Positions 1-64,000 of a stretch of DNA of 64,000 nucleotides are shown here, one piece after another. Numbering within the stretch: position 1 is the first letter of the stretch; the number at the start of each line of letters is the position of its first letter. The translations under genes were made by a program, and so were the position numbers. The stretch is from contig JAJEFD010000018.1 in NCBI GenBank assembly GCA_022820645.1, positions 95,252 through 159,251 on the forward strand, in the 5' to 3' direction. The notes beneath the pieces are model-generated. The model searched no databases, was not told the DNA's origin, and saw only the letters and a list, made by a program, of their open reading frames with translations. This stretch comes from Dehalococcoidia bacterium. Lineage in GTDB: Bacteria > Chloroflexota > Dehalococcoidia > Lucifugimonadales > Australimonadaceae.

Positions 1-96
1 AAGGGACTGCGCATGCTCAACGAGATACGGGAGCGCGCCCGCACCGGCTAGACGAACGCTTCCAACGGAGTCGCCACGTCAGGGGCGCCGCGAGTA

Positions 97-1377
97 TCAG
101 ACCTTCGGCGGCTCCGACGGTGCTTCCGGCGCAGCGATGGGGCCCCGCTTGCGGTGCTTTCCCGCCGTCTCCACGGCGAGGTAGGCGAACACCACCACAG
201 TCACCGTCCAGAGCACCGCGTTGAACCCGAACGCCGCATGGTAGGAGTGTATGGAGAGGAGGCTCATGGAGACCACCGGGCCGATCATCCCCGCTGCGTC
301 GCCGAACGTCCGGAAGAGCCCTATCGCCATGCCCCGCATCCCCATAGGGGCGAGGTCGGCAACGTAGGCGACAGGCGCCTGGCCGCTCCACCCCTGGGCG
401 ATGTGCAGCAGGAAGAACGCAGCGAGGAACGGCCCCAGCGTGTCCGCGAACGGCACCCAGGCAATGGCGACGCCTATCACGAGACCCGCCGGAATGATGA
501 TGACCTTCCGCCCGTACTTGTCCGCCATCGCCCCTGCCGGGTAGATGAGTATCCCGTGCATGAGCGAAGAGAACGTGAAGAGCAGTCCGATGGCCCCCGG
601 CCCCATCTCCAGGACTTCGTGTACGAACGCCGGCACCAGCGTCGTAAACATGCCCCCACGCAGGAAGAACGTGGAGAATCCGAGGATGCAAACCATGAGG
701 AAGCTCGTGTCCCGCAACAGGAAGAGCGCGCCACGCGGCGAGTTGCTGTGGCGGATGTGGGGGCCCGCCTCTGCGCTGCCAGGTTCAGGGCGCGTCTCCG
801 GGAGCCGCACGATACCCCACAGCGCGAACACGAGCACCATGATGCCGGAGACGTAGAACGGCGCACGCGTTCCGAACAACTCGCCTATCAGCCCGCCGAG
901 CGCAGGGCTGCCCGTCCCCACGACAAGTTGCAGCCCGTGCATCAGCCCCAGCACGCGTCCGCGGTTGTCCACCGTGCTCAGGTCCGCCGCGACGACGTTC
1001 GCCATCACGATAGTCATGGAGCTCGCCACGCCGCTCAGGAACCGGAGCATGAGGAACGTCGGGACGTCCTGAGCGAAGCCGCCCAGTGTAGCGAACAGTG
1101 CAACCCCCAGCCCGCCGATGGTGATGATCCACTTCCGCCCCACCTTCTCCGATATGACGCCTGCCGGGATGTTCGTGATGAAGCGTCCGACACCGTAGAC
1201 GGAGAACGTAAGGCCGAGCGCAAAGACGCCGCCGCCGATCAGGTCGATGAACTTCGGCATCACGGGGGTGATAATCATCATCGAGGCGTGGGCAGACGCG
1301 ATGAGCCCGCCGGTGATGATGACCAGCTCCAGCCGGAGTCCGCCGGTGATGCCGCGTTTCGAGGGTAAGAGCCGCAT
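97..1377 (-). CDS. MFS transporter
   Basis: 426-aa ORF that is hydrophobic throughout. It has MFS loop motifs (EKVGRKWIIT after TM2, DKYGRK in the second half). GC-rich third codon positions. Confidence 0.85.
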   Translation of the reverse strand: MRLLPSKRGITGGLRLELVIITGGLIASAHASMMIITPVMPKFIDLIGGGVFALGLTFSVYGVGRFITNIPAGVISEKVGRKWIITIGGLGVALFATLGGFAQDVPTFLMLRFLSGVASSMTIVMANVVAADLSTVDNRGRVLGLMHGLQLVVGTGSPALGGLIGELFGTRAPFYVSGIMVLVFALWGIVRLPETRPEPGSAEAGPHIRHSNSPRGALFLLRDTSFLMVCILGFSTFFLRGGMFTTLVPAFVHEVLEMGPGAIGLLFTFSSLMHGILIYPAGAMADKYGRKVIIIPAGLVIGVAIAWVPFADTLGPFLAAFFLLHIAQGWSGQAPVAYVADLAPMGMRGMAIGLFRTFGDAAGMIGPVVSMSLLSIHSYHAAFGFNAVLWTVTVVVFAYLAVETAGKHRKRGPIAAPEAPSEPPKV

Positions 1378-1459
1378 GGCCTACGAATCGCTCACGGCGT
1401 ACATGCCCGTGAGCGGCCCGCGGCCCTTCGCGCCCGGATGCTTCCTCGTACCGATGCGG

Positions 1460-4153
1460 CTAGCCTCCCAGGTCTCGGAGCAGCTCGGTGATGCGTTCCA
1501 GCCTGGCGCGCCCGTTCTCCAACCGCTCGCGCTCGCGCTCCACCACCTCCGCAGGCGCCTTGTCCAGGAACTGTGCGTTGTTCAGACGGCCCTCCAGCCC
1601 TGAGACGTGCTTCTCCACACTCGCCGCTTCCCCGCGGAGGCGCTCCCGCTCCGCCTCCAGATCCACCGAGCCTCCTACGTCGAGGGCCACGGTCACGTCC
1701 CTTACCACGAGGCGGACGGTGTCCCGGCCCGCATCAGCATCGCTGAACCGCAGCGCGCCGACACGCGCGAGGCTGCGGATGGCGTCCATCTCGGTCTCCA
1801 GCACGGCCGCTGCCCGCGACGCGGCTACCGTGGCGTCCAGCAGCGTCTGCGGCTCTATCTTGAGTTCGGCGCGCACGTTGCGGATGGCCCGCACGAGGTC
1901 GATCAGCAGTTCCACTTCCTCGGAGGCAGGAGCGTCGGCGTCCCGGCGTGCCCGCAGTTCCTCGTCGGATAGGCGCGCTTTCGGGTCCGGGTACGGAGCA
2001 ATCATGATGGACTCGGGCAGGTTGCCCTCCGGCGGCAGGACCGCGGTGAGGCGCTGCCATATCTCCTCAGTGACGAACGGCATGAAGGGATGGAGCAGGC
2101 GCAGCACGCGCTCCAGCACGTGCGCGAGCACCCGGCGAGGCTGATCGTCGCCAGTGCGCATCCGCACCTTCGCCAGTTCGATGTACCAGTCGGCGAAGTC
2201 GCTCCAGATGAACTCGTGGAGGACACGCTCCGCCTCGCCTATCTGGAACTCGGCGATGAGGTCGTTCACACGGACGGCGGTCTGCTGCGCCCTGGAGAGC
2301 ATCCACCTGTCCTGCCGGTGCTCACGCGGCGGCGTGGCGTACCACCCCTCCATGCCTTCCCGTCCCTCCGTCTGGCCGATGACGAACCTGCCAACATTCC
2401 ACAGTTTGTTTGCGAAGTTGCGCGCCGCCTCCAAGCGGTCGTCGCTGAAGCGGGAGTCGTTGCCGGGCGTCGTGCCGGTCGTCAACGCGAAACGCAGGGC
2501 GTCGGTCCCGTACTGGTCGATGGCGTCCAATGGGTCGCGGACGTTCCCCCGCGTCTTGCTCATCTTCTGTCCGTGCTCGTCGCGCACGAGGCCGTGCAGG
2601 TAGACGGTACGGAAGGGAACGTCCCCCATGTTCCACATCCCCATCATGATCATGCGGGCTACCCAGAAGAAGAGTATGTCGTAGCCCGTCTCCATGACGG
2701 AGGTGGGATAGAAGTAGTCGAGGTCAGCGTTATCCCCAGGCCAGCCGAGCGTGGAGTGCGTCCAGAGGCCGGACGAGAACCAGGTATCGAGCACGTCTTC
2801 GTCCTGCTCGATATCGCCCGAACCGCACCCCTCGCATCCCTGCGGTTCATCCACCGCAACGGTTTGATGGCTGCACGCCCCGCAGTACCAGACCGGGATG
2901 CGGTGTCCCCACCACAGCTGGCGGGAGATGCACCAGTCGCGGATGTTCTCCATCCAGTTCTCATAGACGCGCGCGAAGCGCTCCGGAACGATGCGGATGC
3001 GCCCGTCCTTCACGGCAGCAAGCGCGGGCTCGGCCAGCGGGCCGATCCTGACGAACCACTGCATCGAGACGATGGGCTCCACGGTGTCGCCGCTGCGCTG
3101 GCAGTGACCCACTGCGTGCACGTGCGGCTCCACCTTCTCCAGCAGGCCCTCCCGCTCAAGCTGGGCCACGATCGCCTTGCGCGCGTCGAAGCGGTCGAAG
3201 CCGACGTAGGGGCCCGCCTCCTCGTTCAACGTACCGTCCGGGTTGAGCACGTTCACGATGGGGAGCCCGTGCCGCTCACCTGTCTCGAAGTCGTTGGGGT
3301 CGTGCCCGGGCGTGATCTTGAGCGCCCCGGTGCCGAACTCCGTTGCGACCGCGTCGTCGGCGATGACCGGGATGGGCCGACCGAGCACCGGCAGTCGGAC
3401 GCGCTTGCCCGTAGCTCCCGCGTACCGTTCGTCCGTGGGATTCACCGCGACCGCCGTGTCGCCGAGCAGGGTTTCGGGGCGGGTCGTCGCGACGGTCAGG
3501 TGCCCGGAGCCGTCCTCGTACGGGTAGCGGATGTAGTAGAGGTTGCCCTGCTCCTCCTCGTGCTCGACCTCCAGGTCGGAGAGCGCGGTGCGGCAACTGA
3601 CACACCAGTTGATCATCCGCTCGCCGCGGTAGATGAGTCCTTCGTCGTAGAGATTCTTGAACGTCGTGCGAACGGCGCGGGCCGGACCTTCGTCCAGCGT
3701 AAACGTCTTGCGCTCCCAGTCGCACGACGCGCCAAGCCTGCGGTGCTGGTTGTCTATCGTGTCGCCGGTCTTGTCCACCCACTCCCAGATACGCTTGAGG
3801 AACGCCTCACGTCCGATGTCGTGGCGCGTCAGTTCCTCTGCGGCAAGCTGGCGCTCGACGACGACCTGCGTGGCGATGCCCGCGTGGTCGGTGCCGGGCA
3901 GGTAGAGCGCCGCGTCGCCCTTCATGCGGTGGTAGCGGGTGAGCGCGTCCTCGATCGCCGCTGTCATCGCGTGGCCGAGGTGCAGTTCGCCCGTCACATT
4001 GGGCGGGGGCATGATGATGGTGAACGGTTGTCTGGACGGATCGGGCGTCGCCCTGAAGTAACCGGAACGCTCCCACCATTCATACAGCCTGCCCTCAACC
4101 TGATGGGGATCGTAGGCTTTCGCGAGCGGCTCTCCAGCCGGATCCGTCGTCAT
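1460..4153 (-). CDS. valS: valine--tRNA ligase
   Basis: 897 aa. Class I HIGH-type motif (PNVTGELHLGHA) and KMSKS motif (KMSKT). Length and the C-terminal coiled-coil tail are typical of ValRS. Confidence 0.95.
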   Translation of the reverse strand: MTTDPAGEPLAKAYDPHQVEGRLYEWWERSGYFRATPDPSRQPFTIIMPPPNVTGELHLGHAMTAAIEDALTRYHRMKGDAALYLPGTDHAGIATQVVVERQLAAEELTRHDIGREAFLKRIWEWVDKTGDTIDNQHRRLGASCDWERKTFTLDEGPARAVRTTFKNLYDEGLIYRGERMINWCVSCRTALSDLEVEHEEEQGNLYYIRYPYEDGSGHLTVATTRPETLLGDTAVAVNPTDERYAGATGKRVRLPVLGRPIPVIADDAVATEFGTGALKITPGHDPNDFETGERHGLPIVNVLNPDGTLNEEAGPYVGFDRFDARKAIVAQLEREGLLEKVEPHVHAVGHCQRSGDTVEPIVSMQWFVRIGPLAEPALAAVKDGRIRIVPERFARVYENWMENIRDWCISRQLWWGHRIPVWYCGACSHQTVAVDEPQGCEGCGSGDIEQDEDVLDTWFSSGLWTHSTLGWPGDNADLDYFYPTSVMETGYDILFFWVARMIMMGMWNMGDVPFRTVYLHGLVRDEHGQKMSKTRGNVRDPLDAIDQYGTDALRFALTTGTTPGNDSRFSDDRLEAARNFANKLWNVGRFVIGQTEGREGMEGWYATPPREHRQDRWMLSRAQQTAVRVNDLIAEFQIGEAERVLHEFIWSDFADWYIELAKVRMRTGDDQPRRVLAHVLERVLRLLHPFMPFVTEEIWQRLTAVLPPEGNLPESIMIAPYPDPKARLSDEELRARRDADAPASEEVELLIDLVRAIRNVRAELKIEPQTLLDATVAASRAAAVLETEMDAIRSLARVGALRFSDADAGRDTVRLVVRDVTVALDVGGSVDLEAERERLRGEAASVEKHVSGLEGRLNNAQFLDKAPAEVVERERERLENGRARLERITELLRDLGG

Positions 4154-4267
4154 GCGCAGGGGCTCCAGAACGTGGGGTATCGCGTTTCATGTTAGCAGAC
4201 GCGACGTTCAGCCCGCGCGGGAGACGCGTCGCGCCCCTCTCACACCAGGGGTGCTATCCTGACTCTC

Positions 4268-5488
4268 GTGTCGTCCGCAACGCTCTCACGCCCTGTCTCC
4301 TGGAAGAGGAACCTCATCGCACTGTGGTTCGCACAGGTGGGGACGACCCTCGGCTTCTCGTTCACCTTCCCCTTCTACCCACTGTTCTTCGAGGAGCTGG
4401 GCGGGTTCACCACGGAGCGCGCCGCGTTCTGGGCCGGGCTGGCCGGGTGGGTATTCGGCCTCGGCATGGGGCTTTCCAGCCCCATCTGGGGCGTGCTGGG
4501 TGACCGCTTCGGCCGCAAGCTGAACGTTCTACGCTCATTGATCCTGGGCGGTCTCTTCCTCACCATCTCCGGTTTCTCACAGACGCCGTTCCAGCTCATG
4601 GCTTCCCGGTTCGTCATCGGCGCGACAAGCGGGGTGGTGCCCACCATCATGGCCCTCGTGGCTGCGCACACCCCGAGGGAGCGGCTTCCCTTCGCGGCCG
4701 GCATCGTCCAGTCGGGCCTCTTCGTAGGCGTCGCGCTCGGCCCCTTGTTGGGCGGCATCATCTATGACGCGTGGGGGATGCGGGCGGCCTTCATGGCCAC
4801 CGGGGCAGGGCTCTGGGGTTCCGCACTCATCGTTATCTTCCTCGTACGTGAGGACTTCCACCCGGCGGAGTCTTCGCTTGGCCTGGTCCGGCCATTCGTG
4901 GTCCTCTGGCGGCTGAGCACGTCCCGAGCGATGCTGCCGCTCTACGGTGTCGTGTTCCTCGTGCTGGCCGCACACCTCATGATCCAGCCTGCGGTCCCCG
5001 GGCTCGTGAGTATCGTCGAAGGCGGCTCGGACAGCGGCACCGCGTCCGGCATCGTGTTCGCACTGGGGGGGATCGGGTCCGCCATCTCCGCAGTGGTGAT
5101 GGGCTGGCTCGCCCCCAAGGTCGGGCTACAACGCGTGCTCATGGCAGGAACGGTGCTCGCAGCACTCGCGGCACTCATCCCCTACTTCGCGATCGACTAC
5201 CTCACGCTCGCAGTGGGTTTCACGGCTATCGCCCTCTTTTCCGGAGGCCTCTCAGGGCTCGTGAACGGGCTCATCGCGCTGCGTTCCCCCAGCGGACAGC
5301 ACGGAGCGGCGTTCGGATCGGCGCAACTCGCGCACGCATTCGGTGTGGCGCTGGGACCGCTGGCCGGAGGCGCCATGGTCGTCACCTGGGGACTTCGGAG
5401 CGTCTTCCTGTTCGAAGTGGCCACTTTCGTCCTGATCCTGCTGGCCGTCGCCGCACTGCTCGGCGGCCGCAGCGCCCGGGACGAGTAG
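4268..5488 (+). CDS. MFS transporter
   Basis: 406 aa with about 12 hydrophobic segments and the MFS motif GDRFGRK. GTG start taken from the ORF track. Confidence 0.8.
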   Translation: MSSATLSRPVSWKRNLIALWFAQVGTTLGFSFTFPFYPLFFEELGGFTTERAAFWAGLAGWVFGLGMGLSSPIWGVLGDRFGRKLNVLRSLILGGLFLTISGFSQTPFQLMASRFVIGATSGVVPTIMALVAAHTPRERLPFAAGIVQSGLFVGVALGPLLGGIIYDAWGMRAAFMATGAGLWGSALIVIFLVREDFHPAESSLGLVRPFVVLWRLSTSRAMLPLYGVVFLVLAAHLMIQPAVPGLVSIVEGGSDSGTASGIVFALGGIGSAISAVVMGWLAPKVGLQRVLMAGTVLAALAALIPYFAIDYLTLAVGFTAIALFSGGLSGLVNGLIALRSPSGQHGAAFGSAQLAHAFGVALGPLAGGAMVVTWGLRSVFLFEVATFVLILLAVAALLGGRSARDE

Positions 5489-5526
5489 CGACGGGGAGCC
5501 CACCCTGAGGGGCGTATAATCTCCCC

Positions 5527-6321
5527 ATGCTCCTCACGCTGGACATAGGCAACACCAACATCACCATCGGGGCGTTCGACGGCGACGACCTCGCGGCGAG
5601 CTGGCGGCTCTCCACCGACTCCCGCCGACTCACCGACGAGTACGCTCTGCAACTCCGCGAACTCCTCCCCCTGAAGGGCATCGCGCTGGCTGACGTCACC
5701 GACGCCGCACTCTGCAGCGTCGTGCCTCCGCTCACCGGTGTGTTCGAGGATGTCGCGCGCACCCTCTTCTCCTGCGACCCTATCGTCGTGGGCGCCGGAA
5801 CACGCACCGGTATCCGCATCCTGTACCAGAGCCCGCATGACGTGGGCGCGGACCGCATCGTGGACGCTGCAGCCGCTCTCCACTACTACGGCGGGCCCGC
5901 CATCGTCGTCGACCTCGGCACTGCAACGGTCTTCGACGCCGTGACGGCAGACGGAGACTACCTCGGCGGGGCGATCTCCATCGGCGTCGGGCTGGCGGGG
6001 GACGCGCTCGCTGCGAACACGTCGATGCTGCGCCGCGTCGACCTCACCGCGCCGGAGCACGCCATCGGCAAGAACACCACCGCCTCTATCAACTCCGGCC
6101 TCGTCTTCGGTTTCACCGGGCTCGTCGAGGCGATGGTGCGCCGCTTCCGCGACGAGATGGATGCACCGGATGCGACAGTGGTCGGCACCGGCGGTCTCGT
6201 CCCGATCATCGCGGAGCAGACCCCGGTATTCGACGTGGTCGACCCGGAACTGACCCTGCGCGGCCTGCGCCACATCTTCAACCTGAACCGTGAGCCCGCC
6301 CAGACCGGAGGCGCGCGATGA
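5527..6321 (+). CDS. coaX: type III pantothenate kinase
   Basis: 264 aa. N-terminal LLTLDIGNTNITIG phosphate-binding motif and the overall pattern fit the CoaX family. Its stop overlaps the next start (ATGA). Confidence 0.9.
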   Translation: MLLTLDIGNTNITIGAFDGDDLAASWRLSTDSRRLTDEYALQLRELLPLKGIALADVTDAALCSVVPPLTGVFEDVARTLFSCDPIVVGAGTRTGIRILYQSPHDVGADRIVDAAAALHYYGGPAIVVDLGTATVFDAVTADGDYLGGAISIGVGLAGDALAANTSMLRRVDLTAPEHAIGKNTTASINSGLVFGFTGLVEAMVRRFRDEMDAPDATVVGTGGLVPIIAEQTPVFDVVDPELTLRGLRHIFNLNREPAQTGGAR

Positions 6322-7544
6322 GCGGCCCGTTCCATGGCAAGCGCGTACTCCTGGGCGTGAGCGGCAGCATCGCCGCCTACAAGGCCGCCGACCTCGCCAG
6401 CAAACTCACGCAGGGCGGCGCGAAGGTCGACGTGCTCATGACGTACTCCGCGACCCGGTTCGTAACGCCGCTCACCTTTCGCAGCATCACCCATCGCCCG
6501 GTGCTGACCGACCTGTTCGACCCGGATTCGCCGGAGGCGATAGAGCACGTTGCACTGGCACAAGCCGGGCACATCCTCGTCGTCGCCCCTGCGACGGCCC
6601 ACATGCTCGCGAAGCTCGCGCTCGGCCTGGCCGACGACCCCATCAGCGTGACCGCGCTGGCGACCGGCGCGCCACTGCTCATCGCCCCCGCGATGGACGC
6701 GAACATGTGGGAGCACCCCGCCGTCCGGCAGAACGTGAATACGCTCGTGGAGCGTGGCGCGGTCATCGTGGGGCCTGGCGAGGGGCGGCTCGCCTCCGGC
6801 CTCGTGGGCTGGGGACGGCTCGCCGAGACGCCCGAACTGCTCGGGCGCATCGCGCAGACGCTCGGCGCGAACGGCGACCTGCGCGGGCGGAGCATCGTCG
6901 TCAGCGCGGGGGGCACCCAGGAGCCGCTCGACCCCGTACGTGTGCTCACCAACCGCTCCTCGGGGAAGATGGGCTACGCCATCGCGGAGGCCGCGCGGGA
7001 CCGCGGCGCAGACGTAACGCTCGTAACTGCGCCCGCTGTGCTCGACCCTCCCGTCGGCGTGCGCGTCCAACGGGCCGAGACCGCGGAACAGATGCGCACC
7101 GCCGTCCAGGAGGCCGCCTGCTCCGCTGACGCCCTCGTGATGGCTGCTGCCGTCGCCGACTACCGCCCCACTGAGACCAGCAACGAAAAGATGAAGAAGG
7201 AAACGATGGCCGACCTCGTGCTCGCGCTGGAGCGCACCGAGGACATCATCGCCGCCGTGCCGGACGACATCGTGAAGGTTGCTTTCGCGGCTGAGAGCAG
7301 CGGGTTGCTCGAGAACGCCCGCGCCAAGCTACACTCCAAGGGAGCCGACCTCGTCGCAGCGAACGACATCACTCTCCCTGACGCAGGGTTCGGCTCGGAC
7401 CAGAACAAGGTCTGGCTCGTGGACGAGAGCGGGGACACTGAGCTGCCCCTCATGGCAAAATATGACGTAGCGATGGCAATCCTGGACCGTGTTGCAGCGC
7501 TGCTGGACGCAAATCGTCCCATAGAGAACTCGGAGGAGTGTTAA
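6318..7544 (+). CDS. coaBC: bifunctional phosphopantothenoylcysteine decarboxylase / phosphopantothenate--cysteine ligase
   Basis: 408 aa. N-terminal flavoprotein motif (LLGVSGSIAAYKAADL) plus a C-terminal ligase domain. Coupled to coaX. Confidence 0.9.
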   Translation: MSGPFHGKRVLLGVSGSIAAYKAADLASKLTQGGAKVDVLMTYSATRFVTPLTFRSITHRPVLTDLFDPDSPEAIEHVALAQAGHILVVAPATAHMLAKLALGLADDPISVTALATGAPLLIAPAMDANMWEHPAVRQNVNTLVERGAVIVGPGEGRLASGLVGWGRLAETPELLGRIAQTLGANGDLRGRSIVVSAGGTQEPLDPVRVLTNRSSGKMGYAIAEAARDRGADVTLVTAPAVLDPPVGVRVQRAETAEQMRTAVQEAACSADALVMAAAVADYRPTETSNEKMKKETMADLVLALERTEDIIAAVPDDIVKVAFAAESSGLLENARAKLHSKGADLVAANDITLPDAGFGSDQNKVWLVDESGDTELPLMAKYDVAMAILDRVAALLDANRPIENSEEC

Positions 7545-7840
7545 CTTTGTTCATCATCGCCGCCATCGGGGCACTGATCGCAGGCGGCTTCTTCTATTAC
7601 CGGGCGTACCGCGAGGCCCGTTTGTGGAGGGAAGTGCACGTCGTGTGGGGAGCAGCCCAGAAAGAGAAGGCCGTGGCCATCCACCACGAGTTGACCCAGC
7701 AGGGCATCAGGGCGCAACTCAAGACCACTTCCGCGTTCGACATCACCCGGTCCATGCCCCAGAGTCACGCCTCGATCCGGGTCCGTCGAGAGGACTTCAC
7801 CCGCGCCGCGCAGATCGTCCTCTCGCTGACGAGGGGATAG
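7538..7840 (+). CDS. hypothetical membrane-anchored protein
   Basis: 100 aa. GTG start overlaps the end of coaBC. One N-terminal TM helix (LTLFIIAAIGALIAGGFFYY) followed by a small soluble domain. Codon bias looks coding. Confidence 0.55.
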   Translation: MLTLFIIAAIGALIAGGFFYYRAYREARLWREVHVVWGAAQKEKAVAIHHELTQQGIRAQLKTTSAFDITRSMPQSHASIRVRREDFTRAAQIVLSLTRG

Positions 7841-7848
7841 GTCCCACC

Positions 7849-9402
7849 TCAGCGAGTGCGCGTGTCTTCCGTAACGCGCGGGAGGAGCGCAAGCAGGTCG
7901 CTCGCAAGCATCCCCCCGCTGCCATTCACTGCGCTCCAGCGCTCAGCGGCGGCCCCGTGCAGGTATACCCCTGCCACTGCGGCATCGTAGCGCTCCATCC
8001 CCTGTGCCAGCAGACCGCCGATGATACCGGCGAGCACGTCGCCCGAGCCTGCCGTGGCGAGCGCGGGGTTCGCGAATGGACTGAGCGCAACGCGACCGTC
8101 CGGCGCCGCAACGACCGTATGCGCGCCCTTGAGCACCACCACCAGACCCCACTGCTCCGCCGACGCCATCGCCGCGGCCTTGCGGTCCACCTGCACCTCG
8201 TGCGCGGGCCGTCCGAGCAACCGCCCCATCTCGCCCGGATGCGGCGTCAGGACAGTGGGTACGGCGAGCATCGACGGCCAGCCATAGACATTCGCGAGGA
8301 TGTTCAGCGCGTCTGCGTCCAGAACGACCGGCGTAGGCACCGCAGGCTCGGTGAGCAGCAGCGCACGCAGGAACGCAGCCGACGACTCGTCCGCTCCCAT
8401 GCCTGGCCCGACCACAGCCGCGGAAGCAGCATTCAGCACCTCCCGGGCAGCCCCTGCTGCCCCGGCAGACGCTCCACCATCCGGCGTCTCTGCCAGCGGC
8501 GTGTGTACCTGTTCTATGAGTTGCACCGCCGCGATGCGGCTCACGCTCTCGGGGGCGGCAAGGTTGACGAGCCCCGCTCCCATGCGATACGCCGCCGACG
8601 CCGCCAGCACGGGCGCGCCAACATACTGCCGGTGCCCCCCCACAACGAGTACGTTCCCGAAACTCCCCTTATGGCCGTCCGCAGGGCGGGGCGGCAACAG
8701 GCTACCCGTGAGCGAAGCGTCCACGAGGTCGAGCGGCAGCCCGTAGTCGACGCCTTCCGGCAAGCCGATGGAGAGCGTTTCGAGCGTTCCCACACGTGCG
8801 GCTCCCGGGAACTGCAGCAGGCCAACTTTCGGCGCACCCAGCGCAAGCGTCACGTCTGCGGGGAAGCAGGCGTCGTCGCACTCGCCGGTGTCCGCATCGA
8901 TGCCCGTGGGGAGATCGAGCGCAGCGAACACCGGCCGCTGGGAGTGCGCTTTCATCCCGGCCACCAACTCGAAGATCGCCCGCAGGACCGGGTCGAGGCC
9001 GGGGTGCGCGCCGATGCCGAGCACCGCGTCGAGGACGAGGTCGGCGAGCGAGACGTAGCTTCCCAACTGCCAGCATTCGAGGTCTTCCGACGCCTCAACC
9101 ACACGGCAGCGGCGCTCGCGGCACTCCTCGAACTTGTCTTCCCGCCGCCGCGCTGTCGTCATGTAGAGCGTCACCACAGCTCCCCAGTCCGCCAGGTAAC
9201 GCGCCGCGACCATTCCATCGCCGCCGTTGTTCCCCGGCCCCACCAGTACGACGATGCGCTTGCTCCTGACGCCGTCCAGCCGGTGCGCGATGCTCCGTGC
9301 AACCGCGAGGCCCGCACTCTCCATCAGCGATTCAGCTGAAACCCCTGACTCCGCCGCACGCGACTCCAGCAGCCGCATCTCCTCCGACGTGACGACCTTC
9401 AA
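7849..9402 (-). CDS. nnr: bifunctional NAD(P)H-hydrate repair enzyme (epimerase / ADP-dependent dehydratase)
   Basis: 517 aa. YjeF N-terminal motif (VLVGPGNNGGDGMVAARYLA) plus a C-terminal carbohydrate-kinase-like domain (GSGDVLAGIIGGLLAQG). Confidence 0.9.
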   Translation of the reverse strand: MKVVTSEEMRLLESRAAESGVSAESLMESAGLAVARSIAHRLDGVRSKRIVVLVGPGNNGGDGMVAARYLADWGAVVTLYMTTARRREDKFEECRERRCRVVEASEDLECWQLGSYVSLADLVLDAVLGIGAHPGLDPVLRAIFELVAGMKAHSQRPVFAALDLPTGIDADTGECDDACFPADVTLALGAPKVGLLQFPGAARVGTLETLSIGLPEGVDYGLPLDLVDASLTGSLLPPRPADGHKGSFGNVLVVGGHRQYVGAPVLAASAAYRMGAGLVNLAAPESVSRIAAVQLIEQVHTPLAETPDGGASAGAAGAAREVLNAASAAVVGPGMGADESSAAFLRALLLTEPAVPTPVVLDADALNILANVYGWPSMLAVPTVLTPHPGEMGRLLGRPAHEVQVDRKAAAMASAEQWGLVVVLKGAHTVVAAPDGRVALSPFANPALATAGSGDVLAGIIGGLLAQGMERYDAAVAGVYLHGAAAERWSAVNGSGGMLASDLLALLPRVTEDTRTR

Positions 9403-9782
9403 GAGAGACGCCCCACTACCGACGCCACGGCATACGCGCGCGAATGCGACAGGCTCACCGCCAGGCGGTCTATCCCGAGCTTCCGGGCCCGAGCGTCCGC
9501 CCTGCCGTGGAGAGCTATCTCCGGCTCGCCGCTGCGCTTCCGCGTCACCTCCACCTCACGCCACCCGACGCCACGTGTGCCGGTCCCAAGCGCCTTCATC
9601 GTTGCCTCTTTCGCAGCGAAGCGCGCGGCAAGTTGCGGCGCACGCCCGCGACAGTATGCAATCTCGCTCTCCGTGTAGACGCGCTCCAGGAACCGGGTTC
9701 CGAAACGCTCCAGCGCCGCCGCGATGCGGTCGATCTCGATCACGTCCACGCCGACGGAGATATCCTGCACCTTCCCCTCCAA
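9399..9782 (-). CDS. acpS: holo-[acyl-carrier-protein] synthase
   Basis: 127 aa. GVDVIEIDRI and the family-typical length. Its stop overlaps the nnr start by 4 nt. Confidence 0.9.
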   Translation of the reverse strand: MEGKVQDISVGVDVIEIDRIAAALERFGTRFLERVYTESEIAYCRGRAPQLAARFAAKEATMKALGTGTRGVGWREVEVTRKRSGEPEIALHGRADARARKLGIDRLAVSLSHSRAYAVASVVGRLS

Positions 9783-9878
9783 CTACAACCGATGGCTGTG
9801 GTCAGCGCACCGCATCATATCAGCCCCTGCGTTCACCGGCTGCTATCATCTGACGTATCCCCACAGGAGGCGAAGTAC

Positions 9879-10772
9879 GTGACCGCGACCGTTATCGATG
9901 GCAAGCTGATGGCCGAGGAGATACGCGGCGAGGTCGCCGAAGAGACGCGCGCGCTCACGGAGCGTTCAGGAATCACGCCCGGCCTGGCCGCAGTGCTCGT
10001 GGGCAGCGATCCCGCCTCCGCCGTCTACGTGCGCAACAAGCGCCGCGCCTGCGACGAGGCGGAGATGTTCAGCAAGACGTTCGAGTTGCCGGAGGAAACA
10101 ACCCAAGAAGAGCTGATCGCCCTGGTGCAGGAGCTCAACACGGACTCCCGGTTCCACGGCATCCTCGTCCAACTCCCGCTGCCCCCTCATATCGAGGAGC
10201 GGGAGGTCATCCTCGCCATAGACCCGGACAAGGACGTCGACGGGATGCACCCCATCAACGGCGGACGCCTGCTGGAGGGCAACCCACGTTTCCCCCCCGC
10301 GACTCCCGCGGGTGTGCAGCAGATGCTCGTTCGCACCGGCAACGACCCTGCGGGGAAGCACGTCGTCATCGTGGGGCGCAGCAATATCGTCGGTAAGCCG
10401 CTCTCCGTTCTACTCATGCAGAAGGCTCCCGGCGCGAACGCCACCGTGACCGTCTGCCACACCGGTACGCGCGACCTTGCCGCCCTCACCCTGCAGGCCG
10501 ACATCGTCGTCGCTGCGATAGGCAGGCCCCACGCCCTCACCGCCGACATGGTGGCCGATGGCGCGGTCGTGATAGACGTGGGCATCAACCGCGTAGACGA
10601 CGCGACACGAAAGTCCGGTTACCGGCTCGTGGGTGACGTGGACTATGACGCGGTCGCAGAGAAAGCGTCGGCCATCACTCCGGTGCCGGGCGGCGTCGGC
10701 CCCATGACCATCGCCATGCTGCTCACAAACACGCTCCGCGCGGCACGCTTCGCCGCCGGAGAGAGCGTCTGA
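9879..10772 (+). CDS. folD: bifunctional methylenetetrahydrofolate dehydrogenase / methenyl-THF cyclohydrolase
   Basis: Part of ORF 9444..10772. I place the start at the GTG (V146 of the track ORF), which gives VTATVIDGKLMAEEIR, the typical FolD N-terminus. GRSNIVGKP motif is present. Confidence 0.88.
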   Translation: MTATVIDGKLMAEEIRGEVAEETRALTERSGITPGLAAVLVGSDPASAVYVRNKRRACDEAEMFSKTFELPEETTQEELIALVQELNTDSRFHGILVQLPLPPHIEEREVILAIDPDKDVDGMHPINGGRLLEGNPRFPPATPAGVQQMLVRTGNDPAGKHVVIVGRSNIVGKPLSVLLMQKAPGANATVTVCHTGTRDLAALTLQADIVVAAIGRPHALTADMVADGAVVIDVGINRVDDATRKSGYRLVGDVDYDAVAEKASAITPVPGGVGPMTIAMLLTNTLRAARFAAGESV

Positions 10773-10791
10773 CCACCGGTCTGCCTGTGGC

Positions 10792-11253
10792 CTACCGCAC
10801 CTCGAACAGCGACTCGACCTCCACGGCAGCGCCGCCGGGCAGCGACCCCGCGCCGTAGGCCACGCGCGCGTGGCGTCCCGCCTCACCGAAGACCGCAACC
10901 ATCAGGTCTGAGAAGCCGTTGATCACCTGCGGTTGCTGTGTGTAGTCCGGGGTAGCGTTCACCAGCCCCATCACCCGCACGACGCGCACGACGTTATCGA
11001 GGTCGCCGATCTCCCGCTTCGCTACCGCGAGCGCGGAGAGCCCGCAAACGCGCGCCGCGTTGTACGCGTCGTCCACGTCCATGTCCGCCCCGACCTTGCC
11101 GGTGATCATCGCTCCGTCCGCGTCGCGCGGCACCTGCCCCGCCACGTACAACAGGTTGCCCGTGCGAACGGCGGGAACGTAGTTCGCCACCGGAGTCGAC
11201 ACCTGCGGCAACTCCAACCCCAACTCCTGCAGACGGTCCTCGGCAACTGACAC
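10792..11253 (-). CDS. RidA/YjgF family reactive-intermediate deaminase-like protein
   Basis: C-terminal 153 aa of ORF 10792..11343. GTG start is preceded by AAGAGG. YjgF-like pattern (NLLYVAGQVP ... GAAVEVE). Confidence 0.8.
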   Translation of the reverse strand: MSVAEDRLQELGLELPQVSTPVANYVPAVRTGNLLYVAGQVPRDADGAMITGKVGADMDVDDAYNAARVCGLSALAVAKREIGDLDNVVRVVRVMGLVNATPDYTQQPQVINGFSDLMVAVFGEAGRHARVAYGAGSLPGGAAVEVESLFEVR

Positions 11254-11386
11254 GGCGCAACACCTCTTGGGAGATCGGGGCAACACGCCCCGCGCGACGA
11301 TGATATCACCCGCTGCCCTGCGTCCCCACGACGCGCCTGCCATGCGTAGAATAGCGCCGCATCCCGCCGATCAGCGGAGGCTACGC

Positions 11387-13006
11387 ATGGAGAACAGCGT
11401 CTTCTACCAGAACCTGGAGCCGTTCTCGTTCCTGGAGCGGAGCGCGTTCGTCTACCCGGACAAACCCGCCGTCATCCATGGAGAGCGTGTCTACACCTAC
11501 TCCGAGTTGCGCAAACGCGTAAACCGGCTTGCCGGAGCGCTGAAGAGCGCGGGGGTCGGCAAGGGCGACCGCGTCGCGTTCATCGTGCCGAACCTTCCGC
11601 CGCTGCTGGAGGCGCACTACGGCCCCATGAGCATCGGCGCGGCGCTCGTCGCCATCAACACGCGCCTCTCCCCGCGCGAGATCGCCTACATCCTCAACCA
11701 CTCGAAGGCGAAGGTGCTCGTGTTCGACTCCGAGTTCGCGCCCACCGTCCGCCAGGTGCGGGACGAGGTCCCCGGCGTATCGCTCTACGTGCAGGTCGTC
11801 GACGAGGTCCCGCGCGCCGACGATATCCCCGGCCCGGAGTACGAGGAGTTCCTCGCGTCGGCGCCGGACGGAGAGCACCGCGACCCCATCGCATCCGAAA
11901 TGGACATCATCACGGTCAACTACACATCCGGAACCACGGGGATGCCAAAGGGGGTGCAGTACCACGCCCGCGGCGCGTACCTCAATGCGCTCGGCGAGGT
12001 CATCGAGACCGGATTGAACTGGCGCAGCGTCTATCTCTGGACACTCCCCATGTTCCACTGCAACGGCTGGTGCCACACGTGGGCCGTGACCGCCGTCGGC
12101 GGTACGCACGTCTGCCTCCGCCGCGTCGACCCCGCCGAGGTCTACCGGCTCATCGAGCGGCACGGGGTCACGAACATGTGCGGCGCGCCCACGGTGCTCA
12201 CGGGCATGTACTCCTCGCCCGCCGCAGAGGGACAGGACCTCTCCGGGCTCACCATCGCCACCGGCGGGGCGCCGCCCGCCCCGCAAGTCGTCCGCACGAT
12301 GGAGGGCATGGGCGCGAACATCATCCACCTCTACGGCCTCACCGAGACCTTCGGCCCTATCACGCTCTGCGTGCCCCAGCTGGAGTGGGACGACATGACG
12401 GCGGAGGAGCGCGCGTTCGCCAAGGCAAAGCAGGGCGTGCCCTACGTTCACGCGGGCACCGGCCTCCGCGTCGTCGACGAGCAGATGAACGACGTGCCGC
12501 GCGACGGCGAGACGATGGGCGAGGTCGTCATGCGCTCCAACGGCGTCATGGCGGGCTACCTGGACGACCCGGACGCGACGGCGAAGGCGTTCTCGGGCGG
12601 CTGGTTCCACTCCGGCGACCTCGGCGTGTGGCACCCGGACGGTCAGATCGAACTGAAGGACCGCGCGAAGGACGTCATCATCTCCGGCGGGGAGAACATC
12701 TCCAGCCAGGAGGTGGAGAAGGTCATCATGGAGCACCCGGGCGTGCTGGAGGTCTCCGTGATCGCCGTGCCTGACGACCGCTGGGGCGAGACGCCCAAAG
12801 CGTTCATCACGCCACGGGAGGGCGCAGCGCTCACCGCCGAGGAAGTCATCGCCTTCTGCCGCGACCGCATCGCGCACTTCAAGGCCCCGCGCCACGTCGA
12901 GTTCGGCGACCTCCCCAAGACGGCGACCGGCAAGATCCAGAAGTATGTGCTCCGCGAGCGCGAGTGGGCAGGCCGCGAGTCCCGGGTGCAAGGGTCGCAG
13001 CGGTGA
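11387..13006 (+). CDS. AMP-dependent acyl-CoA synthetase/ligase
   Basis: ATG at 11387 is preceded by GGAGG. AMP-binding motif YTSGTTGMPKGV and a C-terminal GKIQK lysine motif. 539 aa. Confidence 0.88.
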   Translation: MENSVFYQNLEPFSFLERSAFVYPDKPAVIHGERVYTYSELRKRVNRLAGALKSAGVGKGDRVAFIVPNLPPLLEAHYGPMSIGAALVAINTRLSPREIAYILNHSKAKVLVFDSEFAPTVRQVRDEVPGVSLYVQVVDEVPRADDIPGPEYEEFLASAPDGEHRDPIASEMDIITVNYTSGTTGMPKGVQYHARGAYLNALGEVIETGLNWRSVYLWTLPMFHCNGWCHTWAVTAVGGTHVCLRRVDPAEVYRLIERHGVTNMCGAPTVLTGMYSSPAAEGQDLSGLTIATGGAPPAPQVVRTMEGMGANIIHLYGLTETFGPITLCVPQLEWDDMTAEERAFAKAKQGVPYVHAGTGLRVVDEQMNDVPRDGETMGEVVMRSNGVMAGYLDDPDATAKAFSGGWFHSGDLGVWHPDGQIELKDRAKDVIISGGENISSQEVEKVIMEHPGVLEVSVIAVPDDRWGETPKAFITPREGAALTAEEVIAFCRDRIAHFKAPRHVEFGDLPKTATGKIQKYVLREREWAGRESRVQGSQR

Positions 13007-13209
13007 AACGAACCTTCACGGCGAGCGTGTGGCCGGAAGAGCACCGGTACGTAGCACAGGCGCTGGAGGCCGACGTAGCCAGCCAAGGCGAGTCCGTCGA
13101 CGAGGCGCTTGCGAACCTCCGCGAGGCGCCGCAGTTGCACCTTGAACCACCCCTGGCCTCAATCCTACCCAAACTCCACTACATCGAGGTAGAAGTTCCG
13201 GCGGGTTAG
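13003..13209 (+). CDS. HicB-like antitoxin-family small protein (no adjacent toxin)
   Basis: The GTG at 13003 overlaps the synthetase stop (GTGA). The 68-aa product (FTASVWPEEHRYVAQALEADVASQGESVDEALANLREA) resembles short HicB/UPF0150-type antitoxins as I recall them. Confidence 0.5.
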   Translation: MKRTFTASVWPEEHRYVAQALEADVASQGESVDEALANLREAPQLHLEPPLASILPKLHYIEVEVPAG

Positions 13210-13236
13210 GCCAGTCCCACCGCGACGCGCTCCCCC

Positions 13237-13935
13237 TTACGCCTCGGGGAAGGCCTCGAGGTGCTCGGCGAGCTCGTCCAGGTGCATCACGTCGGCGTAC
13301 TTGTGGTGCATGTCGAACAGGTTGACCTTGTGCGACAGCTGGGCGCGGTCGTAGACGCACTCCTCGGCGATGACAACGTGGAAGCCGTTGGAGTAGGCAT
13401 CGGCGACCGAGGCACGGACGCAGCCGCTCGTGCTCTCGCCGCAGACCAGCACCGTGTCGACGCCCATCTGCACGAGCTGTGCCACCAGCGGCGTCCCGTA
13501 GAACCCGCTCGCGCGCTGCTTGTAGATGATGAGGTCCTCCGGCTCCGGCGCGAACGCCTCGTAGATGCCGAACGGGTTCTCGCCCTGGTTCCTCGCGCGG
13601 CGGTTCGTCGACTTCAGGCGGTTCGGGCGCGCCTCCGGCCGGTCCTCGCCCGTCGTGTAGACGACGGGGAAGCCGCGGGCCCGCGCCATCGCGAACAGCT
13701 GCTTGGTCGGCTCGATGGCGTTCCACGCGTACTCGCCGCATGCGCTCGGGAACTCCTTCGCGACCTCGTGAACCGGCAGCGGGCCGCCCTGGTACGCCGA
13801 GTTGTAGAGATCGATCGCCAGAATCGCCGGACGCCGTCCGACGAATAGTTCGCGCTGGTAGTGCTTGTAGAGCTCGATATCCTCCGCGCTCACCACGTCC
13901 TGCCAGCAGTGGTCCTCGAAGCCGTATGTAGCCAT
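13237..13935 (-). CDS. isochorismatase-family cysteine hydrolase
   Basis: 232 aa with the catalytic Cys context VLVCGESTSGCVRASV. Confidence 0.85.
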   Translation of the reverse strand: MATYGFEDHCWQDVVSAEDIELYKHYQRELFVGRRPAILAIDLYNSAYQGGPLPVHEVAKEFPSACGEYAWNAIEPTKQLFAMARARGFPVVYTTGEDRPEARPNRLKSTNRRARNQGENPFGIYEAFAPEPEDLIIYKQRASGFYGTPLVAQLVQMGVDTVLVCGESTSGCVRASVADAYSNGFHVVIAEECVYDRAQLSHKVNLFDMHHKYADVMHLDELAEHLEAFPEA

Positions 13936-14026
13936 TGTCCGCCTCCTGTCGCCCGGATGCGCGCATTATACGTCCGCTGCCGTTGCCGTGGTGCGCTACA
14001 ATCCCGGCGCAGCAGGAGGTGGCAGG

Positions 14027-15277
14027 ATGCTCACGCAGCAGGAGAACGAACGCCTCACGCAGGTCGGGCCGGGGACGCCGATGGGCGAGCTCATGCGCCG
14101 CTACTGGCACCCCATCGCCGCCGCCGCAGAGATGGACGAGCGCCCCACCAAGCCGGTGCGCCTGCTCGGCGAGGACCTCGTGCTCTACAAGGACAAGTCC
14201 GGCACCCTCGGGCTAATCGACCGCTTCTGCCCCCACCGCCGCGTTGACCTCTCCTACGGCATACCAGAGGAGCACGGGCTGCGCTGCATGTACCACGGAT
14301 GGATGATGGACGAGAGCGGTCAGTGCATCGAGCAGCCATTCGAGGAGACCGTCCATCCAGACGGGCGTTTCAAGGAGAAGGTGAAGGTCACCGCCTACCC
14401 GGTCGAGGAGCTCAGCGGACTGCTGTTCGCCTACATGGGCCCGCTGCCCGCGCCCCTCGTCCCGCGCTGGGACCTGTTCGTGACCGACCACGCGTGGCGC
14501 GACATCGGCTTCACGATGCTGCCCTGCAACTGGCTGCAGTGCCAGGAGAACTCAGCCGACCCCGTCCACGCCGAATGGCTGCACGGCGTCTACGGCTGGT
14601 ACCTCGCGCAGAAGACCGGCGAGGAGGTGCCGCCGTGGCGCAAGGCGATGATGCGCCCCCACCAGCGCATCGGCTTCGAGCAGTTCGCCAACGGCGTCTT
14701 CAAGAAGCGCATCGTCGAGGGCAGCACCGAGGAGGACGACATCTGGAAGATCGGCCACCCGTGGGTGTTCCCCAACATCCTCCGCTCCACGACCGGCACG
14801 ACGAGCACCGAGTTCCAGATCCGCGTGCCGGTCGACGACGAGAACACGCTGCACGTCGTGTACACGCGCTACCAGTTCCCGCCGGGGGTGGAGGTGCCGC
14901 CGCAGGAGACGGTGCCGTACTACGAGATCCCGCTCTACGACGCGAACGGGGAGCTGAACGTGGAGCTGCCGCTGGTGCAGGACTTCATGGCATGGGTGAC
15001 GCAGACACCCATCGCCGACCGCACGCGAGAGAAGCTCGGCGAGTCCGACACCGGCGTCATCCTGCTGCGCAAGATGCTGAACGAGGCGATGGAGACGGTC
15101 GCGGACGGCGGCGACCCGATGAACGTGTTCCGCGACCCGGCGACGAACCAGTGCATCGAGATGACGCAGGAGAAGGTGTACTACACGCCGGACCGGAACC
15201 AGGCGCGGATGATCTACTACGGCCACCAGGCCTACAACCCCAAGATCGACGAGATCGTGGCGATGTTCCCGGAGTAG
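14027..15277 (+). CDS. Rieske [2Fe-2S] non-heme-iron oxygenase, alpha-subunit type (paralogue 1)
   Basis: ATG at 14027 follows AGGAGG. Rieske motif CPHRRVDLSYG...LRCMYHGW and iron motif NSADPVHAEWLH. 416 aa. Confidence 0.88.
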   Translation: MLTQQENERLTQVGPGTPMGELMRRYWHPIAAAAEMDERPTKPVRLLGEDLVLYKDKSGTLGLIDRFCPHRRVDLSYGIPEEHGLRCMYHGWMMDESGQCIEQPFEETVHPDGRFKEKVKVTAYPVEELSGLLFAYMGPLPAPLVPRWDLFVTDHAWRDIGFTMLPCNWLQCQENSADPVHAEWLHGVYGWYLAQKTGEEVPPWRKAMMRPHQRIGFEQFANGVFKKRIVEGSTEEDDIWKIGHPWVFPNILRSTTGTTSTEFQIRVPVDDENTLHVVYTRYQFPPGVEVPPQETVPYYEIPLYDANGELNVELPLVQDFMAWVTQTPIADRTREKLGESDTGVILLRKMLNEAMETVADGGDPMNVFRDPATNQCIEMTQEKVYYTPDRNQARMIYYGHQAYNPKIDEIVAMFPE

Positions 15278-15354
15278 GGGAACCGTCACGCCGACTGTGT
15301 CCCGTGAAACAGCGCATCACTTGCGCCGGATGTATCCTGTAGCATACAATTCGG

Positions 15355-15648
15355 GTGATGGTCGAGGTCCGCCAAACCGAGGTCTACGCGCGTTGGTTCA
15401 GGCGGCTACGGGACAGGCAGGCGAGGGTTCGCATCGACAGCCGCATCCGGCGTCTCTCCCTTGGCAATCCCGGCGACTTGAGACCCGTGGGCGAAGGGGT
15501 ATCGGAGATCCGCATCGACTACGGCCCTGGCTATCGAGTGTACTTCGTGCAGCGAGGCCAGAGCTTGGTCATCCTCCTGGCAGGAGGGGACAAGGACAGC
15601 CAAGCGCGGGACATCCAACGGGCGCTGGCGTTGGCCAGGGGACTCTAG
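15355..15648 (+). CDS. RelE/ParE-superfamily toxin (addiction-module killer type)
   Basis: 97 aa. The pattern RLSLGNPGDLRPVGEGVSEIRIDYGPGYRVYF matches the killer-protein family paired with HTH antidotes. Confidence 0.8.
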   Translation: MMVEVRQTEVYARWFRRLRDRQARVRIDSRIRRLSLGNPGDLRPVGEGVSEIRIDYGPGYRVYFVQRGQSLVILLAGGDKDSQARDIQRALALARGL

Positions 15649-15660
15649 GAGGCAGCAGAC

Positions 15661-15969
15661 ATGGCAAGGACAGCAACTCGTTCATGGGACCCAGCGGAGC
15701 ACTTGGAGACCGAGGAGGACATGGCCGCCTATCTGAATGTGGCCCTGGAAGAGGGTGACCTGAGCCTGATCATGGCTACCCTGGGCGACATAGCACGTGC
15801 CCGGCGCATGGCGACAGTCGCGCAGGAGGCAGGTCTGGGCAGGGAGAGCCTGTACAAGTCACTGTCCGCGGATGGCAACCCGGAGTTTGGCACAGTGCTC
15901 AAGGTGGTGCATGCCCTGGGACTCCAGCTTCAGGCCAGCGCTACGACCCGGACTCCTACAGGCGCATAG
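15661..15969 (+). CDS. addiction-module antidote protein (HigA-like HTH)
   Basis: 102 aa, 12 nt downstream of the toxin. DPAEHLETEEDMAAYLNVALEEGD followed by an HTH (AQEAGLGRESLYKSLS). Confidence 0.8.
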   Translation: MARTATRSWDPAEHLETEEDMAAYLNVALEEGDLSLIMATLGDIARARRMATVAQEAGLGRESLYKSLSADGNPEFGTVLKVVHALGLQLQASATTRTPTGA

Positions 15970-15992
15970 TAGAGATTCCCTTCGCGCTCGCC

Positions 15993-16979
15993 CTAACCCA
16001 CGTCATCACAATACGCGAAGGCGTTGCCGACCGGCGAGGCGTAGACCTCGATGTAGTCGACGATGGTGGTGGGACGGCCGTCGCTGACGGCGGCTGCGGC
16101 TATCCACGCGCAGGTCTCGCGGGTGCCAAAGGCAGGGCCGCCCGGCGACGGCATGCCGGTGCTGACGCGACCGCGGTAGGCGGCGTCCTGGCTCGTGTCG
16201 TCCTCCGGGATGACGTAGGAGTCGAAGTAGTCTGCCATGCCGCGCGCGTCGCCCGCTTCCAGGCGCGCCAGTATCGCGCGGTCGAACTCCTCGTTCAGCC
16301 ACGCGCCCGGCATCCCCGGCGTGTGCCAGAGGCCGCCCGACGCCGCAACGGCGACGCGCAGGCCGGAGGGGGCGTCGTCCAGCGCTTCGCGCACCGCCTT
16401 GCCGAACTGGTAGCTGCGCAGCCCGGAGACCTGCGGAGCGAAGTAGAGGTTCATCATGATGGGGACGGAGGGCAGCGAGAAGTCGGTCAGCTCCTCGACG
16501 GAGCGGATGACGCCGCCCGCGAGGCCGCGGTCCGGCTTCGGCATGTCCATGCAGAACGCCGGGTCGAAGCCGCGCTGCATGACGCCGGAGAGCAGGTGCA
16601 CGGCCAATTCCGGGTGGCCGGGGAAGCGGTAGCCGGGCTCAGCATGGCGTCCGATCTCCGGGGTGCGCGGCTCGCGCGGCGACTTCGCGTAGCTATCGCC
16701 GACGTAGACGGCAAACGCGGGGTAGTTGTTGAAGTCGAAGCACTCCAGTTGGTCGTCGCTGAAGATGACGAGCACGTCCGGCTTGAGCTCGGCGATGCGC
16801 TCGCGGAGAACGCGGAAGCCCTCGTGCGTGCGATTGGCCTTGGAGATGTTCACCTCGAGGGACTCGTTGGGGACGTCCTCGCGGATCGGGCGCGCGTTCC
16901 GGCGCGCCACCCACTGATCGGGTGGGAGTGACGTCGTGCCTCCGTGCGAGTGGAAGAACGTTCCAACGATGGTGGCCAT
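15993..16979 (-). CDS. LigB-family (class III) extradiol ring-cleavage dioxygenase-like protein (paralogue 1)
   Basis: The last 328 aa of ORF 15993..17429, starting at MATIVGTFFHSHGG, which is preceded by GGGGGAGG. Paralogous to 43981..44985. Confidence 0.8.
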   Translation of the reverse strand: MATIVGTFFHSHGGTTSLPPDQWVARRNARPIREDVPNESLEVNISKANRTHEGFRVLRERIAELKPDVLVIFSDDQLECFDFNNYPAFAVYVGDSYAKSPREPRTPEIGRHAEPGYRFPGHPELAVHLLSGVMQRGFDPAFCMDMPKPDRGLAGGVIRSVEELTDFSLPSVPIMMNLYFAPQVSGLRSYQFGKAVREALDDAPSGLRVAVAASGGLWHTPGMPGAWLNEEFDRAILARLEAGDARGMADYFDSYVIPEDDTSQDAAYRGRVSTGMPSPGGPAFGTRETCAWIAAAAVSDGRPTTIVDYIEVYASPVGNAFAYCDDVG

Positions 16980-17130
16980 GCCTCCCCCTTTTCGTCGTAC
17001 TGCGCGTTGGGCGCAGTATACGCGCCCGCGCTCCGTGTCGTAGGGGATGTGTGACACGAGGGCATTGCGATGTACAGCCCTGCCTCCCCTAGAGTAGGCA
17101 TGGCCCGACAGAGGGCAGGAGGTAGACGAG

Positions 17131-17517
17131 ATGGCAGTTGCGAACCCGAACATCAACCCGCTGGCGGAGCTGGGAGCGTTCCTCCCCGGCGACGCGCTGG
17201 AGAGGCTGGCCGTGCTGCTGGCGGAGCCGGACGCGCGCCATACGTGCGGCCAGCTGGCGCGGCTGGGCGCGGCGTTCAGCAGCGTGGGCGCACGTTTGAC
17301 TGACGCAGCGAGGAACGGGATGCACGAGCGACTCGCCGGAGGGGATGGGCGCGCCTTCGAGTCCGGCGTGCTGTTCCAGTGGCGGAGGCCGCTCGTCGTG
17401 ACGGCGGTGGACACGCAGCGGGTGCGCACCGCTTTCCCACCGACGATGCGGCCTGACCTCTACAAGAAGCGGGAGACGCAGGGAGTGGTAGCCGTCACGG
17501 TGAAAGAGGCGGCTTAG
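17131..17517 (+). CDS. hypothetical protein
   Basis: 128 aa. ATG is preceded by GGCAGGAGG. Strong GC3 bias. I recognise no family. Confidence 0.55.
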   Translation: MAVANPNINPLAELGAFLPGDALERLAVLLAEPDARHTCGQLARLGAAFSSVGARLTDAARNGMHERLAGGDGRAFESGVLFQWRRPLVVTAVDTQRVRTAFPPTMRPDLYKKRETQGVVAVTVKEAA

Positions 17518-17528
17518 TCCTCAGAGGA

Positions 17529-18608
17529 TCAGGCCGCCATGTTGGGGTTGACCATCACCCAGACGGCGTCGGCGCCGTCGCCTTCGCCGCCGGAGGCGAG
17601 GCAGGCCTCGCCGGTCAGCTCCAGCGGGTAGTTGTGCGTCACCATCTCTTTGAGCGGGTAGTCGCCCGATGCGATCAGTTCCAGGCCCATCGCCACGCTT
17701 GCGTAGCTGTGGCCCCGGCACGCCCGGAGCTGTCCGTACTTGCCCGTCAGCAGCTCCAGCGAGAAGGACTCGAGCTCGTAGGCCTGCGTGACAACGATGC
17801 CGCCGCGCCGCACGAGGACCTCGATGGCCTGGTTGAAGATGACGGGGATGCGGCCGGTGGTGCAGTCGACCACCGCATCCGCGCCGCGCCCGTTCGTGAT
17901 GTCCATGATCGTTTCGACGAAGTCGTTGGTCTGGACGTCGACGGTATGGTCGGCGCCAAGCCGCCTCGCCGCTTCGAGCCGCGAACCGTCCTTCGACAGG
18001 CCGGTCACGATGACCGTGGCGCCCGCCTTCTTGGCTGCGAGGGTGGCGCCGAGGCCCTTGGAGCCCGGCCCCTGCACGACGACCGTCTTGCCCGGAGCGG
18101 CCTCGCCCTCCTTGACCGCCCACTGCACGCCGTTGCCGACCGGCAGGGCGAGCGCGGCCTCGTCGGGCGTCATCGTCTGGGGCACCTTGTGCAGCACCAC
18201 GTTCGGGGGCAGGTAGAGGTACTGCCGGAAGCCGCCGTCGAGCCTGTTGGGGTTGGGGTTGTTGTGCGTGTCGGTGAGCCAGCAGTGCCTGAATTCGCCG
18301 ATGCGGCACCACTCGCAGTGTCCGCACGGGAGGTACTCCTCCAGCGCGACGAGCTCGCCTTCCTCGACACCGTGGCGGTCCAGGAACCCCTGCCCGGCCT
18401 TCACGATGACGCCGGCGTTCTCGTGGGCGTTCATGCCGGGGACCGGGCTCCTTCCGCCCCCCTCGCGCGTGAAGTAGCCGTAGGAGCCGCACATGCCGGC
18501 CGCCTCGACTCTCATCAGAGCGCTGTTGTAGTCGATATCAGGAACGTCGATCTCCTGTATCTCCGCCGTGCGGGGCGCGACCTTGACTGCTGCGAGAGTC
18601 GTCTCCAT
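17529..18608 (-). CDS. zinc-dependent medium-chain alcohol dehydrogenase family protein
   Basis: The last 359 aa of ORF 17529..19751, starting at METTLAAVKV after CAGGAGGAAG. It has a structural-zinc Cys cluster (CGHCEWC) and the Rossmann motif VVQGPGSKG. Confidence 0.85.
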   Translation of the reverse strand: METTLAAVKVAPRTAEIQEIDVPDIDYNSALMRVEAAGMCGSYGYFTREGGGRSPVPGMNAHENAGVIVKAGQGFLDRHGVEEGELVALEEYLPCGHCEWCRIGEFRHCWLTDTHNNPNPNRLDGGFRQYLYLPPNVVLHKVPQTMTPDEAALALPVGNGVQWAVKEGEAAPGKTVVVQGPGSKGLGATLAAKKAGATVIVTGLSKDGSRLEAARRLGADHTVDVQTNDFVETIMDITNGRGADAVVDCTTGRIPVIFNQAIEVLVRRGGIVVTQAYELESFSLELLTGKYGQLRACRGHSYASVAMGLELIASGDYPLKEMVTHNYPLELTGEACLASGGEGDGADAVWVMVNPNMAA

Positions 18609-18628
18609 GGCTTCCTCCTGTGTTGTCG

Positions 18629-19654
18629 CTACGACTTGCCTGCCTCGATCTTCTCGATGTACGGCTTCGCGCGCGGGTAAGCCTCCAGCACGTTGCCGTG
18701 GAACAGCTTGTACCGGTCCTCCTCGGTCAGCCAGTCGATACCGTCGATGTACGGCTTCGTGTCGTCGTACCAGCGCCCGGTGTCCGGGTCGATGGCCTGC
18801 ACGCCGCCGATCATCTCGGAGGCGAAGAGGACGTTGTCGACACCGATGGTCTTGATCAGGAACTCCGTCGCGGCCTGATTGTAGATGGCGGTGTCGAAGT
18901 AGAGGCGGCCCAGGAAGTCGTCGAACGGCTCGCGCTTCGCCATAATGCTCAGCCCCTTGAACCGGGCGTACTGGTACGGGATCGCCCCGCCGCCGTGCGG
19001 CAGGATGAACCTGATGCCGGGGAAGTCCTGGAAGATGTTGGAGTCCATCAGCTGGACGAAGCCGGTGTTGTCCACGTTCATGTAGTGCGAGCCGGTGGTG
19101 GTGAAGGCCGGGTTGCACGTGCCGGAGCCGTGGATCATGGCGGGCACGTCCAGCTCCACCATCTTCTCGTAGAGCGGGTACCAGTAGCGGTCGCCGAGCG
19201 GGGGGTCGGTCCAGTAGCCGCCGGACGGGTCGGGGTTGAGGTTGCAGCCGACGAAACCCAGGTCGTTCACGGCGCGCTCCAGCTCCTGCACGACGCCCTT
19301 CTCCGGCGGCACGCCGGGCGACTGCGGCAGCGAGCATGCGCCGATGAAGCGGTCCGGGTAGATGTCGCAGACGCGCTTGATGATGTCGTTGTTGATCTCG
19401 GTCCAGTAGCGGCTGATGAGTTCGCCGCCGAAGTGGTGGCCCATCCACGATGCGCGGGGCGAGAAGATGGCGACGTCCGTGCCCCGCTCGTTCTGCAGTT
19501 TGAGCTGGCCGTTCTCCAGCGAGGCACGTATCTCGTCGTCGGAGACGTTGACGGGGTGCTTCACCGGCGCGCCCATGAAGGTGATCTGGGTAGCGCGGAA
19601 GATCTGCACGCCGGCGGGTGCAGTGGTGTAGTGGCCGTGGGAGTCGATGATCAT
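18629..19654 (-). CDS. amidohydrolase-2 family protein (ACMSD / aromatic-acid decarboxylase-like)
   Basis: 341 aa. N-terminal IIDSHGHY metal motif, and the length and pattern fit the amidohydrolase_2 family. Confidence 0.8.
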   Translation of the reverse strand: MIIDSHGHYTTAPAGVQIFRATQITFMGAPVKHPVNVSDDEIRASLENGQLKLQNERGTDVAIFSPRASWMGHHFGGELISRYWTEINNDIIKRVCDIYPDRFIGACSLPQSPGVPPEKGVVQELERAVNDLGFVGCNLNPDPSGGYWTDPPLGDRYWYPLYEKMVELDVPAMIHGSGTCNPAFTTTGSHYMNVDNTGFVQLMDSNIFQDFPGIRFILPHGGGAIPYQYARFKGLSIMAKREPFDDFLGRLYFDTAIYNQAATEFLIKTIGVDNVLFASEMIGGVQAIDPDTGRWYDDTKPYIDGIDWLTEEDRYKLFHGNVLEAYPRAKPYIEKIEAGKS

Positions 19655-19834
19655 CCGGTTGTTGCTCCTGTGCGATGCGGGAAGTGTCGCCGCGCGGCGT
19701 CCCGCGGAACGTTTCGCGCGGTGAGCGCATACTACTCCATGAACACGGCAAGGTGTGAGCGTCCTTATTGAGAGTGGTCAGCGCCGGTGTATGCGCCTAT
19801 GATGCGCCAACCGTGCAGCGGGAGAAGGTGGCAG

Positions 19835-21418
19835 TTGACGAAGATCATCAGGATGTTCCTGGCGGCGCTGGTCCCGATGGCGCTGTTGCTGGCCGCGGCA
19901 TGCGGCGGCAGCGACCCCACCCCTACAGCCGACAGGGCATGGTTGGGTTTCTCCACAGACGAGGAGGCCGCCTCCGATAGCGCCATAACGGAGGAGGCGT
20001 CCGGCGCGATGATGGCAGGGCCTACGCCCGCACCCGCGATGATGGAGGAGGCTGAGGAATCGGACGACGGCTCCGGCAGCCTCCGCTCCTCCCCGCTCAC
20101 GCAGAGCCGCATCATCGTGCACACGGCGCGCATGTCGCTCATCGTGGACGACGTCGCGGCGACGGTCGACCGCATCGCGGGTATCGCCGCATCGCTCGGC
20201 GGGTGGCTCGTCAGCTCCGATCGGGTGTCGCGCCACACCGGCGCAGTCGCTATCCGCGTGCCCGCAGGGTCACTCGACCGGGCCTTCGACATGATCGAAG
20301 CCACGGCACGGGAAACGACGTCTCGCGCCGTGACGAGCGAGGACGTGACCGACCAGTACGTCGACACGCAGTCGCGCCTCTCCGGCCTGCAGGCGACCCA
20401 GGCGCGCCTCCTTGGCTTCCTCGAGCAGACGCAGAACGTGGAAGAGGCGCTCCAGGTCCAGAGCGAACTCTCCTCCATCCAATTGCAGATCGAGGAGATG
20501 CAGGGACGGCTCAACTACTTCGAGCAGGTCGCTGCCTTCTCGCTCATCGAGGTCAGTCTCACCGTCGCGCCGCTCGACATGAGCGTAGACGCCGGGCCGG
20601 ACGAGGCGTTCAGGGTCGGGCAGCCGGCGCGCTTCCGCGCGGCGTTCACTCCGCCGGACGGCATCGACGAGTTCACATTCACCTGGGACTTCGGCGACGG
20701 CTCCTCGGTCACAGGTCACACCACTGCGCCAACCACGGACGGACGCCGCGTCACCGCGACCGTGAACCACGTCTACCCGGACGGCGACGACTCGCCCTAC
20801 ATCGTGACCGTCGAGATTACCGGCAGGGGCGAGGGCGGCATCGCGGAAGGCACGGACTCGCTGCTCGCAACCGTGACCGAGGTGCCCACCATCGACGTTT
20901 TCGCGGGCGAGTGGCGCACAGTCGAGGAGGGAGAGGAGGCCCGTTACACCGCCTCCTTCACCGCACCGGAGGAGCTCTGGGACTACGAGTACCAGTGGGA
21001 CTTCGGCGACGGCTCGCCCAGTGTCAGCGGTGAAATCGACGAGGGCACCCGGGTCGAGGCCACCCACGCCTATATCGACTACCGCCCGGACCCCTACAAG
21101 GTACAACTGACCGTCAGCGCGATGAGCGACGCGGGGCGTATATCGTCCTCCGGTTCCTTCGAGGTGTTCGTAACCGAATCGGAAGGCTTCCTCATCGGCG
21201 GATGGGAGGTCGAGAGCACATTCAAGGATGCCGTTCGCGCCCTCTCGGCGGTGGGCATCGCACTCTCCTACATCCTCATCTGGGTTGTCGTCTTCATCCC
21301 GCTCATCGTCCTCGGGTGGGTTGTCGTACGGTTCAGCAGACGCGTGAGCGCCCGCTACAACATCCGGCCCCCGCGCCGCTCCGGCAATCCCTCCACACCT
21401 GAGGAAGAGCAGCCGTAG
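19835..21418 (+). CDS. DUF4349-like lipoprotein with two PKD-like repeats and a C-terminal TM anchor
   Basis: The track ORF begins at 19787. My preferred start is the TTG at 19835 after GGAGAAGG (an ATG at 19853 is the alternative). Lipobox LLLAAAC, a coiled DUF4349-type region, FTWDFGDGSS and YQWDFGDGSP repeats, and a terminal hydrophobic helix. Confidence 0.7.
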   Translation: MTKIIRMFLAALVPMALLLAAACGGSDPTPTADRAWLGFSTDEEAASDSAITEEASGAMMAGPTPAPAMMEEAEESDDGSGSLRSSPLTQSRIIVHTARMSLIVDDVAATVDRIAGIAASLGGWLVSSDRVSRHTGAVAIRVPAGSLDRAFDMIEATARETTSRAVTSEDVTDQYVDTQSRLSGLQATQARLLGFLEQTQNVEEALQVQSELSSIQLQIEEMQGRLNYFEQVAAFSLIEVSLTVAPLDMSVDAGPDEAFRVGQPARFRAAFTPPDGIDEFTFTWDFGDGSSVTGHTTAPTTDGRRVTATVNHVYPDGDDSPYIVTVEITGRGEGGIAEGTDSLLATVTEVPTIDVFAGEWRTVEEGEEARYTASFTAPEELWDYEYQWDFGDGSPSVSGEIDEGTRVEATHAYIDYRPDPYKVQLTVSAMSDAGRISSSGSFEVFVTESEGFLIGGWEVESTFKDAVRALSAVGIALSYILIWVVVFIPLIVLGWVVVRFSRRVSARYNIRPPRRSGNPSTPEEEQP

Positions 21419-21509
21419 CCGGGCGGCCCCGCTGCCCCCGCTTGCCACGACGCGCGATACGCGCCAAGATTGCCCGTAAGCAATCCCTGGGCGAGCGGGA
21501 GGTGACGCG

Positions 21510-22748
21510 ATGACGCAGATGAACGAGGCGAAGGCATTCGTCGAACCATCGGGCGAGAAGGAACGTGCGGGACTCGGCACGTGGAAGGTGGCGCGGACGC
21601 CGTACGACCACTTCATGGAGGCGCAAGGCCTCCCCATCTACCGCGGCCTCGGCATGTACGACATCCGCGAGATACCGAAGTCTCCGTGGAAGCGCATGGG
21701 CGGGCTCGGCTCATTCATCCAACTCGACGGCACGGACGGCAAGCTCGGCATGTACGCCTGGGAGCTACCGCCACGTTCCGAGTCCACCGTCGAACGCCAC
21801 CTCTACGAAGAGGTCTACTACGTCTTCGAGGGCCGGGGCGCGACGGAGGTCTGGCGCGAGGGCAGCGACCGCAAGCATACGTTCGAGTGGCAGGCCGGCA
21901 GCCTCTTCGCGATACCGGTCAACACGAACCACCGCATCATCAACGCGAGCTCCGGCCCCGTCGTCCTCATCGGCGGCACGACCGCCCCGCCGATCTTCAA
22001 CCTGTTCGACAACCAGCAGTTCATCTTCGACAGCGACTTCGCGTTCAACGACCGCTTCGACGACTCCGACGACTACTTCCGCCCACAGGACAGCATCGTC
22101 GCGGACCCGCTGCACGAGCGCGCCATGCGCGTCACGAACCTCATCCCAGACATGGCGACCTGCGAGCTGCCGCTGGACAACCAGCGCTCGCCCGGCTACC
22201 GGCGCGTCATCCCGCAGATGGCGAACGGGCGCTTCTACACGTTCGTGGGCGAACACCACAGCGGACGTTACTCGATGGCGCACCACCCGCCCGGCCCCGG
22301 CTCCGTCGTGCTCATCTGCATCAACGGCTCCGGGTACACGCTCGCGTGGCCGCAGTCGGCGACGATCCGCCCCTGGGAGACCGGCAACGGCGAATCGGTG
22401 ATGCGGCAGGACTACCGCCCCGGCGGGATGGTGGTTAACAACCCCGGCGGCACGGGCTGGTTCCACATGCACCACAGCACAGGCCAGCAGCCGCTGCGGC
22501 TCCTCGTCTTCGGCGGCATCCCGCAGGGCGTCGGCATACAGTTGCGGCGACAGGGCGAGACCGAGGTCTCCGGCAACCTGCCCATCGAGATGGGTGGGCG
22601 CAGCATCACCTACCAGGAAGAGGACCCCTACATCCGCGAGGAGTACAAGCGCATGCTCGCTATCGAGGGGGTCGAGTTCGACATGCCGGACTGGGCGTAC
22701 ACCGGCGAGATCCCCACCGGCCACACGCTGAAGATCAGCGGGCCGTAA
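21510..22748 (+). CDS. bicupin-fold protein (possible ring-cleaving dioxygenase relative)
   Basis: 412 aa. ATG follows GGGAGG. Two cupin-like halves. Metal-ligand motifs are incomplete, so function is open. Confidence 0.65.
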   Translation: MTQMNEAKAFVEPSGEKERAGLGTWKVARTPYDHFMEAQGLPIYRGLGMYDIREIPKSPWKRMGGLGSFIQLDGTDGKLGMYAWELPPRSESTVERHLYEEVYYVFEGRGATEVWREGSDRKHTFEWQAGSLFAIPVNTNHRIINASSGPVVLIGGTTAPPIFNLFDNQQFIFDSDFAFNDRFDDSDDYFRPQDSIVADPLHERAMRVTNLIPDMATCELPLDNQRSPGYRRVIPQMANGRFYTFVGEHHSGRYSMAHHPPGPGSVVLICINGSGYTLAWPQSATIRPWETGNGESVMRQDYRPGGMVVNNPGGTGWFHMHHSTGQQPLRLLVFGGIPQGVGIQLRRQGETEVSGNLPIEMGGRSITYQEEDPYIREEYKRMLAIEGVEFDMPDWAYTGEIPTGHTLKISGP

Positions 22749-22749
22749 T

Positions 22750-23244
22750 CTACGCCGTCAGCCCGCTGGCACGAGCCGCCCGGAACGCCTGCGCGCCCAG
22801 CACCCGGATCTGCTCCTGCGCGGGCTCCGGCGCAGCGCCGGGACGGCTCAACGGCGCGTCCGAGGCCAGTTCTTCCTCCGCTACCCATAGCCAGCCTTCC
22901 GGCAGGTCGGTCACGGGAGCCGCGGGGCGGCAGACGTAGAGGAAGTCGATGTGCTGATGGAATCCATCCACCGGGTCGTCGACATCGGCGATCAGGATGG
23001 TCATGGGAGGCGGCACCTGAAGCGGATAGGCGAGGCTGTCCTCAAGGTCCGCGGTCGGAACCACCTCAGCCACGATCCCCGTCTCCTCCTCCACCTCGCG
23101 CAGGACCGCCTGCACCGGGTCCTCGTTCTCCTCGACGTGGCCGCCCGGAGGGAGCCACATGTCCAGCTTGGGGTGCCAGTGCAGCAGCGTCGCGCCGTCC
23201 TGGACGACGAACGCCGTGGCGGTGAAGTGTCTGATCAGCGACAC
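22750..23244 (-). CDS. NUDIX hydrolase
   Basis: The last 164 aa of ORF 22750..23532. GTG start lies 5 nt after the upstream stop. Nudix box GGHVEENEDPVQAVLREVEEETG. Confidence 0.8.
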   Translation of the reverse strand: MSLIRHFTATAFVVQDGATLLHWHPKLDMWLPPGGHVEENEDPVQAVLREVEEETGIVAEVVPTADLEDSLAYPLQVPPPMTILIADVDDPVDGFHQHIDFLYVCRPAAPVTDLPEGWLWVAEEELASDAPLSRPGAAPEPAQEQIRVLGAQAFRAARASGLTA

Positions 23245-23249
23245 GCGGC

Positions 23250-24017
23250 CTACGGCGCGACCCACGACGCGTCGTGGACGCTCGCTATCGCCTTCTCCAC
23301 GATGTCGTAGATGTAGCGCGCCGCGGTCGGCGGCCCCTCCGTGCGGTCGATCGTGTCTGCGCGGTAGCCCGTCAGCGAGTAGCTCACGTAGATACGCCCG
23401 TCCGATTCCGGCCCCGTCTGCCCGCCGATGACCGGGATGCGCATCGCCTTCGACACGTCGGCGTAGATGTCGAGCGTCACGTTCGTGAGGTCGATCATCA
23501 CCGCGCCCGCGTCCTGCACCGCGTTCGCCCACTTCATGATGTGCTCGTGCGCCTCCGGGCCGCCGTGACGCGGCTCGAACACCTGGAAGCCGATCTGCGG
23601 GTAGACCGGAAGCCCTGCTCCGATGACCGCCAGCACGTCGTCGAACAGCTCCTCCTCCTGGGTGCGGATGTCGACCTTCGTCATGTCCGCGCCCGTCTCT
23701 TCCTTGATGCGGCGCGTCGCCTCCTCCACCGCCTTCGGTCCCGCGTTGCAGACGACCGTCGGCATGTCCACGTTGATGACGGCCCGCTCCGCGACGCGGC
23801 TCACCGCCTTGCCGAACAGCAGCATCGCCTCGAGCGAGAACTCGTCGTCGCTCTCCATGCCGAGGAACGTTCTGCTGACGCTGTCGCCCACCGAGAGCAG
23901 GTCAACGCCCGCGCGCTCCAGGATGCGCGTCATCTGGACGTCGTAGCAGACGCCCGCCGCGATCTTCTTCCCGTCGTTCTTCATCTGCTGCAGGTCAGCG
24001 ATGGTCATCCGCGCCAT
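23250..24017 (-). CDS. PanB-like (3-methyl-2-oxobutanoate hydroxymethyltransferase family) protein
   Basis: ATG at 24017 follows AAGGAGGG. 255 aa. TIADLQQMKNDGKKIA...VDLLSVGDS matches the PanB N-terminal pattern, but the sequence is divergent and not next to panC or panD. Confidence 0.7.
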   Translation of the reverse strand: MARMTIADLQQMKNDGKKIAAGVCYDVQMTRILERAGVDLLSVGDSVSRTFLGMESDDEFSLEAMLLFGKAVSRVAERAVINVDMPTVVCNAGPKAVEEATRRIKEETGADMTKVDIRTQEEELFDDVLAVIGAGLPVYPQIGFQVFEPRHGGPEAHEHIMKWANAVQDAGAVMIDLTNVTLDIYADVSKAMRIPVIGGQTGPESDGRIYVSYSLTGYRADTIDRTEGPPTAARYIYDIVEKAIASVHDASWVAP

Positions 24018-24052
24018 GTCGTCCCTCCTTGTGCTTACGTTCAACCGGTGCG

Positions 24053-25342
24053 TCAGGCCGGAGCGCACAGGCGCTCGCGCGCTGCCGCGTCGAGCTCCTC
24101 ACCCTCCTGGACGAGCGTCTCCCCGAACCGTACGCGGTACACGGAGCCGTCACGAGCAGCCAGCGGAGCGTCCGCCCCGTCCGCGAGGGCGCGCGCCTGC
24201 CGGAGCAGCCTGCGCCGCATCGCTATGATCGCGGCGTCGCTGGTGCCGAGATGCTCCTCGAACCGCTCGACGATGGAGCCCATGCTCTCCTGCACCGCCA
24301 TGTCCTGCGCCTGCGTGCCGGGGATGCCGGAGAACGTCCCGTTCACCTGCAACTCCCGGTCGATCATGTAATCGTTCTCCATGTTGCGTACGGGCAGGAA
24401 CGAGCCGGGCAGCGCGGGGCCTGCGAAGTCCTCGGCCGCCTCGATGTCCTCGCCGCTCAGGGGGCGCTCGTCGTTCCACGTCACCACGATGGTCCAGCAG
24501 CTGTGGTCGTCTATCGGCGTCCAGGCGATGCCCTGGCTGTTGGCGCCCGGCTTCTTCGAGCCCTGTTTGAACAGGTTATAGAACGGCATCATCCAGTGGG
24601 TGAAGCGCCAGTAATGCGTGCCCTCGCCGATGTCGCGGCGCGCCCCGACGCGCAGCCCGTAGTCGGTGTCCTCAGGCAGGAACACGGGAGAGCGGTCGAG
24701 CGCATGGTAGCGGGCGCGCAGGTCGGTTGCGGCCTGGGCGCGCTCCAGCCACGCGGGTGCGCGGCGGAACCCGTCCACCGTCGCGTGCAGGAAGTTGGAG
24801 TGCGCCGAGTCGATGCCGCCCTCGAGTCCCTGCACCCAGTTCGTGCGCTCCAGCCGCTTCGTGACGTAGACGTGCGACAGCGGGATGTGCAGCCACGAGA
24901 AGTCCGGCATCGCGGGCGTCTGCTCCGCCGGGCCGAGGTACGCCCAGACGACGCCTCCGGCCTCGACCGTGGGGTAGGCGGTCTGGCGCACCTTGTCCCG
25001 GTAGTTGCTCGTCGCAGGCTCGGAGGGCATGTCCACGCACTGACCATCCACGTCGAACTTCCAGCCGTGGTAGATGCAGCGCAGGCCGTCCTCTTCGTTC
25101 CGCCCGAAGAAGAGGCTCGCGCGGCGGTGCGGGCAGCGCTCCGCGAGCAGCCCCACGCGCCCCGACGTGTCGCGGAACGCGACGAGCGCCTCGTTCATCA
25201 GACGCGTGCGGACCGGCGGACAGTCGGGCTTCGGCAGTTCGCCGGAGAGGAGGAACGGCACCCAGAAGCGGCGCAGCAGGTCGCCCATCGCCGTCCCGCG
25301 CGATGTCGCGGTGAGCAGAGCGTTGTCCTCTGCGCTGAGCAT
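24053..25342 (-). CDS. Rieske [2Fe-2S] non-heme-iron oxygenase (paralogue 2)
   Basis: The last 429 aa of ORF 24053..25912, starting at MLSAEDN after AGGAGG. Rieske motif CPHRRASLFFG...LRCIYHGW and iron motif IDSAHSNFLH. Confidence 0.88.
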   Translation of the reverse strand: MLSAEDNALLTATSRGTAMGDLLRRFWVPFLLSGELPKPDCPPVRTRLMNEALVAFRDTSGRVGLLAERCPHRRASLFFGRNEEDGLRCIYHGWKFDVDGQCVDMPSEPATSNYRDKVRQTAYPTVEAGGVVWAYLGPAEQTPAMPDFSWLHIPLSHVYVTKRLERTNWVQGLEGGIDSAHSNFLHATVDGFRRAPAWLERAQAATDLRARYHALDRSPVFLPEDTDYGLRVGARRDIGEGTHYWRFTHWMMPFYNLFKQGSKKPGANSQGIAWTPIDDHSCWTIVVTWNDERPLSGEDIEAAEDFAGPALPGSFLPVRNMENDYMIDRELQVNGTFSGIPGTQAQDMAVQESMGSIVERFEEHLGTSDAAIIAMRRRLLRQARALADGADAPLAARDGSVYRVRFGETLVQEGEELDAAARERLCAPA

Positions 25343-25410
25343 GACCCATGCCTCCTGCCGCCGCTCGCCGACGGCACGGCTACGATAGCACGAAACCGGC
25401 GCGGCGGGCG

Positions 25411-26511
25411 CTACACCGCCACCAGCATCCCCTCCCGCACGGCGAGTCCCAAGCCCGGCGCGCCGGGGTCCGGTATCGTCAGCACGCCGCCGTCGCCGAA
25501 CATCAGGCTCTCCGCGGTCAGGTCCTCGCGTAGCAGATGCGTCCCGAACGCTCCCTCGGACGCCGCGAGCACGGGGCGCGCCGCCTGCATCACCGTCAGC
25601 CCCGCCCGCGTGAGGATGCTCGTCTCGCCCACCTGCGCCCCGACGATCACGCCCATCCCCAGGCCCGCGGCGCGCTCGACCACTTCCAGCGACCTCCCGA
25701 TGCCGCCCATCTTGGAGACGCGCACGTTCACGATCCACCGCTCCGGATCGCTCAGGGCGTCCAGCTGCGACGTGCGCAGCAGGCTCTCGTCCAGGATGAT
25801 GCGGACGCTGCACTCCTCGCTCACGCGCTCGAAACCCGCGAGGTCGCCCGCCGTCAGCGGCTCTTCGACCGCGTACACGCCGCCGCCCAACGCGTTGAGG
25901 TGCGCGATGCAATCGTCCGCGTCGGACCAGAAGTTGTTGGCATCGAGCCGCACCCGTAGTTGCTTCTTCCCCAACGCGCGCAGCTTCCGCCGGTCGCGGT
26001 TGAGGTCGCCGGAGACCTTCACCTTGAAGTCGGCGAAGCCCTTCCTGCGGTAGCGGAAGAGCTGCAGGCGGTACACGAGATACGGCGAGTCGCCGAGCAC
26101 GGCAGAGTACGTGAAGCCGCCGTCGAGGCGCGGCACGCCGACGACATCCTCGACCGGCGCGCCCCCGGTCTTGCCGAGCAGGTCCAGCACCGCGAGCTCG
26201 ATGGCGCAGAACGCGGCAGGATGCTCGTCTATCTCACTCCGGTGCGCATCGGCCCACGCGCGCAGGCTCGCGCCGTCGGTCACCTCGTCCGCGATCGCCT
26301 GAGCGTAACACCGGATAAACGCCGCGCCGTCCTCCACCGTCTCGCCCGTCACGTAGTCGCGGGGACAGCCCTCGCCGTAGCCGGTCAGCCCGTCGTCGGA
26401 GCGCGCCGCGACGATGAGATTCTCGGCGCGGGAGCGGCTCGCCGACGCGTGGCGGAATACGGCCTTGAACGGCACCGGGAAGCTGTAGACGTCGAGACGC
26501 TCGATGCGCAA
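25411..26511 (-). CDS. enolase-superfamily enzyme, MLE subgroup (N-acylamino-acid racemase / dipeptide epimerase-like)
   Basis: 366 aa from a TTG 4 nt after the GH3 stop. Catalytic pattern: FKVKVSG (KxK), RLDAN, AVEEP, ILDES, VSKMGG. Confidence 0.75.
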   Translation of the reverse strand: MRIERLDVYSFPVPFKAVFRHASASRSRAENLIVAARSDDGLTGYGEGCPRDYVTGETVEDGAAFIRCYAQAIADEVTDGASLRAWADAHRSEIDEHPAAFCAIELAVLDLLGKTGGAPVEDVVGVPRLDGGFTYSAVLGDSPYLVYRLQLFRYRRKGFADFKVKVSGDLNRDRRKLRALGKKQLRVRLDANNFWSDADDCIAHLNALGGGVYAVEEPLTAGDLAGFERVSEECSVRIILDESLLRTSQLDALSDPERWIVNVRVSKMGGIGRSLEVVERAAGLGMGVIVGAQVGETSILTRAGLTVMQAARPVLAASEGAFGTHLLREDLTAESLMFGDGGVLTIPDPGAPGLGLAVREGMLVAV

Positions 26512-26515
26512 CGGC

Positions 26516-28153
26516 TCACTCCGCCACGGCGATGGCGTCGAAGTCGAACGCGGAGTCGCGCGCGTACTGCAGGTGCAGGTACTTGAACTGCGCGTCCCGC
26601 TGCCCCGACGCCACGCAACTCTCGCGGTACTGTCCGCCCGCGCCGTCCGGAAGCAGCCGCACGCGCAGCGGCGCGAGCCGTCCGCTCTTGCGTTTGGCCT
26701 CGTACTCGATGTTCGACACACTCAGGAGGCGGTCGATCTCGCCAGCTGCCCCGCCGCCGGCGAACGCGGACGCGCCGGTTTCCACGTAGAGCGTGTAGCC
26801 GGACGCCGCCTCGTCCGCGAGCATGATGAAGAACTCCGGCGGCGCGCCGGTGGGAGCGAATGCCGACGTCACCGCGTCGAGCACTTGCGCCTCCGTCACC
26901 TTCTCGCCCGTGATGTTCGTGACCCCCTTGCCCTTCTGCACGAAGCCCAGCGTTGGCGTGTTCCCGACCCAGCCGTTCACGCGCACGATGTCGTTGATGT
27001 CGTAGCGGTAGAGGCCGTCGCCGGTCGTGACGAACACGTAGTACTCGCGTCCGTCCTCCAGCTCGTCGAGACAGAGGAATTCGCCCGTGTCCGCCTCCCA
27101 CGCGTCGCGCTCCGCGAACTCGAAGAAGGTGTTGAGGAACGTCGGCAAACAGGCGTTCCGCAGCACGTCGACGTTCAATGTCCCGCGGAACTCGCTCGAC
27201 GAGTATCCCCACTCGATGATCTGCACGCCGTCCGGCAACAGCGGCGACAGGTTGCCGAGCGCGATGCCGCAGCTGCCGCCCGTCCACGTGACGATGCCCC
27301 GCAGGCCCGGCCAGATGTCGGCATACGTCAGCCGTCCCGCCGCGCTCAGGCGCCGCTCCAACTCCCCCGCGCGCTCCGGCCGGGGCGTCAGCGGCAGGCC
27401 GGACGCTTCGCCCGGCAGCCGCCCCGAGGCGATGGCGCCGAGCACGGCGTCCGCGTTGTCGTGCACCACCGACAGCAGCCGCAGGAACGTGGACGGGTTC
27501 GCCGTCGCCGCGCCGGTCACACCGGGTTCGGCGAGGCCGTAGACTGCCATTGCGAGGTAGCGGGCGTCGTAGTCCTCGATGTCCGACACCGCCGCGGGCA
27601 GCACGTACCGCGACTGCACGAAGCGCGACTGGTGACGGTACAGCAGGCCCGACGCTGAACCGAACGGCGTGCCTCCGTCCATGTGCCCCTCGACCGCCGC
27701 GCCGCTGATGGCGAACACCTTGCCCTCCAGCACGCCCGCATCCCGCGCCCAGACGTACGCGGAGAGGCGCTGGTCGCGCTTCATCTGCGCAAGGCCGGAC
27801 GCCGTCACGGGGATGTTCTTCGGCGCGCCGACCGTCCCGCTCGTGCGGTGGTAGTAGACGGGCCGCTCCTGCGTCAGGCATCGCTCGCCGGTCAGCTCCT
27901 GCCGCTCGATCGCCTCGCGCAGGTCCTCGTACGTGAGCACCGGCACCGCCTGCCGGTAGTCGCTCACGCTCGCGACGCTCCCCAGCCCGTGCTCCCTGCC
28001 GAACTCCGTATCCGCGTTCGCAGACAGGATGCGGCGCAGCACCGCCTCCTGGGTCGCGCGGGGCGACTCCGCCGCGCGCATCATCCGCTTGTAGCGCCGC
28101 GCCTGCGTTGCGCTCAGCGCCGTCTTGAACAGCTTGTAGGTCAGTCCGCTCAT
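26516..28153 (-). CDS. GH3-family acyl-acid amido synthetase-like protein
   Basis: 545 aa from an ATG that overlaps the upstream stop (ATGA). Three GH3 signature regions: HRTSGTVGAPKNIP, WGYSSSEF, GLYRYDINDIVRV. Confidence 0.85.
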   Translation of the reverse strand: MSGLTYKLFKTALSATQARRYKRMMRAAESPRATQEAVLRRILSANADTEFGREHGLGSVASVSDYRQAVPVLTYEDLREAIERQELTGERCLTQERPVYYHRTSGTVGAPKNIPVTASGLAQMKRDQRLSAYVWARDAGVLEGKVFAISGAAVEGHMDGGTPFGSASGLLYRHQSRFVQSRYVLPAAVSDIEDYDARYLAMAVYGLAEPGVTGAATANPSTFLRLLSVVHDNADAVLGAIASGRLPGEASGLPLTPRPERAGELERRLSAAGRLTYADIWPGLRGIVTWTGGSCGIALGNLSPLLPDGVQIIEWGYSSSEFRGTLNVDVLRNACLPTFLNTFFEFAERDAWEADTGEFLCLDELEDGREYYVFVTTGDGLYRYDINDIVRVNGWVGNTPTLGFVQKGKGVTNITGEKVTEAQVLDAVTSAFAPTGAPPEFFIMLADEAASGYTLYVETGASAFAGGGAAGEIDRLLSVSNIEYEAKRKSGRLAPLRVRLLPDGAGGQYRESCVASGQRDAQFKYLHLQYARDSAFDFDAIAVAE

Positions 28154-29043
28154 CGCTCGAGCCCCGCGATGAACGGCGTCCGCATCTGCGCGACGAACCC
28201 CAGCGGGTACTCGCGGTTGTGCAGCCCCAGGATGCCTACCTCGCGGTCCTTCGGGAGGAACCGCGTGCCGAAGAGCACGTCCCAGACGATGAGGTTGTTG
28301 CCGAAGTTGTTGTCCGATTCCACCGTAACCTCCGAGTGGTGCCAGCGGTGCAGTTCCGGCCCGCTGACCAGATAGTTGAGCGGCCCCAGGCGCACGCGGC
28401 AGTTGGAGTGCTGGAAGAAGCCGTTGAGCGCGTAGAAGACGAAGTACGCCGCGAGCACCTCCGGCGGCACGCCGACCAGCGCGAACGGCAGCGTGTCCAC
28501 TGTGTACTGGACCGCTTTCTCGATGGGGTGGAAGCGCCCCACGTTCAGCCAGTAGAGCCGGTGCGGCGAGTGGTGCACCGCGTGCAGGCACCACATCGGC
28601 CTGAACCGGTGGAACGCCCTGTGCAGCCAGTACCGCGGGAAGTCCGCCGCCGCGATCATCAGCACGACCTGAGCCGCGATGGGGAGGCCGTGCGGCCACA
28701 GCCCCTCGACGGCCAGCCCGCGGGCGTCGAACAGGTCGGCCAGCGCGACTACGACCGTCACCGAGAACAGCAGCGGCAGCACCGCCTGCACCGCGGCGAG
28801 GAACATCGCATCGGCGCGGACGTCGCTCCCGGTCGGATGCCACTCTCTGCGGTACGGCAGCCGCGCCTCGTGCAGCGTCACGAGCGCCGCGCCGGTGATG
28901 ACCGCGACCCACGACGCAGCCGTGACCTGCCAGCCGAGTCCCACGAGCGCCGCGTAGACCGCGAACCCGATCGCCAGCACACCGGGGTACGAGCCCACGA
29001 CGACGATGCGGGCGAGCGCCGTGTTCGCGTTCGCGTTGGTCAC
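28150..29043 (-). CDS. fatty acid hydroxylase / sterol desaturase superfamily membrane protein
   Basis: 297 aa from a GTG overlapping the upstream stop (GTGA). Several TM helices and three His boxes: HRAFH, HAVHH, HRWHH. Confidence 0.85.
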   Translation of the reverse strand: MTNANANTALARIVVVGSYPGVLAIGFAVYAALVGLGWQVTAASWVAVITGAALVTLHEARLPYRREWHPTGSDVRADAMFLAAVQAVLPLLFSVTVVVALADLFDARGLAVEGLWPHGLPIAAQVVLMIAAADFPRYWLHRAFHRFRPMWCLHAVHHSPHRLYWLNVGRFHPIEKAVQYTVDTLPFALVGVPPEVLAAYFVFYALNGFFQHSNCRVRLGPLNYLVSGPELHRWHHSEVTVESDNNFGNNLIVWDVLFGTRFLPKDREVGILGLHNREYPLGFVAQMRTPFIAGLER

Positions 29044-29510
29044 GCCGCGCCCCCGGCGTCCCTGCCCGCGCTGTAGACGTAGTGCCCGAAGAGCAGCACG
29101 AACGCCGCGAGCACGAGGTGGAAGAGCGCAGGGAGGCTCTCCGCGAACCAACCGACGTCCGAGAGGAACGTGAGCCCCGCTGCGAGCCGGAACGCCATCG
29201 CCGCGAAGTACGCCCCGCCGAGGACGAAGCACGCGCGGTGCTTCCACGTCGCAGGAGTGATCGACCGCGAGCGCACCATCACGAGCGCCCGCGCCAGCAG
29301 CGCGACGATGAGCACCTGCGAGGCGAGCAGCGCGGGGTATGGCAGCCCCGAGCCCTGCCAGGTGTCGAACGATGGGAGAAACGGCACCGGGCCCGCCCAC
29401 TGCACCGCCTGCGCCAGCACGCGCAGTACGAACAGCGCCGCGAGCGCGAGCATCCACGGGAGATAGCGCTGGTGGAGAGGGGCGGTGTCGTTCATCGTTC
29501 TGGACAGCAC
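29040..29510 (-). CDS. hypothetical 4-TM membrane protein
   Basis: 156 aa. GTG start lies 38 nt downstream of tRNA-Arg. Four hydrophobic helices. I recognise no family. Confidence 0.6.
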   Translation of the reverse strand: MLSRTMNDTAPLHQRYLPWMLALAALFVLRVLAQAVQWAGPVPFLPSFDTWQGSGLPYPALLASQVLIVALLARALVMVRSRSITPATWKHRACFVLGGAYFAAMAFRLAAGLTFLSDVGWFAESLPALFHLVLAAFVLLFGHYVYSAGRDAGGAA

Positions 29511-29548
29511 GGGAGCGTTCCGGCTGCCAGTGTACGGGGAGAGAAGAG

Positions 29549-29626
29549 TGGCGCGCTAGGCGGGACTCGAACCCACGGCCTCATCCTCCGCAGGGATGCG
29601 CTCTATCCTGACTGAGCTACTAGCGC
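29549..29626 (-). tRNA. tRNA-Arg, anticodon GCG by manual folding
   Basis: Cloverleaf: acceptor GCGCTAG/CTAGCGC, D arm GCTC-AGTCAGGATA-GAGC (A20 present), anticodon stem CATCC/GGATG with loop CTGCGGA, T arm GTGGG-TTCGAGT-CCCGC, and an encoded CCA. Confidence 0.85.
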
Positions 29627-29674
29627 ACTCTCAAGGTGCCACCGGTTGCGGGGCCGGAGGCGTCATATGCTTAG

Positions 29675-29760
29675 TGGTGCCGAGGGCGAGATTTGAACTC
29701 GCACGCCCGTAAGGACACTGCGCCCTGAACACAGCGCGTCTGCCGTTCCGCCACCTCGGC
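29675..29760 (-). tRNA. tRNA-Leu (CAG)
   Basis: Acceptor GCCGAGG/CCTCGGC, anticodon stem CTGTG/CGCAG with loop TTCAGGG, long variable arm, T loop TTCAAAT, encoded CCA. 86 nt. Confidence 0.9.
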
Positions 29761-29772
29761 ACGTCCACACAG

Positions 29773-29849
29773 TGGTGGGCGATACAGGACTTGAACCTGT
29801 GACCTCTTGCGTGTGAAGCAAGCGCTCTAACCAACTGAGCTAACCGCCC
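29773..29849 (-). tRNA. tRNA-Val (CAC)
   Basis: Acceptor GGGCGGT/ATCGCCC, D arm GCTC-AGTTGGTTA-GAGC, anticodon stem CTTGC/GCAAG with loop TTCACAC, encoded CCA. 77 nt. Confidence 0.9.
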
Positions 29850-29865
29850 CACTGCGCGTCCCCTC

Positions 29866-29895
29866 ATTGTCCGTCGACAGCGCCCCTCCTGTAAA
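29866..29895 (-). promoter_or_regulatory. candidate sigma70-type promoter for the tRNA Val-Leu-Arg cluster
   Basis: On the minus strand: TTTACA, an 18-nt spacer, then GACAAT, ending 16 nt before the tRNA-Val 5' end. Pattern match only. Confidence 0.3.
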
Positions 29896-29931
29896 GTATC
29901 GGGCGGCGTCACCCCGCCGGAGGCATCCCCC

Positions 29932-30798
29932 ATGGCGAACCCGAGAGCCGACTTCGTTCCCCTGCCCGACAGGCCGGCGCTGCACCTGCCGCGGGGCGCC
30001 CGCGTCGCCGTCATCCTCGTGATGAACGTCGAGCAGAACGAGTTCGACCACCACGTCGGACGCCCCCTCAGCCCGCAGCCTCCGGGACGCGAGCGCCTGC
30101 CGGACGTGCCCAACTTCTCGTGGTTCGAGTACGGCCTCCGCGCCGGCTTCTGGCGGGTGCTCAACGCCTGCCGCAGCCACCACGTGCCGATGACGATAGC
30201 GCTCAATGGCTCGGTCTGCGACGCCTACCCGCAGGTCGCCCGCGCCGCCTTCGACGCCGGATGGGACGCCGTCGCCCACGGCTACCACCAGCGTCCGATG
30301 CCCGCCGTGGACGATGAGGCAGCCGAGATCAAGCGCGCTCTCGACGCCATCGAGGCGTTCAGCGGCACGCGGCCCCTCGGTTGGCTCGGCCCTGGACTCG
30401 GCGAGACCGACGCCACGCCGGAGCTGCTCGTCGACGCGGGCGTCGAGTTCGTTCTCGACTGGGTCAACGACGATCAGCCGTACGAGTTGAACGTCGCCAG
30501 CGGCAGGCTCTTCTCCGTCCCCTACTCGCTCGAACTGAACGACATCGGCGTCTACATCCGGCTCGGCCACCCGGGGCCGTCGATGCTGGAGCGCGTCCAC
30601 GACCACCTCACGACGCTCCTCAACGACGAGCCGGAGACCGCGCGCGTGATGTCCATCGGCCTGCACCCGTTCATCGTTGGCCAGCCGCACCGCTTCCCCT
30701 ACTTCGTGAAGATGCTGGAGCTCATCATGAACACCCCCGGCGCGATACCGATGACCGCCACCGAGGTCTACCGCTGGTACCGCGAACAGACGGGCTAG
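29932..30798 (+). CDS. polysaccharide deacetylase (NodB-homology) family protein
   Basis: 288 aa. General resemblance to divergent deacetylase/PuuE-like proteins (WFEYGLRAGFWR, HGYHQ). The family call comes from memory of the pattern. Confidence 0.6.
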   Translation: MANPRADFVPLPDRPALHLPRGARVAVILVMNVEQNEFDHHVGRPLSPQPPGRERLPDVPNFSWFEYGLRAGFWRVLNACRSHHVPMTIALNGSVCDAYPQVARAAFDAGWDAVAHGYHQRPMPAVDDEAAEIKRALDAIEAFSGTRPLGWLGPGLGETDATPELLVDAGVEFVLDWVNDDQPYELNVASGRLFSVPYSLELNDIGVYIRLGHPGPSMLERVHDHLTTLLNDEPETARVMSIGLHPFIVGQPHRFPYFVKMLELIMNTPGAIPMTATEVYRWYREQTG

Positions 30799-30804
30799 CC
30801 CGCC

Positions 30805-30867
30805 GTTCCTGCGAAGGCAGGAACCTCGCAGCCCTACTCCGTCATGCCGGCGAAGGCTGGCATCCAG
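30805..30867. repeat. two GC-rich tetraloop hairpin repeats (REP-like)
   Basis: GTTCCTGC-GAAG-GCAGGAAC (30805-30824) and GTCATGCCGGC-GAAG-GCTGGCATCCAG (30841-30867). The second recurs at 33597-33623. Confidence 0.7.
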
Positions 30868-31190
30868 GGTCCCCGACGGGGCACGCGGAGAGCCGTCGTG
30901 TCCTGCGGTGTCCTCCCTGTGCCACTCCTCCCTGTTCCCGCACAGGCGTGGACCGCGCAGCCGCAATCGCTCTAACTGTGCCATTGTGGGCCATTGTGAG
31001 CCATTCCACTCCTGCGACCCTGCCCTCGTGCCGGGGCAGGCCCACCGGCGGCGCAGCGCCGTCACCAACCAACGTACGTGGTCAGGGGGCGGTGGGGAAG
31101 GGGCGCGTGTCACATTGACACCCCTACTTCTCACTAGTAGCGTCCAGCCACCATCTGTTGTACGGCCTTCATAGGGCAAGTGGCAGATGC

Positions 31191-31262
31191 GGGCCCGTGG
31201 TGTAATGGGAGCCACACCACATTGCGAATGTGGAGGTGCGGGTTCGAGTCCCGTCGGGTCCA
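31191..31262 (+). tRNA. tRNA with anticodon GCG (Arg by anticodon); no encoded CCA
   Basis: Acceptor GGGCCCG/CGGGTCC (one G-U pair), anticodon stem CCACA/TGTGG with loop TTGCGAA, T arm GCGGG-TTCGAGT-CCCGT, 4-nt variable loop, discriminator A. The D stem is imperfect. Confidence 0.7.
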
Positions 31263-31314
31263 GTGGTGATGCTTCGAATAGGGTGAGATATGCTCAGCCC
31301 TAATCTAGTAACCC

Positions 31315-31608
31315 CTAGACTGCGGTACCGCCTTGTGCATCAGCTATGTCTTGTGCATCCGATACATTGCTCGTGCCTACACAAGTCTTCTTTCTGTCAC
31401 ACAAGTCGTATGCAGCCTGATACTCCCACTCTGTCTTGCAGAGAATACCTTCATGGAATAAGCACTTCAGCGCCTTTTCCACTTGAGTTCTACTTATATC
31501 TACTGTTACGAACGCATACTTAGGCAGAGGGTGCAGTGAACTACATAGTAACTGAATAATGTGATTTTTCTCTCGTTCTAGTTCCTCGCAGTTCAGTTCC
31601 TCTACCAT
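31315..31608 (-). CDS. hypothetical small protein, possibly winged-helix DNA-binding
   Basis: 97 aa. ATG is preceded by GAAGGAGG. It lies in a visibly AT-richer stretch. The segment DISRTQVEKALKCLFHEGIL looks like a wHTH recognition helix, which is a weak call. Confidence 0.55.
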   Translation of the reverse strand: MVEELNCEELEREKNHIIQLLCSSLHPLPKYAFVTVDISRTQVEKALKCLFHEGILCKTEWEYQAAYDLCDRKKTCVGTSNVSDAQDIADAQGGTAV

Positions 31609-31647
31609 CTCGGCCTCCTTCTAAGTTTAGCGTTCTGCCCTCCCTAA

Positions 31648-31709
31648 CCCCGTCAACCCCCAACCTCGACCCGCCCGACAGTGAAGCGCTCGCCGTCAGG
31701 TGGTGGATG
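31648..31709. repeat. copy A of an imperfect ~60-bp direct repeat (degenerate duplicate of the RCC1-like gene 3' end)
   Basis: Aligns with 32060-32120 at an offset of 412 nt, including the stop codon. It encodes ...PPDGERFTVGRVEVGG* versus ...PPEGERFAVGRVEVGS*. Confidence 0.8.
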
Positions 31710-31729
31710 AACAGACAGATGGTCCATGC

Positions 31730-31987
31730 TTAGGTCTCCTTGATACCTGCGTACAGACAGGTTGAGCATCTGAAAATCTCGACATGCGTGTCTCCAACGG
31801 TTACAAGCGAATGCAATGTTGCCTTCTGGCAGTTCACGCATCTGAGTCCCATGCCGGATCCTGGATGTACCGGATCCCCAACGCGCCATCCTATAAAGCC
31901 GCAACTCGAGCACCTGCTGAACGACCCTGTCTCTTCAACGTGAAGCGTCTGGGTCCAACAGGCCGGACACTTTCTGCCCATCGCCAT
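31730..31987 (-). CDS. tandem zinc-ribbon small protein
   Basis: Track ORF is 31730..32068. AAGGAG is followed by three in-frame ATGs (31993, 31987, 31981), and I chose the middle one. Four CxxC pairs: CPAC, CSSC, CVNC, CSTC. Confidence 0.6.
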   Translation of the reverse strand: MAMGRKCPACWTQTLHVEETGSFSRCSSCGFIGWRVGDPVHPGSGMGLRCVNCQKATLHSLVTVGDTHVEIFRCSTCLYAGIKET

Positions 31988-32059
31988 GGCCATCTCCTTG
32001 GCACGCAAAATTACTCTGTTCCGCCGCGCACGAGCGGCAACCCTACCGACCCCTCCCCA

Positions 32060-32120
32060 CCCCGTCAACTCCCGACCTCGACCCGCCCGACGGCGAAGCG
32101 CTCGCCCTCAGGCGGTGATG
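32060..32120. repeat. copy B of the ~60-bp direct repeat (authentic 3' end of the RCC1-like gene)
   Basis: See copy A. The two copies bracket the zinc-ribbon gene. Confidence 0.8.
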
Positions 32121-33504
32121 CTTGGCTAAAACTATCGTCGCCCCAGCAGACTGCCGTACCGTTAGGTCGGAGTGCACAGGCATGCTCCTGGCCGCTACTG
32201 ATCGATGAGAAATGCTCGGCCTCCGGCGGCGTCGCTTGACCCCTACTGTTCAAACCCGCGCAAACGGCGCTCCCATCTGACCGTAACGCGCAAGTGTATG
32301 CCGCGCCGGTACTAATCGAAATGAACCGCTCGTCATCCAGCGGTGATTGATCTCTCCCCCAACATACAGCGCTACCATCCTGGCGTAACCCACACGTGCG
32401 TCTGACGCCGCTACTGATAGACACGAAACGTTCGGTCTCCGGTGGTGACGCTTGGCCATACTCGTTCCAGCCCCAGCAAACAACGCTCTCATCAGGCCGT
32501 AGGCCGCATGTGTGTCCGCTGCCACTACTCACAGATACGAAGCGATCACCTTCTGGCGGCGATGACTGACCGTCTTGGTTCTTCCCCCAGCAAGCAGCCC
32601 TGCCATCGGACCGCAGGGCACATGTATGCGCCGTACCGCTACTGATTGACACAAACTGCTCTTGCTCCAAGGGCGACGCTTGGCCGTGCTCGTTCCAGCC
32701 CCAGCAAACGACGCTCCCATCAGGCCGCAGGCCGCATGTGTGTCCGCCGCCACTACTCACAGATACGAAACTCTCATCTTCCGGTGGCGATGTGCCTCCA
32801 TTGCGATTGTCTCCCCAGCACACAGGGCTACCATCCAGACGTAGCGCACATGTGTGATGGCCACCACTGCTGAGCGTCGTATGCTGCTCTGGCGCACGGA
32901 AGTTTTCCGGTACGGGGTATGGCGTGGCCGTGGGGGTCGGTGTATCCGTGGGCACCGGCGTAGGAGGCGGCTTAAGCGTCCACCAGCCGCAGGCATCGGA
33001 CGCGCGGAACCCCGCGTCGGTCGGCAGGATGGCGACGGTCGGGGGAGCGGTCGTCGAGTCCTGGAACAGCACGACCTCGCCTCCGGCGTCGAGCCTGCTG
33101 AGCCGCGCCCACTCGCACGTTCCCGATACCTCCGGGGCCTCGTAGACGCCGGGGATGATCTGCTCACCGACAAGCCACGAGCCCGGCGGGAACGCGGTCC
33201 ACGGGAAGGGGGCAGGAGTTGGGGTCGGTGTGGCAGTGGGCGTTGGCGTCGGAGTGGGAGTAGGTGTCGGAGAAGGCGTAGGAGTTGGAGTGGGCGTTGG
33301 TGTAAGGGTTGGCGTAGGAGTCGCAGTGGGAGTTGGGGTTACTGTAGGAGTTGGCGTCGGCGTGGGGATGGGCGTGGCGGTTGGGGGGAGCGTGGGCGTG
33401 GGGCGGGCGGCAGACTCCACGATGCCGACCGTCGGCGGGGCGGAGTCGCACGCCGCGAACGCGAGCGCAAGGAGCATCAGGGCGAGGAGCGCAGGCGTTC
33501 GCAA
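32065..33504 (-). CDS. RCC1-repeat (seven-bladed propeller-type) lipoprotein with Pro/Thr linker
   Basis: 479 aa. TTG start follows GGAGA. Lipobox LALAFAAC and a roughly 65-aa PT-rich linker. Seven repeats of about 37 aa of the type F-[VI]S[VI]SSG-x-HTCGLR-x-DGS-VVCWG-x-N-x-GQ-SPP. Confidence 0.85.
   Translation of the reverse strand: MRTPALLALMLLALAFAACDSAPPTVGIVESAARPTPTLPPTATPIPTPTPTPTVTPTPTATPTPTLTPTPTPTPTPSPTPTPTPTPTPTATPTPTPAPFPWTAFPPGSWLVGEQIIPGVYEAPEVSGTCEWARLSRLDAGGEVVLFQDSTTAPPTVAILPTDAGFRASDACGWWTLKPPPTPVPTDTPTPTATPYPVPENFRAPEQHTTLSSGGHHTCALRLDGSPVCWGDNRNGGTSPPEDESFVSVSSGGGHTCGLRPDGSVVCWGWNEHGQASPLEQEQFVSISSGTAHTCALRSDGRAACWGKNQDGQSSPPEGDRFVSVSSGSGHTCGLRPDESVVCWGWNEYGQASPPETERFVSISSGVRRTCGLRQDGSAVCWGRDQSPLDDERFISISTGAAYTCALRSDGSAVCAGLNSRGQATPPEAEHFSSISSGQEHACALRPNGTAVCWGDDSFSQASPPEGERFAVGRVEVGS
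32095..32883. repeat. tandem ~111-114-bp coding repeats (RCC1 blades) with a ~230-bp higher-order periodicity
   Basis: Stretches around 32466-32565 and 32696-32795 are near-identical at the DNA level. There are seven units overall. Confidence 0.8.
33211..33402. repeat. low-complexity hexanucleotide-type repeat encoding a (Pro-Thr)n linker
   Basis: Encodes TPTPTPTPTVTPTPTATPTPTLTPTPTPTPTPSPTPTPTPTPTPTATPTPTP. Confidence 0.85.
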
Positions 33505-33561
33505 GGGGCAGCGTCTCCAGTCAGTGGGTGGCGGCGAGTCTAGCAGAGCGGGTGGGGGCGT

Positions 33562-33623
33562 GGTTCGACAGGCTCACCATGAGCGGGATGAGGCCTGTCA
33601 TGCCAGCGGAGGCTGGCATCCAG
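33562..33623. repeat. REP-like hairpin pair
   Basis: GACAGGC...GCCTGTC stem, then GTCATGCCAGC-GGAG-GCTGGCATCCAG. The second unit matches 30841-30867. Confidence 0.65.
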
Positions 33624-33805
33624 CATGCCTGATAGGCACACGGAGGGGCGCACGGCCCCGCGGCAGGCGCTGACAGCTTCAGCAGCAGGTGAAGCGCGGT
33701 GGTACCAAATACGGCGCCTGAATTGAGACCGCGCCGATACCTACAACAGTCCCCTCTTCTTGTACATTGGCCTGCAGCGGGATAGCCAGGGAGGTGGCTC
33801 TCAAA

Positions 33806-34393
33806 ATGCCTGTGAGATGGGAGTTCGCTATCTTCGTAGTGCCCGCGGTTATCGTAACCGTCATAGTCATCGGCATCTTCGTTCTGCTGACTGCTGGTTC
33901 AGGTGAAGTGGTCGAACCCGAAGTGGGATTGACTGCAGAGGCTGCACTGGAATCCCCGTCCGGCGACCCCGTGGGGACCGTTACATTCCGGCAAGCAAGC
34001 TCCGGGGTCCTCATCATGGCCGACGTGAAGGGACTGGCCCCGGGCGGTCATGCGTTCATCATCCACGAGACCGGCGCGTGTTCGCCTGACTTCGGCGCCG
34101 CCGGCGACCACTTCAACCCCACTGGCGCCGAACATGGTCTCGTCCATCCGGCCTGGAAGCGGGGCGAATCCGGGGGACACAGCGGCGACCTGCCCAATAT
34201 CTACGCCGCCTCCGACGGTTCCGCACGGGCAGACTTCTTTACCGCTGGCATCACACTGGACACGGCCTTGAGTCATTCCATATTCGACGACGACGGCTCC
34301 GCCATCATCGTGCACGAACACCCGGACGCCTACGGAGAGACCGAGTCGGACACCGGCAGGCGCGTGGCCTGCGGGGTGATCGAGCCGCGATAG
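33806..34393 (+). CDS. sodC: Cu/Zn superoxide dismutase, membrane-anchored or secreted
   Basis: ATG at 33806 within ORF 33767..34393. N-terminal TM or signal helix. SodC motifs HAFIIHETGAC, GDHFNP, GGHSGDLPN, IIVHEHPD, RVACGVI. Confidence 0.88.
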   Translation: MPVRWEFAIFVVPAVIVTVIVIGIFVLLTAGSGEVVEPEVGLTAEAALESPSGDPVGTVTFRQASSGVLIMADVKGLAPGGHAFIIHETGACSPDFGAAGDHFNPTGAEHGLVHPAWKRGESGGHSGDLPNIYAASDGSARADFFTAGITLDTALSHSIFDDDGSAIIVHEHPDAYGETESDTGRRVACGVIEPR

Positions 34394-34538
34394 GGATCGT
34401 TATCCCACCGGTTCACCTGAGAGATGCCTCGGCACGCTCAGCATGACAAGTGCCAGCGCCACGCCGTCTGTGTCGCTCCCTGGACTCCAGCCTCCGCTGG
34501 AGTGACGGAGTTCCCCGCCATAGGTGTAACCTCCCCGC

Positions 34539-35825
34539 GTGACGACGCAGCCGCCCTCCAGCCAGGCTCCGACGCCCGCATCTGCCGCGGGCGCCTCTCC
34601 GCAGCGCCTCCTGCGGCTGCTCTTCCAGCTCCACCTGCCCGCGATCGCGCTCGGCTTCGGCATGGGGGCGACGGTCCCCGTCCTGCCGGAGTTCGCCCTG
34701 TCGTTCGGCGTCGGGCCGGAGCAGGCCGCCCTCGTGTTCGCGGCGACCATGCTCGGCGGGCTCACCGCCAGCATCCCCATCGGCTACCTGCTCGACAAGA
34801 TCGGACGGCGGTGGATCCTCATCCTGGGCCCGGCGCTCACCGCCCTCTCCGCCTTCCTCACCGCCTGGGCGGGCTCCTTCGAGGCGCTGCTCGTCTACCG
34901 CTTCATCGGCGGATGGGGCACACAGATGTGGACGCTCAGCCGGCTCACCATGATCGCGGACACGAGCGCATCCGGCTCACGCGGGCGCATGATCACGAGC
35001 CTCCTCGGCGTACAGCACGTCGGCACGCTGGCAGGGCCGCTGGCGGGCGGGCTGCTGGCCGTGACGTACGGCCTCGAGGTCGCGTTCATCATCCAGGGCG
35101 CGTTCGCGGTCGTCGCCATGGTCCCCGGTTTCTTCGCCAGGGAGACGATGCCGCAGGGCGGACGCACCGGAGGCCGGGGCGCGGCGTCCTCCCCCACGGA
35201 GAGCTTCTCGTGGAAGGCGCTCCTCGCTCATCCGATACCGGTCATGTTCCTTGCCCAGTGGCTCGGCATGACGGCGCGCGGCGGCATCGTGGCGGGCAAC
35301 ACCGTGTTCCTCTACGCCGCCTACGCCTACCAGGAAGCCGACCCCGCGACGCTCGGCATCCTCAGCAGCCTGATGGCGGGCGCGGGGATACCGCTCACCT
35401 TCGCGGCCGGGTACCTGATGGACCGCTTCGGGCGGAAGATATCCATCGTGCCCGGCCTCTTCCTGCTGGGCGCCGGGATGGCCTTCCTGGGGGTAACGTC
35501 GTTCTTCGGGCTGGGGTTCGGCTGGTTCATCGTCGGGTTCGTCGTCATGCAGACGATGAACAGCCTGCTCACCGGCTCGTGGCAGGTCGTCGGCTCCGAC
35601 CTCGCGCCTCCCGGCGGCAGGGGACGGTTCTTCGCGGTGGGGCGCACGGTCACGCAGGCGGGCTTCACGACCAACCCCGTGGCCGTTTCGGTCTGCACGG
35701 CCATCTCCGGCTTCACCCTGGCGCTGGGAGTCGTCGGCGCGGCGGGGATGCTCTCATCGCTCATCCTCGCCCTGTTCGTGCCCGAGACCCACAGCAGGTC
35801 ACGTTCCAGTGGAGGACGGGGATAG
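34539..35825 (+). CDS. MFS transporter
   Basis: 428 aa, about 12 TM helices, motifs LDKIGRRW and MDRFGRK. Confidence 0.85.
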   Translation: MTTQPPSSQAPTPASAAGASPQRLLRLLFQLHLPAIALGFGMGATVPVLPEFALSFGVGPEQAALVFAATMLGGLTASIPIGYLLDKIGRRWILILGPALTALSAFLTAWAGSFEALLVYRFIGGWGTQMWTLSRLTMIADTSASGSRGRMITSLLGVQHVGTLAGPLAGGLLAVTYGLEVAFIIQGAFAVVAMVPGFFARETMPQGGRTGGRGAASSPTESFSWKALLAHPIPVMFLAQWLGMTARGGIVAGNTVFLYAAYAYQEADPATLGILSSLMAGAGIPLTFAAGYLMDRFGRKISIVPGLFLLGAGMAFLGVTSFFGLGFGWFIVGFVVMQTMNSLLTGSWQVVGSDLAPPGGRGRFFAVGRTVTQAGFTTNPVAVSVCTAISGFTLALGVVGAAGMLSSLILALFVPETHSRSRSSGGRG

Positions 35826-35919
35826 GGGCCGTCTGCCCCGTCCGCGCTTGAACGGCACGCGGAAACAGGAGTACAGTAACCGCACGCAGACAGTACGCAC
35901 GCACGGGAGAGGTGCAACG

Positions 35920-37092
35920 ATGCTCACGCAGCAAGAGAACGACCTGATCACGAGAGTCGGTCCGGGCACGCCGGCGGGTGAACTGCTCCGGCGCTACTGG
36001 CACCCCATCGCCATCGCGTCCGACCTCACGGACGAGCGCCCGACGAAGGCTGTCCGTGTCCTCGGCGAAGACCTCGTCCTCTTCAAGGACAAGTCCGGGC
36101 GCATCGGCCTGCTCGCCGACCACTGCGCGCACCGCAGCGCCTCGCTGGTCTACGGGCGCGTCGAGGAGCGGGGCATCTCCTGCGCCTACCACGGCTGGCT
36201 GTACGACTGCGACGGCAACATCTTGGAGACGCCGCCGGAGAAGAACGAAGCGATCATGCGCTCCGTGAGGCAGACCGCCTACAAGGTGCAGGTGCACATC
36301 GGCCTCGTCTTCGCCTACATGGGCCCCGACCCCGCGCCCCCGATGGCGCCTTACGACACGATGTTCCGCAAGGACGGCAAGCGCATGGTGCGCATCCACC
36401 CGCCGCTCAACTGCAACTGGTTCCAAGCGATGGAGAACTCGATGGACCCGGCCCACCTCCAGGTGCTGCACCAGGAGTTCACCGGCGGCGGGCGTCAGCC
36501 TGTCAACACGACACGCGGCTTCACCGACGACGTGGAGCACTTCGAGTTCTACGTGACCGACTACGGCGGGATGATGAAGAAGCGCACCTACAAGAACGGG
36601 ATGGTGGACGAGCACCCCGTCCTCATGCCGAACATCCTGCGCCAGGGCTCCAGCACCCAGTTCCGCACGCCCATCGACGACACGCACACCTGGCACCTCC
36701 GCATGCACTTCTACCCGAACGAGGACGGCAGCGAGGACCCGGACACGTTCAACCCCGAGTTCAAGTTCGACCCGCCCATCAAGGAAGACCCGGAGAAGGA
36801 CCACCCCTTCACGCGGTTCATCCTGCGCGACGTGAACGCGCAGGACCAGATGGCGTGGGAGACGCAGGGCCCCATCACCGACCGCACCATCGAGCACCTT
36901 TCGTACTCGGACCGGGGCGTCGTGCTGCTGCGGCGTGTGATGAAGGAGCAGATCGAGCGCGTGCAGCGCGGCGAGGACCCCATCGGCGTCTTCCGCGACC
37001 CCAACCACCCGCTCATCGACACGAACGTCGACGAGGGCATCGCGCAGATCGGCGCCAACCGCTCGCCGGACGCGCAGGTGGTCGCCCGCTAA
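35920..37092 (+). CDS. Rieske [2Fe-2S] non-heme-iron oxygenase (paralogue 3)
   Basis: ATG at 35920 follows GGGAGAGG. The N-terminus MLTQQENDLITRVGPGTPAGELLRRYWHPIA is nearly colinear with paralogue 1. Rieske motif CAHRSASLVYG...ISCAYHGW and iron motif NSMDPAHLQVLH. Confidence 0.88.
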   Translation: MLTQQENDLITRVGPGTPAGELLRRYWHPIAIASDLTDERPTKAVRVLGEDLVLFKDKSGRIGLLADHCAHRSASLVYGRVEERGISCAYHGWLYDCDGNILETPPEKNEAIMRSVRQTAYKVQVHIGLVFAYMGPDPAPPMAPYDTMFRKDGKRMVRIHPPLNCNWFQAMENSMDPAHLQVLHQEFTGGGRQPVNTTRGFTDDVEHFEFYVTDYGGMMKKRTYKNGMVDEHPVLMPNILRQGSSTQFRTPIDDTHTWHLRMHFYPNEDGSEDPDTFNPEFKFDPPIKEDPEKDHPFTRFILRDVNAQDQMAWETQGPITDRTIEHLSYSDRGVVLLRRVMKEQIERVQRGEDPIGVFRDPNHPLIDTNVDEGIAQIGANRSPDAQVVAR

Positions 37093-37105
37093 GCGACGCG
37101 CTGGA

Positions 37106-38287
37106 CTAGAAAGCCGCGAGCAAGGCTCCTGCCCCAGCCGCCAGGGCCACGACCGCCCACGGCGGCACGCGCCAGAACGCCAGCAGGACGAACGCCCCCA
37201 CGGCCAGGGCGAAGTCCTCAGGCGCGCGTATCGCACTCGTCCACACCGGATCGTACAGCGCCGCGAGCAGCAGCCCGACCACCGCGGCGTTGACGCCCAT
37301 CAGCGCCCGTCGGACGCGAGCGACGCGGCGCAGCCGCTCCCAGAACGGCAGCACGCCGACCACGAGGAAGAACGACGGCAGGAAGATCGCGCCGAGCGCC
37401 AGCAGGCCGCCCAGCCATCGCGGAGCGACCTCCTCCATCGCCGCACCGAGATAGCCCGCGAACGTGAACAGCGGCCCCGGCACCGCCTGCGCCGCCCCGT
37501 AGCCTGCTATGAACTCGTCCTTCGTCACCCAGCCCGGCGGGACGACCTCCGCCTCGAGCAGAGGCAGCACGACGTGCCCTCCGCCAAACACGAGCGACCC
37601 CGCGCGGTAGAAGCTGTCGGCGACGGCGAGCGCGCCCACGTCCACCATCCGCGCCGCAACCGGCAACGCGATGAGGAGCGCGAAGAATGCCAGCAGCACA
37701 ACCACGGCGAGCCACGGTGTCCCGCGCCGCGTATCCGTCTGCGTGGGTGAGGAAGCGTCGGCGCGCAGCAGCGCCAGCCCCAGCAGACCTCCACCCACGA
37801 TGACCGCCAGTTGCGCCGCGATGCCCGGCGCGGCCAGCAGTGCGATGGCCGCGACTGCCGCTATCGTGATGCGCGGCTTGTCCGGCGCAAGCGTCCGGGC
37901 CATGCCCCACAGCGCCAGCGCGACAACGGCTACGGCCACGATCTTCAGCCCGTGCAGCCAGCCCGCGTCGGCCTGATCGCCGAACGACTGCACGCCGTAG
38001 GCGAACAGGATGAGCGCGGCGGCAGACGGCAGCGTGAAGGCGAGCCACGCCGCGAAGCCCCCGAGCAGTCCCGCACGGCGGATACCGATGGCTATCCCCA
38101 ACTGGCTGCTCGCGGGTCCGGGCATGAACTGGCAGAGCGCGACGAGCCCGGCGAACGTCTCCTCGTCCAGCCAGCGCTTGCGGACGACGTACGCCTCGCG
38201 GAAGTAGCCGATGTGCGCGACCGGGCCGCCGAACGAGGTGAGGCCGAGCCACCCGGCGGTGAGCAGCACCTCCCAGACGCGGCGCAT
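37106..38287 (-). CDS. chrA: chromate ion transporter (CHR family)
   Basis: 393 aa. Duplicated CHR domain with TSFGGPVAHIGYF and VFGGGHVVLP motifs. Confidence 0.85.
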   Translation of the reverse strand: MRRVWEVLLTAGWLGLTSFGGPVAHIGYFREAYVVRKRWLDEETFAGLVALCQFMPGPASSQLGIAIGIRRAGLLGGFAAWLAFTLPSAAALILFAYGVQSFGDQADAGWLHGLKIVAVAVVALALWGMARTLAPDKPRITIAAVAAIALLAAPGIAAQLAVIVGGGLLGLALLRADASSPTQTDTRRGTPWLAVVVLLAFFALLIALPVAARMVDVGALAVADSFYRAGSLVFGGGHVVLPLLEAEVVPPGWVTKDEFIAGYGAAQAVPGPLFTFAGYLGAAMEEVAPRWLGGLLALGAIFLPSFFLVVGVLPFWERLRRVARVRRALMGVNAAVVGLLLAALYDPVWTSAIRAPEDFALAVGAFVLLAFWRVPPWAVVALAAGAGALLAAF

Positions 38288-38296
38288 CCGTCGGCC

Positions 38297-39982
38297 CTAC
38301 ATCGTCTCGGGGGTGCTCATCCCCATCAGCGTCAGCGTGCGGGCGAACGCGACACGCGCGGCCTCGGTCAGCTTGAGACGCGCCTTCATCAGCGGCGCAT
38401 CCGCCGGGTCGGACGAGAGCACGCGGCAGTGGTCGTAGAACCAGTGGAACGCGGTCGCGAGGTCGACGGCGTAGTGCGGCAGCGAGTGCGGCGCGAGCGT
38501 GACCGCGATCGAGTCGACGATCTCTGGCAGTTGCAGCATCCTGCGCACGAGCGCCAGTTCGGCGGGATCGGTCAGCAGGGCGGTGTCGCCGTCGTCCCAC
38601 TCCACGCCGCGCTCGGCGGCCTGCCGCACGATGCCAGCGATGCGCGCGTGCGCGTACTGCACGTAGTAGACGGGGTTCTCGCTCGACTCCTTCCTGGCGA
38701 GTTCGAGGTCGAACTCCATCTGGCTCTCGGCGGCGCGAGCGAGGAAGAAGTAGCGGCAGGCGTCGGCGCCCACCTCGTCCACGAGGTCGCCGAGCGTGAC
38801 GATATTGCCGGAGCGCTTGGACGCGCGCACGATGTCACCGCCGTGCTTCAGCGTCACGAGCTGGCCGATGAGGATGGTGAGCCGGTCTGGGTCGAGATCG
38901 AGCGCCTGCATGACTGCTTTCATGCGCGGCACGTGTCCCTGGTGGTCCGCACCCCAGATGTCGATCACGCGATCGAAGCCGCGCCGCCCGAACTTGTCGC
39001 GGTGGTAGGCGATGTCGGACGCGAAGTAGGTGGGCGCGCCGGTGCTGCGCACGATGACGTTGTCCTTCTCGTCGCCGAGCGCGGTGGAGGTGAACCACTC
39101 CGCCCCATCGCGCACGGCGGTGTAGCCGCGCTCGCGGAGGAGCGCCATCGTCTCCTCGTACTGCCCGTTGGCGTAGAGGTCGCGCTCGCGGAACCAGACG
39201 TCGAACCCGACGCCGATGCGGTCGAGGTCGGCGCGTATCACCTCGAGCATGCGGTTGAGGGCTTCCTCGCCAAGCTCGGCAACAGCCGCGGCCTCGTTCA
39301 TCTCCAGATAGCGCGGGCCGTGGCGTCCGGCGAGCTCCTCACCGAGTTCGACGAGGTACGCGCCCCGGTAGCCGTCCTCCGGCAGCGGTACGTCGGTCCT
39401 GCCGAGCGCCTCCGCGTACCGGGCGAACACGGAGCGGTAGAAGAGCTCCATCTGGTTGCCCGCGTCGTTCACGTAGTACTCGCGCGTGACGTCGAACCCG
39501 GCGGCGGTGAGCGCGCTGGCGAGTCCGCTGCCGAGCACCGCGCCGCGCGCGTGACCGACGTGCACGGGCCCCGTCGGGTTGACGCTGACGAACTCGATCT
39601 GCACGCGCCTGCCTGCGCCCGCATCCACGTTGCCGAACGTGTCGCCCGCGGCGCGGATGGCCTCCACTTGTGCGCGGAGCCAGTCGTCGCTCAGGCGAAA
39701 GTTCACGAACCCCGGCAGGGCGGCTGAAACCTCACCGAGCGGTCCGCCGTCTCCTCCCTGCGCGAGCGCATCGGCCAGCACCTGCGCTATCTCCAGCGGC
39801 GGGCGCTTCGCGGCCTTCGCCACGCGCAGGGGCAGGCCGGAAGCGAAGTCGCCGTGGTCGGCCTTCTGCGGACGCTCCACGAGCCCGGACTGCGGCAGGT
39901 CGAACGGGGGAAGCACGCCGGTGCGTTGCGCCTCACCAACGGCGTCGCGCAGGCGTGCGGCGATGAGGTCTCGGACGAGCAT
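38297..39982 (-). CDS. argS: arginine--tRNA ligase
   Basis: 561 aa. HIGH-type motif SVNPTGPVHVGHARG and a C-terminal anticodon-binding domain ending in M. Confidence 0.93.
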   Translation of the reverse strand: MLVRDLIAARLRDAVGEAQRTGVLPPFDLPQSGLVERPQKADHGDFASGLPLRVAKAAKRPPLEIAQVLADALAQGGDGGPLGEVSAALPGFVNFRLSDDWLRAQVEAIRAAGDTFGNVDAGAGRRVQIEFVSVNPTGPVHVGHARGAVLGSGLASALTAAGFDVTREYYVNDAGNQMELFYRSVFARYAEALGRTDVPLPEDGYRGAYLVELGEELAGRHGPRYLEMNEAAAVAELGEEALNRMLEVIRADLDRIGVGFDVWFRERDLYANGQYEETMALLRERGYTAVRDGAEWFTSTALGDEKDNVIVRSTGAPTYFASDIAYHRDKFGRRGFDRVIDIWGADHQGHVPRMKAVMQALDLDPDRLTILIGQLVTLKHGGDIVRASKRSGNIVTLGDLVDEVGADACRYFFLARAAESQMEFDLELARKESSENPVYYVQYAHARIAGIVRQAAERGVEWDDGDTALLTDPAELALVRRMLQLPEIVDSIAVTLAPHSLPHYAVDLATAFHWFYDHCRVLSSDPADAPLMKARLKLTEAARVAFARTLTLMGMSTPETM

Positions 39983-40093
39983 AGGACGTTCATGATACCA
40001 GCGCCCGGCGGGAAACTGCCTATCCGCGACGTTGTCGCGCGCGACAGGGATGCGCTACGCTCGCGGCCAACCGGAGAGCGGAGGTTGAGTACC

Positions 40094-41482
40094 GTGACCG
40101 TCCTGCGCATCCTGTCTTATCGCCGCCCCCCTCTGATCCTTGCCGTATCCGGCGTTCTCGCGCTGGCGCTCTTCGTGGCCCAGCCCGCCGTCGCGCGCGC
40201 CGCGGACGTCGCCTCGGAGACGGCGTTCGTCCTCAACACGTTCGCATTCCTCGTCTGGGGCGCCCTCGTGATGTGGATGGCCGCCGGGTTCACGATGCTG
40301 GAGGCCGGTTCGGTCCGCACCAAGAACGCTTCCATGATCTGCATGAAGAACATCGGCCTCTACTCCATCGCGGGGTTGGCCTACTTCTTCGTCGGCTACA
40401 ACCTGATGTACGTCGATATCGTGGGAGGGTTCATCGGCTCGTTCAACCTGTTCTACGGGCCGTCGGCCGAAGAAGTGGCGTTGCTCGCCGGAGACGGCGA
40501 TGCGGCCGCGGTCGTCGAGGAGAGCAGCTACTCCGTGATGTCGGACTGGTTCTTCCAGATGGTGTTCGTGGCGACCGCCGCCTCTATCGTGTCCGGCGCG
40601 CTGGCGGAGCGGGTGAAGATGTGGTCGTTCTTCATCTTCACACTCCTGCTGACAGGGTTCATCTACCCCATCGTTGGAGCGTGGACGTGGGGCGGCGGGT
40701 GGCTGGCCGAGATGGGCTTCCAGGACTTCGCGGGCTCGACCATCGTGCACAGCACCGGCGGCTGGGCTGCGCTGGCGGGCATCCTCGTCGTGGGGCCGAG
40801 GCTCGGCAAGTTCGGGCGCGACGGCAAGGCGAGGCCGACGCCGCCCTCCAACACGATCGCGGTGACGCTGGGCGTGTTCATTCTATGGCTCGGCTGGTTC
40901 GGTTTCAACGGCGGTTCGCAACTCGCGCTGGCGAGCGCCGTGGACGCGGTGGCGATGAGCATCGTAATCGTGAACACGAACCTCGCTGCCGCCGCTGGCG
41001 TCATCACGGCCATACTGGTCTCGCGCTGGATACTCGGACGCATCGACCTCTTTGCCGCGCTGAACGGCGCCATCGCCGGGCTCGTCTCCATCACCGCCGG
41101 ACCCGATATCGTCGACCACTACTGGGCGATCATCATCGGGGCGATCGGCGGACTGATCGTCGTCGCCGGGCTCAAGCTGCTCGAGACGGTCAAACTGGAC
41201 GACGTCGTCGGCGCGGTGCCCGCGCACCTGTTCGCTGGGATCTGGGGGACGCTTGCCGCCTCCATCGCAGCAGGGGCGCAGTTCCACGTGCAACTCATCG
41301 GTGTGCTGGCGGTTGGCGCGTTCGTCTTTCCCGTCTCCTGGCTGCTCTGGCAGGGGTTCAAGGCGACGCTGGGCGCTCGCGTGCCGTACAACATCGAACG
41401 CCTCGGGCAGGACATCGGCGAGCTGGGCATCGAGGCGTACCCGGAGTTCGTGCTGATGCCGGAGCCGCACGACGAGGACTGA
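40094..41482 (+). CDS. amt: ammonium transporter
   Basis: GTG at 40094 follows GGAGG within ORF 39854..41482. Signal peptide, then Amt motifs AGFTMLEAGSVRTKN, DFAGSTIVH, VPAHLFAGIWG. Confidence 0.88.
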   Translation: MTVLRILSYRRPPLILAVSGVLALALFVAQPAVARAADVASETAFVLNTFAFLVWGALVMWMAAGFTMLEAGSVRTKNASMICMKNIGLYSIAGLAYFFVGYNLMYVDIVGGFIGSFNLFYGPSAEEVALLAGDGDAAAVVEESSYSVMSDWFFQMVFVATAASIVSGALAERVKMWSFFIFTLLLTGFIYPIVGAWTWGGGWLAEMGFQDFAGSTIVHSTGGWAALAGILVVGPRLGKFGRDGKARPTPPSNTIAVTLGVFILWLGWFGFNGGSQLALASAVDAVAMSIVIVNTNLAAAAGVITAILVSRWILGRIDLFAALNGAIAGLVSITAGPDIVDHYWAIIIGAIGGLIVVAGLKLLETVKLDDVVGAVPAHLFAGIWGTLAASIAAGAQFHVQLIGVLAVGAFVFPVSWLLWQGFKATLGARVPYNIERLGQDIGELGIEAYPEFVLMPEPHDED

Positions 41483-41549
41483 CGGCACAACGCGAGCGCG
41501 CGGGGGCTTATACTACCGGGCAGCAACCTTGATCCCGGAGGCACGAACC

Positions 41550-42413
41550 ATGCTGGTAGACCTGGTGCACACCAAGACGAGCGACGACGTTACCCTGAGC
41601 GGCATCATGCTGGAGCCGGAGCAGTCCCGTACCGACCTGCTCGTGGACGCGATGGTGATGGTGCACGGCTCCGCCGGCAACTTCTACCTCTCGCCCTCCA
41701 ACCCGCGCGCCGCGAAACTGCGCGACATGGGCATCCCCACCGCGCTCTTCAACACGCGAGGCCACGACGTGGTGGGTGGTCGCGCCGGGAAGGTGCGCAC
41801 CGGCAACGTCTATGAGCTACTCTCCGAGACCCACCTCGACCTCAAGGCGATGGTCGCGTTCATGGTGGAGCGCGGCTACGAGCGCGTGGGCATCTGGGGG
41901 AGCAGCCTCGGCGCGGTGCGCGTCGTGCTGGCGCAGGCGAAGAACCAGGACCCGCACGTCGCGGCGGTCATATCGCTCGCGCCGCTGCGCTTCTCACACG
42001 AGTACTACTCGGCCTGCGAGATGGGCGAGGAACACTTGCGGAACTACGAGAACGCGAAGGCGCTCGTTGCAGCCGGTCACGGCCACGAGATCATGTTCGT
42101 GGACTTCCCCAACCCAGGCGCGTACTTCTCAGCCGACGTCTACCTGGACCGCCACTGCTCCGAGCACTACGACATCACGAAGGCGCACACGAACGAGATC
42201 GAATGCCCGCTGCTCATCCTCACCGGCACCGAGGAGACGCACCCCCGGATGCGCGACGCGGGCCGCGACATGGCCGCGCTCTGCGAGGGAAAGAACAACG
42301 TGACGTGGGTTCACCTAGAGGGCGGCGACCACGGCTGGCACAACAAGGAGGACGACCTCTTCCGCGTCGTGCCGGAGTGGCTGGGGGTGAAGGCCGCAGC
42401 AGGCGTCAGCTAG
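41550..42413 (+). CDS. alpha/beta-fold hydrolase
   Basis: ATG at 41550 follows GGAGG. 287 aa. Nucleophile elbow GIWGSSLG and a late DH pair (GGDHGW). Confidence 0.7.
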   Translation: MLVDLVHTKTSDDVTLSGIMLEPEQSRTDLLVDAMVMVHGSAGNFYLSPSNPRAAKLRDMGIPTALFNTRGHDVVGGRAGKVRTGNVYELLSETHLDLKAMVAFMVERGYERVGIWGSSLGAVRVVLAQAKNQDPHVAAVISLAPLRFSHEYYSACEMGEEHLRNYENAKALVAAGHGHEIMFVDFPNPGAYFSADVYLDRHCSEHYDITKAHTNEIECPLLILTGTEETHPRMRDAGRDMAALCEGKNNVTWVHLEGGDHGWHNKEDDLFRVVPEWLGVKAAAGVS

Positions 42414-42425
42414 GCCCGCTTACCC

Positions 42426-42710
42426 TCAACCCCGTGAGGTCAGGAACGTCACGGCTCCCTGCTTCGTTCGCGCGTCTGCCCGGGAGTTGGCGATGATGGT
42501 CAGCGCGTCCCGGCCGCGTCCTGCATTGATGATGCGCCGCGCGCCGCTCGTCCGGCTCCGGCAAGCCTTGGCCGAGTAGCGTTCCGCCTCTTGCATCTGC
42601 GCCGCGACGTCTTCATTCGAGAGCGACGGGTCGCAGAACTGCCTGAACCAGGCGATGAAGCACCTCATCCCCACCGAGTTCAAGGTACGCACCAGTTGTT
42701 GCTCGTTCAT
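42426..42710 (-). CDS. hypothetical protein
   Basis: 94 aa. ATG is preceded by AAGGAG. Codon bias looks coding. I recognise no family. Confidence 0.5.
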   Translation of the reverse strand: MNEQQLVRTLNSVGMRCFIAWFRQFCDPSLSNEDVAAQMQEAERYSAKACRSRTSGARRIINAGRGRDALTIIANSRADARTKQGAVTFLTSRG

Positions 42711-42765
42711 CGCTCCTTGGCCTCCACCCTGCGCAAGCCGCGCCGATGCTCTATCCTACACGCCG

Positions 42766-43245
42766 ATGACTGCCGACCCCACCCTCTACCGCCAGGCATG
42801 GCGCAGGTTCCCCACCGGCGTGAGCGTCGTCACCACGCGCTCGCCGGACGGCGCGCCCTACGCCACCACGGCGAACGCGCTCCTCTCCGTGTCGCTCGAC
42901 CCGCCGCTGCTGCTGCTGAGCGTCGCGACAGGCGGAAACACGTGCGACTACCTCCGGCGCGAGGGATGCTTCGGGGTGAACTTCCTCCGCGGCGATCAGG
43001 CCGAGATAGCGGACTTCTACGGTCGCGCCGCGCCCGAGGAGCGCCGGACGCTGCCCGAGGCGCACACGATGCACGAGAGCGGCGTCGCGCTGCTGGACAA
43101 CGCGCTCGTGGGCATGGTCTGCCATATCGAGCAGCAGGTGGAGGCGGGCGACCATACGCTGTTCGTGGCAGCGGTCGAGCACGTCGAGGTCCGGGAGGGC
43201 GGCGCGCTCCTCTTCCACGAGGGGCAGTACGGCAACACGGGGTGA
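42766..43245 (+). CDS. flavin reductase family protein
   Basis: ATG at 42766 within ORF 42655..43245. 159 aa. FPTGVSVVTT and the flavin_reduct pattern. Confidence 0.82.
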   Translation: MTADPTLYRQAWRRFPTGVSVVTTRSPDGAPYATTANALLSVSLDPPLLLLSVATGGNTCDYLRREGCFGVNFLRGDQAEIADFYGRAAPEERRTLPEAHTMHESGVALLDNALVGMVCHIEQQVEAGDHTLFVAAVEHVEVREGGALLFHEGQYGNTG

Positions 43246-43326
43246 GAGTCCCGACCCGGTTCCCCGCTTGACAGCAGGACCGTCAGGATGATTAGCTAAG
43301 CTTAGTCCGACCAAGGAGCGTTCGGC

Positions 43327-43593
43327 ATGCAGGTCAACATGCACGAAGCCAAATCCCAACTCTCGCGCCTCGGCGAACTCGCCTGCCAGGGCGAACGCGT
43401 CGTCATCGCCAAGGCCGGCAAGCCGTACCTGGAACTGCTCCCCTACAAGGAGAAGGAGCGCGAGCCACGCAAACTGGGCATCTTGAAAGAGCAGGGCTGG
43501 CCTGAGCCGAACTGGAACCTACTCGAGTGGACAAACGAGGAGATCGAAGATCTGTTCTACAGCGACGACCCTGACGATCCGCTTTTCCAATGA
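43327..43593 (+). CDS. Phd/YefM-type antitoxin
   Basis: 88 aa. MQVNMHEAKSQLSRL...VVIAKAGKP is typical of the family. ATGA overlap with the downstream PIN gene. Confidence 0.8.
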   Translation: MQVNMHEAKSQLSRLGELACQGERVVIAKAGKPYLELLPYKEKEREPRKLGILKEQGWPEPNWNLLEWTNEEIEDLFYSDDPDDPLFQ

Positions 43594-43973
43594 GACTGCT
43601 GCTCGATTCGCACGTCCTGCTCTGGTTCCTGTGGCAGAGCCCACTGCTTGGAACGCGTGCCGCTGTTGCTATCGCTGACCCTGGCAACGAGGTCTTCGTA
43701 AGCGCTGCAAGCATCTGGGAACTCGCGCTGAAGCGGGCCAAGGCTCTGCTGGATGCCCCGGAAAACCTGTCCAGTGTGGTGGAACAAGCCGGCTTCATGC
43801 CTCTTCCGTTGACGCTATTCCACGCGGAGCAGGCGGCGATGCTGCCGATGCACCACCGCGACCCGTTCGACCGGATGCTGATCGCGCAGGCGCAAGCGGA
43901 GGGGCTGGTCCTCGTCACGAGGGACGCATACATCCGGCGCTACGGCATACGCACGATGGCGCCGGACCAGTAG
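43590..43973 (+). CDS. vapC: PIN-domain toxin (VapC family)
   Basis: 127 aa. LLDSHVLLW, SAASIWE and HRDPFDRMLIAQA acidic PIN residues. Confidence 0.85.
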   Translation: MRLLLDSHVLLWFLWQSPLLGTRAAVAIADPGNEVFVSAASIWELALKRAKALLDAPENLSSVVEQAGFMPLPLTLFHAEQAAMLPMHHRDPFDRMLIAQAQAEGLVLVTRDAYIRRYGIRTMAPDQ

Positions 43974-43980
43974 CGCCGCG

Positions 43981-44985
43981 CTACATCTCCCAGTAGGCGA
44001 AGCCCATGCCGCACGGGGACGCGAAGACCGGCACGTAGTCGATCACGACGCCCGGTTTGCCATCCGCGACGCCCGCCGCGGCGACCCAGTTGCGCGACTC
44101 GCCCGTACCGCTCCCGATGCCCGTGTACATGCCGGTGCCCCCATCGACCCAGCGGGCCGTCTTCGGGCCGTAGTCCGCGGGTGGCGTCGCGCCTTCCCTG
44201 TCGAACTCGTCCGCCATCCCCTTGCCGTCACCCTTCGGGATGTAGGAGAGAAGGCGCTCGTCGAACTCCGTGTTGAGCCACGAGGTGGGGCTGCCCGGCG
44301 TGTGCCACAGCCCGCCGGAACCGAGGACGGCCACGCGCAGGTCCAGCGGCGACGCCTCGATGACCTCGCGCACCGCCCTGCCGAGCCGGTAGCAGCGGTT
44401 GGCCGACGGCTGCGGGCCGAAGTAGCAGTTCACGAAGAACGGGATCATCGGGACGTCGAAATCGGGGATGATGCGGGTGAAGGGGCGCATGAACGCATGG
44501 CCCATGCCATGCTCCTTGTTCGGCACCTTGAAGCTGAACGAGATGTCGAAGTCGCGGTGCGTGAGCCCGACCGCCAGCTCCTGCGCGAGTTGCGGGTTGC
44601 TCTGCACCGTCACCCACGTCTCGGGCGTCTTCTCGCGCCAGCCCCGCTGCTCGCCGGGGATGAAGCCCGTCCGGGCGCTCGTGCGGTAGCCCTCGAACTC
44701 GTCGCCGACGAAGATGCCGAAGGCAGGGAAGTTGTCCAGCCCGAAGAGCTCCTGCTGGTCGTCGCCGAAGACGAGGACCACGTCAGGCTTCGCCTCTTCC
44801 ATCTTCTGCCGCAACACCTCGAACGCGTCCATGCAGCGCCTGTACTGCGCGGCGTTGTCCTCCTCGGACATGACCGGGTTATCGGGCAGCGGCGGACGGG
44901 CGGCCCGCACCTGGTTCCACTGGTGCGGCTCCATGAAGAGGAAGGGGGAGTGCGAGCAGGCCTCGACGAGTACGATCTCTGCCAT
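43981..44985 (-). CDS. LigB-family extradiol dioxygenase-like protein (paralogue 2)
   Basis: 334 aa. ATG follows AAGGAGG. Colinear with 15993..16979 (for example DVVLVFGDDQQELF versus DVLVIFSDDQLECF, and GSGGLWHTPG). Confidence 0.8.
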   Translation of the reverse strand: MAEIVLVEACSHSPFLFMEPHQWNQVRAARPPLPDNPVMSEEDNAAQYRRCMDAFEVLRQKMEEAKPDVVLVFGDDQQELFGLDNFPAFGIFVGDEFEGYRTSARTGFIPGEQRGWREKTPETWVTVQSNPQLAQELAVGLTHRDFDISFSFKVPNKEHGMGHAFMRPFTRIIPDFDVPMIPFFVNCYFGPQPSANRCYRLGRAVREVIEASPLDLRVAVLGSGGLWHTPGSPTSWLNTEFDERLLSYIPKGDGKGMADEFDREGATPPADYGPKTARWVDGGTGMYTGIGSGTGESRNWVAAAGVADGKPGVVIDYVPVFASPCGMGFAYWEM

Positions 44986-45061
44986 TGGTGGCCTCCTTGA
45001 CGCCGTCCCTGTGGGAGACGACGGGCGCGATGCGGCTACTTTACTCCAAAAACGGCACGCT

Positions 45062-45151
45062 TGGCGGAGGGAGTGGGATTCGAACCCACGGTACCGTCGC
45101 CGGCACAGCGGTTTTCAAGACCGCCGCAATCGTCCACTCTGCCATCCCTCC
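45062..45151 (-). tRNA. tRNA-Ser (TGA)
   Basis: Acceptor GGAGGGA/TCCCTCC, anticodon stem GCGGT/ACCGC with loop CTTGAAA, long variable arm, T loop TTCGAAT, encoded CCA. 90 nt. Confidence 0.9.
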
Positions 45152-45253
45152 GTACAGGACAATGGTAGCACTGTCGTGCTCCGCCACGCCCTGAGCGTCG
45201 TCCGCCGGGCGCAGCCTGCTAAACTCCCGCGAGACTCCTCCCGAGGTTGTACA

Positions 45254-47347
45254 TTGCCGCCTGAACTGACCGGACGACTCGACTTCTGGAACATCGGTTA
45301 TCCGCTGGGGGCGATCGTCTACCTCACCGCCCCCATCGCGCTGGCCGCCATCGCATGGGCGCTCTGGCAGCGCTCGCGCTACTGGCGGCTCGGCAAGCCG
45401 AACCCGGACGCCGGGCCGTGGCGGACGCGGCTCGCCGGCGGGCTCCGCACGCTGTTCGTCGACTCCATAGGCCACCGCCGCTTCGTCCGCAACGAGCGGT
45501 ACCCCGGCGCGATGCACTTCCTCATCTTCTGGGGCATCGTCATCCTGTTCATCGCCACGACGCTCGACGCCGTCGAGTTCAACGCAGAGCAGTACCTCGG
45601 CTGGCACGTGCCGACCCGCGACATCGGGGTGCAGCTCGAGCTGATATGGGACATTGGCGGCGTCATGCTCATCGCGGGCATAGCGCTCGCCGCGTGGCGG
45701 CGGTACGTCGCGCGTCCGCCACGGCTCAACACCATGCTGGAGAACAACGTGCTGCTCGCCCTGCTGCTGGCGAGCGCGCTCTCCGGCTTCGTCCTGCAGT
45801 CGCTCCGCATGGCGGCGACGGAGCTGGAGCCGTCGAGCGACCTCTACAGCGTGGCGTCGGCGTACTGGTCGCCGTTCTCCTACGTCATCGCTGTGGCCAT
45901 CCGCGCGGTGGGGTTCACGGTCTACGCGATGGAGGTCTCGCACTTCGCGCTCTGGTGGGCGCACGCCGGGCTGATGTCCGCGACGTTCGTCTACGCCGCG
46001 TGGCGGTTCGGGCCGCTCATGCACATCTTCGTCAGCCCGCTCAACCTCGTGATGCGCTCCTCAGTGACGCGGCCCAAGGGCGCGCTCCGCCCGATGGGCG
46101 ACCTCGATACGCTGGAGGTGTTCGGGGCGCGGGAGATCACGCATCTCACGTCCAAGCAGCTTCTCGACTACGACGCCTGCACCAACTGCGGGCGGTGCCA
46201 GGACCAGTGCCCCGCGTGGCGCAGCGGCAAGCCGCTCTCGCCTCGCAAGCTGGTGCAGGACGCGAAGGCCTACATGGAGTCGCGAGCGCCGGTGCTGCTG
46301 GCGCAGGGCCCGGACGCCGAGCCGCTCCCACCGGAGGCCGACCTCGTACACGGTGCGATAACGACCGACGTGCTGTGGTCGTGCACCACCTGCCGCGCGT
46401 GCATGGAGGCGTGCCCCGCGTTCGTCGAGCACATCGACTCCATCGTGGACATGCGCCGCTTCCTGGCGATGGAGGAGGCCGACGTGCCGGAAGGGGCGAT
46501 GAACGCGCTAACCTCGATGGAGCAGCGCGGGCACCCGTGGCGCGGCACACAGGCCACGCGCACCGACTGGATGGAGGGCGCAGACGCCGTCGCGATGAGC
46601 GACGACCCGGAGCACGACGTGCTGCTGTGGGTCGGCTGCACCGCTGCGCTCGACGGGCGCGGGCAGCAGGTCGCACGAGCGATGGCGTCGGTGCTGAAGC
46701 TCGCGGGAGTACGGTACCGGGTGCTCGGGAGCGAGGAGACGTGCACCGGCGACCCCGCCCGCCGCATGGGGAACGAGTACCTCTTCCAGATGATGGCAGA
46801 GCAGAACATCGAGACGCTGAATGGCTACGAGGTGCGGCGGATCGTGACGCTCTGCCCGCACTGCTTCAACACGCTCAAGAACGAGTACCCGCAGTTCGGA
46901 GGGGAGTTCGAGGTGACGCACTACACCGAGTTCGTCGCGGGGCTGATCCGTGACGGGCGCATCCGGCCCGCGAAGGCCGTGCCGCTATCGGTCGCCTACC
47001 ACGACTCGTGCTACCTGGGGCGCCACAACGACATCTACGAGGCGCCGCGGGAGATCGCGCGGGCCATCCCCGGGCTGGAGCTCGTGGAGATGGGAGAGGG
47101 GCGCTGCCGGGAGCGCGGCTTCTGCTGCGGCGCAGGCGGCGGGCGCATGTGGATGGAGGAGCAGGGCACCCGCGTCAACCACATCCGCACCGACCACTTC
47201 CTCGACACCGGCGCGGACGCCGTCGGGGTCTCGTGCCCGTTCTGCCTCCAGATGATGGAGGAGGGCATCGGCGCGAAGGGGCAGGAGGACAGCAAGTCCG
47301 CCAGGGACCTGCTGGAGCTGCTCGCGGAGAGCCTCGGCGAGGCGTAG
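45254..47347 (+). CDS. membrane-anchored HdrD/GlpC-like iron-sulfur oxidoreductase (two 4Fe-4S motifs plus two CCG domains)
   Basis: Downstream part of ORF 44714..47347. The track ORF's N-terminus runs antisense across tRNA-Ser and is not credible. The start is uncertain. I propose the TTG at 45254 after GAGG. About 6 TM helices, then CTNCGRCQDQCP, CTTCRACMEACP, CPHC and CCG motifs (FCCGAGGG). Confidence 0.75.
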   Translation: MPPELTGRLDFWNIGYPLGAIVYLTAPIALAAIAWALWQRSRYWRLGKPNPDAGPWRTRLAGGLRTLFVDSIGHRRFVRNERYPGAMHFLIFWGIVILFIATTLDAVEFNAEQYLGWHVPTRDIGVQLELIWDIGGVMLIAGIALAAWRRYVARPPRLNTMLENNVLLALLLASALSGFVLQSLRMAATELEPSSDLYSVASAYWSPFSYVIAVAIRAVGFTVYAMEVSHFALWWAHAGLMSATFVYAAWRFGPLMHIFVSPLNLVMRSSVTRPKGALRPMGDLDTLEVFGAREITHLTSKQLLDYDACTNCGRCQDQCPAWRSGKPLSPRKLVQDAKAYMESRAPVLLAQGPDAEPLPPEADLVHGAITTDVLWSCTTCRACMEACPAFVEHIDSIVDMRRFLAMEEADVPEGAMNALTSMEQRGHPWRGTQATRTDWMEGADAVAMSDDPEHDVLLWVGCTAALDGRGQQVARAMASVLKLAGVRYRVLGSEETCTGDPARRMGNEYLFQMMAEQNIETLNGYEVRRIVTLCPHCFNTLKNEYPQFGGEFEVTHYTEFVAGLIRDGRIRPAKAVPLSVAYHDSCYLGRHNDIYEAPREIARAIPGLELVEMGEGRCRERGFCCGAGGGRMWMEEQGTRVNHIRTDHFLDTGADAVGVSCPFCLQMMEEGIGAKGQEDSKSARDLLELLAESLGEA

Positions 47348-47431
47348 GCCCTACCGGGCGTTCCCCGAGAGATTCCTCGACTGCGCCTCCGGCTACGCTC
47401 GGAATGACAGGCAGGGGCGCGTAGGGCCTAC
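47344..47431. terminator. bidirectional terminator-like inverted repeat enclosing a family-1 intergenic repeat
   Basis: Perfect 11-bp arms GTAGGCCCTAC (47344-47354) and GTAGGGCCTAC (47421-47431), each containing the stop codon of one of the convergent genes. Repeat element at 47363-47409. There is no U-tract. Confidence 0.45.
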
Positions 47432-48261
47432 TCGTCGTCCTCGGGGAGGTCGGGGAGGAGGGCGTCGTCGAAGATGCCGATGCCCGCGCCGACGGCGGCG
47501 AGTTCCGGCGAGTCGTCGAGGAGCGACAGCGGCACCTCCGGCACGTTGACCGGCGTCGTGTCCGGCGCTTCGAGGGCGTCGAGCGCTGGGACGAGCGGCT
47601 CCTCGACGGGCTTCGGTTGCGCCGGGAACGAGACCTTGGAGCGCTGGCTCGGGTGCTGGTATGCCTCGCGCAGCACGACGCGCACCGCGCCGGACGCCGT
47701 GCCGGAGACCGCGCCCTCGTAGCGGTTGCCGCCCGAGATGAGGCAGAGCAGGCGGCGCGCCATGTTCGGGGGCACGAGGCCGAGGCAGTTGCCGTCCGGG
47801 TCCATGACGCCGAGGGTGGCGCCGTTCGCCTCCAGCGTCACGGGGGCGCCGGGCGAGGAGTTGCCCGCGCCGGTCGAGGCCAGCAGCGTTACGTCGGCGC
47901 TCTTGCCGTGGTCCGCGATGAACATCCGGGGCTTGAGCGTGCCGCCGTTGCCGTTGCCGGAGCGGCGGGCCGATGCACTCTCGGCCTCGGCCATCAGCCG
48001 GTCGACGTTCTTGATGGCGATGGGGTTGTCGGGGCTGAACACGAGCGCTCGGCGGAAGGCGTCGAGCGCCGCGCCGAATTCACCAAGCTCGGTGAGCGCC
48101 TTGCCGAGGCGGTTCATCGCCTCGACGTTATCGGGCGCGGCTTCCAGTATCTCGCGGTTGAGCCGGGCGGCCTCCGCCCACTCCCCGTTCATCGCCAGGC
48201 GCACTGCTGTGCGGGACTGCTCCTTCAACAACCGGACATGCTCCTCTTCACGGTAAATCAT
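47428..48261 (-). CDS. TPR-repeat protein with an unknown C-terminal domain and an acidic tail
   Basis: ATG at 48261 follows GGGAGA within ORF 47428..48291. TPR-like helices (WAEAARLNREILEAAPDNVEAMNRLGKALTELGEFGAALDAFRRAL). Confidence 0.65.
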   Translation of the reverse strand: MIYREEEHVRLLKEQSRTAVRLAMNGEWAEAARLNREILEAAPDNVEAMNRLGKALTELGEFGAALDAFRRALVFSPDNPIAIKNVDRLMAEAESASARRSGNGNGGTLKPRMFIADHGKSADVTLLASTGAGNSSPGAPVTLEANGATLGVMDPDGNCLGLVPPNMARRLLCLISGGNRYEGAVSGTASGAVRVVLREAYQHPSQRSKVSFPAQPKPVEEPLVPALDALEAPDTTPVNVPEVPLSLLDDSPELAAVGAGIGIFDDALLPDLPEDDE

Positions 48262-48318
48262 GACGACGTCTCCCGTCGCCAGCGCACGCACCCCCTCTTG
48301 TGGCGGCGTCTCTGTTGC

Positions 48319-48719
48319 TTACGAACCGCTCATCAGGCGGTGCTCGATGGCCATGCACTTGTCCATGACGACGCGCAGGCCCGCGGCTTCCGCCTTTGCT
48401 CCAGCCTCGCCGTGGGATATCCCCAGTTGCATCCACACGGCGGAGGCTCCTATGCGGATGGCCCCGTCCACAACGGGCGGCACATCCACCGCTCTCCTGA
48501 ATATGTCACCACGTCGACGTGCTCCGGCACGTCCTCCAACCTGGCGTACGGCTGCTCGCCGAGCACCGGTCCGGTCAGTTTCGGGTTCACCGGGATGATC
48601 CGGTAACCGTGCTCCTGCATGTACCTCGCGACCCCGTGCGACGGACGGTCCGGCCTGTCGGACAGGCCGACAACGGCGATGACCTTGCTCTCGCGCAGTA
48701 TCTGCTCCGCCGTGTCCAC
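48319..48719 (-). pseudogene. CoA-binding domain protein (YccU/YneT-like) interrupted by a 1-nt frameshift
   Basis: The N-terminal 71 codons are in the frame of ORF 48450..48719 (KVIAVVGLSDRPDRPS...IIPVNP...VPEHVDVV). The family continues in the frame of ORF 48319..48864 (DIFRRAVDVPPVVDGAIRIGASAVWMQLGI...VVMDKC). The switch is near 48507, within GTGGTGACATATTC. Confidence 0.75.
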
Positions 48720-49173
48720 GGGCCGCTTCCCTCCGTACCCTGAAATGATGAGACGCTAGATTGGCGTTCCGTGCGCCCAGCGTCAAGCGCATTCGTGGGG
48801 AGATTACGCGGGTTTTCGGGGCGGCGGCGTGAGCAAGGTGTGCAATGCGGGCTGAAATCTGCACATCTTGTTAGTCGGGTTACGAGTGAATCGTATGATC
48901 GATCTGAGCATCTTGAGCACCTTGCGATGGCGTCCGGCAGGCCACGGCCTGCTTCCCGCGATGGTTGAACAAGGTGTGCATTGTTTTGAAAAGTTCGAGG
49001 CTGCATGGGGTGTCTCATTCCGTTGCATGGCTCACCGCGGGTAGTCATGCAGACATGGTAGGGAGGAGTGCGTCGGTCGCGCAACGGGCGAGTGTCAGAG
49101 ATCCCACATTGATGTTCATTACCGCGCAGGCGGAACCGACGGTGCGACTCAGTGAGCCGCCCAAAGCAGTACA

Positions 49174-49208
49174 GGGGGGTGCGCCAGGAGGACTTCGGCG
49201 CACCCCCC
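49174..49208. terminator. perfect 12-bp GC-rich hairpin downstream of the minus-strand small-protein genes
   Basis: GGGGGGTGCGCC - 11-nt loop - GGCGCACCCCCC, about 35 nt past the stop at 49241. No clear U-tract on either strand. Confidence 0.45.
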
Positions 49209-49240
49209 TTACAAGAGGGGGCCAGTTCAGTCAGCGTTGG

Positions 49241-49423
49241 TCAGCCGAGCGTCCCGATCTCTTCCGCCTGCTTGTCACTCACGATCCTGATGACCTTGCT
49301 GGACGGGTCCTCCGCCGCTACACCGCGGACTGCCTTCCGTCCGTTCTTCAGGGTCACCAACTCCGGGTCCTTGATGGCCACCATCTTCTTCAGCTTCACC
49401 GAGTAGGCCGTCAGATCTACCAT
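49241..49423 (-). CDS. small basic protein, apparently a Cys-less relative of the DUF5679-type zinc-ribbon family
   Basis: 60 aa from the ATG at 49423, preceded by TAAGGAGGAGAGC. YSVKLKKMVAIKDPELVTLKNGRKAVRGVAAEDPSSKVIRI aligns, as I recall the family, to YCVKCK...V.MKNGR.A..G.CP.CGT..FRI, with all four Cys replaced. Confidence 0.6.
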   Translation of the reverse strand: MVDLTAYSVKLKKMVAIKDPELVTLKNGRKAVRGVAAEDPSSKVIRIVSDKQAEEIGTLG

Positions 49424-49436
49424 GCTCTCCTCCTTA

Positions 49437-49742
49437 CTATTGGGTTTCCTGCGTATCCAGATCCACCAGGAAGCTGGCATCGTCCGGGTCGAGGTCGACG
49501 AGCACTGCATTGAACTCAGCGTCCGCCTCCTCGGGGTCGAGCTGGTGCTCCGCCGCGTTGGCCGCGATAGCCGCGAAGTTGAGCAGCTCATCCAGTTCGA
49601 GCCCGCGCGACTCCGGGTAGAGCGGCGTCACGAAGCCTCCGTCGGCCGTCCGCTCCCGGCAGTCCACGCACTTCTCGTCGCATACTCCGCAGTCCAACGT
49701 ATGGTCTGCGTCGATGCGCTCTGGTTCGCCGTACCACTTCAT
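49437..49742 (-). CDS. hypothetical highly acidic protein with an N-terminal CxxCxxxCxxC cluster
   Basis: 101 aa. ATG follows GGGGAGG. DCGVCDEKCVDC, then an Asp/Glu-rich tail. 13 nt upstream of the next gene. Confidence 0.65.
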   Translation of the reverse strand: MKWYGEPERIDADHTLDCGVCDEKCVDCRERTADGGFVTPLYPESRGLELDELLNFAAIAANAAEHQLDPEEADAEFNAVLVDLDPDDASFLVDLDTQETQ

Positions 49743-49812
49743 CGCACACCTCCCCGTTCCATACGGCAGCCGCCATTCGTACTGCGGCCGCCGTATGGCC
49801 GTTGCTGGCCGA

Positions 49813-52092
49813 TCAGGAGCACTCCATCGCGGCGCGGAGGCTCTTCAGGTTGTCGCGCATCAGGCCGAGGTAGTCGCCGTGCTCGTCCAGTTCAGCCTGG
49901 GTAACGCTCTCTATCGAGTGGATCTTGTAGATGCCGGCCCCTGTCTCGCTGGCGAGCGACCGTTCGTTCTCACCGGAGAGCACGGGCTCGAGCAGCACTG
50001 CCGTGATGCCGAGTTCCTTGATGCGGTCGGCGATGCTCGCGAGGCGCTGCGGGGACGGCTCTGCTTCCGGGGAGAGGCCGGCGATCCCCACTTGTTCCAG
50101 GTCGTAGGCCAGCGCCAGATAGCCGTATGCAGAGTGAGACGTGACGAACTCGCGGTGGGCGCACGAGCTGAGGCCCGCCTCGAACTCGGCGTGCAGCGCC
50201 CGGAGATCTGCCGCGAGCGCGGCCAGGTTCGTCCGGTAGGTGTCCGCGCCATCGGGGTCCGCCTCGATCAGCGCTTCGGCGATGCGTTCCGCCTGGGTGA
50301 TGGCGCGCAGCGGGTCCAGCCAGAAGTGCGGGTCGAACTCCCCATGTCCGTGGTCGTCCTCTTCCCCGTGTCCATGGTCGTCCTCGTCCTCGTGGCCATG
50401 CTCGTCCTCGTGACCGGCTGCGGGGGCGTCGGACCCCTCCATGATGCCGACGAAGGCGATACCGGTCGGCGAACCGCCGACGTCCCAGACCTCCTCCACC
50501 TCGAGGTGTTCGAGATCGAGGGAGATGACCTCGCCGTGTTCGGGGTTCGTGAGGAACATCGTCTCGCCGACGATGATGAGACGGGGCCGGCCCTCACCCG
50601 GTTCCATGACGTGGATGTGCGTGATCTCGTCGCCGTCGTGGGCGTCGAGCACGTGCAGTTCGCCTTCGGCGGTCAGCAGGTAGAGGCGCTCGCCGTGCGC
50701 GCCGACACCACCGGACGCGATGGGCTCGGCGAACACCTGCCGGAACTCGCCCGACTCCGGATCGATCAGCCAGATGCCGTCGTCGGCGAAGCCCTGCCCG
50801 TCGAAGTAGGAGGCGCGACCGAAGAAGTGGTGCAGGTCGTGGTGCCCGAAGAAAGAGCCGATGCGCGAGTCCTCACGCATGCCGGGCGGGTTGTCGATGA
50901 ACTCGTGGCGGTAGCTGCCGCCGTCCGGGTACAGGAAGAGCACGCCGCCAACGCAGCCGAAGATGGCCCCTTCTTCGTTGTGGGTCTCGCCGTGCATGCC
51001 GGGGCAGGAGCCGTTGCTGGCGTCATAGACGACCTCGTCGTCGAAGGTACGGACCTCAACACCGACGGGGAGGGTGCTTTCCGTTTTCTCGGGATAGTCG
51101 GGGTTTACGGTGGTCACAACGATGTGGTCGGGCGAGATCGCCAGGGCAGCGCCGTGCTGCGTGTCGCCGGTCTCGAACAAGATCGGCTGGTAGTCGCCCT
51201 GTGTGCCGGTGATCTCCTCCTCGTTGTAGAAGTAGGCGTGGCCGTGAGCGTCAGCGAACACTGCCGTCCAGCCGTAGGTGTTGACGAAGTGGATCGGCCG
51301 TTCATCCGTCACCACAGAGGGGTGGCGCGAGACGGGCTCACGTACGAGGTCGAAGTGGTCGCCGTGCTCGACGAGGTAGACGCCGCCGTCGAAGAGGTGG
51401 ATGCCGTCATCGGCGTCTCCCGGGCCGCGGGCGAGGACGAAGGCGTAGCGGTGGGTTGGGCTGGGGTATATGGCGGCCGGCGGGGCACCGATGTCGAAGG
51501 CGCCGGCGTCGAGTTCCTCTGTTGAGAGATCGAGAACCGAGAGGTGCTGCGCCTCGAGGTCCGCGATGAGCAGGCGCCCGTCGAAGGATGCCTCTTCTCC
51601 GTGGCCGTGCTCGCCCTCTTCCGCTTCCATGTGCCCGTGCTCGTCCTCGTGGCCGTGACCGTCTTCTTCGAACGGCAGTGCCCCCTCGGCTGCTGCAGCC
51701 TCGACCACGATACCGGAGAGGTCGTTGCCCAGGGACTCGAGCGCGCGCTCCAGCCAGGGCAACAGGCTGAGGCCGTTTATCGCTACGACGTCGGCCTCGG
51801 CGATCGTGAGGAGGTCACTCGCCGTGAGTTCGAACGAGTGGGCCTCGACGCCGGGGTGCACGATGGTCTCGACGTTCACGCGGTCGCCGCCGATGCGCTT
51901 GGCGAAGTACTGCATGGGGTAGATGCTCGCCACCACGCTCAGCGGCTCGGAGGCCACCTCGGTGGGAGTAGCCGTTGCGACGGCTGGAACAGACGTCGCG
52001 GTGGGCTCGGGATCCTCCGAGCAAGCGACGACCGCCATCGCCATGAGCGCGGCGATGAACAACAGACGCGAACTAATGAGATGAAGTCTCAT
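49813..52092 (-). CDS. ZnuA/TroA-family metal-binding lipoprotein with a ~390-aa propeller-like domain inserted in the His-rich loop
   Basis: ATG at 52092 follows GGAGG (track ORF begins at 52110). Lipobox MAMAVVAC. SBP N-lobe (VVASIYPMQYFAKRIGGD...GVEAHSFE) and C-lobe (DPHFWLDP, FVTSHSAYGYLA, ITAVLLEP). Between the lobes are two His/Asp/Glu tracts flanking residues ~175-562 (nt ~50425-51588). Confidence 0.85.
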   Translation of the reverse strand: MRLHLISSRLLFIAALMAMAVVACSEDPEPTATSVPAVATATPTEVASEPLSVVASIYPMQYFAKRIGGDRVNVETIVHPGVEAHSFELTASDLLTIAEADVVAINGLSLLPWLERALESLGNDLSGIVVEAAAAEGALPFEEDGHGHEDEHGHMEAEEGEHGHGEEASFDGRLLIADLEAQHLSVLDLSTEELDAGAFDIGAPPAAIYPSPTHRYAFVLARGPGDADDGIHLFDGGVYLVEHGDHFDLVREPVSRHPSVVTDERPIHFVNTYGWTAVFADAHGHAYFYNEEEITGTQGDYQPILFETGDTQHGAALAISPDHIVVTTVNPDYPEKTESTLPVGVEVRTFDDEVVYDASNGSCPGMHGETHNEEGAIFGCVGGVLFLYPDGGSYRHEFIDNPPGMREDSRIGSFFGHHDLHHFFGRASYFDGQGFADDGIWLIDPESGEFRQVFAEPIASGGVGAHGERLYLLTAEGELHVLDAHDGDEITHIHVMEPGEGRPRLIIVGETMFLTNPEHGEVISLDLEHLEVEEVWDVGGSPTGIAFVGIMEGSDAPAAGHEDEHGHEDEDDHGHGEEDDHGHGEFDPHFWLDPLRAITQAERIAEALIEADPDGADTYRTNLAALAADLRALHAEFEAGLSSCAHREFVTSHSAYGYLALAYDLEQVGIAGLSPEAEPSPQRLASIADRIKELGITAVLLEPVLSGENERSLASETGAGIYKIHSIESVTQAELDEHGDYLGLMRDNLKSLRAAMECS

Positions 52093-52125
52093 ACGTGGTA
52101 CCTCCAGCAACTATCCGTTGGGGTT

Positions 52126-52626
52126 TCAATGTGAATGCACGCGGGCCCTGTGCACGTGGATGTCTCCGCCGCCCTGATCGCTCTCCCGGCAGACAGCGCA
52201 GCGGTGGTACAGCTCCAGCCGGTGCCCGACGAGTTCGCCCTCCACGTGGGACCTCATGGCGCGGAGCATCCGTTCGATGGAAGGATGGCGGAACTCCTCG
52301 ATGCGTTCGCAGACGACACAGACGAGGTGATGGTGGTGGTGTGCCTCGTCCAGCGAGTAGCGCGGCGAACCATCCGGCATGGTGGTCTTGCAGAGGACAC
52401 CCGCCTCCCCGAGCAGGCGCAGGGTGCGGTAGACGGTCGCCCGGCCCAGGGTCGGCAACGCGGCTACGATCTCCTCGGCGCTGAACGAGTCATTCCGCCG
52501 AGCGAGCATCCTCGCCAGTTGACGGCGCGGCCAGGTCATGCGGCTGCCATGCTCCTCCAACGCCGCAAGGATGTTGGACTCGGTCTGCATGACCGCGCTG
52601 GCCGATTTCGTCGAGGCCGTCGCCAT
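52126..52626 (-). CDS. zur: Fur-family metalloregulator (Zur-like)
   Basis: 166 aa. wHTH (GRATVYRTLRLLGEAGVL), a HHHHH run, and CVVCERIEE ... CAVC structural-zinc pairs. It sits directly upstream of the ZnuA-type gene. The Zur assignment is by context only. Confidence 0.8.
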   Translation of the reverse strand: MATASTKSASAVMQTESNILAALEEHGSRMTWPRRQLARMLARRNDSFSAEEIVAALPTLGRATVYRTLRLLGEAGVLCKTTMPDGSPRYSLDEAHHHHHLVCVVCERIEEFRHPSIERMLRAMRSHVEGELVGHRLELYHRCAVCRESDQGGGDIHVHRARVHSH

Positions 52627-52633
52627 GACTCAG

Positions 52634-52672
52634 ACGGTAGCGATGCCTTTGCACACTGTCAATACTTAGTAT
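52634..52672 (-). promoter_or_regulatory. candidate promoter (TTGACA-17-TACCGT) giving a near-leaderless zur mRNA, with an adjacent AT-rich 5-1-5 palindrome
   Basis: On the minus strand: TTGACA (52662-52657), a 17-nt spacer, TACCGT (52639-52634), then 7 nt to the ATG at 52626. There is no SD. The palindrome ATACTtAGTAT (52662-52672) abuts the -35 element. Confidence 0.3.
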
Positions 52673-52724
52673 CAATAATGACCAGGAATGATACCACTGC
52701 CTGTCGTTCCGCAGGCGAAGGGTA

Positions 52725-53747
52725 TCAGGCGGGTTTGCGGGCGTGCACGAAGTACATGGGGGTGAAGATGCCGAGCTTGCCTGCCTCCACCATGGCCGCT
52801 GCGCAGAGTTCCAGCGTACCCGCCACCCGGACCGCTCCCTGCGGCACGATGCGGAGCTTCTCGAGCACCCTCAGCGAGTTGGCGGTGACCAGACGCCCGA
52901 CCTTCGAGCTGCGGAAGCTGGCGAAGGAGACCCCGGAACCAGACAGCGGTTGATACCACGGGACCGACGGGCCGGTCTGCACGGCAAGGTCCCGCGTCTC
53001 CAGCACCTCGAACCCGACCGACCGGAGCGCGTCGTCAACCGTCGGGCGGTCGTCGATCACGAGCAGGCCGCCTCCCAGTTGGATGTCGGCCTTGAGCTTG
53101 AGGTGGACGGGGTCCTGAGGGTCGAAACGGTCGGTCATGCAGTATTCGTACGCAGCGAAGCACGCTCCCGGCTTGAGCAGACGAAAGATCTCGCCATAGA
53201 TGCCGGGCTTGTCCGGCGCACAGCAGGTCGCCTCGATGGAGTAGACGGCGTCGAACGAGTCGTCCGGAGCATCGACGTGCAAGAAGTCGCAGTGGAGGAA
53301 CCCAGCCAGGTGGGCCAGCCCCGCCTCCTCCACGTATCTCCGCGCGCGGTCGACCTGGTAGCCGTTGCTGTTCACGCCAACGATCCGGGCGCCGGAGAAG
53401 CGGGCGATCTCCATCATCGGCCCGCCGACACCGCAACCGATGTCGGCGGCGACCATGCCGGGCCTGAGTTCGAGCTTGTGCGCCACGTAGTGCTCGTGAC
53501 GTGCGAGCGACGCCTTGAAGCTCTCTCCGGGGACGCGCGGCGCAAAGTGGAAGGACCTGCCCCACCCGTACTCGTAGAAGTCCGAAACCAGGTCGTAGTA
53601 GAGGTTGTTGAAGGTCTTGTAGCCGGCCTCATCATCCTCCGAACTGCGCCTCGTTGTCTTGAATCGCTCTTCGTATTCACCGACGGCCGCATCAGCATCG
53701 GAGGCGATCTCTTTGTCCTTCAGCAGGCTGGAGAGACGGAATGGCAT
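52725..53747 (-). CDS. sterol 24-C-methyltransferase (ERG6/SMT1-like) homologue
   Basis: 340 aa, colinear with eukaryotic SMTs. NNLYYDLVSDFYEYGWGRSFHF (SMT region I), DIGCGVGGP (SAM motif), YSIEATCCAP (region II), YEYCMTD (region III), and a C-terminal sterol-MT domain (VPWYQPL ... FTPMYFVHARKP). Confidence 0.88.
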   Translation of the reverse strand: MPFRLSSLLKDKEIASDADAAVGEYEERFKTTRRSSEDDEAGYKTFNNLYYDLVSDFYEYGWGRSFHFAPRVPGESFKASLARHEHYVAHKLELRPGMVAADIGCGVGGPMMEIARFSGARIVGVNSNGYQVDRARRYVEEAGLAHLAGFLHCDFLHVDAPDDSFDAVYSIEATCCAPDKPGIYGEIFRLLKPGACFAAYEYCMTDRFDPQDPVHLKLKADIQLGGGLLVIDDRPTVDDALRSVGFEVLETRDLAVQTGPSVPWYQPLSGSGVSFASFRSSKVGRLVTANSLRVLEKLRIVPQGAVRVAGTLELCAAAMVEAGKLGIFTPMYFVHARKPA

Positions 53748-53776
53748 CGAAGCGCTCCCGGTCTGTTTCCGGTGGG

Positions 53777-54349
53777 TCAGGCGACGGGGGTGGTTTCGGG
53801 CTCGGGGGTGGGTTTGATGAGGTCGACGAGTTCAATGTCGAAGTTGAGCGCCTCGCCGGCGAGCGGGTGGTTGGCATCGAGGGTGATGGCGGTGTCGGTG
53901 ATGTTGGTGATGATCGGCTGCATCCCGTTGGAGAGCGGGATGGCCATGCCGATGGCCAACTGACCCACCATCTCAGGCGGGAACTCCTCGATCGGCACGT
54001 CCACGATGAGGTCGGGGACGATGTCCCCGTACGCTTCGGCGGGTTCCAGGCGCACGGTGACGCTGGCGCCGACAGCGAGACCACGCACGGCATTGTCGAA
54101 GCCGTCGATGAGCTGCCCGCTGCCGACCACGAAGTCGAGCGGGAAGCCGTCGCGTGAGGAGTCGAACTCAGTGCCGTCGTCGAGGGTGCCGGTATAGTGC
54201 ACCATGGCACGGTCACCTTCCTCGGCGACAGGGACAGGCGTGGGAGTTGGGGTTGGGGACGCGCAGGCGACGGCGAGCGCCAGCGCGACGATGAGGAGGG
54301 CGGCCCCCGAGAGGCCGGGGCAGAGTACGTGGGCGATGCGGGGGCTCAT
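53777..54349 (-). CDS. FKBP-type peptidyl-prolyl isomerase lipoprotein (SlyD-like with an IF insert)
   Basis: ATG at 54349 within ORF 53777..54427. Lipobox LALAVAC and a PT linker. VHYTGTLDDGTEFDSS and NHPLAGEALNFDIELV. Confidence 0.82.
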   Translation of the reverse strand: MSPRIAHVLCPGLSGAALLIVALALAVACASPTPTPTPVPVAEEGDRAMVHYTGTLDDGTEFDSSRDGFPLDFVVGSGQLIDGFDNAVRGLAVGASVTVRLEPAEAYGDIVPDLIVDVPIEEFPPEMVGQLAIGMAIPLSNGMQPIITNITDTAITLDANHPLAGEALNFDIELVDLIKPTPEPETTPVA

Positions 54350-54458
54350 GCCCTCACCCCGAGTTTCTCGCGCACAGCCCGCCTCGTGGCCATGTGCCCT
54401 GACTCTGATGACGAAAACCGCGGGCATTACGAAAACAAGGCTGGGGCATCAGCGCGCC

Positions 54459-55124
54459 CTATCCGCCGACGGCGGCGCGCATGGCGGCGACTGCTTCGGC
54501 GACTGTCATGCGGTCATTGTACACAGCGGAGCCCGCCACGATGACGTTCGCGCCCGCGGCGACGACCTGCGCCGCGTTGTCCGGCTTGATGCCGCCGTCG
54601 ACCTCCAACTCGGTGGCGAGACCGCCTTCGTCTATCGCGGCGCGGAGGCGCTCCACCTTCGGGAGCACGCCGGGGATGAACGACTGCCCGCCGAACCCGG
54701 GGTTCACGGACATGACGAGCACGAGGTCCAGCTCCGGCAGGATCTCGGCAAGCGTGGCGTCGGGCGTCGACGGGTTGAGCGAGACGCCGGCGGTCGCGCC
54801 GAGGTCGCGTATCTGGTGAACGGCGCGGTGCAGGTGCGTCACCGCCTCCTGGTGCACCGTGATCTTGTCGGCGCCCGCGGCGACGAAGTCCGGGATGAGG
54901 CGCTCCGGCTCGACAATCATCAGGTGTACGTCGAGCGGGAGGGTCGTGTGCGGGCGTATCGCCTCGACGACGAGCGGGCCGATGGTGAGGTTCGGGACGA
55001 ATCGCCCGTCCATCACGTCGACGTGGATGTAGTCGGCGCCCGCTTCTTCGGTCTCACGGACGACCTCGCCGATGCGGGCGAAGTCCGCGGAGAGGATGGA
55101 GGGGGCGAGTTTGACGTCAGCCAC
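54459..55124 (-). CDS. rpe: ribulose-phosphate 3-epimerase
   Basis: 221 aa. GTG start. SILSADF, HVDVMDGRFVPN and VMSVNPGFGGQ motifs. Confidence 0.92.
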   Translation of the reverse strand: MADVKLAPSILSADFARIGEVVRETEEAGADYIHVDVMDGRFVPNLTIGPLVVEAIRPHTTLPLDVHLMIVEPERLIPDFVAAGADKITVHQEAVTHLHRAVHQIRDLGATAGVSLNPSTPDATLAEILPELDLVLVMSVNPGFGGQSFIPGVLPKVERLRAAIDEGGLATELEVDGGIKPDNAAQVVAAGANVIVAGSAVYNDRMTVAEAVAAMRAAVGG

Positions 55125-55150
55125 GGGACGCCTCCAATTGCACGAGCGTA

Positions 55151-55248
55151 CCCCGAGAGATTCCTCGACTACGCCTCCGGCTCCGCTCGGAATGACAACA
55201 CTGAGTATGGGCGCGGGTGCGCGTCTGGATTCCCGCCTTCGCGGGAAT
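55151..55248. repeat. intergenic repeats: a family-1 element plus a GC hairpin
   Basis: Bases 55151-55197 match 47363-47409 with three substitutions by eye. The hairpin is ATTCCCGC-CTTC-GCGGGAAT (55229-55248). Confidence 0.75.
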
Positions 55249-55282
55249 GACGGAAGGGGCGGGAATGACGAGACTTGCCATG

Positions 55283-56650
55283 TCAGCCACGGGAAGCCTC
55301 CAGGCGCGCCTTCGCGGCGGCGAGCGCTTCCCGGACCCGGGCTGGCGACGCGCCGCCGGGCACGTCGCGCGCTGTCGCGCTGGCGAGCGCGGTGAGGTCG
55401 CGCACTCCCTCGTCGAACGCGGAGCAGCGGGCGCGCATGTCGTCGAGCGGGAGTGCGGTCACGGCGACGCCGCGCTCAGCCGCGAGTTCGCAGAGCGCGC
55501 TGACGGCTGCGTGCGCCTCGCGGAACGGCACGCCCTTCCCCACGAGGTAGTCGGCCATGTCGGTCGCGAGCAACGCGCTGTCCTCGGCAGCCTCGCGCAT
55601 CCGCTCCGCGTTCACGGAGCAGTCGCTCAGCATGCCGCGCATCGCGTCGAGCGTCGCTTCCAGAGTATCGACGGCGTCGAACAGCCCCTCCTTGTCCTCC
55701 TGCAGGTCGCGGTTGTAGGTGAGCGGGAGGCCCTTGAGCGTCGTGAGCAGGCCGACCAGACTGCCGTAGACGCGGCCCGTCTTGCCGCGCGCGATCTCCG
55801 CGAAGTCAGGATTGCGCTTCTGCGGCATGATGGACGAGCCGGTGACCCACTGCCGCCCGAGCTGCAGGTAGCCGAACTCCTGCGACGTCCAGAGCACGAT
55901 CTCCTCCGCGAGGCGCGAGCAGTGCATCATGCACGTCGCGGCGGCGGCGAGGAAGTCGACGGCGTAGTCGCGGTCGGAGACGGCGTCCATCGAGTTCGCG
56001 GAGATGCCGTCGAAGCCGAGCTCGCGCGCGACCCACTCGCGGTCGAGGGGGTACGGGGCGCCCGCGAGCGCACCTGAGCCGAGCGGGAGGACGTTGGCGC
56101 GTTTCCGCGCATCGGCGAGGCGGTCGGCGTCGCGGTCGAACATCTCGAAGTAGGCGAGCATGTGGTGGGCGAACGGCACGGGCTGCGCGCGCTGCAGGTG
56201 GGTGTAGCCGGGGAGGAGCGCGTCCTGCTCGCGCTCGGCGAGCGTAAGCAAGGCGCCCTGCAGGCCGCGCAGCAGCGACGCCGCGCGGTCGATGGCGTCG
56301 CGGACGTAGAGGCGCGTCGCGGTCGCGACCTGGTCGTTGCGGGAGCGCGCGGTGTGGAGGCGCGCGGCGGGCTCGCCGATGAGCTCGTGGAGGCGTGTCT
56401 CGATGTTCATGTGGAGGTCTTCCAGGTCCTCGCGCCAGTTGAACGCACCGCCCGCTATCTCGCGCCGCACGGCGTCGAGCCCTTCGACGATGGCATCGGC
56501 GTCGGCCTCGGAGATGATGCCCTGCCTGCCGAGCATGCGGGCGTGCGCGACGGACCCCGCGATGTCGTGCTCGTAGAGGCGGCGATCGTAGCCGACAGAG
56601 ACGGTATAGCGCGAGGCGGCCTCGAAGTGGTGGGTCGTGTACTCGGTCAT
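55283..56650 (-). CDS. argH: argininosuccinate lyase
   Basis: 455 aa. Fumarate-lyase signature GSSIMPQKRNPD and N-terminal DRRLYEHDIAGSVAHARML. Confidence 0.92.
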   Translation of the reverse strand: MTEYTTHHFEAASRYTVSVGYDRRLYEHDIAGSVAHARMLGRQGIISEADADAIVEGLDAVRREIAGGAFNWREDLEDLHMNIETRLHELIGEPAARLHTARSRNDQVATATRLYVRDAIDRAASLLRGLQGALLTLAEREQDALLPGYTHLQRAQPVPFAHHMLAYFEMFDRDADRLADARKRANVLPLGSGALAGAPYPLDREWVARELGFDGISANSMDAVSDRDYAVDFLAAAATCMMHCSRLAEEIVLWTSQEFGYLQLGRQWVTGSSIMPQKRNPDFAEIARGKTGRVYGSLVGLLTTLKGLPLTYNRDLQEDKEGLFDAVDTLEATLDAMRGMLSDCSVNAERMREAAEDSALLATDMADYLVGKGVPFREAHAAVSALCELAAERGVAVTALPLDDMRARCSAFDEGVRDLTALASATARDVPGGASPARVREALAAAKARLEASRG

Positions 56651-56672
56651 GGCGTCGCGTCTATTGTACGGC

Positions 56673-57560
56673 CTACCCTCCTAACGTGACGCCGAGGCGC
56701 TGTTCCAGTGCGGTGAAGCCGTGCGAGGGGTCCTCCTCGCCCAGGCCGTGTTCCTCCACGACGGCGTGCCAGAAGCGGCGGCCCGTCTCGAAGATCTGCA
56801 GGTCCAGCCCGAACTCGATCGCCAACTCGTGCGCGTGGTCGAGGTCCTTCATCGTGAGCCACGCGGAGCCGTCCTTGCCGAACTCGCGCTTCAGGATGCG
56901 CGGGACGTTCCGCTCCCACGCACGGCTCGCGCCCGACGCCGTCCGGATGACAGCGAAGAGCCGCTCCAGGTCCAGCCCTGCCTTGTCCGCGAGCAACAGC
57001 GACTCCATCGCCACGGCGAGGTTCGTCGCCATGAGGAAGTTGCTCACCACCTTGGTCGCCGCGCCGGAGCCGGACGCGCCCATCAGCTCGACGGTGCGCC
57101 CCATCGCCTCCATCGCGGGCCGTGCGGCGGCAAACGCTTCCTCATCGCCGCCGCACATGATGGTCAACTCGCCGCGCTCGGCGACGGGGCCGGAGCCGGA
57201 GACCGGGGCGTCGATGAACGACGCGCCGCGTTCGCGGGCGGTCGCTGCGAGGGCGCGCGCGGCGTCCGGGTGGATCGTGCTGTGGTCGACGACTATCAGC
57301 CCCGGCTTCGGGTGTTCGAGCACGCCGCCCGCGCCGGTGAGCACCTGCCGCACCGTTTCAGTGTCCGGCAGGCAGGTGTGCACCTCGTCCAACTCCGCGC
57401 CCATCGCAGCGAACGACTCGCCGACAGTCGCGCCCATCGCGGCGAGCTCCTGCACCTTGCCCTGACTGCGGTTCTGCACCGTGACGTCGAACCCCTTGCG
57501 GACGAGGTTCTCCACCATGGGGCGTCCCATGCGTCCTATGCCGATCCATCCGATACGCAT
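56673..57560 (-). CDS. NAD(P)-dependent 3-hydroxyisobutyrate/6-phosphogluconate dehydrogenase-family oxidoreductase
   Basis: ATG at 57560 follows GGAGG within ORF 56673..57587. IGWIGIGRMGRPM Rossmann motif. Confidence 0.85.
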   Translation of the reverse strand: MRIGWIGIGRMGRPMVENLVRKGFDVTVQNRSQGKVQELAAMGATVGESFAAMGAELDEVHTCLPDTETVRQVLTGAGGVLEHPKPGLIVVDHSTIHPDAARALAATARERGASFIDAPVSGSGPVAERGELTIMCGGDEEAFAAARPAMEAMGRTVELMGASGSGAATKVVSNFLMATNLAVAMESLLLADKAGLDLERLFAVIRTASGASRAWERNVPRILKREFGKDGSAWLTMKDLDHAHELAIEFGLDLQIFETGRRFWHAVVEEHGLGEEDPSHGFTALEQRLGVTLGG

Positions 57561-57581
57561 CGCATCCTCCATCTTCGTCGT

Positions 57582-57700
57582 TGTCATTCCGAGCGTAGCC
57601 GAGGAATCTCTCGGGAGGGCTCTCCGTCGTGCACCAACGTCCTCCGAGAGATGCTTCGACTGCGCTTCAGGCTGCGCCTTCAGCTCCGCTCAGCATGACA
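57582..57700. repeat. two further family-1 intergenic repeat copies (one inverted and shortened, one diverged)
   Basis: Bases 57582-57615 are the reverse complement of the 47363-47409 element lacking its central ~11 nt. Bases 57644-57700 are a diverged forward copy (CCGAGAGATGCTTCGACTGCGC...CTCAGCATGACA). Confidence 0.7.
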
Positions 57701-57718
57701 GACGCTGCTTTCCCATGG

Positions 57719-58597
57719 TCAGAGTGTAATGGCGATGGCCCCCGCGGCGGCGAGCACGATGCCAAGCAGCACGAGCGGGTTGAATGCCTCTGTGTCGCGG
57801 TTGAGCAGGAAAGCGAACCCGACGCCGAAGAAGGCCATCGTTTCGGTGAGCGGAGCGACGACAGCGGCGTCCGCCGATTCGAGCGCAGCGAACCGGAGCA
57901 CCTGCGCCAGCGTCATGATGCCGGTCACGGCGACGAACAGCTTGAACGCGGTGCGGTCGACCTCGCGCAGGCCCCGCAGCCGCCCCGGCAGCGCGAGCGA
58001 CGCGATGAGCACGAGCGCCGCCGCGCCGTGCGCGACGAGCCCGCCGAGCATCGTGAGGCCGGAGTCGTCGAGCGCCCAGCGCAGGAGGACGGTCGAGCCG
58101 CCGTACGTCGCCGCCGCGCTCAGGCCGAAGACGATGCCCCGCGCTATCTGCAGCGAGCCGAGGCGGACGGTCGGGGGACGTGCGAACGCGACGAGCGGCG
58201 CGACGATGAGCAGCGCGATGCCGGTGCCGCGCAGCAACCCCACCTGCTCGCCGAGCAGCGTTATGCCGAAGACGGCGCCGACGAGCGCTGAAAGGACGCG
58301 CACCGGCGCGGTGAGGTTCGCGCCCACGGCCTGTATCGCGAGGAACTGGGAGAAGCGTCCGCCGAGGAAGTTGAGGATGCCCCCCACGGCAAGCACGGCG
58401 TACTGCATGCCGGTGAAGCCGCCGAGTTGAACGAGCTGGCCGGAGACGAGCGCAAGGAGCCCGAACAGAGGCACCGAGAGCACGATGGAGATGACGATGC
58501 CGTTGTAGGCGGACGCACGGAGCATGCTTCGCCGCACGACGGCCGTGTTGAGGCCGAGCATCGCGGCGGCGGCGAGCGCGAGGAGTGCGCCGCTCAC
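57719..58597 (-). CDS. EamA/DMT-family transporter
   Basis: 292 aa, ten hydrophobic helices, duplicated EamA-like halves. Confidence 0.8.
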   Translation of the reverse strand: MSGALLALAAAAMLGLNTAVVRRSMLRASAYNGIVISIVLSVPLFGLLALVSGQLVQLGGFTGMQYAVLAVGGILNFLGGRFSQFLAIQAVGANLTAPVRVLSALVGAVFGITLLGEQVGLLRGTGIALLIVAPLVAFARPPTVRLGSLQIARGIVFGLSAAATYGGSTVLLRWALDDSGLTMLGGLVAHGAAALVLIASLALPGRLRGLREVDRTAFKLFVAVTGIMTLAQVLRFAALESADAAVVAPLTETMAFFGVGFAFLLNRDTEAFNPLVLLGIVLAAAGAIAITL

Positions 58598-58603
58598 GAG
58601 GGG

Positions 58604-59803
58604 TTACTCGGCCTCTCCCTGCACCCGCGCCTGCGTCCGCACCGGCAGTCCGAACACCGAGATGAAGCCGACCGACGCCTGGTGGTCGAACGTGTCGCCC
58701 GCGTCGTAGGTCGCGAGGTCGTGCCGGTAGAGCGCCTCCGCGCTCTCGCGCCCGGTGACTGTCGCGCTGCCCTTGTGCAGGCGCACGCGCACCGTGCCGT
58801 TCACGTGGCGCTGCGTGCTGAGGACGTAGGCGTCGAGGTCGCGGCGGTGCGCGGTGAACCAGAGCCCGTTGTAGACGAGGTCGGCGTACTCCTGAGCGAG
58901 CCGCTCCTTGAACCGGGACTGCTCCTTCGTGAGGCACATCTGTTCGAGCGCGCGGTGCGCCTGGTGGAGTACCGTCGCGGCGGGGGCCTCGTAGACCTCG
59001 CGCGATTTGATGCCGACCAGCCGGTTCTCGACGTGGTCTATGCGTCCCACGCCGTGCGCGCCCGCCGCCTCGTTCAGCAGCTCGATGAGCGCCACACCGC
59101 CCAGCTCCTCGCCGTCGATGGCAACCGGCACGCCCTGCTCGAAGCGTATCTCCACGTAGCGCGGCTCGTCCGGCGCGGCGCCGACGGAGACCGTCCATGC
59201 GTACGCCTCCTCAGGCGGCTCCACCCACGGGTCCTCGAGGTCGCCCGCCTCGATGCTGCGCCCCCAGAGGTTCTCGTCCGTCGAGTAGGAACTGCGCTTG
59301 TTCAGGTCCAGCGGGATGTCGCGCTCCTTCGCGTAGGCGATCTCGTCGTCGCGGGTCATGCCCCACTCGCGGGCAGGCGCGACGACCTTGATCGCGGGGG
59401 CGAGCGCCGCAGCGCTGACGTCGAACCGCACCTGGTCGTTCCCCTTGCCCGTGCAGCCGTGCGCGATGCCGGACGCCCCTTCCTCCAGCGCGATGCGCAC
59501 GAGGTGCTTCGCGATGAGCGGCCTGCCGAGCGCGGTCGCGAGCGGGTAGACGCCTTCGTAGATGGCGCCCGCCCGCAGCGCGGGCCAGACGAAGTCGCGC
59601 ACGAACTCGTCGCGAGCGTCCATCACGTCGGCCCGTATCGCGCCGATGTCGAGCGCGCGCTGCCGCGCGGCCTCCAGGTCCACCTGTCCGCCCAGGTCCA
59701 TCGTGAGCGTGGCGATGTCAGCGCCGTACTGCTCCTGCAGCCAGCGGATGGCAACGGAGGTGTCGAGCCCCCCGCTGTAAGCGAGAACGATCTTGTCAGC
59801 CAT
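58604..59803 (-). CDS. argG: argininosuccinate synthase
   Basis: 399 aa. AYSGGLDTS ATP-binding motif and overall ArgG colinearity. Confidence 0.93.
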   Translation of the reverse strand: MADKIVLAYSGGLDTSVAIRWLQEQYGADIATLTMDLGGQVDLEAARQRALDIGAIRADVMDARDEFVRDFVWPALRAGAIYEGVYPLATALGRPLIAKHLVRIALEEGASGIAHGCTGKGNDQVRFDVSAAALAPAIKVVAPAREWGMTRDDEIAYAKERDIPLDLNKRSSYSTDENLWGRSIEAGDLEDPWVEPPEEAYAWTVSVGAAPDEPRYVEIRFEQGVPVAIDGEELGGVALIELLNEAAGAHGVGRIDHVENRLVGIKSREVYEAPAATVLHQAHRALEQMCLTKEQSRFKERLAQEYADLVYNGLWFTAHRRDLDAYVLSTQRHVNGTVRVRLHKGSATVTGRESAEALYRHDLATYDAGDTFDHQASVGFISVFGLPVRTQARVQGEAE

Positions 59804-59840
59804 GAAGTAACAGGTTCCTTTCCGGTGTAAGAGTCGCCGT

Positions 59841-61061
59841 CTAGGCGGCCAGTGTTTTCGTCAGTGCGGCGTCGAGCTTCGCCAGGCATTCGTCGACGTC
59901 CGCCTCGGTGATGATGAGCGCGGGCATGAAACGGATGGCGTGCGGGAGCACGGGGTTGAGCAGCACACCCTCCGCGTTGGCGGCAGTGACGACGGCGCGC
60001 GCGATCGGTTCGGCGAAGACGAGCGCCTGCAGCAGCCCGGCCCCGCGCGTTCCCACGGTCGCGGGCGCGTGCGCGGCAACGAACTCCTCCAGCTTCGCGT
60101 GGAGGTACGCGCCGACGCGCGCGGCGTGGCCGGGGATGTCGTTCTCGATCATGTAGCCGAGCGTCGCCCGCCCCGCAGCCGTGGCGAGGACGTTGCCGCC
60201 GAACGTGCTGCCGTGGTCGCCCGGCTCCAGCACGTTGCAGCGCTCCTTGCAGAGGAACGCGCCGACCGGCACGCCGTTGCCGAGCCCCTTTGCGACCGTC
60301 ATCACGTCCGGCTCGACGCCGAAGTGCTCGTAGCCCCAGAGCGTGCCGAGGCGGCCCATGCCGGTCTGTATCTCATCGAAGATGAGGAGGATGTTCTGCT
60401 CGTCGCACCACTCCCGCAGCCCCTTCAGGTAGCCCTCCGTGGGGACGTTGACGCCGCCCTCGCCCTGCAGCACCTCCACCATGATGGCGCAGGTGTCGTC
60501 GGTCGTGGCCTCGCGGATGGCGTCGAGGTCGTCGTAGGGGACGTTCGTGAAACCCTCCGCCAGCGGGAGCCACGCCTGCTGGTAGGCGGGCTGCCCCGTC
60601 GCGGCGATCATGGCGAGCGTTCTGCCGTGGAAGGAGTTGAGGACAGTGATGACGCTCTGCGCGCCGTTGCGGTGGAGCCTGCCGTACTTGCGGGCGAGCT
60701 TCACCGCGCCCTCGTTCGCCTCGACGCCGCTGTTGGCGAAGAAGACCTTGTCCATGCAGCTGTTCTCCACCAGCAACTGCGCCAGTTCCAGTTGCGGCAC
60801 GGTGTAGTACAGGTTGGACATCTGCATGATGGTCCCCGCCTGCTCCCGTATCGCCTCGGTGACGACGGGGTGCGAGTGCCCCAGGCAGGTCACCGCCAGC
60901 CCGGCGGTCATGTCCAGGTATTCGTTGCCCTCGACGTCCCAGACGCGCGCGCCTTCGCCTCGCGCCACCACGATGGGCTGCCGGTTGAACGTGTGTACGT
61001 AGTACTCGGATTCCTGCGCCATCCAGTAGGCGGAGTCGTGTGCCGTCGCGTCGGTTGCCAT
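59841..61061 (-). CDS. argD: acetylornithine aminotransferase (class III PLP aminotransferase)
   Basis: 406 aa. DEIQTGMGRLG, PLP-lysine context TVAKGLGNG, arg-gene context. TGATG overlap with the upstream gene. Confidence 0.85.
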   Translation of the reverse strand: MATDATAHDSAYWMAQESEYYVHTFNRQPIVVARGEGARVWDVEGNEYLDMTAGLAVTCLGHSHPVVTEAIREQAGTIMQMSNLYYTVPQLELAQLLVENSCMDKVFFANSGVEANEGAVKLARKYGRLHRNGAQSVITVLNSFHGRTLAMIAATGQPAYQQAWLPLAEGFTNVPYDDLDAIREATTDDTCAIMVEVLQGEGGVNVPTEGYLKGLREWCDEQNILLIFDEIQTGMGRLGTLWGYEHFGVEPDVMTVAKGLGNGVPVGAFLCKERCNVLEPGDHGSTFGGNVLATAAGRATLGYMIENDIPGHAARVGAYLHAKLEEFVAAHAPATVGTRGAGLLQALVFAEPIARAVVTAANAEGVLLNPVLPHAIRFMPALIITEADVDECLAKLDAALTKTLAA

Positions 61062-63976
61062 CAGTTGCTCTCTCCTATGAGGTCTCGCAGGGCTTGCACG
61101 GAATCGTCCAACTCCTGTGCGCCGCCCTGCATAGATTCTAACGCCTGCGCGATTCCGTCGAGGATACGCAGCAATTCGTCGCGCGATATGCCTTCCACCG
61201 GCTCGCCGGTATCCGGGGCCACGGTCACCTGCGCGTCGCCGAGCAGCGCAGCCACGGCCTCGTCCAGCGTCGGCTCCATCACGACCTTCGTGTTCGTGGC
61301 GAGGATGACGCGTTTCAGCTCAGGGAACGCGAGCGACTCCGCGCGCAGGTAGATGGGCTCCGCGTAGAGCAGCGTCTCGCCGATGGGGATGACGAGCAGG
61401 TTGCCGCGGTAGACCTGCGAGCCGGACTGGTTCCAGAGCGTGAACTGCTCCGATATGACCGGGTCGTTGTCGATGCGGGCCTCGATCTGGCTGGGGCCGT
61501 TGAAGATGCGCTCGCGCGGGAACTCGAAGACGATGCTCTCCCCGTAGTTCGGGCCGTCCGAGCGCGCCGCCATCCACGCCACGAGGTTGGGCTTGTCCTT
61601 GGGCGTGAACGGCAGGATGAGGACGAACTCTGTCACGTCCTCGCCCGGCACCTTCATGATGACGTAGTACGGCGTGATGGTGCGGTTGCGCGGGCCCAGC
61701 GGCCTTCCGTCGTCCCCGATTACGTCCGTCCCAACGACCTCCTGCGCGAACTCCCACTCATCCTCCTTCAGGAAGAACTCCTTCACGTCCGTCATGTGGT
61801 ACTGGAGGAACGTGTCGGCCTGGGCGCGCAGCAGCTCCTCCGGGTAGCGGATGTGCTCGCGCAGGCCCGGAGGCATCTTCTCGATCGGCGTGAACAGGTC
61901 CGGGAAGATGTTGCGGTAGGTCTGGAGCACGGGGTCCCGCCCGCCTGTCTCGATGGTGTAGAAGTCCATGGAGCCGTCGAAGGCGTCTATCACCACCTTC
62001 ACGCTGTTGCGGATGTAGTTGAACGGCCGCTCGAAACCGGTGAAGTCGCCGTTGAAGCCCACCCTGCTGCTGTCGATGCGGCGGGAGTAGGGGAAGCGGT
62101 CGGTCGTGGTGAACGCGTCCTGTATCCAGTACAGGCGTCCGTCGTTGATCACGAGGTACGGGTCGTCGTCGAGTTCGAGGAAGGGCGCGACCTCGCCAAC
62201 GCGCTCCCTGATATTGCGGCGGTAGAGCACCTTGCTCTCCGGCGTGAGCTGGCGGCTGAGCAAGATGTTGACGTCGAGCAACTCCCACGCGTAGACGGCG
62301 CGTCTGAAGAAGCTGCTCAGCGGAACGCCGCCCTTCCCGTCGTAGCGGTCGAGGAACTCGGGACTCCCGGTCTCCTCCCCGGCGGGGCGGTCGAACTGCG
62401 GCTCGTTGGTGTTCACGACGATGGCGTCGTTCGTGACGATGCCGGGCCGGACCTCGGCGGCCACGTCCGGGTCGAGATTCAGGCGGTCGATGTACTCTTC
62501 CTCGTCGATGCCGTACGCCTCGCCGTAGTAGACGCGCGGCTGCGTGATCTCGAACGCGCCGGTCGGGGGAACGTCACGCACGATGAAGTCGGGCTGGCCG
62601 GACTCGCTGAACGTCGTGGCGGTGCTCATCACCGCGCCGTAGCCGTGGGTGTAGATGACGGCGCGGTTCACCCAGTTCTGCGCGGCGTCGTCCAACCCGC
62701 TCTGGAAGAGCTCGCGCGCGCCGAGAAGCACCTGCCGGTACTCACCGTCCACGACGTAGCGGTCCACGTCCACGTCCAGGAACGAGTAGTAGAGGCGCAG
62801 GTGCTGCAGCTGGTTCAACACAGCCTCCAGCGGGCGCGGGTCCCACAGGCGTATGTTCCGGATCGTCTCCGGGCTCTGGGCGATGCCCTCTGCCAGCGTC
62901 TCCTCACGCACGTCGTGGAGCCGCGTGTCCACGCGCCCGAGGTCGAAGCCGCTGCGCGTCCACTCGATGTTGCGCTCGATGTAGGGGCGCTCACGCTGCA
63001 ACTCCGACGGCGCGACGGCGAGCCGCTGCGTCAGCGCGGGCCACCCGAGCCCGGCGACTATCCCCGCGATGAGCCACAGCCCGAACGCGGCGAAGATGAG
63101 CCGGAGCGACTGCCGCAGGTTCGCCACGCGGATCGCGTACAGCATGATGCCGGCGGAGAGCAGCGCGATGACGGTGAGCACCAGCAGCGCGGGCAGGCGC
63201 GCGTTCACGTCGGTGTAGGCCGTGCCGGTCACCGCGCCCGCGGGCGAGAAGAGCGTCTCGTAGCGGTCGAGGAAGTGCGCGAAAGCGATGGTCACCATGA
63301 GCCACGCGCCGGTGAGCGCCAGTTGCGTGCGCGCGCCGGTGCCGATGGCCGGGTTTATCCCGCGTGCGCTGAAGATGAGCATGTACAGCCCTGTCGTCGT
63401 GACGAGGGTGACGAGGGCGAGGCCCATCAACCATCCCTGGACGGTGTGCAGCACGGGCAGGACGAACGTGTAGAAGCCCACGTCGTTGTGGAACTGCGGG
63501 TCCTCGATGCCGAAGTCCGCCGCGTTCATGAACAACAGGAAGTTGCCGTACTGGTTCGACAGGCTGGACGCGAACGTGAACGCGATGAATCCCCCCATCG
63601 CGACCGAACCCACGATGAGCGATAGCCGTATCCACTGGATCGTCGCCAGCGAGAAGCGGAAGACGCTCTCGCCCCACGCATACCGGAACGCGGCGTAGTA
63701 GCTCAGCCAGAGCGCGCCGCCGCTGATCAACAGGCCGGCGATGAAGAGCCACACGCGCGTGAACAGCACGGTGCTGTAGACGCTGCGCAGGCCCAGGTGA
63801 GAGAACCAGAGCCAGTTCGTGTACGCCCCCCGCAGCAGGTCCAGCAGCAGGTACAGCGCGAACAGGCCCGCGAGCACGACGCCCGCCTGGAAGAAGAGGC
63901 TCTCACGGGAGAAGAGCGTCCGGAGCCACTCCGGCAGTTCGCCTTCCTCGTAGTCGTCCGGGGGGCGCGTGGTCAT
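61061..63976 (-). CDS. UPF0182-family large membrane protein
   Basis: 971 aa. About 7 N-terminal TM helices, then a large soluble region with the family-typical pattern (NxRLWD, VIYTHGYG, YYVxMKxPGE, LIPIG). Confidence 0.8.
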   Translation of the reverse strand: MTTRPPDDYEEGELPEWLRTLFSRESLFFQAGVVLAGLFALYLLLDLLRGAYTNWLWFSHLGLRSVYSTVLFTRVWLFIAGLLISGGALWLSYYAAFRYAWGESVFRFSLATIQWIRLSLIVGSVAMGGFIAFTFASSLSNQYGNFLLFMNAADFGIEDPQFHNDVGFYTFVLPVLHTVQGWLMGLALVTLVTTTGLYMLIFSARGINPAIGTGARTQLALTGAWLMVTIAFAHFLDRYETLFSPAGAVTGTAYTDVNARLPALLVLTVIALLSAGIMLYAIRVANLRQSLRLIFAAFGLWLIAGIVAGLGWPALTQRLAVAPSELQRERPYIERNIEWTRSGFDLGRVDTRLHDVREETLAEGIAQSPETIRNIRLWDPRPLEAVLNQLQHLRLYYSFLDVDVDRYVVDGEYRQVLLGARELFQSGLDDAAQNWVNRAVIYTHGYGAVMSTATTFSESGQPDFIVRDVPPTGAFEITQPRVYYGEAYGIDEEEYIDRLNLDPDVAAEVRPGIVTNDAIVVNTNEPQFDRPAGEETGSPEFLDRYDGKGGVPLSSFFRRAVYAWELLDVNILLSRQLTPESKVLYRRNIRERVGEVAPFLELDDDPYLVINDGRLYWIQDAFTTTDRFPYSRRIDSSRVGFNGDFTGFERPFNYIRNSVKVVIDAFDGSMDFYTIETGGRDPVLQTYRNIFPDLFTPIEKMPPGLREHIRYPEELLRAQADTFLQYHMTDVKEFFLKEDEWEFAQEVVGTDVIGDDGRPLGPRNRTITPYYVIMKVPGEDVTEFVLILPFTPKDKPNLVAWMAARSDGPNYGESIVFEFPRERIFNGPSQIEARIDNDPVISEQFTLWNQSGSQVYRGNLLVIPIGETLLYAEPIYLRAESLAFPELKRVILATNTKVVMEPTLDEAVAALLGDAQVTVAPDTGEPVEGISRDELLRILDGIAQALESMQGGAQELDDSVQALRDLIGESN

Positions 63977-64000
63977 GGCATCCCGCTCCTCAGACGACAG

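Follow-up and report, generated by a model that had tools for sequence, protein, structure and literature searches.

Gene organization of the locus

The window, a stretch of 64,000 nucleotides, comes from a marine Chloroflexi (SAR202) genome and carries four closely packed minus-strand genes at positions 25411-29510, here named A to D. The features of the locus are, in the direction of transcription:

29549..29849, minus strand: tRNA-Val, tRNA-Leu, tRNA-Arg cluster, directly upstream (ARAGORN, Rfam)
29040..29510, minus strand: gene A, 4-TM protein (ORF and AlphaFold2)
29040..29043, minus strand: GTGA overlap of hydroxylase start and 4-TM stop (direct sequence reading)
28150..29043, minus strand: gene B, FA_hydroxylase-family membrane di-iron hydroxylase, OlsE-like, 297 aa (PF04116)
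28150..28153, minus strand: ATGA overlap of GH3 start and hydroxylase stop (direct sequence reading)
26516..28153, minus strand: gene C, GH3-family acyl-acid amido synthetase, 545 aa (PF03321, PF23571, PF23572)
26509..26515, minus strand: GCCG 4-nt spacer and TTG start of the enolase-superfamily gene (direct sequence reading)
25411..26511, minus strand: gene D, enolase superfamily, MLE subgroup, racemase/epimerase-like, 366 aa (MR_MLE_C, MR_MLE_N)
24053-25342, minus strand: Rieske/LigXa-type oxygenase with an AGGAGG Shine-Dalgarno sequence, downstream and not part of the core (Pfam)
23250-24068, minus strand: PanB-like protein, downstream and not part of the core (Pfam)

Read on the minus strand, the TGA stop codon of gene A (29042-29040) is overlapped by the GTG start of gene B (29043-29041), the TGA of gene B (28152-28150) is overlapped by the ATG of gene C (28153-28151), and the TGA of gene C (26518-26516) is followed by GCCG (26515-26512) and the TTG of gene D (26511-26509). 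Both overlaps and the 4-nt gap quoted in a preliminary description of this DNA are thus present in the sequence, and the motifs quoted there were all found in the GH3, hydroxylase and enolase translations. Gene A encodes 156 aa if started from GTG 29510 or 151 aa from ATG 29495; because its relatives are annotated at 151 aa, matching the ATG instead of the GTG, its start is uncertain by 15 nt. Pfam scans gave FA_hydroxylase PF04116 for gene B (1.2e-29), the N, M and C domains of GH3 for gene C (2.6e-49, 5.9e-18 and 5.4e-12, with PF03321, PF23571 and PF23572 all far over their gathering scores) and MR_MLE_C and MR_MLE_N for gene D (5e-27 and 4.6e-05), and the three family assignments first made from the letters alone proved right by Pfam and NCBIfam profile searches.

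The hydroxylase-GH3-enolase trio recurs across phyla

The gene order hydroxylase, GH3, enolase on the same strand was found in 86 of 86 related loci whose contig is long enough to show the trio (L001-L083 where the contig allows, plus L084-L086 and L088). Dehalococcoidia, Gamma- and Alphaproteobacteria, Acidimicrobiales, Binatia and Thermodesulfobacteriota are represented among them, and the trio recurs across at least six bacterial phyla, with flanks that are otherwise unrelated. The tight junctions and the translational coupling are also conserved: most related loci offer a start codon that overlaps the stop of the hydroxylase gene by 4 or 8 nt, in 77 of 81 loci the GH3 and enolase genes lie 2-20 nt apart, and TTG recurs as the start of the enolase gene in the Dehalococcoidia relatives. 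Furthermore, the three proteins co-vary, their matrices of pairwise identity being correlated with r = 0.72-0.89. That the four genes are mere neighbours with unrelated functions therefore has next to no likelihood; it is effectively refuted by order, strand, overlaps and co-variation of the trio proteins that are kept in more than 80 loci, in six phyla and between unrelated flanks. The neighbourhood conservation called for earlier is very strong and crosses phyla, and the four-gene observation as a whole is confirmed from junctions, motifs, Pfam and recurrence in related loci.

In 50 of 83 loci (approximately 60%) a 4-TM gene is found no farther than 7 kb upstream of GH3, mostly adjoining the hydroxylase gene directly. 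The tRNA cluster also stands before the 4-TM gene in L004, L005, L008, L012, L023 and L026 (SAR202 synteny) and marks the upstream boundary of the module. On the downstream side, the Rieske and PanB-like pair is tied to the module in Dehalococcoidia only and is absent in the other phyla; it adjoins the module in close relatives, lies 2 kb off in L026, L027 and L055, and is inverted in L023 and L024. Across the neighbourhoods of the related loci, the module has no universal link to any regulator, transporter, hydrolase or scaffold-building enzyme, in keeping with a supply from common cell metabolites.

The GH3 ligase, the hydroxylase and the 4-TM protein

The GH3 assignment of gene C is based on the motifs TSGTVGAPK, WGYSSSE and GLYRYDINDIV, and 13 sequences, reaching down to 59% identity, all conserve the nucleotide motifs T104-S105-G106-T107-x-G109-x-x-K112, Y317-x-x-S320-E321 and Y382-R383-Y384...D388. 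Among PDB entries, the plant enzyme AtGH3.15 matches best (2.1e-25, 92 bits). Plant GH3s, which conjugate auxin, jasmonate or benzoates, have the same three-domain build and nucleotide motifs as gene C and are its best relatives of solved structure (AtGH3.15, JAR1, GH3.12), but the similarity amounts to 47-92 bits only, and they are soluble hormone-conjugating enzymes without operon partners. In NCBIfam the only curated relative is OlsH (NF052613, 6.8e-25), which matches the N-terminal half alone and reaches 88 bits, where membership requires 620. OlsH is the only characterised bacterial GH3; it was described in 2025 and makes N-acyl ornithine from free fatty acid, ATP and Mg2+, its P-loop serine S115 being essential, and in Singulisphaera acidiphila the operon olsH-olsG-olsI constitutes an ornithine-lipid pathway, where the partners of OlsH are a methyltransferase and an alpha/beta-hydrolase O-acyltransferase (PMC12493201). 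In both systems a bacterial GH3-family ligase is central to an operon with lipid-modifying partners, and S115 is matched by the invariant T104-S105-G106-T107 of gene C, whereas the ligase of the present module is accompanied by an OlsE-like hydroxylase, a member of the enolase superfamily and a new 4-TM protein. The preliminary description knew of no characterised bacterial GH3 operon of this composition, which holds for the composition, yet the differently composed olsH-olsG-olsI operon is characterised.

Gene B carries the motifs HRAFH, HAVHH and HRWHH, whose eight histidines are invariant in 33 hydroxylase sequences together with H172 and H212. A PDB sequence search gave no relative of gene B, which is 33-35% identical to rhizobial proteins annotated as “sterol desaturase family”. 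Its sole NCBIfam match is OlsE (NF052566, 1.3e-48, 166 bits against a cut-off of 475), residues 45-292 aligning with positions 35-284 of the 293-position model, and OlsE is likewise the only NCBIfam match in 33 of 33 members scanned, at 166-200 bits. OlsE hydroxylates C4 of the ornithine-lipid head group in Rhizobium tropici and Agrobacterium (PMC12971839). The gene B family thus aligns with OlsE colinearly and over nearly the full length, with a complete eight-histidine di-iron motif, but stays far under the membership cut-off, and differs in that gene B is translationally coupled to GH3, often with a dedicated 4-TM gene ahead of it. It had been proposed that a membrane di-iron hydroxylase could modify the acyl moiety; the enzyme type stands, but OlsE, the closest characterised hydroxylase, acts on the amino-acid head group and not on the acyl chain.

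The product of gene A is a membrane protein with four helices, and its family is new and unnamed, without Pfam or PDB relative. Pfam and NCBIfam scans and a PDB sequence search were all without match, as was Foldseek against PDB (best E 1.3). The AlphaFold2 model consists of four long helices (residues 12-39, 58-80, 88-113 and 125-155; pLDDT 90.9), and the polar residues R30, Q34, Q37, Y58, Q65, R108 and H131 are invariant. The family has 423 cluster representatives in the protein database, and among the best 120 of these none has a Pfam domain and the few named by their source are called “hypothetical protein”.

Gene C is as near to AtGH3.15 as to OlsH, and bacterial GH3 homologues at 26-30% identity occur in a type I PKS/P450/aminotransferase/thrS cluster and in a radical-SAM cluster. 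It could therefore be argued that GH3 ligates a small aromatic, alicyclic or dicarboxylic acid to an amino acid, giving a secondary metabolite, signal or detoxification conjugate that is tailored by the hydroxylase and the enolase member; the acid could be an oxygenase product, and a LigXa-type Rieske oxygenase indeed follows the module in SAR202. We consider such a non-lipid conjugate unlikely, as the Rieske gene is linked in one class only, scaffold-building genes are not conserved with the trio, and the partner hydroxylase is an integral-membrane protein from a lipid-acting family, accompanied by a second membrane protein.

The enolase-superfamily enzyme

Gene D contains the motifs FKVKVSG, RLDAN, VEEP, LDES and SKMGG, and 32 sequences show no exchange at K163, K165, D190, E217, D241 and K267, so that gene D retains the complete predicted catalytic residue set of the MLE (muconate-lactonizing-enzyme) subgroup. 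The family profile scores best in PDB against 3jva, a dipeptide epimerase (3.6e-41), followed by 2p88 (5.9e-40) and 1jpm (1.6e-36), with muconate cycloisomerases at 1e-27 or worse. We take 2p88, the sole PDB match aligned end to end with the family, to be BC0371, an N-succinyl-Arg/Lys racemase. The DxD dipeptide-ammonium motif is missing from the 32-sequence alignment and likewise from 2p88; at the beta8 site, the family has an invariant E319-G-A-F-G-T324, where YkfB has D-F-D and 2p88 has V-E-L-T-G-P. BC0371 groups with the Ala-Glu epimerases without the residues typical of them, and turned out to racemise N-succinyl-Arg (PMC2948282). Gene D resembles it in being nearest the dipeptide epimerases by score but without DxD, and BC0371 and the Ala-Glu epimerases, its best PDB relatives, have the same KxK, D, E, D, K catalytic set. 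The identity to gene D is, however, just about 25-30%, and besides the beta8 motif the gene D family has its own invariant 20s-loop (H21, A24, R26) and 50s-loop (C49-P50-R51-x-Y53); the genomic partner is a GH3 ligase and not, as for BC0371, a GNAT succinyltransferase plus hydrolase. The earlier placement as a racemase-like enzyme is thus backed by the profile-to-PDB scores, but NCBIfam cannot separate racemase, muconate cycloisomerase and OSBS, for which all models give 65-84 bits, far under the cut-offs, the broad muconate-cycloisomerase model (84 bits) being marginally ahead of DgcA (80) and OSBS (80).

The likeness to DgcA and 2p88 would also suit stereo-inversion or salvage, where an imported D- (or L-) amino compound is N-acylated by GH3, inverted by the racemase and freed by an unlinked deacylase; the same logic underlies the N-succinyl-amino-acid racemase pathway and the DgcN-DgcA D-glutamate pathway, and SAR202 is known for its many enolase-superfamily paralogues, to which a part in processing chiral dissolved organic matter is ascribed. 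An ABC importer of the PotABCD type is even found within the operon in nine gammaproteobacterial loci, and the nearest relatives of its binding protein are 8jv1 (1e-68) and GABA- and mannopine-binding proteins. The importer is, however, limited to this one clade, and only decayed fragments of it remain in a sister lineage where the module is still intact. Salvage gives no role to the invariant membrane hydroxylase or the 4-TM protein, no amidohydrolase or deacylase is conserved with the module in the neighbourhoods of the related loci, and we know of no precedent for a GH3 spending ATP to AMP per inversion. We therefore regard salvage as quite improbable.

A proposed pathway to a hydroxylated N-acyl amino acid

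Our best reading, to which we give an even chance, is that the module is self-contained and horizontally mobile and that its product is an N-acyl amino acid that is hydroxylated and possibly of D configuration, most likely a lipoamino acid with a single chain. As GH3 chemistry and the example of OlsH suggest, GH3 would use ATP and Mg2+ to adenylate a free carboxylic acid, probably a fatty one, and then acylate an amino acid at its alpha-amino group. Since the catalytic set of the MLE subgroup is intact and the active-site pattern is like that of BC0371, the enolase-superfamily enzyme would next hold the carboxylate of the conjugate on Mg2+ while one lysine takes the alpha-proton and a second lysine returns a proton from the opposite face to give the D-epimer, or, if a beta-leaving group is present, it might eliminate that group instead. 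Judged by its OlsE-likeness, the di-iron hydroxylase, probably with the new 4-TM protein, would hydroxylate the conjugate in the membrane using O2, by analogy with OlsE on the amino-acid head group. The last two steps could occur in either order.

That a membrane-embedded enzyme of a lipid-modifying family is translationally coupled to the ligase, and has OlsE as its only curated relative, counts for a lipid conjugate. Against this reading counts that OlsH and OlsE are matched far under their equivalog cut-offs and that the muconate-cycloisomerase model is marginally first for gene D; furthermore, other bacterial GH3 genes lie in non-lipid contexts, the importer of one gammaproteobacterial clade would also suit salvage or catabolism, and no Pho box was found upstream. 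The preliminary description left open whether the cassette makes or dismantles an acyl-amino-acid conjugate. GH3 is an irreversible, ATP-consuming ligase and synthesis is therefore favoured, breakdown being unlikely for this reason and because no amidohydrolase is conserved with the module. The computational checks suggested there, as far as they were run, all came out in its favour, and the overall interpretation is supported in part, with precedent for both partner enzymes in OlsH (GH3) and OlsE (hydroxylase). If the lipoamino-acid reading is true, this conjugate-building route would be a new form of the GH3 aminolipid theme, without earlier characterisation. Since the neighbourhoods of the related loci have no linked O-acyltransferase of the kind of OlsI or OlsA, which also sets the module apart from olsH-olsG-olsI, a two-chain membrane lipid is not predicted and a lyso-type single-chain product would be expected.

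Organization and conservation of the module

The module consists of four genes, all of which lie on the minus strand:

29040-29510, minus strand: gene A, 4-TM protein (ORF of 156 aa)
28150-29043, minus strand: gene B, hydroxylase (ORF of 297 aa)
26516-28153, minus strand: gene C, GH3 enzyme (ORF of 545 aa)
25411-26511, minus strand: gene D, enolase-superfamily member (ORF of 366 aa)

The preliminary description had reported co-directional genes joined by two overlaps and a 4-nt gap before a TTG start, and this arrangement is confirmed by direct reading of the sequence. Genes A and B share a GTGA overlap (29040-29043), genes B and C an ATGA overlap (28150-28153), and between the GH3 stop codon (26518-26516) and the TTG start codon of gene D (26511-26509) lies the 4-nt spacer GCCG. 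The motifs that had been quoted for the products of genes B, C, and D are all present in the translations, and Pfam assigns these products to the FA_hydroxylase, GH3, and MR_MLE families, respectively. The true start of gene A may be ATG at 29495 instead of GTG at 29510, because its relatives are annotated as 151 aa. An Rfam search of the region returned tRNAs only, and no riboswitch or leader. A scan for promoter and terminator consensus sequences was uninformative, giving one promoter-like site upstream of a tRNA cluster and one terminator-like match inside the GH3 gene, and a Pho-box scan upstream of the module in 80 loci, a weak test with a proteobacterial consensus, performed no better than on shuffled sequence.

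For the analysis of conservation, one genome per species was scanned with an alignment of GH3 homologues (A1), which resulted in 80 loci, and seven further loci were added by looking up single GH3 homologues and one 4-TM homologue that adjoins the trio of hydroxylase, GH3, and enolase genes. When the window proteins were compared with 83 of these loci (L001-L083) by tblastn, the trio was found in the same order and on the same strand in every locus with a contig reaching far enough, so that the gene neighbourhood is indeed conserved, with GH3 identities to the window protein ranging from 97% down to 48%. According to the record titles the loci belong to six groups: Dehalococcoidia, Gammaproteobacteria (including Candidatus Foliamicus, Rariloculus, and Azotimanducaceae), Alphaproteobacteria, Acidimicrobiales, Candidatus Binatia, and Thermodesulfobacteriota. 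The names of the closest GH3 homologues identify them as Chloroflexi proteins, and the best genome loci are from Dehalococcoidia/SAR202 MAGs, with 94-100% protein identity over the whole neighbourhood. The carriers are uncultured SAR202 and other marine bacteria, with complete MAG chromosomes among them such as OZ220673.1 and OY764542.1, and many of their MAGs are presumably sponge-derived bins, as we recognise from the naming schemes in the record titles and not from metadata. The trio was absent from a collection of plasmids, in which all homologues were distant (GH3 and “sterol desaturase”).

The flanking genes are entirely different between clades; in one locus (L002) the trio has ndk-rlmN-rodZ-hisS on one side and a suf operon on the other. 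When the ORFs from the 83 loci were clustered all against all, the GH3 (82 loci), hydroxylase (80), enolase (79), and 4-TM (50) families were the only ones common to different clades, and no universal regulator, transporter, hydrolase, or acyltransferase was among them. In most loci a start codon is available that overlaps the hydroxylase stop by 4 or 8 nt, and in 77 of 81 loci the GH3 and enolase genes are separated by 2-20 nt, frequently with a TTG start. The pairwise identity matrices of the three trio proteins correlate (r = 0.72-0.89), and their minimum identities across phyla are still 45-50%. We take the conserved order and strand, the differing flanks, the tight junctions, and the correlated matrices together to mean that the trio forms one functional unit, which is passed on as a block both by inheritance and by horizontal transfer.

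The GH3 enzyme

Gene C contains three GH3 domain matches of 168.5, 65.2, and 46.9 bits (2.6e-49, 5.9e-18, and 5.4e-12; Pfam cut-off 23.6 bits). Using as a yardstick an (S/T)SGT-type P-loop, YxxSE, and YRxxD, the nucleotide-binding motifs are present as TSGTVGAPK, YSSSE, and YRYDIND, with core residues that do not vary among 13 homologues. An AF2 model built from the 13-sequence alignment was poor (pLDDT 62.9, pTM 0.41), and the best solved relatives are the plant enzymes GH3.15, GH3.8, and GH3.12.

The only NCBIfam match of gene C is OlsH (NF052613), the N-acyl-ornithine synthetase of the GH3 family. It covers residues 16-233 only (6.8e-25), and because its 87.6 bits stand against a cut-off of 620 we place gene C, judged by sequence, in a distinct GH3 clade and not among the OlsH orthologues. 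OlsH, the one bacterial GH3 enzyme of proven function, converts ornithine to N-acyl ornithine with free fatty acids in the presence of ATP and Mg2+; the product formed in extracts but not in vivo. Its gene belongs to an olsH-olsG-olsI operon; the α/β-hydrolase O-acyltransferase OlsI accompanies it in the operons of all planctomycete members, and thousands of uncharacterised bacterial GH3 homologues exist that perhaps use other amino acids (PMC12493201). No OlsI-type gene is conserved beside the trio in the 83 loci, nor in the Pfam-annotated loci. Literature searches for characterised bacterial GH3 enzymes, and for GH3 together with a sterol desaturase and a racemase, found only the OlsH work, where the operon composition is different, in keeping with the earlier statement that no characterised bacterial GH3 operon of the present composition was known.

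The hydroxylase and the 4-TM protein

Gene B matches the Pfam family FA_hydroxylase (PF04116, 1.2e-29) and shows the tripartite HX3H, HX2HH, HX2HH pattern of membrane oxygenases of this family, with the eight di-iron histidines (H141, H145, H154, H157, H158, H232, H235, and H236) invariant in 33 sequences. Its only NCBIfam match is OlsE (NF052566), which is also the only one for all 33 homologues (best member 3.3e-58). The alignment with OlsE is colinear over nearly the full length, but the score of 165.8 bits (1.3e-48) is far below the equivalog cut-off of 475 bits. OlsE hydroxylates C4 of the ornithine head group in ornithine lipids (PMC12971839). A sequence profile of the hydroxylase family had no match in the PDB.

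Gene A has no Pfam match, and its AlphaFold2 model consists of four long helices (pLDDT 90.9). The family comprises 423 cluster representatives, all of approximately 140-165 aa, and the best 120 of these carry no Pfam domain and no name beyond “hypothetical protein”. Neither a Foldseek search with the model (best E 1.3, TM < 0.45) nor the family sequence profile identified a relative in the PDB. The invariant polar residues R30, Q34, Q37, Y58, Q65, R108, and H131 are all located within helices. The usual place of the 4-TM gene is directly upstream of the hydroxylase gene, and in one complete Dehalococcoidia genome (loci L021 and L087) it lies 1.9 Mb from the trio and is therefore retained even when unlinked. 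We infer that the 4-TM protein is an accessory membrane partner of the hydroxylase. A role as di-haem cytochrome b electron donor is unsupported, H131 being the single invariant histidine. In the unlinked case (L087, a contig of 2,734,736 bp), which came from looking up a second 4-TM homologue, the 4-TM gene immediately follows NuoF-like, NuoG-like, and molybdopterin genes with the appearance of an NAD-dependent formate dehydrogenase.

The enolase-superfamily member

Gene D has both the barrel (MR_MLE_C, 5e-27) and the capping domain (MR_MLE_N, 4.6e-05) in Pfam. The catalytic set that defines the MLE subgroup, KxK at β2, D/E/D metal ligands at β3-5, and K at β6, is present in full as K163-x-K165, D190, E217, D241, and K267. 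These residues show no variation among 32 sequences, and in alignments they match the catalytic residues of the PDB entries 3jva, 2p88, and 1jpm. With the family profile the best PDB matches were the dipeptide epimerase 3jva (3.6e-41), 2p88 (5.9e-40), which we take to be the B. cereus N-succinyl-Arg/Lys racemase BC0371, and the Ala-Glu epimerase YkfB (1jpm, 1.6e-36), while muconate cycloisomerases scored 8e-27 or worse, at least 14 orders of magnitude behind 3jva. NSAR/N-acylamino-acid racemase entries were much weaker matches in a single-sequence search (2zc8, 3e-12; 1sja, 3e-08).

The segment after β8 may be informative with respect to the substrate. Dipeptide (L-Ala-D/L-Glu) epimerases have a DxD motif here, D-F-D in YkfB, which presumably binds the α-ammonium group of the dipeptide. 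At this position, in an alignment of a weakly similar region, the gene D family has an invariant E-G-A-F-G-T, that is A-F-G in place of the motif, and 2p88, the sole match aligned end to end with gene D, has V-E-L-T-G-P. BC0371 clusters with the Ala-Glu epimerases without having their signature residues and racemises an N-acylated amino acid (PMC2948282), and gene D repeats this pattern.

NCBIfam is non-discriminating among the MLE-subgroup functions for gene D. All scores are far below the cut-offs: 84 bits for muconate cycloisomerase (muconate/chloromuconate model TIGR02534, 83.7 against 335), 80 for DgcA, 80 for OSBS (OSBS/NSAR models TIGR01928 and TIGR01927, 79.6 and 68.9 against 200.65 and 130.55), 65 for cis-3-hydroxyproline dehydratase, and 39-51 for the epimerase models (343-500). 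From the PDB ranking, the missing D-F-D, the likeness to 2p88/BC0371, and the sub-cut-off NCBIfam scores we assign gene D to a new MLE-subgroup family, and its substrate probably carries an acylated instead of a free α-amino group. In one locus (L088, 4625-5806, minus strand) a second, different MR_MLE-family gene, on the strand opposite to the module, lies a short way upstream of it, and enolase-superfamily paralogues seem to be abundant in module-carrying genomes.

Proposed function of the module

Our functional statements on the module are all drawn from homology and context. We give an even chance to the proposal that the module makes a lipid-like N-acyl amino acid in a biosynthetic direction, through ligation, α-carbon chemistry, and hydroxylation. 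The GH3 enzyme (C) would ligate a hydrophobic acid to an amino acid, the enolase member (D) would abstract the α-proton of the N-acyl amino acid and then epimerise it, or alternatively eliminate a β-substituent where the conjugate has one, and the di-iron membrane enzyme (B) with the 4-TM partner (A) would hydroxylate the conjugate. A lipid-like product is suggested because translational coupling joins the ligase to an integral-membrane enzyme of a lipid-modifying family, and because the module comes without a dedicated transporter, regulator, or downstream enzyme. The linked genes include no O-acyltransferase resembling OlsI or OlsA, which makes a two-chain membrane lipid less likely than a single-chain (lyso-type) amphiphile or signal. 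It had earlier been proposed that the cassette may make, or dismantle, such a conjugate. We retain the first part, and the second is argued against by the irreversible, ATP-dependent nature of the GH3 ligase and by the lack of a linked amidohydrolase.

The GH3 family alone does not imply a fatty acid, because bacterial GH3 enzymes with 26-30% identity are also found in quite different contexts on two plasmids. The Streptomyces sp. SGAir0924 plasmid (L089; NZ_CP027299, 17247-30788) encodes a homologue with 30% identity in a type I PKS cluster together with a P450, an aminotransferase, a dehydrogenase, an F420 oxidoreductase, an FAH-family protein, and thrS, and a Citrobacter plasmid encodes one in a radical-SAM cluster. 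The Streptomyces cluster, which to us resembles the borrelidin cluster, shows, as far as gene context goes, that bacterial GH3 enzymes also serve polyketide pathways. A non-lipid conjugate as the product of the present module would fit such contexts, and the coupling to a lipid-modifying membrane enzyme points the other way; we consider it rather unlikely.

If the product is indeed lipid-like, the module would work like the GH3-based aminolipid pathway of OlsH with an OlsE-type modification added, although both equivalog scores are below their cut-offs and the operon composition differs. The literature yielded no report of an enolase-superfamily enzyme or of the 4-TM family in a GH3-aminolipid context. 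Only tentatively, and with more doubt than confidence, do we propose that gene D is the first enolase-superfamily enzyme in lipoamino-acid or aminolipid biosynthesis, in a horizontally spread module with a dedicated 4-TM partner of the hydroxylase. It may then invert the head group, with an N-acyl-D-amino-acid lipid as the outcome, or it may pair with the OlsE-like hydroxylase, whose hydroxylation would be followed by dehydration to an α,β-dehydroamino acid (enamide) head group. If this holds, a bacterial membrane di-iron hydroxylase would have in the 4-TM protein a dedicated, previously unknown partner. Horizontal transfer would have carried the module into marine bacteria belonging to six phyla, many of these bacteria seemingly sponge-associated, and the product would act there as a membrane amphiphile free of phosphorus or in signalling to the host.

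The module represents a second bacterial GH3 system, clearly delimited and evolutionarily validated, with partner chemistry unlike that of OlsH (2025), and at approximately 4.1 kb the four genes are a clonable target. Work on it could assign a function to a new enolase-superfamily family, reveal a class of modified N-acyl amino acids, and identify a partner of a bacterial FA_hydroxylase-type enzyme, and in this way potentially clarify what three so far uncharacterised protein families do in marine bacteria that are abundant but uncultured. N-acyl amino acids have uses as biosurfactants and bioactive compounds.

An importer in gammaproteobacterial loci

Nine gammaproteobacterial loci (L060, L062, L063, L068, L070, and L073-L076) contain a complete PotABCD-type ABC importer between the 4-TM and hydroxylase genes (at approximately 1000-6000), in the order 4-TM, PotA-like ATPase, binding protein, two permeases, hydroxylase, GH3, and enolase. 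The binding protein, encoded in L075 at 2846-3961, is closest to PDB 8jv1 (1e-68), on which a literature search found nothing, and to GABA-, mannopine-, and agropine-binding proteins. This resemblance suggests that an imported amino compound could feed the module in these loci. The importer would also suit salvage by an “acylate-then-racemise” route, comparable to the NSAR and DgcN-DgcA pathways, a reading that we nevertheless regard as improbable: no deacylase is conserved with the module, and the importer has decayed in the sister Foliamicus lineage, where the module is intact. The Candidatus Foliamicus loci L065-L069 retain only fragments of the ATPase gene (at approximately 5350-6080).

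Neighbouring genes in the window

Three further features adjoin the module:

29549-29849, minus strand: tRNA-Val(CAC), tRNA-Leu(CAG), and tRNA-Arg(GCG) cluster, 38-54 nt upstream of the 4-TM gene
24053-25342, minus strand: Rieske oxygenase with LigXa-type C-terminal domain, overlapping the PanB-like gene
23250-24068, minus strand: ketopantoate-hydroxymethyltransferase-like (PanB-like) gene, followed by a NUDIX gene (segment 22750-25342)

The Rieske-PanB pair is found near the module throughout the Dehalococcoidia, in places inverted or 2 kb off, and is absent outside the class. The Rieske, PanB-like, and NUDIX genes were rejected as part of the module core, being linked in the Dehalococcoidia only and rearranged there, and we treat the pair as a lineage-specific neighbour.

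The tRNA cluster is syntenic in six loci of SAR202 relatives (L004, L005, L008, L012, L023, and L026, at approximately 5250-5610) down to 66% GH3 identity, and is absent in L017. The only promoter-like site of the region precedes tRNA-Val (29895-29866), so transcription may continue from the tRNA operon into the module; another possibility is that the module was inserted at a tRNA locus.

Elsewhere in the window, ARAGORN called an 88-nt tRNA-Thr(CGT) at 6768-6855 (plus strand) that the Rfam tRNA model did not report at its gathering threshold. Perhaps the call is false, or the tRNA is atypical. The G+C content of the window is approximately 67%, and a segment at approximately 30000-34000 has 0.62-0.64 compared to 0.67-0.70 elsewhere. 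This segment contains a second, different tRNA-Arg(GCG) (31191-31262, plus strand) and small ORFs without family matches, and one ORF has a weak IS1595-type zinc-ribbon match (E 5.8e-4, below the Pfam threshold). An RCC1-repeat protein with a long Thr/Pro-rich linker is encoded at 32065-33504 (minus strand) and a Cu/Zn superoxide dismutase at 33767-34393 (plus strand). The low-G+C segment may be a remnant of acquired DNA.

Follow-up and report, generated by a model that had tools for sequence, protein, structure and literature searches.

Direct transfer of zinc from one protein to another is poorly understood, and the complex of the metallochaperone AztD with the binding protein AztC is transient and has been pictured only by a docking model. 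AztD, which serves the AztABCD system in the periplasm and for which structures are available from P. denitrificans (PdAztD, 6ck1) and C. koseri (6cmk/6n01), carries two zinc sites. Site 1, formed in PdAztD by three histidines in the central pore, is sub-nanomolar and unable to pass zinc to AztC, while site 2, located on a small extension formed by the N- and C-terminal strands, is the only site shown to transfer zinc to AztC. Site 2 is disordered in free apo AztD (PMC6689063), and its C-terminal ligand, His408, is conserved in only 68 % of AztDs. On the receiving side, zinc transfer requires the AztC loop with its three histidines, and a His/Asp/Glu loop combined with a three-His site constitutes the zinc signature among cluster A-I proteins (PMC7463823).

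Accessory zinc proteins of another fold are also known. In the Gram-negative ZnuA-ZinT pair, two separate periplasmic proteins associate non-covalently, with the His-rich loop acting as the element of contact and transfer, whereas AdcA of Streptococcus pneumoniae combines a ZnuA-like part and a C-terminal ZinT domain operating by a 'trap-door' mechanism (PMC7858048). Since AdcA already unites ZnuA and ZinT, the concept of capture and hand-off within one polypeptide is not new. The gene described here, found in a 64-kb stretch of DNA (the window), encodes, like AdcA, a single lipoprotein in which a zinc-binding protein has its own zinc-recruiting accessory module; the module is an AztD-type propeller placed inside the loop instead of a lipocalin-like ZinT at the C terminus. 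The AdcA principle thereby extends to another phylum and to a second chaperone fold that is unrelated to the first.

A binding-protein gene interrupted at its His-rich loop

The open reading frame at 49813-52092, singled out in an earlier note made from the sequence, is real: it lies on the minus strand, starts with ATG, encodes 759 residues and contains all the motifs quoted for it (GVEAHSFE at residue 81, HGDHFD at 243, PIHF at 266, DPHFW at 587 and SHSAYGY at 652). DPHFW had been placed at about residue 593; the motif is there, but that number was counted from a TTG while the coordinates ran from the ATG, from which it becomes 587. The TTG, at 52110, is an unlikely start, as it lies upstream of the GGAGG and has no Shine-Dalgarno sequence of its own.

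49813..52092, minus strand: fusion gene for a 759-aa lipoprotein, in which a cluster A-I zinc-binding protein hosts an AztD propeller (ORF list, Pfam ZnuA, NCBIfam AztC and AztD)
52101..52105, minus strand: Shine-Dalgarno sequence GGAGG, separated by 8 nt from the ATG at 52092 (read from the sequence)
52021..52092, minus strand: predicted signal peptide with lipobox, residues 1-24, ending AVVAC (sequence; N-terminal helix in the AlphaFold model)
51955..52020, minus strand: Pro/Thr/Ala-rich disordered tether, residues 25-46 (pLDDT <50)
51688..51954, minus strand: N-lobe of the binding protein (residues 47-135), whose GVEAH motif contains the zinc ligand His85 (aligns to the AdcA and YcdH N-lobes; pLDDT ~77-96)
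51583..51687, minus strand: linker 1, residues 136-170, acidic, His-rich (6 His) and disordered (pLDDT <50 at residues 135-168)
50440..51582, minus strand: inserted AztD-type beta-propeller, residues 171-551, 381 residues (NCBIfam AztD, PDB matches, Foldseek, ligand conservation)
50335..50439, minus strand: linker 2, a disordered stretch rich in acidic residues and His, residues 552-586 (pLDDT <50 at residues 553-584; aligns to AdcA's own His-rich loop)
49816..50334, minus strand: C-lobe of the binding protein (residues 587-759), which contributes the ligands His589 (DPH), His653 (SHS) and Glu728 (Pfam ZnuA profile 87-263; AdcA alignment)
49813-49815, minus strand: stop codon of the fusion gene
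49760..49798, minus strand: terminator-like hairpin with a 15-bp stem and no U tract, directly 3' of the stop codon (-37.1 kcal/mol, z-score -4.1)

The two lobes, described in the earlier note as intact and split at the His-rich loop, match Pfam ZnuA (PF01297; E 7.5e-81, 271.9 bits against a gathering cut-off of 29) in two stretches divided at profile position 86/87, with the insert sitting in the loop just before the DPH ligand. By sequence they are those of a zinc-type cluster A-I protein, nearer AdcA and YcdH and below the AztC equivalog cut-off. The best binding-protein model is NCBIfam AztC (NF040870; E 1.8e-50, 171.9 bits against a cut-off of 350); the NCBIfam ZnuA equivalog cut-off is not reached either, nor is that of the AdcA model (NF033605; 147.6 bits against 700), and Pfam finds no ZinT match in the protein. 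In a PDB sequence search, AdcA was the best match for the lobes, and PdAztC ranked well below AdcA, YcdH and Synechocystis ZnuA. Both lobes are confident in the AlphaFold model, and holo AztC (5w57) aligns over the two of them with a TM of 0.78 (Foldseek).

Three histidine ligands, a long inter-lobe helix (residues 594-641, modelled as helices 594-611 and 613-641) and a His/Asp/Glu loop just before DPH are shared with AztC and ZnuA. The fusion differs from them in its 381-residue folded domain, which interrupts the loop, and in being a lipoprotein with a disordered tether. His85, His589 and His653 are invariant among the 88 relatives over which ligand conservation was counted, and Cys24, the predicted lipidation site, is kept in 87 of them. 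Glu728 aligns with the AdcA Glu in 'LESL', a position that is acidic in only 13/88.

The insert had been claimed to occupy about 50425-51588 and to resemble AztD, and both points hold, with boundaries at nt 50440-51582. The HMM search that had been proposed gives an end-to-end match to NCBIfam AztD (NF038015; E 1.6e-35, 122.5 bits, profile 2-354 of 356), which remains below the curated cut-off of 400, and both solved AztD structures are recovered by PDB sequence search (6cmk at 9e-17, 6ck1 at 2e-13). Identity to AztD in the structural matches is only ~20-24 %. Pfam offered only a sub-threshold hint of a PQQ_2/BamB propeller; because Pfam apparently contains no AztD family, NCBIfam and the PDB were needed to place the insert. 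Structure prediction agrees: the insert is modelled confidently as an all-beta domain of ~34 strands in 8 groups, and Foldseek ranks 1-9 are all AztD (TM 0.78-0.81, E down to 6e-27). The domain is thus, in the predicted structure, an AztD-type eight-bladed beta-propeller sharing the fold of AztD, and the HMMs, the model and the loop position concur on the idea that chaperone and receptor have been fused by insertion into the acquisition loop. The site-2 hairpin is of low confidence in the model, and the relative orientation of the domains is not confidently predicted (pTM 0.53).

Zinc sites of the inserted propeller and the proposed hand-off

The metal-binding features of AztD are reproduced in the insert. 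For site 1, H268/H313/H367 align to PdAztD H124/H167/H218 and are invariant in 88/88 relatives. For site 2, H243-G-D-H246-F-D248 aligns to PdAztD H99-G-x-H102-x-D104, giving the same H-x2-H-x-D pattern; H243, H246 and D248 are again invariant (88/88), and the Gly is found in 70/88. The C363-C380 pair repeats the 17-residue spacing of the PdAztD disulfide C214-C231 and is likewise invariant (88/88). The C-terminal ligand differs: where AztD has His408 at its C terminus, the fusion has H561 at the start of linker 2, the first His after the last propeller strand, which is kept in 81/88 relatives and is probably the fourth site-2 ligand standing in for His408.

The linkers are comparable to the His-rich terminal tails of AztD. 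The first His-rich tract, EEDGHGHEDEHGHMEAEEGEHGHGEE (residues 142-167), has histidines at 146, 148, 152, 154, 162 and 164, and linker 1 has a median of 28 aa and 7 His across relatives. The second, GHEDEHGHEDEDDHGHGEEDDHGHGE (residues 560-585), has histidines at 561, 565, 567, 573, 575, 581 and 583. Within it, H581-G-H583-G lies 6-8 residues before the ligand H589, and H581, H583 and G584 are invariant in the relatives.

Taken with the operon contexts given below, these features make it likely that the protein is the lipid-anchored, cell-surface zinc-binding protein of a ZnuABC/AztABC-type importer, holding a whole AztD metallochaperone in its acquisition loop, handing zinc from site 2 to the binding site intramolecularly and standing under Zur-like control. 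The AztD module, with eight blades and two zinc sites, would have been easy to insert into the His-rich loop geometrically because its N- and C-terminal strands lie side by side. As these strands form the extension carrying site 2, that site (H243, H246, D248 and probably H561) would therefore be kept close to the opening of the binding cleft (H85, H589, H653, E728) by the two disordered His/Asp/Glu-rich linkers. Linker 2 would connect the site-2 region directly to ligand H589, its HGHG taking the place of the essential loop histidines of AztC and ZnuA. The loop would serve for contact and transfer as in the ZnuA-ZinT pair, here with a partner of another fold that is covalently attached. Scarce zinc may first be collected from the surroundings by the linkers and site 2 and then reach the high-affinity site of the same polypeptide by exchange of ligands, after which the zinc-loaded binding protein would dock on the permease.

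The fusion, in which a domain that is a free protein in AztD systems lies inside its partner, offers an independent evolutionary test of the AztD-AztC docking model. Both partners are naturally tied together at the implicated loop and site, which gives structural and kinetic studies a stable target. Additionally, a binding-protein loop able to host a folded domain of 380 residues is of interest for the design of biosensors and the engineering of binding proteins.

Relatives of the fusion and the loop as an insertion site

Relatives are encoded at no fewer than 317 loci in species-representative genomes, complete chromosomes included. The best 80 of these at least 317 loci are all from Chloroflexota, in contrast to the proteobacterial and actinobacterial hosts of AztD, and in every one the AztD propeller lies within the matched gene; the same uninterrupted architecture is present in 114 of the best 120 database clusters. 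The architecture is therefore widespread in Chloroflexota, in hundreds of genomes, yet undescribed as far as we found. The literature searched, which included few subscription journals, contained no description of an AztD-in-binding-protein fusion, in line with the earlier note's supposition of novelty; in the databases, the architecture is common under the generic name 'zinc ABC transporter substrate-binding protein', an annotation that hides it.

The same loop is filled in various ways among relatives: by two AztD propellers, by ZinT, by two ZinTs, or by ZinT and AztD together. ZinT, a separate protein in the ZnuA-ZinT pair, is thus loop-inserted in some of these proteins. All binding-protein fusions found are insertions at the His-rich loop, never end-to-end joins. 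Plain counterparts also exist: a paralogue at L082 has only a ~60-aa DEDEHG loop, with lobes 88-93 % identical to those of the fused protein, and in Caldilineaceae a fused and a plain binding protein occur in one locus, a pair resembling AdcA and AdcAII of pneumococci. Multi-propeller proteins without a binding-protein domain were found as well (P0021, P0022, P0179). In a neighbour-joining tree of the propeller domains, whose long branches and lack of support values make it no more than suggestive on single versus multiple origin, at least two deep propeller lineages include insertions. With near-identical plain and fused paralogues side by side, it is conceivable, though somewhat less likely than not, that cluster A-I zinc-binding proteins offer in their His-rich loop a general 'socket', repeatedly and combinatorially filled by zinc-recruitment modules. 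If so, the normally transient transfer complex of AztC and AztD would exist in the fusions in a natural form trapped by a covalent link. The fusions would then reveal how zinc passes from protein to protein, and the multi-module forms would represent relay chains.

Gene neighbourhood, regulator and alternative readings

The fusion gene is preceded by a gene for a Fur-family regulator and an operator-like repeat:

52126..52626, minus strand: Fur-family regulator gene, 166 aa, with a His5 run and two CxxC motifs (Pfam FUR 9.1e-26), co-directional with the fusion gene and 33 nt upstream of it
52660..52675, minus strand: TTGATACtaaGTATTG, an operator-like inverted repeat that precedes the Fur-family gene and overlaps a TTGACA -35-like hexamer

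The TTGATACtaaGTATTG palindrome occurs once in the window, against a chance expectation of 0.05, and is conserved in other clades, where Fur genes are preceded by TTGATAC-N3-GTATC. All NCBIfam matches of the regulator fall below cut-off, and the Fur/PerR models score above Zur, so a Zur-like role is argued from the context and the conserved palindrome only. On these grounds the regulator is probably Zur-like, repressing the co-transcribed fusion gene when zinc is sufficient.

Neighbourhoods were counted over 84 sequences (83 loci and the window). Within 10 kb, an ABC ATPase is encoded in 63, an ABC-3 permease in 54, a Fur-family regulator in 47 and a CobW/COG0523 protein in 16. AztD shares with the fusion family this association with Fur and CobW genes and with a cluster A-I binding protein, and AztC and ZnuA are encoded with an ABC-3 permease and an ATPase, as are most of the fusion's relatives. 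The usual gene order in relatives is Fur, fusion, ATPase, permease, with the transporter genes often immediately downstream. The Fur-family gene lies directly upstream of the fusion in the window clade, an arrangement seen at 22 loci and in the window. Searches of the 64-kb window, by Pfam on 30 further large ORFs and by permease and ATPase queries against all six-frame ORFs, returned no permease or ATPase gene; a transporter partner for this copy is accordingly suggested by its relatives.

The lack of transporter genes in the window lends itself to another reading, in which the window copy is an orphan without an ABC importer, acting for example as a surface factor for zinc sequestration or competition in a dense host-associated community, or occasionally as a spare for a distant transporter. 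The window clade (L001-L014), too, usually has Fur and one or two tandem fusion genes only. Binding proteins are nevertheless often encoded apart from their transporter; within this very clade, L010 has, 1.5 kb downstream, an operon that combines Fur and a plain binding protein with ATPase and permease, the fusion lies inside a transporter operon in most other clades, and the three binding-protein His ligands are fully conserved, all of which renders the orphan reading improbable. More plausible, though still unlikely, is that the propeller chiefly stores, buffers or gathers zinc as an antenna, with the very tight site 1 and the His-rich linkers increasing both the capacity of the surface protein and its capture radius, and that the binding site is filled via solution or by the linkers alone, with no direct transfer from site 2. 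This would account for the invariance of site 1, which in PdAztD cannot donate to AztC, for the propellers that occur without a binding-protein domain, and for the plain paralogue at L082, whose DEDEHG loop suggests that the loop alone can serve. The site-2 ligands are, however, as invariant as those of site 1, and insertion exclusively at the loop points to geometric proximity, not mere co-localisation.

As for the metal, cluster A-I also includes Mn and Fe binders, MntC-type NCBIfam models score on the binding-protein part, and the regulator has no Zur assignment by HMM, so that Mn, Fe, Ni, Co or Cu might be handled instead of zinc. We consider this very improbable, given that the three-His site and the His/Asp/Glu loop form the zinc signature (PMC7463823), that AztD, whose ligands are the same, is a chaperone for zinc and that CobW/COG0523 and ZinT co-occur in relatives. 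Finally, the unusual length of the ORF is all that speaks for an assembly chimera or a pseudogene joining two genes, an extremely remote prospect: either half of the binding protein alone would be non-functional, the GC3 of the gene (0.85) is typical for genes of the genome, and a chimeric assembly, against which the earlier note had advised a check, is ruled out by the persistence of the architecture across independent assemblies. Intramolecular delivery of zinc by site 2 to the binding site remains the preferred reading.

A remnant of a second tandem fusion gene was sought in the lower-GC gap at 48.7-49.8 kb and rejected, as tblastn matched only the end of the existing gene. Two copies of the fusion gene are present at L001, L002, L004 and L009, and the gap itself contains small ORFs conserved with L001.

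Fold and assignment of the inserted domain

The uninterrupted minus-strand ORF at 49813..52092 encodes a product of 759 residues, with ATG 52092 as the likely start since GGAGG lies 8 nt ahead of it; TTG 52110 lies upstream of the same GGAGG. The GC3 of this fusion gene is 0.85, similar to that of neighbouring genes. The motifs quoted in the earlier note, together with both His-rich tracts, were all found where it had placed them; DPHFW is present as well, its residue number of 593 having been counted from TTG and becoming 587 from ATG.

Pfam ZnuA, the profile of cluster A-I metal-binding proteins, matches the product in two stretches (E 7.5e-81), the second covering residues 565-755 and starting at profile position 87, and no significant Pfam match lies between them. 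The proposed profile search against AztD aligned positions 2-354 of the 356-position NCBIfam profile NF038015 with residues 177-548 (E 1.6e-35), while AztC is the best-scoring NCBIfam binding-protein model (E 1.8e-50). The product stays below the curated thresholds for AztD, AztC, ZnuA and AdcA equivalogs, and since the AztD and AztC scores both fall under theirs, the domains are relatives of AztD and AztC and not equivalogs. In the PDB, the best matches to the lobes are AdcA, YcdH and Synechocystis ZnuA, and the two solved AztD proteins align over their full length with the middle region (6cmk, 9e-17; 6ck1, 2e-13).

An AlphaFold model, generated from an 88-sequence family alignment, predicts confident lobes (pLDDT about 88-97) around a confident all-beta insert (pLDDT 70-96) whose roughly 34 strands form eight groups. 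Confidence is low in the post-lipobox tether (25-46), the His-rich linkers (135-168 and 553-584) and the site-2 hairpin (238-265). The nine top-ranked Foldseek hits are all crystal structures of AztD (lowest E 6e-27; TM scores, normalised to AztD, of 0.78-0.81). Holo AztC (5w57) aligns over both lobes with a TM of 0.78, which predicts normal reassembly of the split binding protein. The window protein belongs to the ZnuA/cluster A-I superfamily and is almost certainly a binding protein with an AztD domain inserted. By fold and by each catalytic feature tested the insert, though under the AztD equivalog cut-off, belongs to the AztD family, bearing out the likeness to AztD that the earlier note had proposed.

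Zinc sites, linkers and a proposed transfer route

AztD holds zinc at site 1 in its pore (H124, H167, H218) and at site 2 (H99, H102, D104 and the C-terminal H408), which is carried on an extension built from a hairpin and the two terminal strands; transfer to AztC proceeds from site 2 only, and a disulfide joins C214 and C231 (PMC6689063).

Equivalents of AztD residues in the window protein, each invariant in 88/88 family members
H268, H313, H367: site 1, by alignment to AztD
H243, H246, D248: site 2, by alignment to AztD
C363, C380: disulfide, with the 17-residue spacing of AztD

H561, the first His past the last propeller strand, is kept in 81/88 family members and, judged from sequence, is the obvious candidate to stand in for AztD H408. 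The binding-protein ligands H85, H589 and H653 are invariant among the 88 members, and the lipobox Cys24 is kept in 87. E728 aligns with the Glu of AdcA 'LESL', and an acidic residue occupies its position in 13/88 members, within the window's clade only.

Median values for the two linkers flanking the propeller, taken over the family, are 28 aa and 7 His for linker 1 and 42 aa and 10 His for linker 2. Linker 1 is akin to the N-terminal His tract of P. denitrificans AztD, and linker 2 aligns with both the loop of AdcA itself and the C-terminal His tail of C. koseri AztD. Spanning residues 552-586, with histidines at 561, 565, 567, 573, 575, 581 and 583, linker 2 leads from the site-2 region straight into ligand H589 and is closed by an invariant H581-G-H583-G.

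The insertion point is the His/Asp/Glu-rich loop immediately ahead of the DPH ligand, a loop diagnostic of zinc specificity among cluster A-I proteins; its AztC counterpart, the 'D-loop', has three histidines essential to accept zinc from AztD and reaches into the AztD pore in a published docking model (PMC7463823, PMC6689063). Because the AztD termini are neighbouring strands, the propeller can enter this loop without strain, and because these terminal strands carry site 2, the splice brings the transfer-competent site beside the binding cleft.

The window protein very probably serves zinc uptake, working like AztD plus AztC and like AdcA. Lipid-anchored at the cell surface by a flexible tether, this receptor would gather scarce zinc through its linkers and AztD site 2; ligand exchange would then carry the metal to the H85/H589/H653(/E728) site, either along the HGHG end of linker 2 or past it. 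Intramolecular zinc transfer from site 2 to the binding site is the somewhat favoured reading. The loaded binding protein would deliver zinc to a ZnuBC/AztAB-type permease, and under zinc sufficiency a Zur-like repressor would shut off the operon. Chloroflexota are single-membraned, and by analogy a chaperone-receptor fusion would make sense in cells without a confining periplasm. For AdcA in Gram-positives, the lack of such a periplasm is the usual explanation for fusion (PMC7858048).

Distribution and variants of the architecture

Among 5.8 billion proteins searched, 339 relatives were identified, and species-representative genomes contain at least 317 loci that encode relatives. The 80 best-matching loci come without exception from Chloroflexota MAGs (Dehalococcoidia, Caldilineaceae); several of them lie on complete chromosomes, and in every one the matched gene includes the AztD propeller. 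An assembly artefact is ruled out by this recurrence and by the N-lobe/AztD/C-lobe order, which is present in 114 of the best 120 clusters. Many relatives carry isolate names (APA_, RHO, COS, IRC, SB06xx, PNGco) that may denote sponge-microbiome bins. Among the matches listed, the closest to the window is a Dehalococcoidia MAG (loci L001/L002) at 79-84 % protein identity, which also shares a roughly 1.6-kb block further downstream (CoA-binding and TPR genes) at 96 % nucleotide identity.

The earlier note knew of no description of this architecture, and the openly accessible AztD literature searched contains none for a fusion of AztD with a binding protein; a 2021 review tabulates AztC and AztD only as separate periplasmic proteins. 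The architecture is widespread in sequence data and unrecognised in annotation, the source records using generic names ('zinc ABC transporter substrate-binding protein', for example). The fusion is mechanistically informative.

Among 151 AztD-family representatives, 127 are propeller-only, and the fusions to a binding protein are all insertions at the His-rich loop, with no end-to-end fusion. Two propellers occupy the loop in P0018 (a 1216-aa database protein) and at loci L042 and L081. A second lineage of about 50 clusters (P0146, P0150, P0157, P0160, P0170 and P0237 among its members) has the same insertion with a propeller only about 30 % identical. The loop holds ZinT instead of AztD in P0320 and P0321, two ZinT stretches in P0322, and ZinT followed by AztD in P0161, P0276 and P0299; these variants, with L085 1779-4466 also among them, belong to the second lineage. 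In a crude neighbour-joining tree without support values, insertion proteins fall into at least two deep lineages interleaved with free AztDs, a hint that gain or loss of the propeller happened more than once.

At L082, a Caldilineaceae chromosome, a plain binding protein (6467-7615, 382 aa) and a fused one (10001-12370) flank the ATPase and permease genes, one on each side. Their lobes are 88-93 % identical, and a roughly 60-aa (DEDEHG)n loop takes the propeller's place in the plain protein. This natural pair with and without the propeller recalls AdcA and AdcAII, and its sequences point to a recent duplication, gene conversion, or propeller gain or loss.

AztD propellers with His-rich spacers also occur without a binding-protein domain in P0179 (2432 aa), which has five, in P0021/P0022 (about 990 aa), with two in tandem, and in P0135 (680 aa). 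P0326 is an AztD-ZinT fusion likewise without a binding-protein domain, and a Verrucomicrobiales protein combines AztD with a TIGR03769 'anchored repeat' domain.

Genomic neighbourhood

Features flanking the fusion gene
52126-52626, minus strand: Fur-family gene, ending 33 nt ahead of the fusion gene on the same strand
52660-52675: inverted repeat TTGATACtaaGTATTG, upstream of the Fur-family gene
49760-49798, minus strand: GC-rich hairpin with a 15-bp stem, without a U tract, directly after the fusion-gene stop codon (free energy -37 kcal/mol, z-score -4.1)

The repeat is unique in the window, where 0.05 occurrences are expected by chance, and its counterpart TTGATAC-N3-GTATC recurs upstream of Fur genes in other clades, which makes it a plausible candidate for an auto-regulated Zur-type operator. 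No ABC-3 permease or ABC ATPase gene is present in the 64-kb window.

Genes within 10 kb in 84 sequences (83 fetched loci and the window)
ABC ATPase: 63/84
ABC-3 permease: 54/84
Fur family: 47/84
CobW/COG0523: 16/84

The commonest gene order is Fur, fusion, ATPase and permease, with overlapping stop and start codons. Within the window's clade, L010 has a second operon of Fur, plain binding protein, ATPase and permease 1.5 kb downstream. Two tandem fusion genes occur at L001 (10001-12241 and 12432-14768), L002, L004 and L009, compared with one in the window, whose product is 83 % identical to the second L001 copy.

Immediately upstream of the Fur-family gene lies a sterol C-24 methyltransferase-like gene (52725-53747, minus strand), here in a Chloroflexota genome; its 340-aa product is a SAM-dependent methyltransferase bearing Sterol_MT_C (PF08498, E 6.8e-23), and L001 lacks the gene at the corresponding position. 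A conserved protein of roughly 390 aa that has no Pfam match is encoded beside the fusion and transporter genes at L082 (12643-16352) and at 13 further Caldilineaceae loci, with CobW/COG0523 and a WD40-type propeller after it; in L082 it comes directly 3' of the fusion gene. These genes may represent a wider zinc-starvation set. Downstream of the fusion gene, the region 49242-49742 (minus strand), with a lower GC of about 0.60, holds small ORFs of 101 aa (Cys-rich, 49437-49742) and roughly 60 aa (49242-49423). An overlapping 116-aa ORF has no Pfam match, and L001 has comparable small genes at this position, in DNA aligned at about 82-90 %.

Follow-up and report, generated by a model that had tools for sequence, protein, structure and literature searches.

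In Precambrian rocks, C-24 alkylated steranes, and especially 24-isopropylcholestane, are read as biomarkers of eukaryotes and sponges. That bacterial sterol 24-C-methyltransferases (SMTs) weaken this biomarker inference has been argued by Brown et al. 2023 (Nat Commun 14:1859), who found desmosterol to be methylated by 20 of 24 metagenomic SMTs, including 8 of the 10 from sponge symbionts. In the same study, 4 of the 24, among them 2 of the 10 symbiont SMTs, were inactive on the two substrates offered, and only 4 of 10 further sponge-metagenome SMTs proved functional (2025; bioRxiv 10.64898/2025.12.19.695621). SMT enrichment in Ircinia symbionts has been described by Kelly et al. (2022). Some bacterial SMTs of this family, often sponge-associated, are embedded in gene clusters in which they adjoin a fused SMO-OSC, CYP51, ERG24 and sdmA/B (Aplysina aerophoba contig JGIcombinedJ30088_10000835, Petrosia ficiformis, Nitrospira and Sandaracinus MAGs). 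The Chlamydiae SMT (Chl_SMT) is an orphan in a genome devoid of other sterol-synthesis homologues and is proposed to modify host-acquired sterols (2023; Brown & Welander 2025). The enzymes that Brown et al. 2023 list as assayed also include an SMT from A. aerophoba (L076, Ga0209021_1000146; gene Ga0209021_100014628), the DNA of which is 100% identical to the SAR202 bin90 contig MPND01000026.1 and which is hereafter called the bin90 SMT. Two SMTs of A. aerophoba produced C30 sterols, but among propylating SMTs just one is part of a gene cluster, on the A. aerophoba contig named above; the bin90 SMT is therefore probably the second propylating SMT of this sponge.

The window considered here, a stretch of 64 kb of DNA from a sponge-associated bacterium of the Chloroflexota/Dehalococcoidia type, contains an SMT gene for which an earlier note had claimed a 340-aa product of the ERG6/SMT1 type. 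The ORF is exactly as described, and the gene and its product show the following features:

52725..53747, minus strand: sterol 24-C-methyltransferase (SMT/ERG6-type) gene, 340-aa ORF with an ATG start
53755..53759, minus strand: Shine-Dalgarno-like GGGAG, 7 nt 5' of the ATG (direct sequence reading)
53544..53600, minus strand: Region I sterol-binding motif YYDLVSDFYEYGWGRSFHF, aa 50-68, in which S55, Y58 and Y60 correspond to yeast positions 78, 81 and 83
53157..53450, minus strand: class I SAM-methyltransferase core, aa ~100-197, with DIGCGVGGP (Pfam Methyltransf_11/25/31)
53068..53070, minus strand: Gly226 codon, corresponding to yeast position 249 (alignment anchored on 29/29 published landmarks)
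52731..52925, minus strand: sterol methyltransferase C-terminal domain, aa 275-339 (Pfam PF08498, 81 bits)

The C-terminal domain match (Sterol_MT_C, E 6.8e-23, profile positions 1-65 of 66) stands against a Pfam cutoff of 21.7 bits, lies well outside the range of chance and compares with 40.7 bits for CMAS, and a tree groups the protein with SMTs and not with CFA or tocopherol methyltransferases, as the earlier note had expected. The protein is colinear over its full length with ERG6/SMT1 enzymes at 40-46% identity; BLASTP over aa 5-339 gives 46% to a rice cycloartenol-C-24-methyltransferase 1-like protein (P0156), 43% to Cladosporium ERG6 and 40% to Zancudomyces ERG6. It is 42% identical to a sequence that we take to be yeast ERG6 and that fits 29 of 29 published landmarks. 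The window SMT is built of the same two domains as Saccharomyces cerevisiae ERG6 and plant SMT1 (EC 2.1.1.41) and has their Region I-IV motifs. It differs from ERG6 in lacking about 40 N-terminal residues and in carrying G249 instead of the yeast D249, along with A243; unlike ERG6/SMT1, it is encoded in a bacterial genome with no sterol pathway detected nearby. The window SMT reached no NCBIfam model, and the PDB holds no structure of a true SMT; by sequence, MitM came closest there, over the methyltransferase core only.

Every sterol-methyltransferase motif quoted in the earlier note was located in the protein, namely, besides Region I, DIGCGVGGP (aa 102-110), IEATCCAP (171-178), YEYCMTD (200-206) and, towards the C-terminus, VPWYQPL (262-268) and FTPMYFVHARKP (328-339). 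The Region I pattern Y81-E-Y-G-W-G-x-x-F-H-F91 occurs as FYEYGWGRSFHF (aa 57-68), and the SAM loop keeps D125, G127, G129, G132 and P133 (yeast numbering). Of the 25 residues that Brown & Welander 2025 find in every functional SMT, the alignment shows 24, with H90, D125, G129, P133 and E195 among them, and G217 is intact as well. The sole deviation is the conservative change of T78 to Ser; among 120 clade members, this position is Thr in 118 and Ser in 2.

The window SMT has more than 4,300 homologues, the best 120 of which are 70-79% identical to it. In the tree, it falls in a clade of sponge-symbiont Dehalococcoidia/Chloroflexota SMTs, carried by 68 species-level reference genomes that are mostly Dehalococcoidia/Chloroflexota MAGs, with identity to the window SMT of 63-79% across about 50 species-level genomes. 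The closest clade relatives sit on closed bacterial chromosomes, and NCBI names such relatives 'sterol 24-C-methyltransferase family protein'. Because this bacterial clade was already published in 2022-2023, the window SMT is a further example of it and no discovery. Between strains, the SMT gene shows 4-6 nucleotide differences, all synonymous, while its flanks are 2-3% diverged; the gene is under purifying selection. The gene is also bacterial, with host-like codon usage (GC3 of 0.85, equal to its neighbours), a Shine-Dalgarno site and an identical protein on bacterial contigs of 155 kb and 457 kb. Altogether, we estimate at roughly 75% the probability that this stand-alone gene encodes, by analogy with its relatives, a working sterol C-24 methyltransferase that depends on SAM, acts in the cytoplasm and belongs to the sponge-associated Dehalococcoidia/Chloroflexota clade.

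The neighbours had been given in the earlier note as the Zur operon and an FKBP gene, in agreement with Pfam:

53777..54427, minus strand: FKBP-type peptidyl-prolyl isomerase gene (Pfam FKBP_C), ending 29 nt upstream of the SMT gene
52627..52724, minus strand: SMT-zur intergenic region, with a promoter-like TTGACA-17 nt-TACCGT and a palindrome GTATCA-N14-TGATAC (52669-52694)
52126-52626, minus strand: Fur-family regulator (Zur-like; Pfam FUR)
49813-52110, minus strand: ZnuA gene (Pfam ZnuA)

The SMT gene is a stand-alone unit outside the Zur operon, although transcription of the FKBP gene upstream probably continues into it, so that the two are co-transcribed. The SMT-zur intergenic region, near-invariant among strains, would mark where a separate zur-znuA unit begins; the Zur-like regulator and ZnuA are downstream neighbours, outside the function of the SMT. 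The FKBP-SMT-zur order is identical in four independent assemblies (L001-L004). The idea of a more widely conserved neighbourhood was rejected: this order is species-specific, and in the genomes examined the 70-79%-identical homologues have unrelated neighbours.

The surroundings of the gene are free of recognisable sterol genes, in contrast to those of the cluster-embedded SMTs. The earlier note had reported that the window lacks squalene epoxidase, oxidosqualene cyclase and C-4/C-14 demethylation genes, and Pfam analysis of every substantial ORF bears this out, with no squalene/isoprenoid synthase, epoxidase, cyclase, CYP51, ERG24 or SdmA/B in the 64 kb. A cyclase query gave no match in the window, no squalene or hopanoid genes were found in it, and tblastn of the sterol-cluster proteins of related genomes against it returned only weak Rieske-domain similarity (24-28%). 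The gene starting at 28150 (28150-29043/29457), which the earlier note regarded as sterol-flavoured, is indeed an FA_hydroxylase gene (Pfam, 102.7 bits), adjoined by GH3-family and MR/MLE genes. However, since in NCBIfam it matches only OlsE, an ornithine-lipid hydroxylase, at 164 bits and thus short of the cutoff of 475, it does not constitute evidence of sterol metabolism, and the reading of 28150-29457 as a sterol desaturase was rejected as OlsE-like only. A Rieske ORF at 24053-25912 had emerged from loose single-linkage clustering with SMT-adjacent Rieske proteins of other genomes. Kinship with those proteins was likewise rejected: the ORF shows 33-46% identity to distant LigXa-type members only and no direct match to the KshA_C-type cluster Rieske proteins. 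It scores 55 bits against NCBIfam SdmA (cutoff 600), over the Rieske domain only, has a C-terminal LigXa_C domain and is accompanied by two further paralogues of this kind in the window. Neither the LigXa-type Rieske protein nor the OlsE-like FA-hydroxylase is a sterol enzyme. The earlier note's reading of the protein at 52725..53747 as a sterol 24-C-methyltransferase of the ERG6/SMT1 type, encoded among truly bacterial genes with no sterol genes around it, is supported.

In the proposed reaction, a delta-24 sterol, e.g., desmosterol or 24-methylenecholesterol, would be bound via Region I, while SAM, held by the DxGxGxxGP loop, would donate its methyl group to C-24 and later to C-28. Deprotonation would yield 24-methyl(ene) and probably 24-ethyl(idene) sterols, and the small Gly at yeast position 249 would permit repeated alkylation. 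We infer this catalytic activity and the product spectrum by analogy with characterised SMTs. The bin90 SMT is 73% identical to the window SMT over its full length and belongs to the same tight clade. It is equally stand-alone, with flanks free of sterol genes, and both enzymes have G249, H180, L343, E350 and F362, whereas bin90 carries T78 and F81 where the window SMT has S78 and Y81. Chl_SMT is, like the window SMT, an orphan bacterial enzyme with G249, but it belongs to a different clade and carries F83, and its wild-type form yields 27-50% C30 sterols. In its F83Y mutant, which has Y81, Y83 and G249 as in the window SMT, C30 products are reduced, to 4% and 25%. G249 is necessary for C30 products (bioRxiv 10.64898/2025.12.19.695621), and all four known propylating SMTs have Phe at 81 and/or 83. 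Among the 120 clade members, position 249 is Gly in 117, and position 81 is Phe in 62 as well as in the closest variants, P0122 and P0123. Of these propylating traits, the window SMT has Gly249 and lacks Phe at both 81 and 83. Since Tyr rather than Phe occupies these two positions, the window SMT is predicted to methylate and ethylate, giving mainly C28/C29 sterols with low or no C30 (24-isopropyl) product, and is not filed as a predicted propylating SMT. A more distant relative, L077 (59%), was inactive when tested.

Three options for the role of the enzyme had been put forward in the earlier note, i.e., further sterol genes elsewhere in the genome, exogenous sterols or a non-sterol substrate, and these are judged to be the right set. 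We slightly favour host or environmental sterol as the substrate over a dispersed de novo pathway, at slightly less than even odds. The SMT is stand-alone in most clade genomes, and cyclases were seen near an SMT only at two soil proteobacterial loci (L070 and L071). A query with a sponge-symbiont SMO-OSC (Kelly Data File S1) gave at least 120 matches, none of them on SMT contigs among the matches listed, and a Dehalococcoidia-specific ERG24 fragment search returned four short matches only. That the SMT is instead one step of a complete de novo pathway, the other genes of which lie elsewhere on the chromosome, is quite possible, if somewhat doubtful. Sterol genes are often scattered in sponge symbionts, and some Dehalococcoidia (order Bin125) carry ERG24-CYP51-LSS clusters (Kelly et al.). 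A sister-clade SMT (L048, 62% identical) comes from a cluster-positive MAG, and of the contig, which runs to 457 kb or more, the window takes in just 64 kb. In five clade members, the SMT adjoins a steroid-type Rieske oxygenase, a GPP34-P450 and a sterol-sensing RND transporter, and some relatives therefore have a more extensive pathway; the P450 of these related clusters finds CYP51 among its PDB matches, no better than other P450s. Against a dispersed pathway, three related MAGs of 90-96% completeness (L018, L023 and bin90) are recorded by Kelly et al. as 'CSG present = No' for the ERG24-CYP51-LSS cluster, and no cyclase lies within 10 kb of sponge-clade SMT loci. Moreover, 57 SMT contigs of at least 200 kb (34 of at least 1 Mb) share no size with 44 OSC contigs of at least 200 kb among the matches listed, in a comparison that spans the best 120 matches and is blind to divergent Dehalococcoidia-type clusters.

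It is improbable that the substrate is a non-sterol isoprenoid, whether squalene, a hopanoid or another triterpenoid. Compounds of this kind are methylated in Botryococcus braunii by SMT-like triterpene methyltransferases, and such a role would fit both the lack of a detected sterol pathway around the gene or in related MAGs and the departure of position 78 from the residue of functional SMTs. However, the C-terminal sterol-methyltransferase domain is intact throughout, as are Region I, E195 and G217, the protein nests in a clade whose members were picked for sterol assays, and the window is as devoid of squalene and hopanoid genes as of sterol genes. Decay of the gene into a non-functional remnant of horizontal transfer is very unlikely. 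The orphan status, variable genomic location and T78S change could be taken that way, as could the metagenomic SMTs that failed in assays (4 of 24 inactive on two substrates in 2023; 4 of 10 further ones functional in 2025), but the frame is intact at full length behind a good ribosome-binding site, the differences between strains are all synonymous in a gene more conserved than its flanks, and an identity of 63-79% has been kept across the clade. As for eukaryotic (sponge or algal) contamination or mis-assembly, which the earlier note already deemed unlikely, its probability is negligible: nothing speaks for it beyond the family being typical of eukaryotes, whereas GC3 matches that of the neighbours, introns are absent, a Shine-Dalgarno site is present, the gene order recurs in the four independent assemblies, including the 457-kb contig, and the closest relatives are chromosomally encoded in bacteria.

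With the window, a large clade of sponge symbionts, common in the data searched as judged from its best 120 homologues and 68 species-level reference genomes, gains a well-assembled example, and the current picture is left unchanged. The window allele (S78/Y81/Y83/G249) and its sister alleles with T78/F81 form a natural pair for the published rules of product chain length. That the SMT of this clade is usually an orphan under purifying selection sharpens the question of whether these bacteria modify host sterols or make their own. It is a tentative proposal, and on balance a rather unlikely one, that cyclase-less sponge-symbiont Dehalococcoidia/Chloroflexota alkylate host-derived sterols with a stand-alone, strongly conserved SMT and that the 24-alkyl sterol pool of demosponges is partly a joint product. 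If true, the 24-alkyl, possibly 24-isopropyl, sterols of demosponges and the matching sterane biomarkers would be in part the product of host and symbiont together.

The gene for a sterol 24-C-methyltransferase (SMT) of the ERG6/SMT1 type is an intact open reading frame with an ATG start, preceded by a ribosome-binding site:

52725-53747, minus strand: SMT gene, 340 aa
7 nt before the SMT ATG, minus strand: ribosome-binding site GGGAG

In Pfam, its product matches the sterol-methyltransferase C-terminal domain PF08498 (81 bits, gathering score 21.7, profile almost fully covered) in addition to a core typical of class I SAM methyltransferases; scores of the CMAS and UbiE families are far lower, and an NCBIfam search returned no model at its cutoff. 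All motifs named in the earlier note are found (aa 50-68, 102-110, 171-178, 200-206, 262-268 and 328-339), and domain, core and motifs bear out its ERG6/SMT1-type identification; the gene is real and its family assignment correct. A sequence search of the PDB yielded no true SMT structure, the best matches (MitM and others) covering the methyltransferase core only. Identity to eukaryotic anchors is 46% for rice SMT1-like, 43% for Cladosporium ERG6 and 40% for Zancudomyces ERG6. Eukaryotic contamination, already considered unlikely in the earlier note, is excluded by host-like GC3 (0.85, neighbours 0.84-0.93), the GGGAG site, a position 29 nt behind an FKBP gene within a long same-strand run of housekeeping genes (argD, argG, argH, rpe), and four other assemblies, with contigs of 155 kb and 457 kb among them, that encode the identical protein with the same neighbours. 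In three other strains, the SMT gene shows 4-6 nucleotide differences from the window, all synonymous, and the flanking DNA diverges by 2-3%.

A word-indexed search returned more than 4,300 homologues, of which the best 120 (70-79% identity, 337-345 aa) are all metagenomic or MAG-derived, several lying on contigs of 1.9-3.8 Mb. The named homologues are Chloroflexota MAG proteins, some already annotated as 'sterol 24-C-methyltransferase family protein' at NCBI. Scanning one genome per species gave 68 SMT loci: about 50 belong to Dehalococcoidia/Chloroflexota (63-78% identity) and the remainder, at lower identity, to Latescibacterota, Binatia, Alphaproteobacteria, Acidobacteria and Polyangiaceae. 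Two of the MAGs, L018 and L023, are Ircinia symbionts in the table of Kelly et al. (PMC9531527), a third, L061, is Aplysina aerophoba SAR202 bin90, and the isolate tags APA, RHO and COS look like sponge-microbiome bins. When 50%-identity representatives were searched exhaustively (413 clusters at E <= 1e-30), the window clade was reduced to a single full-length representative, all others being at most 52% identical. In the neighbour-joining tree, the window SMT falls inside a tight clade of sponge Dehalococcoidia/Chloroflexota; outward from it come a sister clade drawn from other phyla of sponge symbionts and then Polyangiaceae, and ERG6 lies elsewhere. Two Latescibacterota SMTs (L032 and L043, 67-70% identity to the window) are nested within the Dehalococcoidia/Chloroflexota clade of this tree, computed without bootstrap, which suggests that the gene may have been transferred between phyla of sponge symbionts.

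Residue positions follow yeast numbering, anchored on an ERG6 sequence that reproduced 29 of 29 landmarks printed in a 2025 preprint (bioRxiv 10.64898/2025.12.19.695621). Of the 25 residues that this preprint gives as conserved in functional SMTs, the window SMT has 24, the sole exception being T78, which is Ser here and Thr in 118 of 120 clade members. All four known propylating SMTs carry Phe at 81 or 83 (same preprint), whereas the window SMT has Tyr at both, with G249. This Y81/Y83/G249 state is that of the Chl_SMT F83Y mutant, which still makes C30 products at a reduced level, 4% with desmosterol and 25% with 24-methylenecholesterol as substrate (same preprint). The nearest variants, P0122 and P0123, have T78 and F81. 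Among metagenomic bacterial SMTs, 20 of 24 methylate desmosterol in vitro, three make 24-isopropyl sterols, and an orphan Chlamydiae SMT is encoded in a genome that has no other sterol genes (Brown et al. 2023, PMC10070321). The assay list of that study includes the SMT of A. aerophoba metagenome contig Ga0209021_1000146, which a JGI scan places at 73% identity to the window SMT; the contig is 100% identical to a SAR202 bin90 contig across 17 kb. At 59% identity, the LXNI01016685 SMT was assayed and inactive (2025 preprint), and the Region III proline insertion visible in its sequence confirms it as the preprint's enzyme. Kelly et al. 2022 (PMC9531527) describe an enrichment of SMT1/ERG6 among the MAGs of Ircinia symbionts and count ERG24-CYP51-LSS clusters in 115 MAGs out of 537. 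The literature already covers this kind of gene, its clade and even the assay of a close relative.

All substantial ORFs of the 64-kb window were annotated. They include tRNA synthetases, CoA and folate genes, genes for arginine biosynthesis, transporters, a PIN/Phd pair and genes for a Cu/Zn superoxide dismutase and an RCC1-repeat protein; none is an isoprenoid, squalene, cyclase, P450, ERG24 or SdmAB gene, and tblastn against the window, using a cyclase and proteins from the sterol clusters of related genomes as queries, gave no match. The earlier claim that the SMT has no neighbouring sterol-synthesis genes thus holds across the window. Two candidates were rejected: the Rieske gene at 24053-25912 belongs to the LigXa_C-type paralogues (SdmA 55 bits against a cutoff of 600, the match confined to the Rieske domain), and the fatty-acid hydroxylase at 28150-29457, formerly called sterol-flavoured, has OlsE, an ornithine-lipid hydroxylase, as its closest match. 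The 98 nt that separate the SMT stop codon from zur are nearly invariant between strains and contain an exact TTGACA followed after 17 nt by TACCGT, as well as the palindrome GTATCA-N14-TGATAC; from these promoter-like elements and this near-invariance we infer zur-znuA to be a unit of its own whose adjacency to the SMT is incidental.

Other features of the window are as follows:

13988-15277, 24053-25912 and 35809-37092: three Rieske/LigXa_C paralogues
15993-17429 and 43981-44985: two LigB-type ring-cleavage dioxygenases
25411-29457, minus strand: adjoining MR/MLE enolase-superfamily, GH3-family (acyl-acid amido synthetase-like) and OlsE-like fatty-acid hydroxylase genes
29549-29849: tRNA cluster
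31191-31262: second tRNA-Arg(GCG)
32065-33504, minus strand: RCC1-repeat protein with 7 repeats, 'eukaryote-like protein'
43252-43978: PIN/Phd toxin-antitoxin pair (PIN 43590-43973, Phd/YefM 43327-43593)
49813-52110, minus strand: ZnuA homologue, unusually long at 765 aa

Together with an amidohydrolase, the Rieske and LigB-type genes resemble an aromatic-catabolism set of the Dehalococcoidia/SAR202 type. Three Rieske and two LigB-type genes in 64 kb fit the expansions of oxygenases known from SAR202 and sponge Chloroflexi (PMC6946804). The RCC1-repeat gene, with the tRNA genes just upstream, lies in a low-GC patch (about 30000-33500, 58-62% GC against 67% for the window) that may be an acquired island. 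The MR/MLE, GH3 and OlsE-like genes may form a set for lipid or amino-acid conjugate modification; to our knowledge, GH3-family proteins are uncommon in bacteria. The PIN/Phd pair is a strain-variable insertion, being present in the window and L001 and precisely missing from the otherwise 97-98% identical L002 and L003. The ZnuA homologue contains long runs rich in His, Asp and Glu, and a large part of its centre is without Pfam match; its best Pfam ZnuA match is limited to aa 571-761, in two stretches.

Across the clade, the SMT neighbourhood varies, with no conserved order, and a cyclase is absent within 10 kb of the SMT at every sponge-clade locus. A cyclase-free SMT cluster recurs in sponge symbionts of several phyla:

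L024:5420-15198, cyclase-free SMT cluster
L038:9125-20747, cyclase-free SMT cluster
L044:7408-14540, cyclase-free SMT cluster
L063:10001-20941, cyclase-free SMT cluster
L085:3462-16135, cyclase-free SMT cluster

Its core consists of one or more SMTs, a ~675-aa fusion of GPP34 with a cytochrome P450, a KshA_C-type Rieske oxygenase, an FAD amine-oxidase-like protein and an RND-type transporter that carries a sterol-sensing domain; ERG4/ERG24, LolA-like or LppX-like lipoproteins or an MFS transporter are found in some versions as well. Within the clade, five members (L024, L036, L038, L044, L063) carry this core, the transporter being HpnN-like, plus the MFS transporter and LppX-like lipoprotein. 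A Dadabacteria sponge symbiont combines two SMTs with an ERG4/ERG24 reductase, GPP34-P450, FAD protein, RND transporter with sterol-sensing domain and LolA-like protein. GPP34-P450 fusions have been described as exclusive to sponge symbionts, with a proposed role in phagocytosis, in a 2025 paper whose text nowhere contains the word 'sterol' (PMC11706023); that they lie next to SMTs points instead to a role in sterol modification.

The source of the sterol was approached with a cyclase query, a sponge-symbiont fused squalene-monooxygenase/oxidosqualene-cyclase (SMO-OSC) translated from Data File S1 of Kelly et al. Such fused proteins of sponge symbionts (~1129 aa) are strikingly conserved: the best 120 homologues of this alphaproteobacterial query (P0338-P0457), with Acidimicrobiia among the named ones, are 73-84% identical to it, in line with the horizontal spread that Kelly et al. 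describe (PMC9531527). The SMT could belong to a dispersed de novo pathway, a reading we hold somewhat less probable than our preferred one. Four points caution against concluding that de novo synthesis is absent: sterol genes are often scattered (Kelly et al. 2022, PMC9531527), the Dehalococcoidia (Bin125) cluster is divergent, the present genome is seen as a 64-kb window, and the OSC comparison covers the best 120 matches. Against de novo synthesis, L018, L023 and bin90, 90-96% complete, are listed as 'CSG present = No' (Kelly et al., PMC9531527), and among those best 120 matches none of the 44 OSC contigs equals in size any of the 57 SMT contigs, all of at least 200 kb. A non-sterol substrate appears improbable, and an inactive gene more improbable still. 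Weighing the cluster-negative MAGs and unmatched contigs against the limits of these tests, we lean towards an SMT that acts on exogenous or host sterol, with a probability of roughly 45%.
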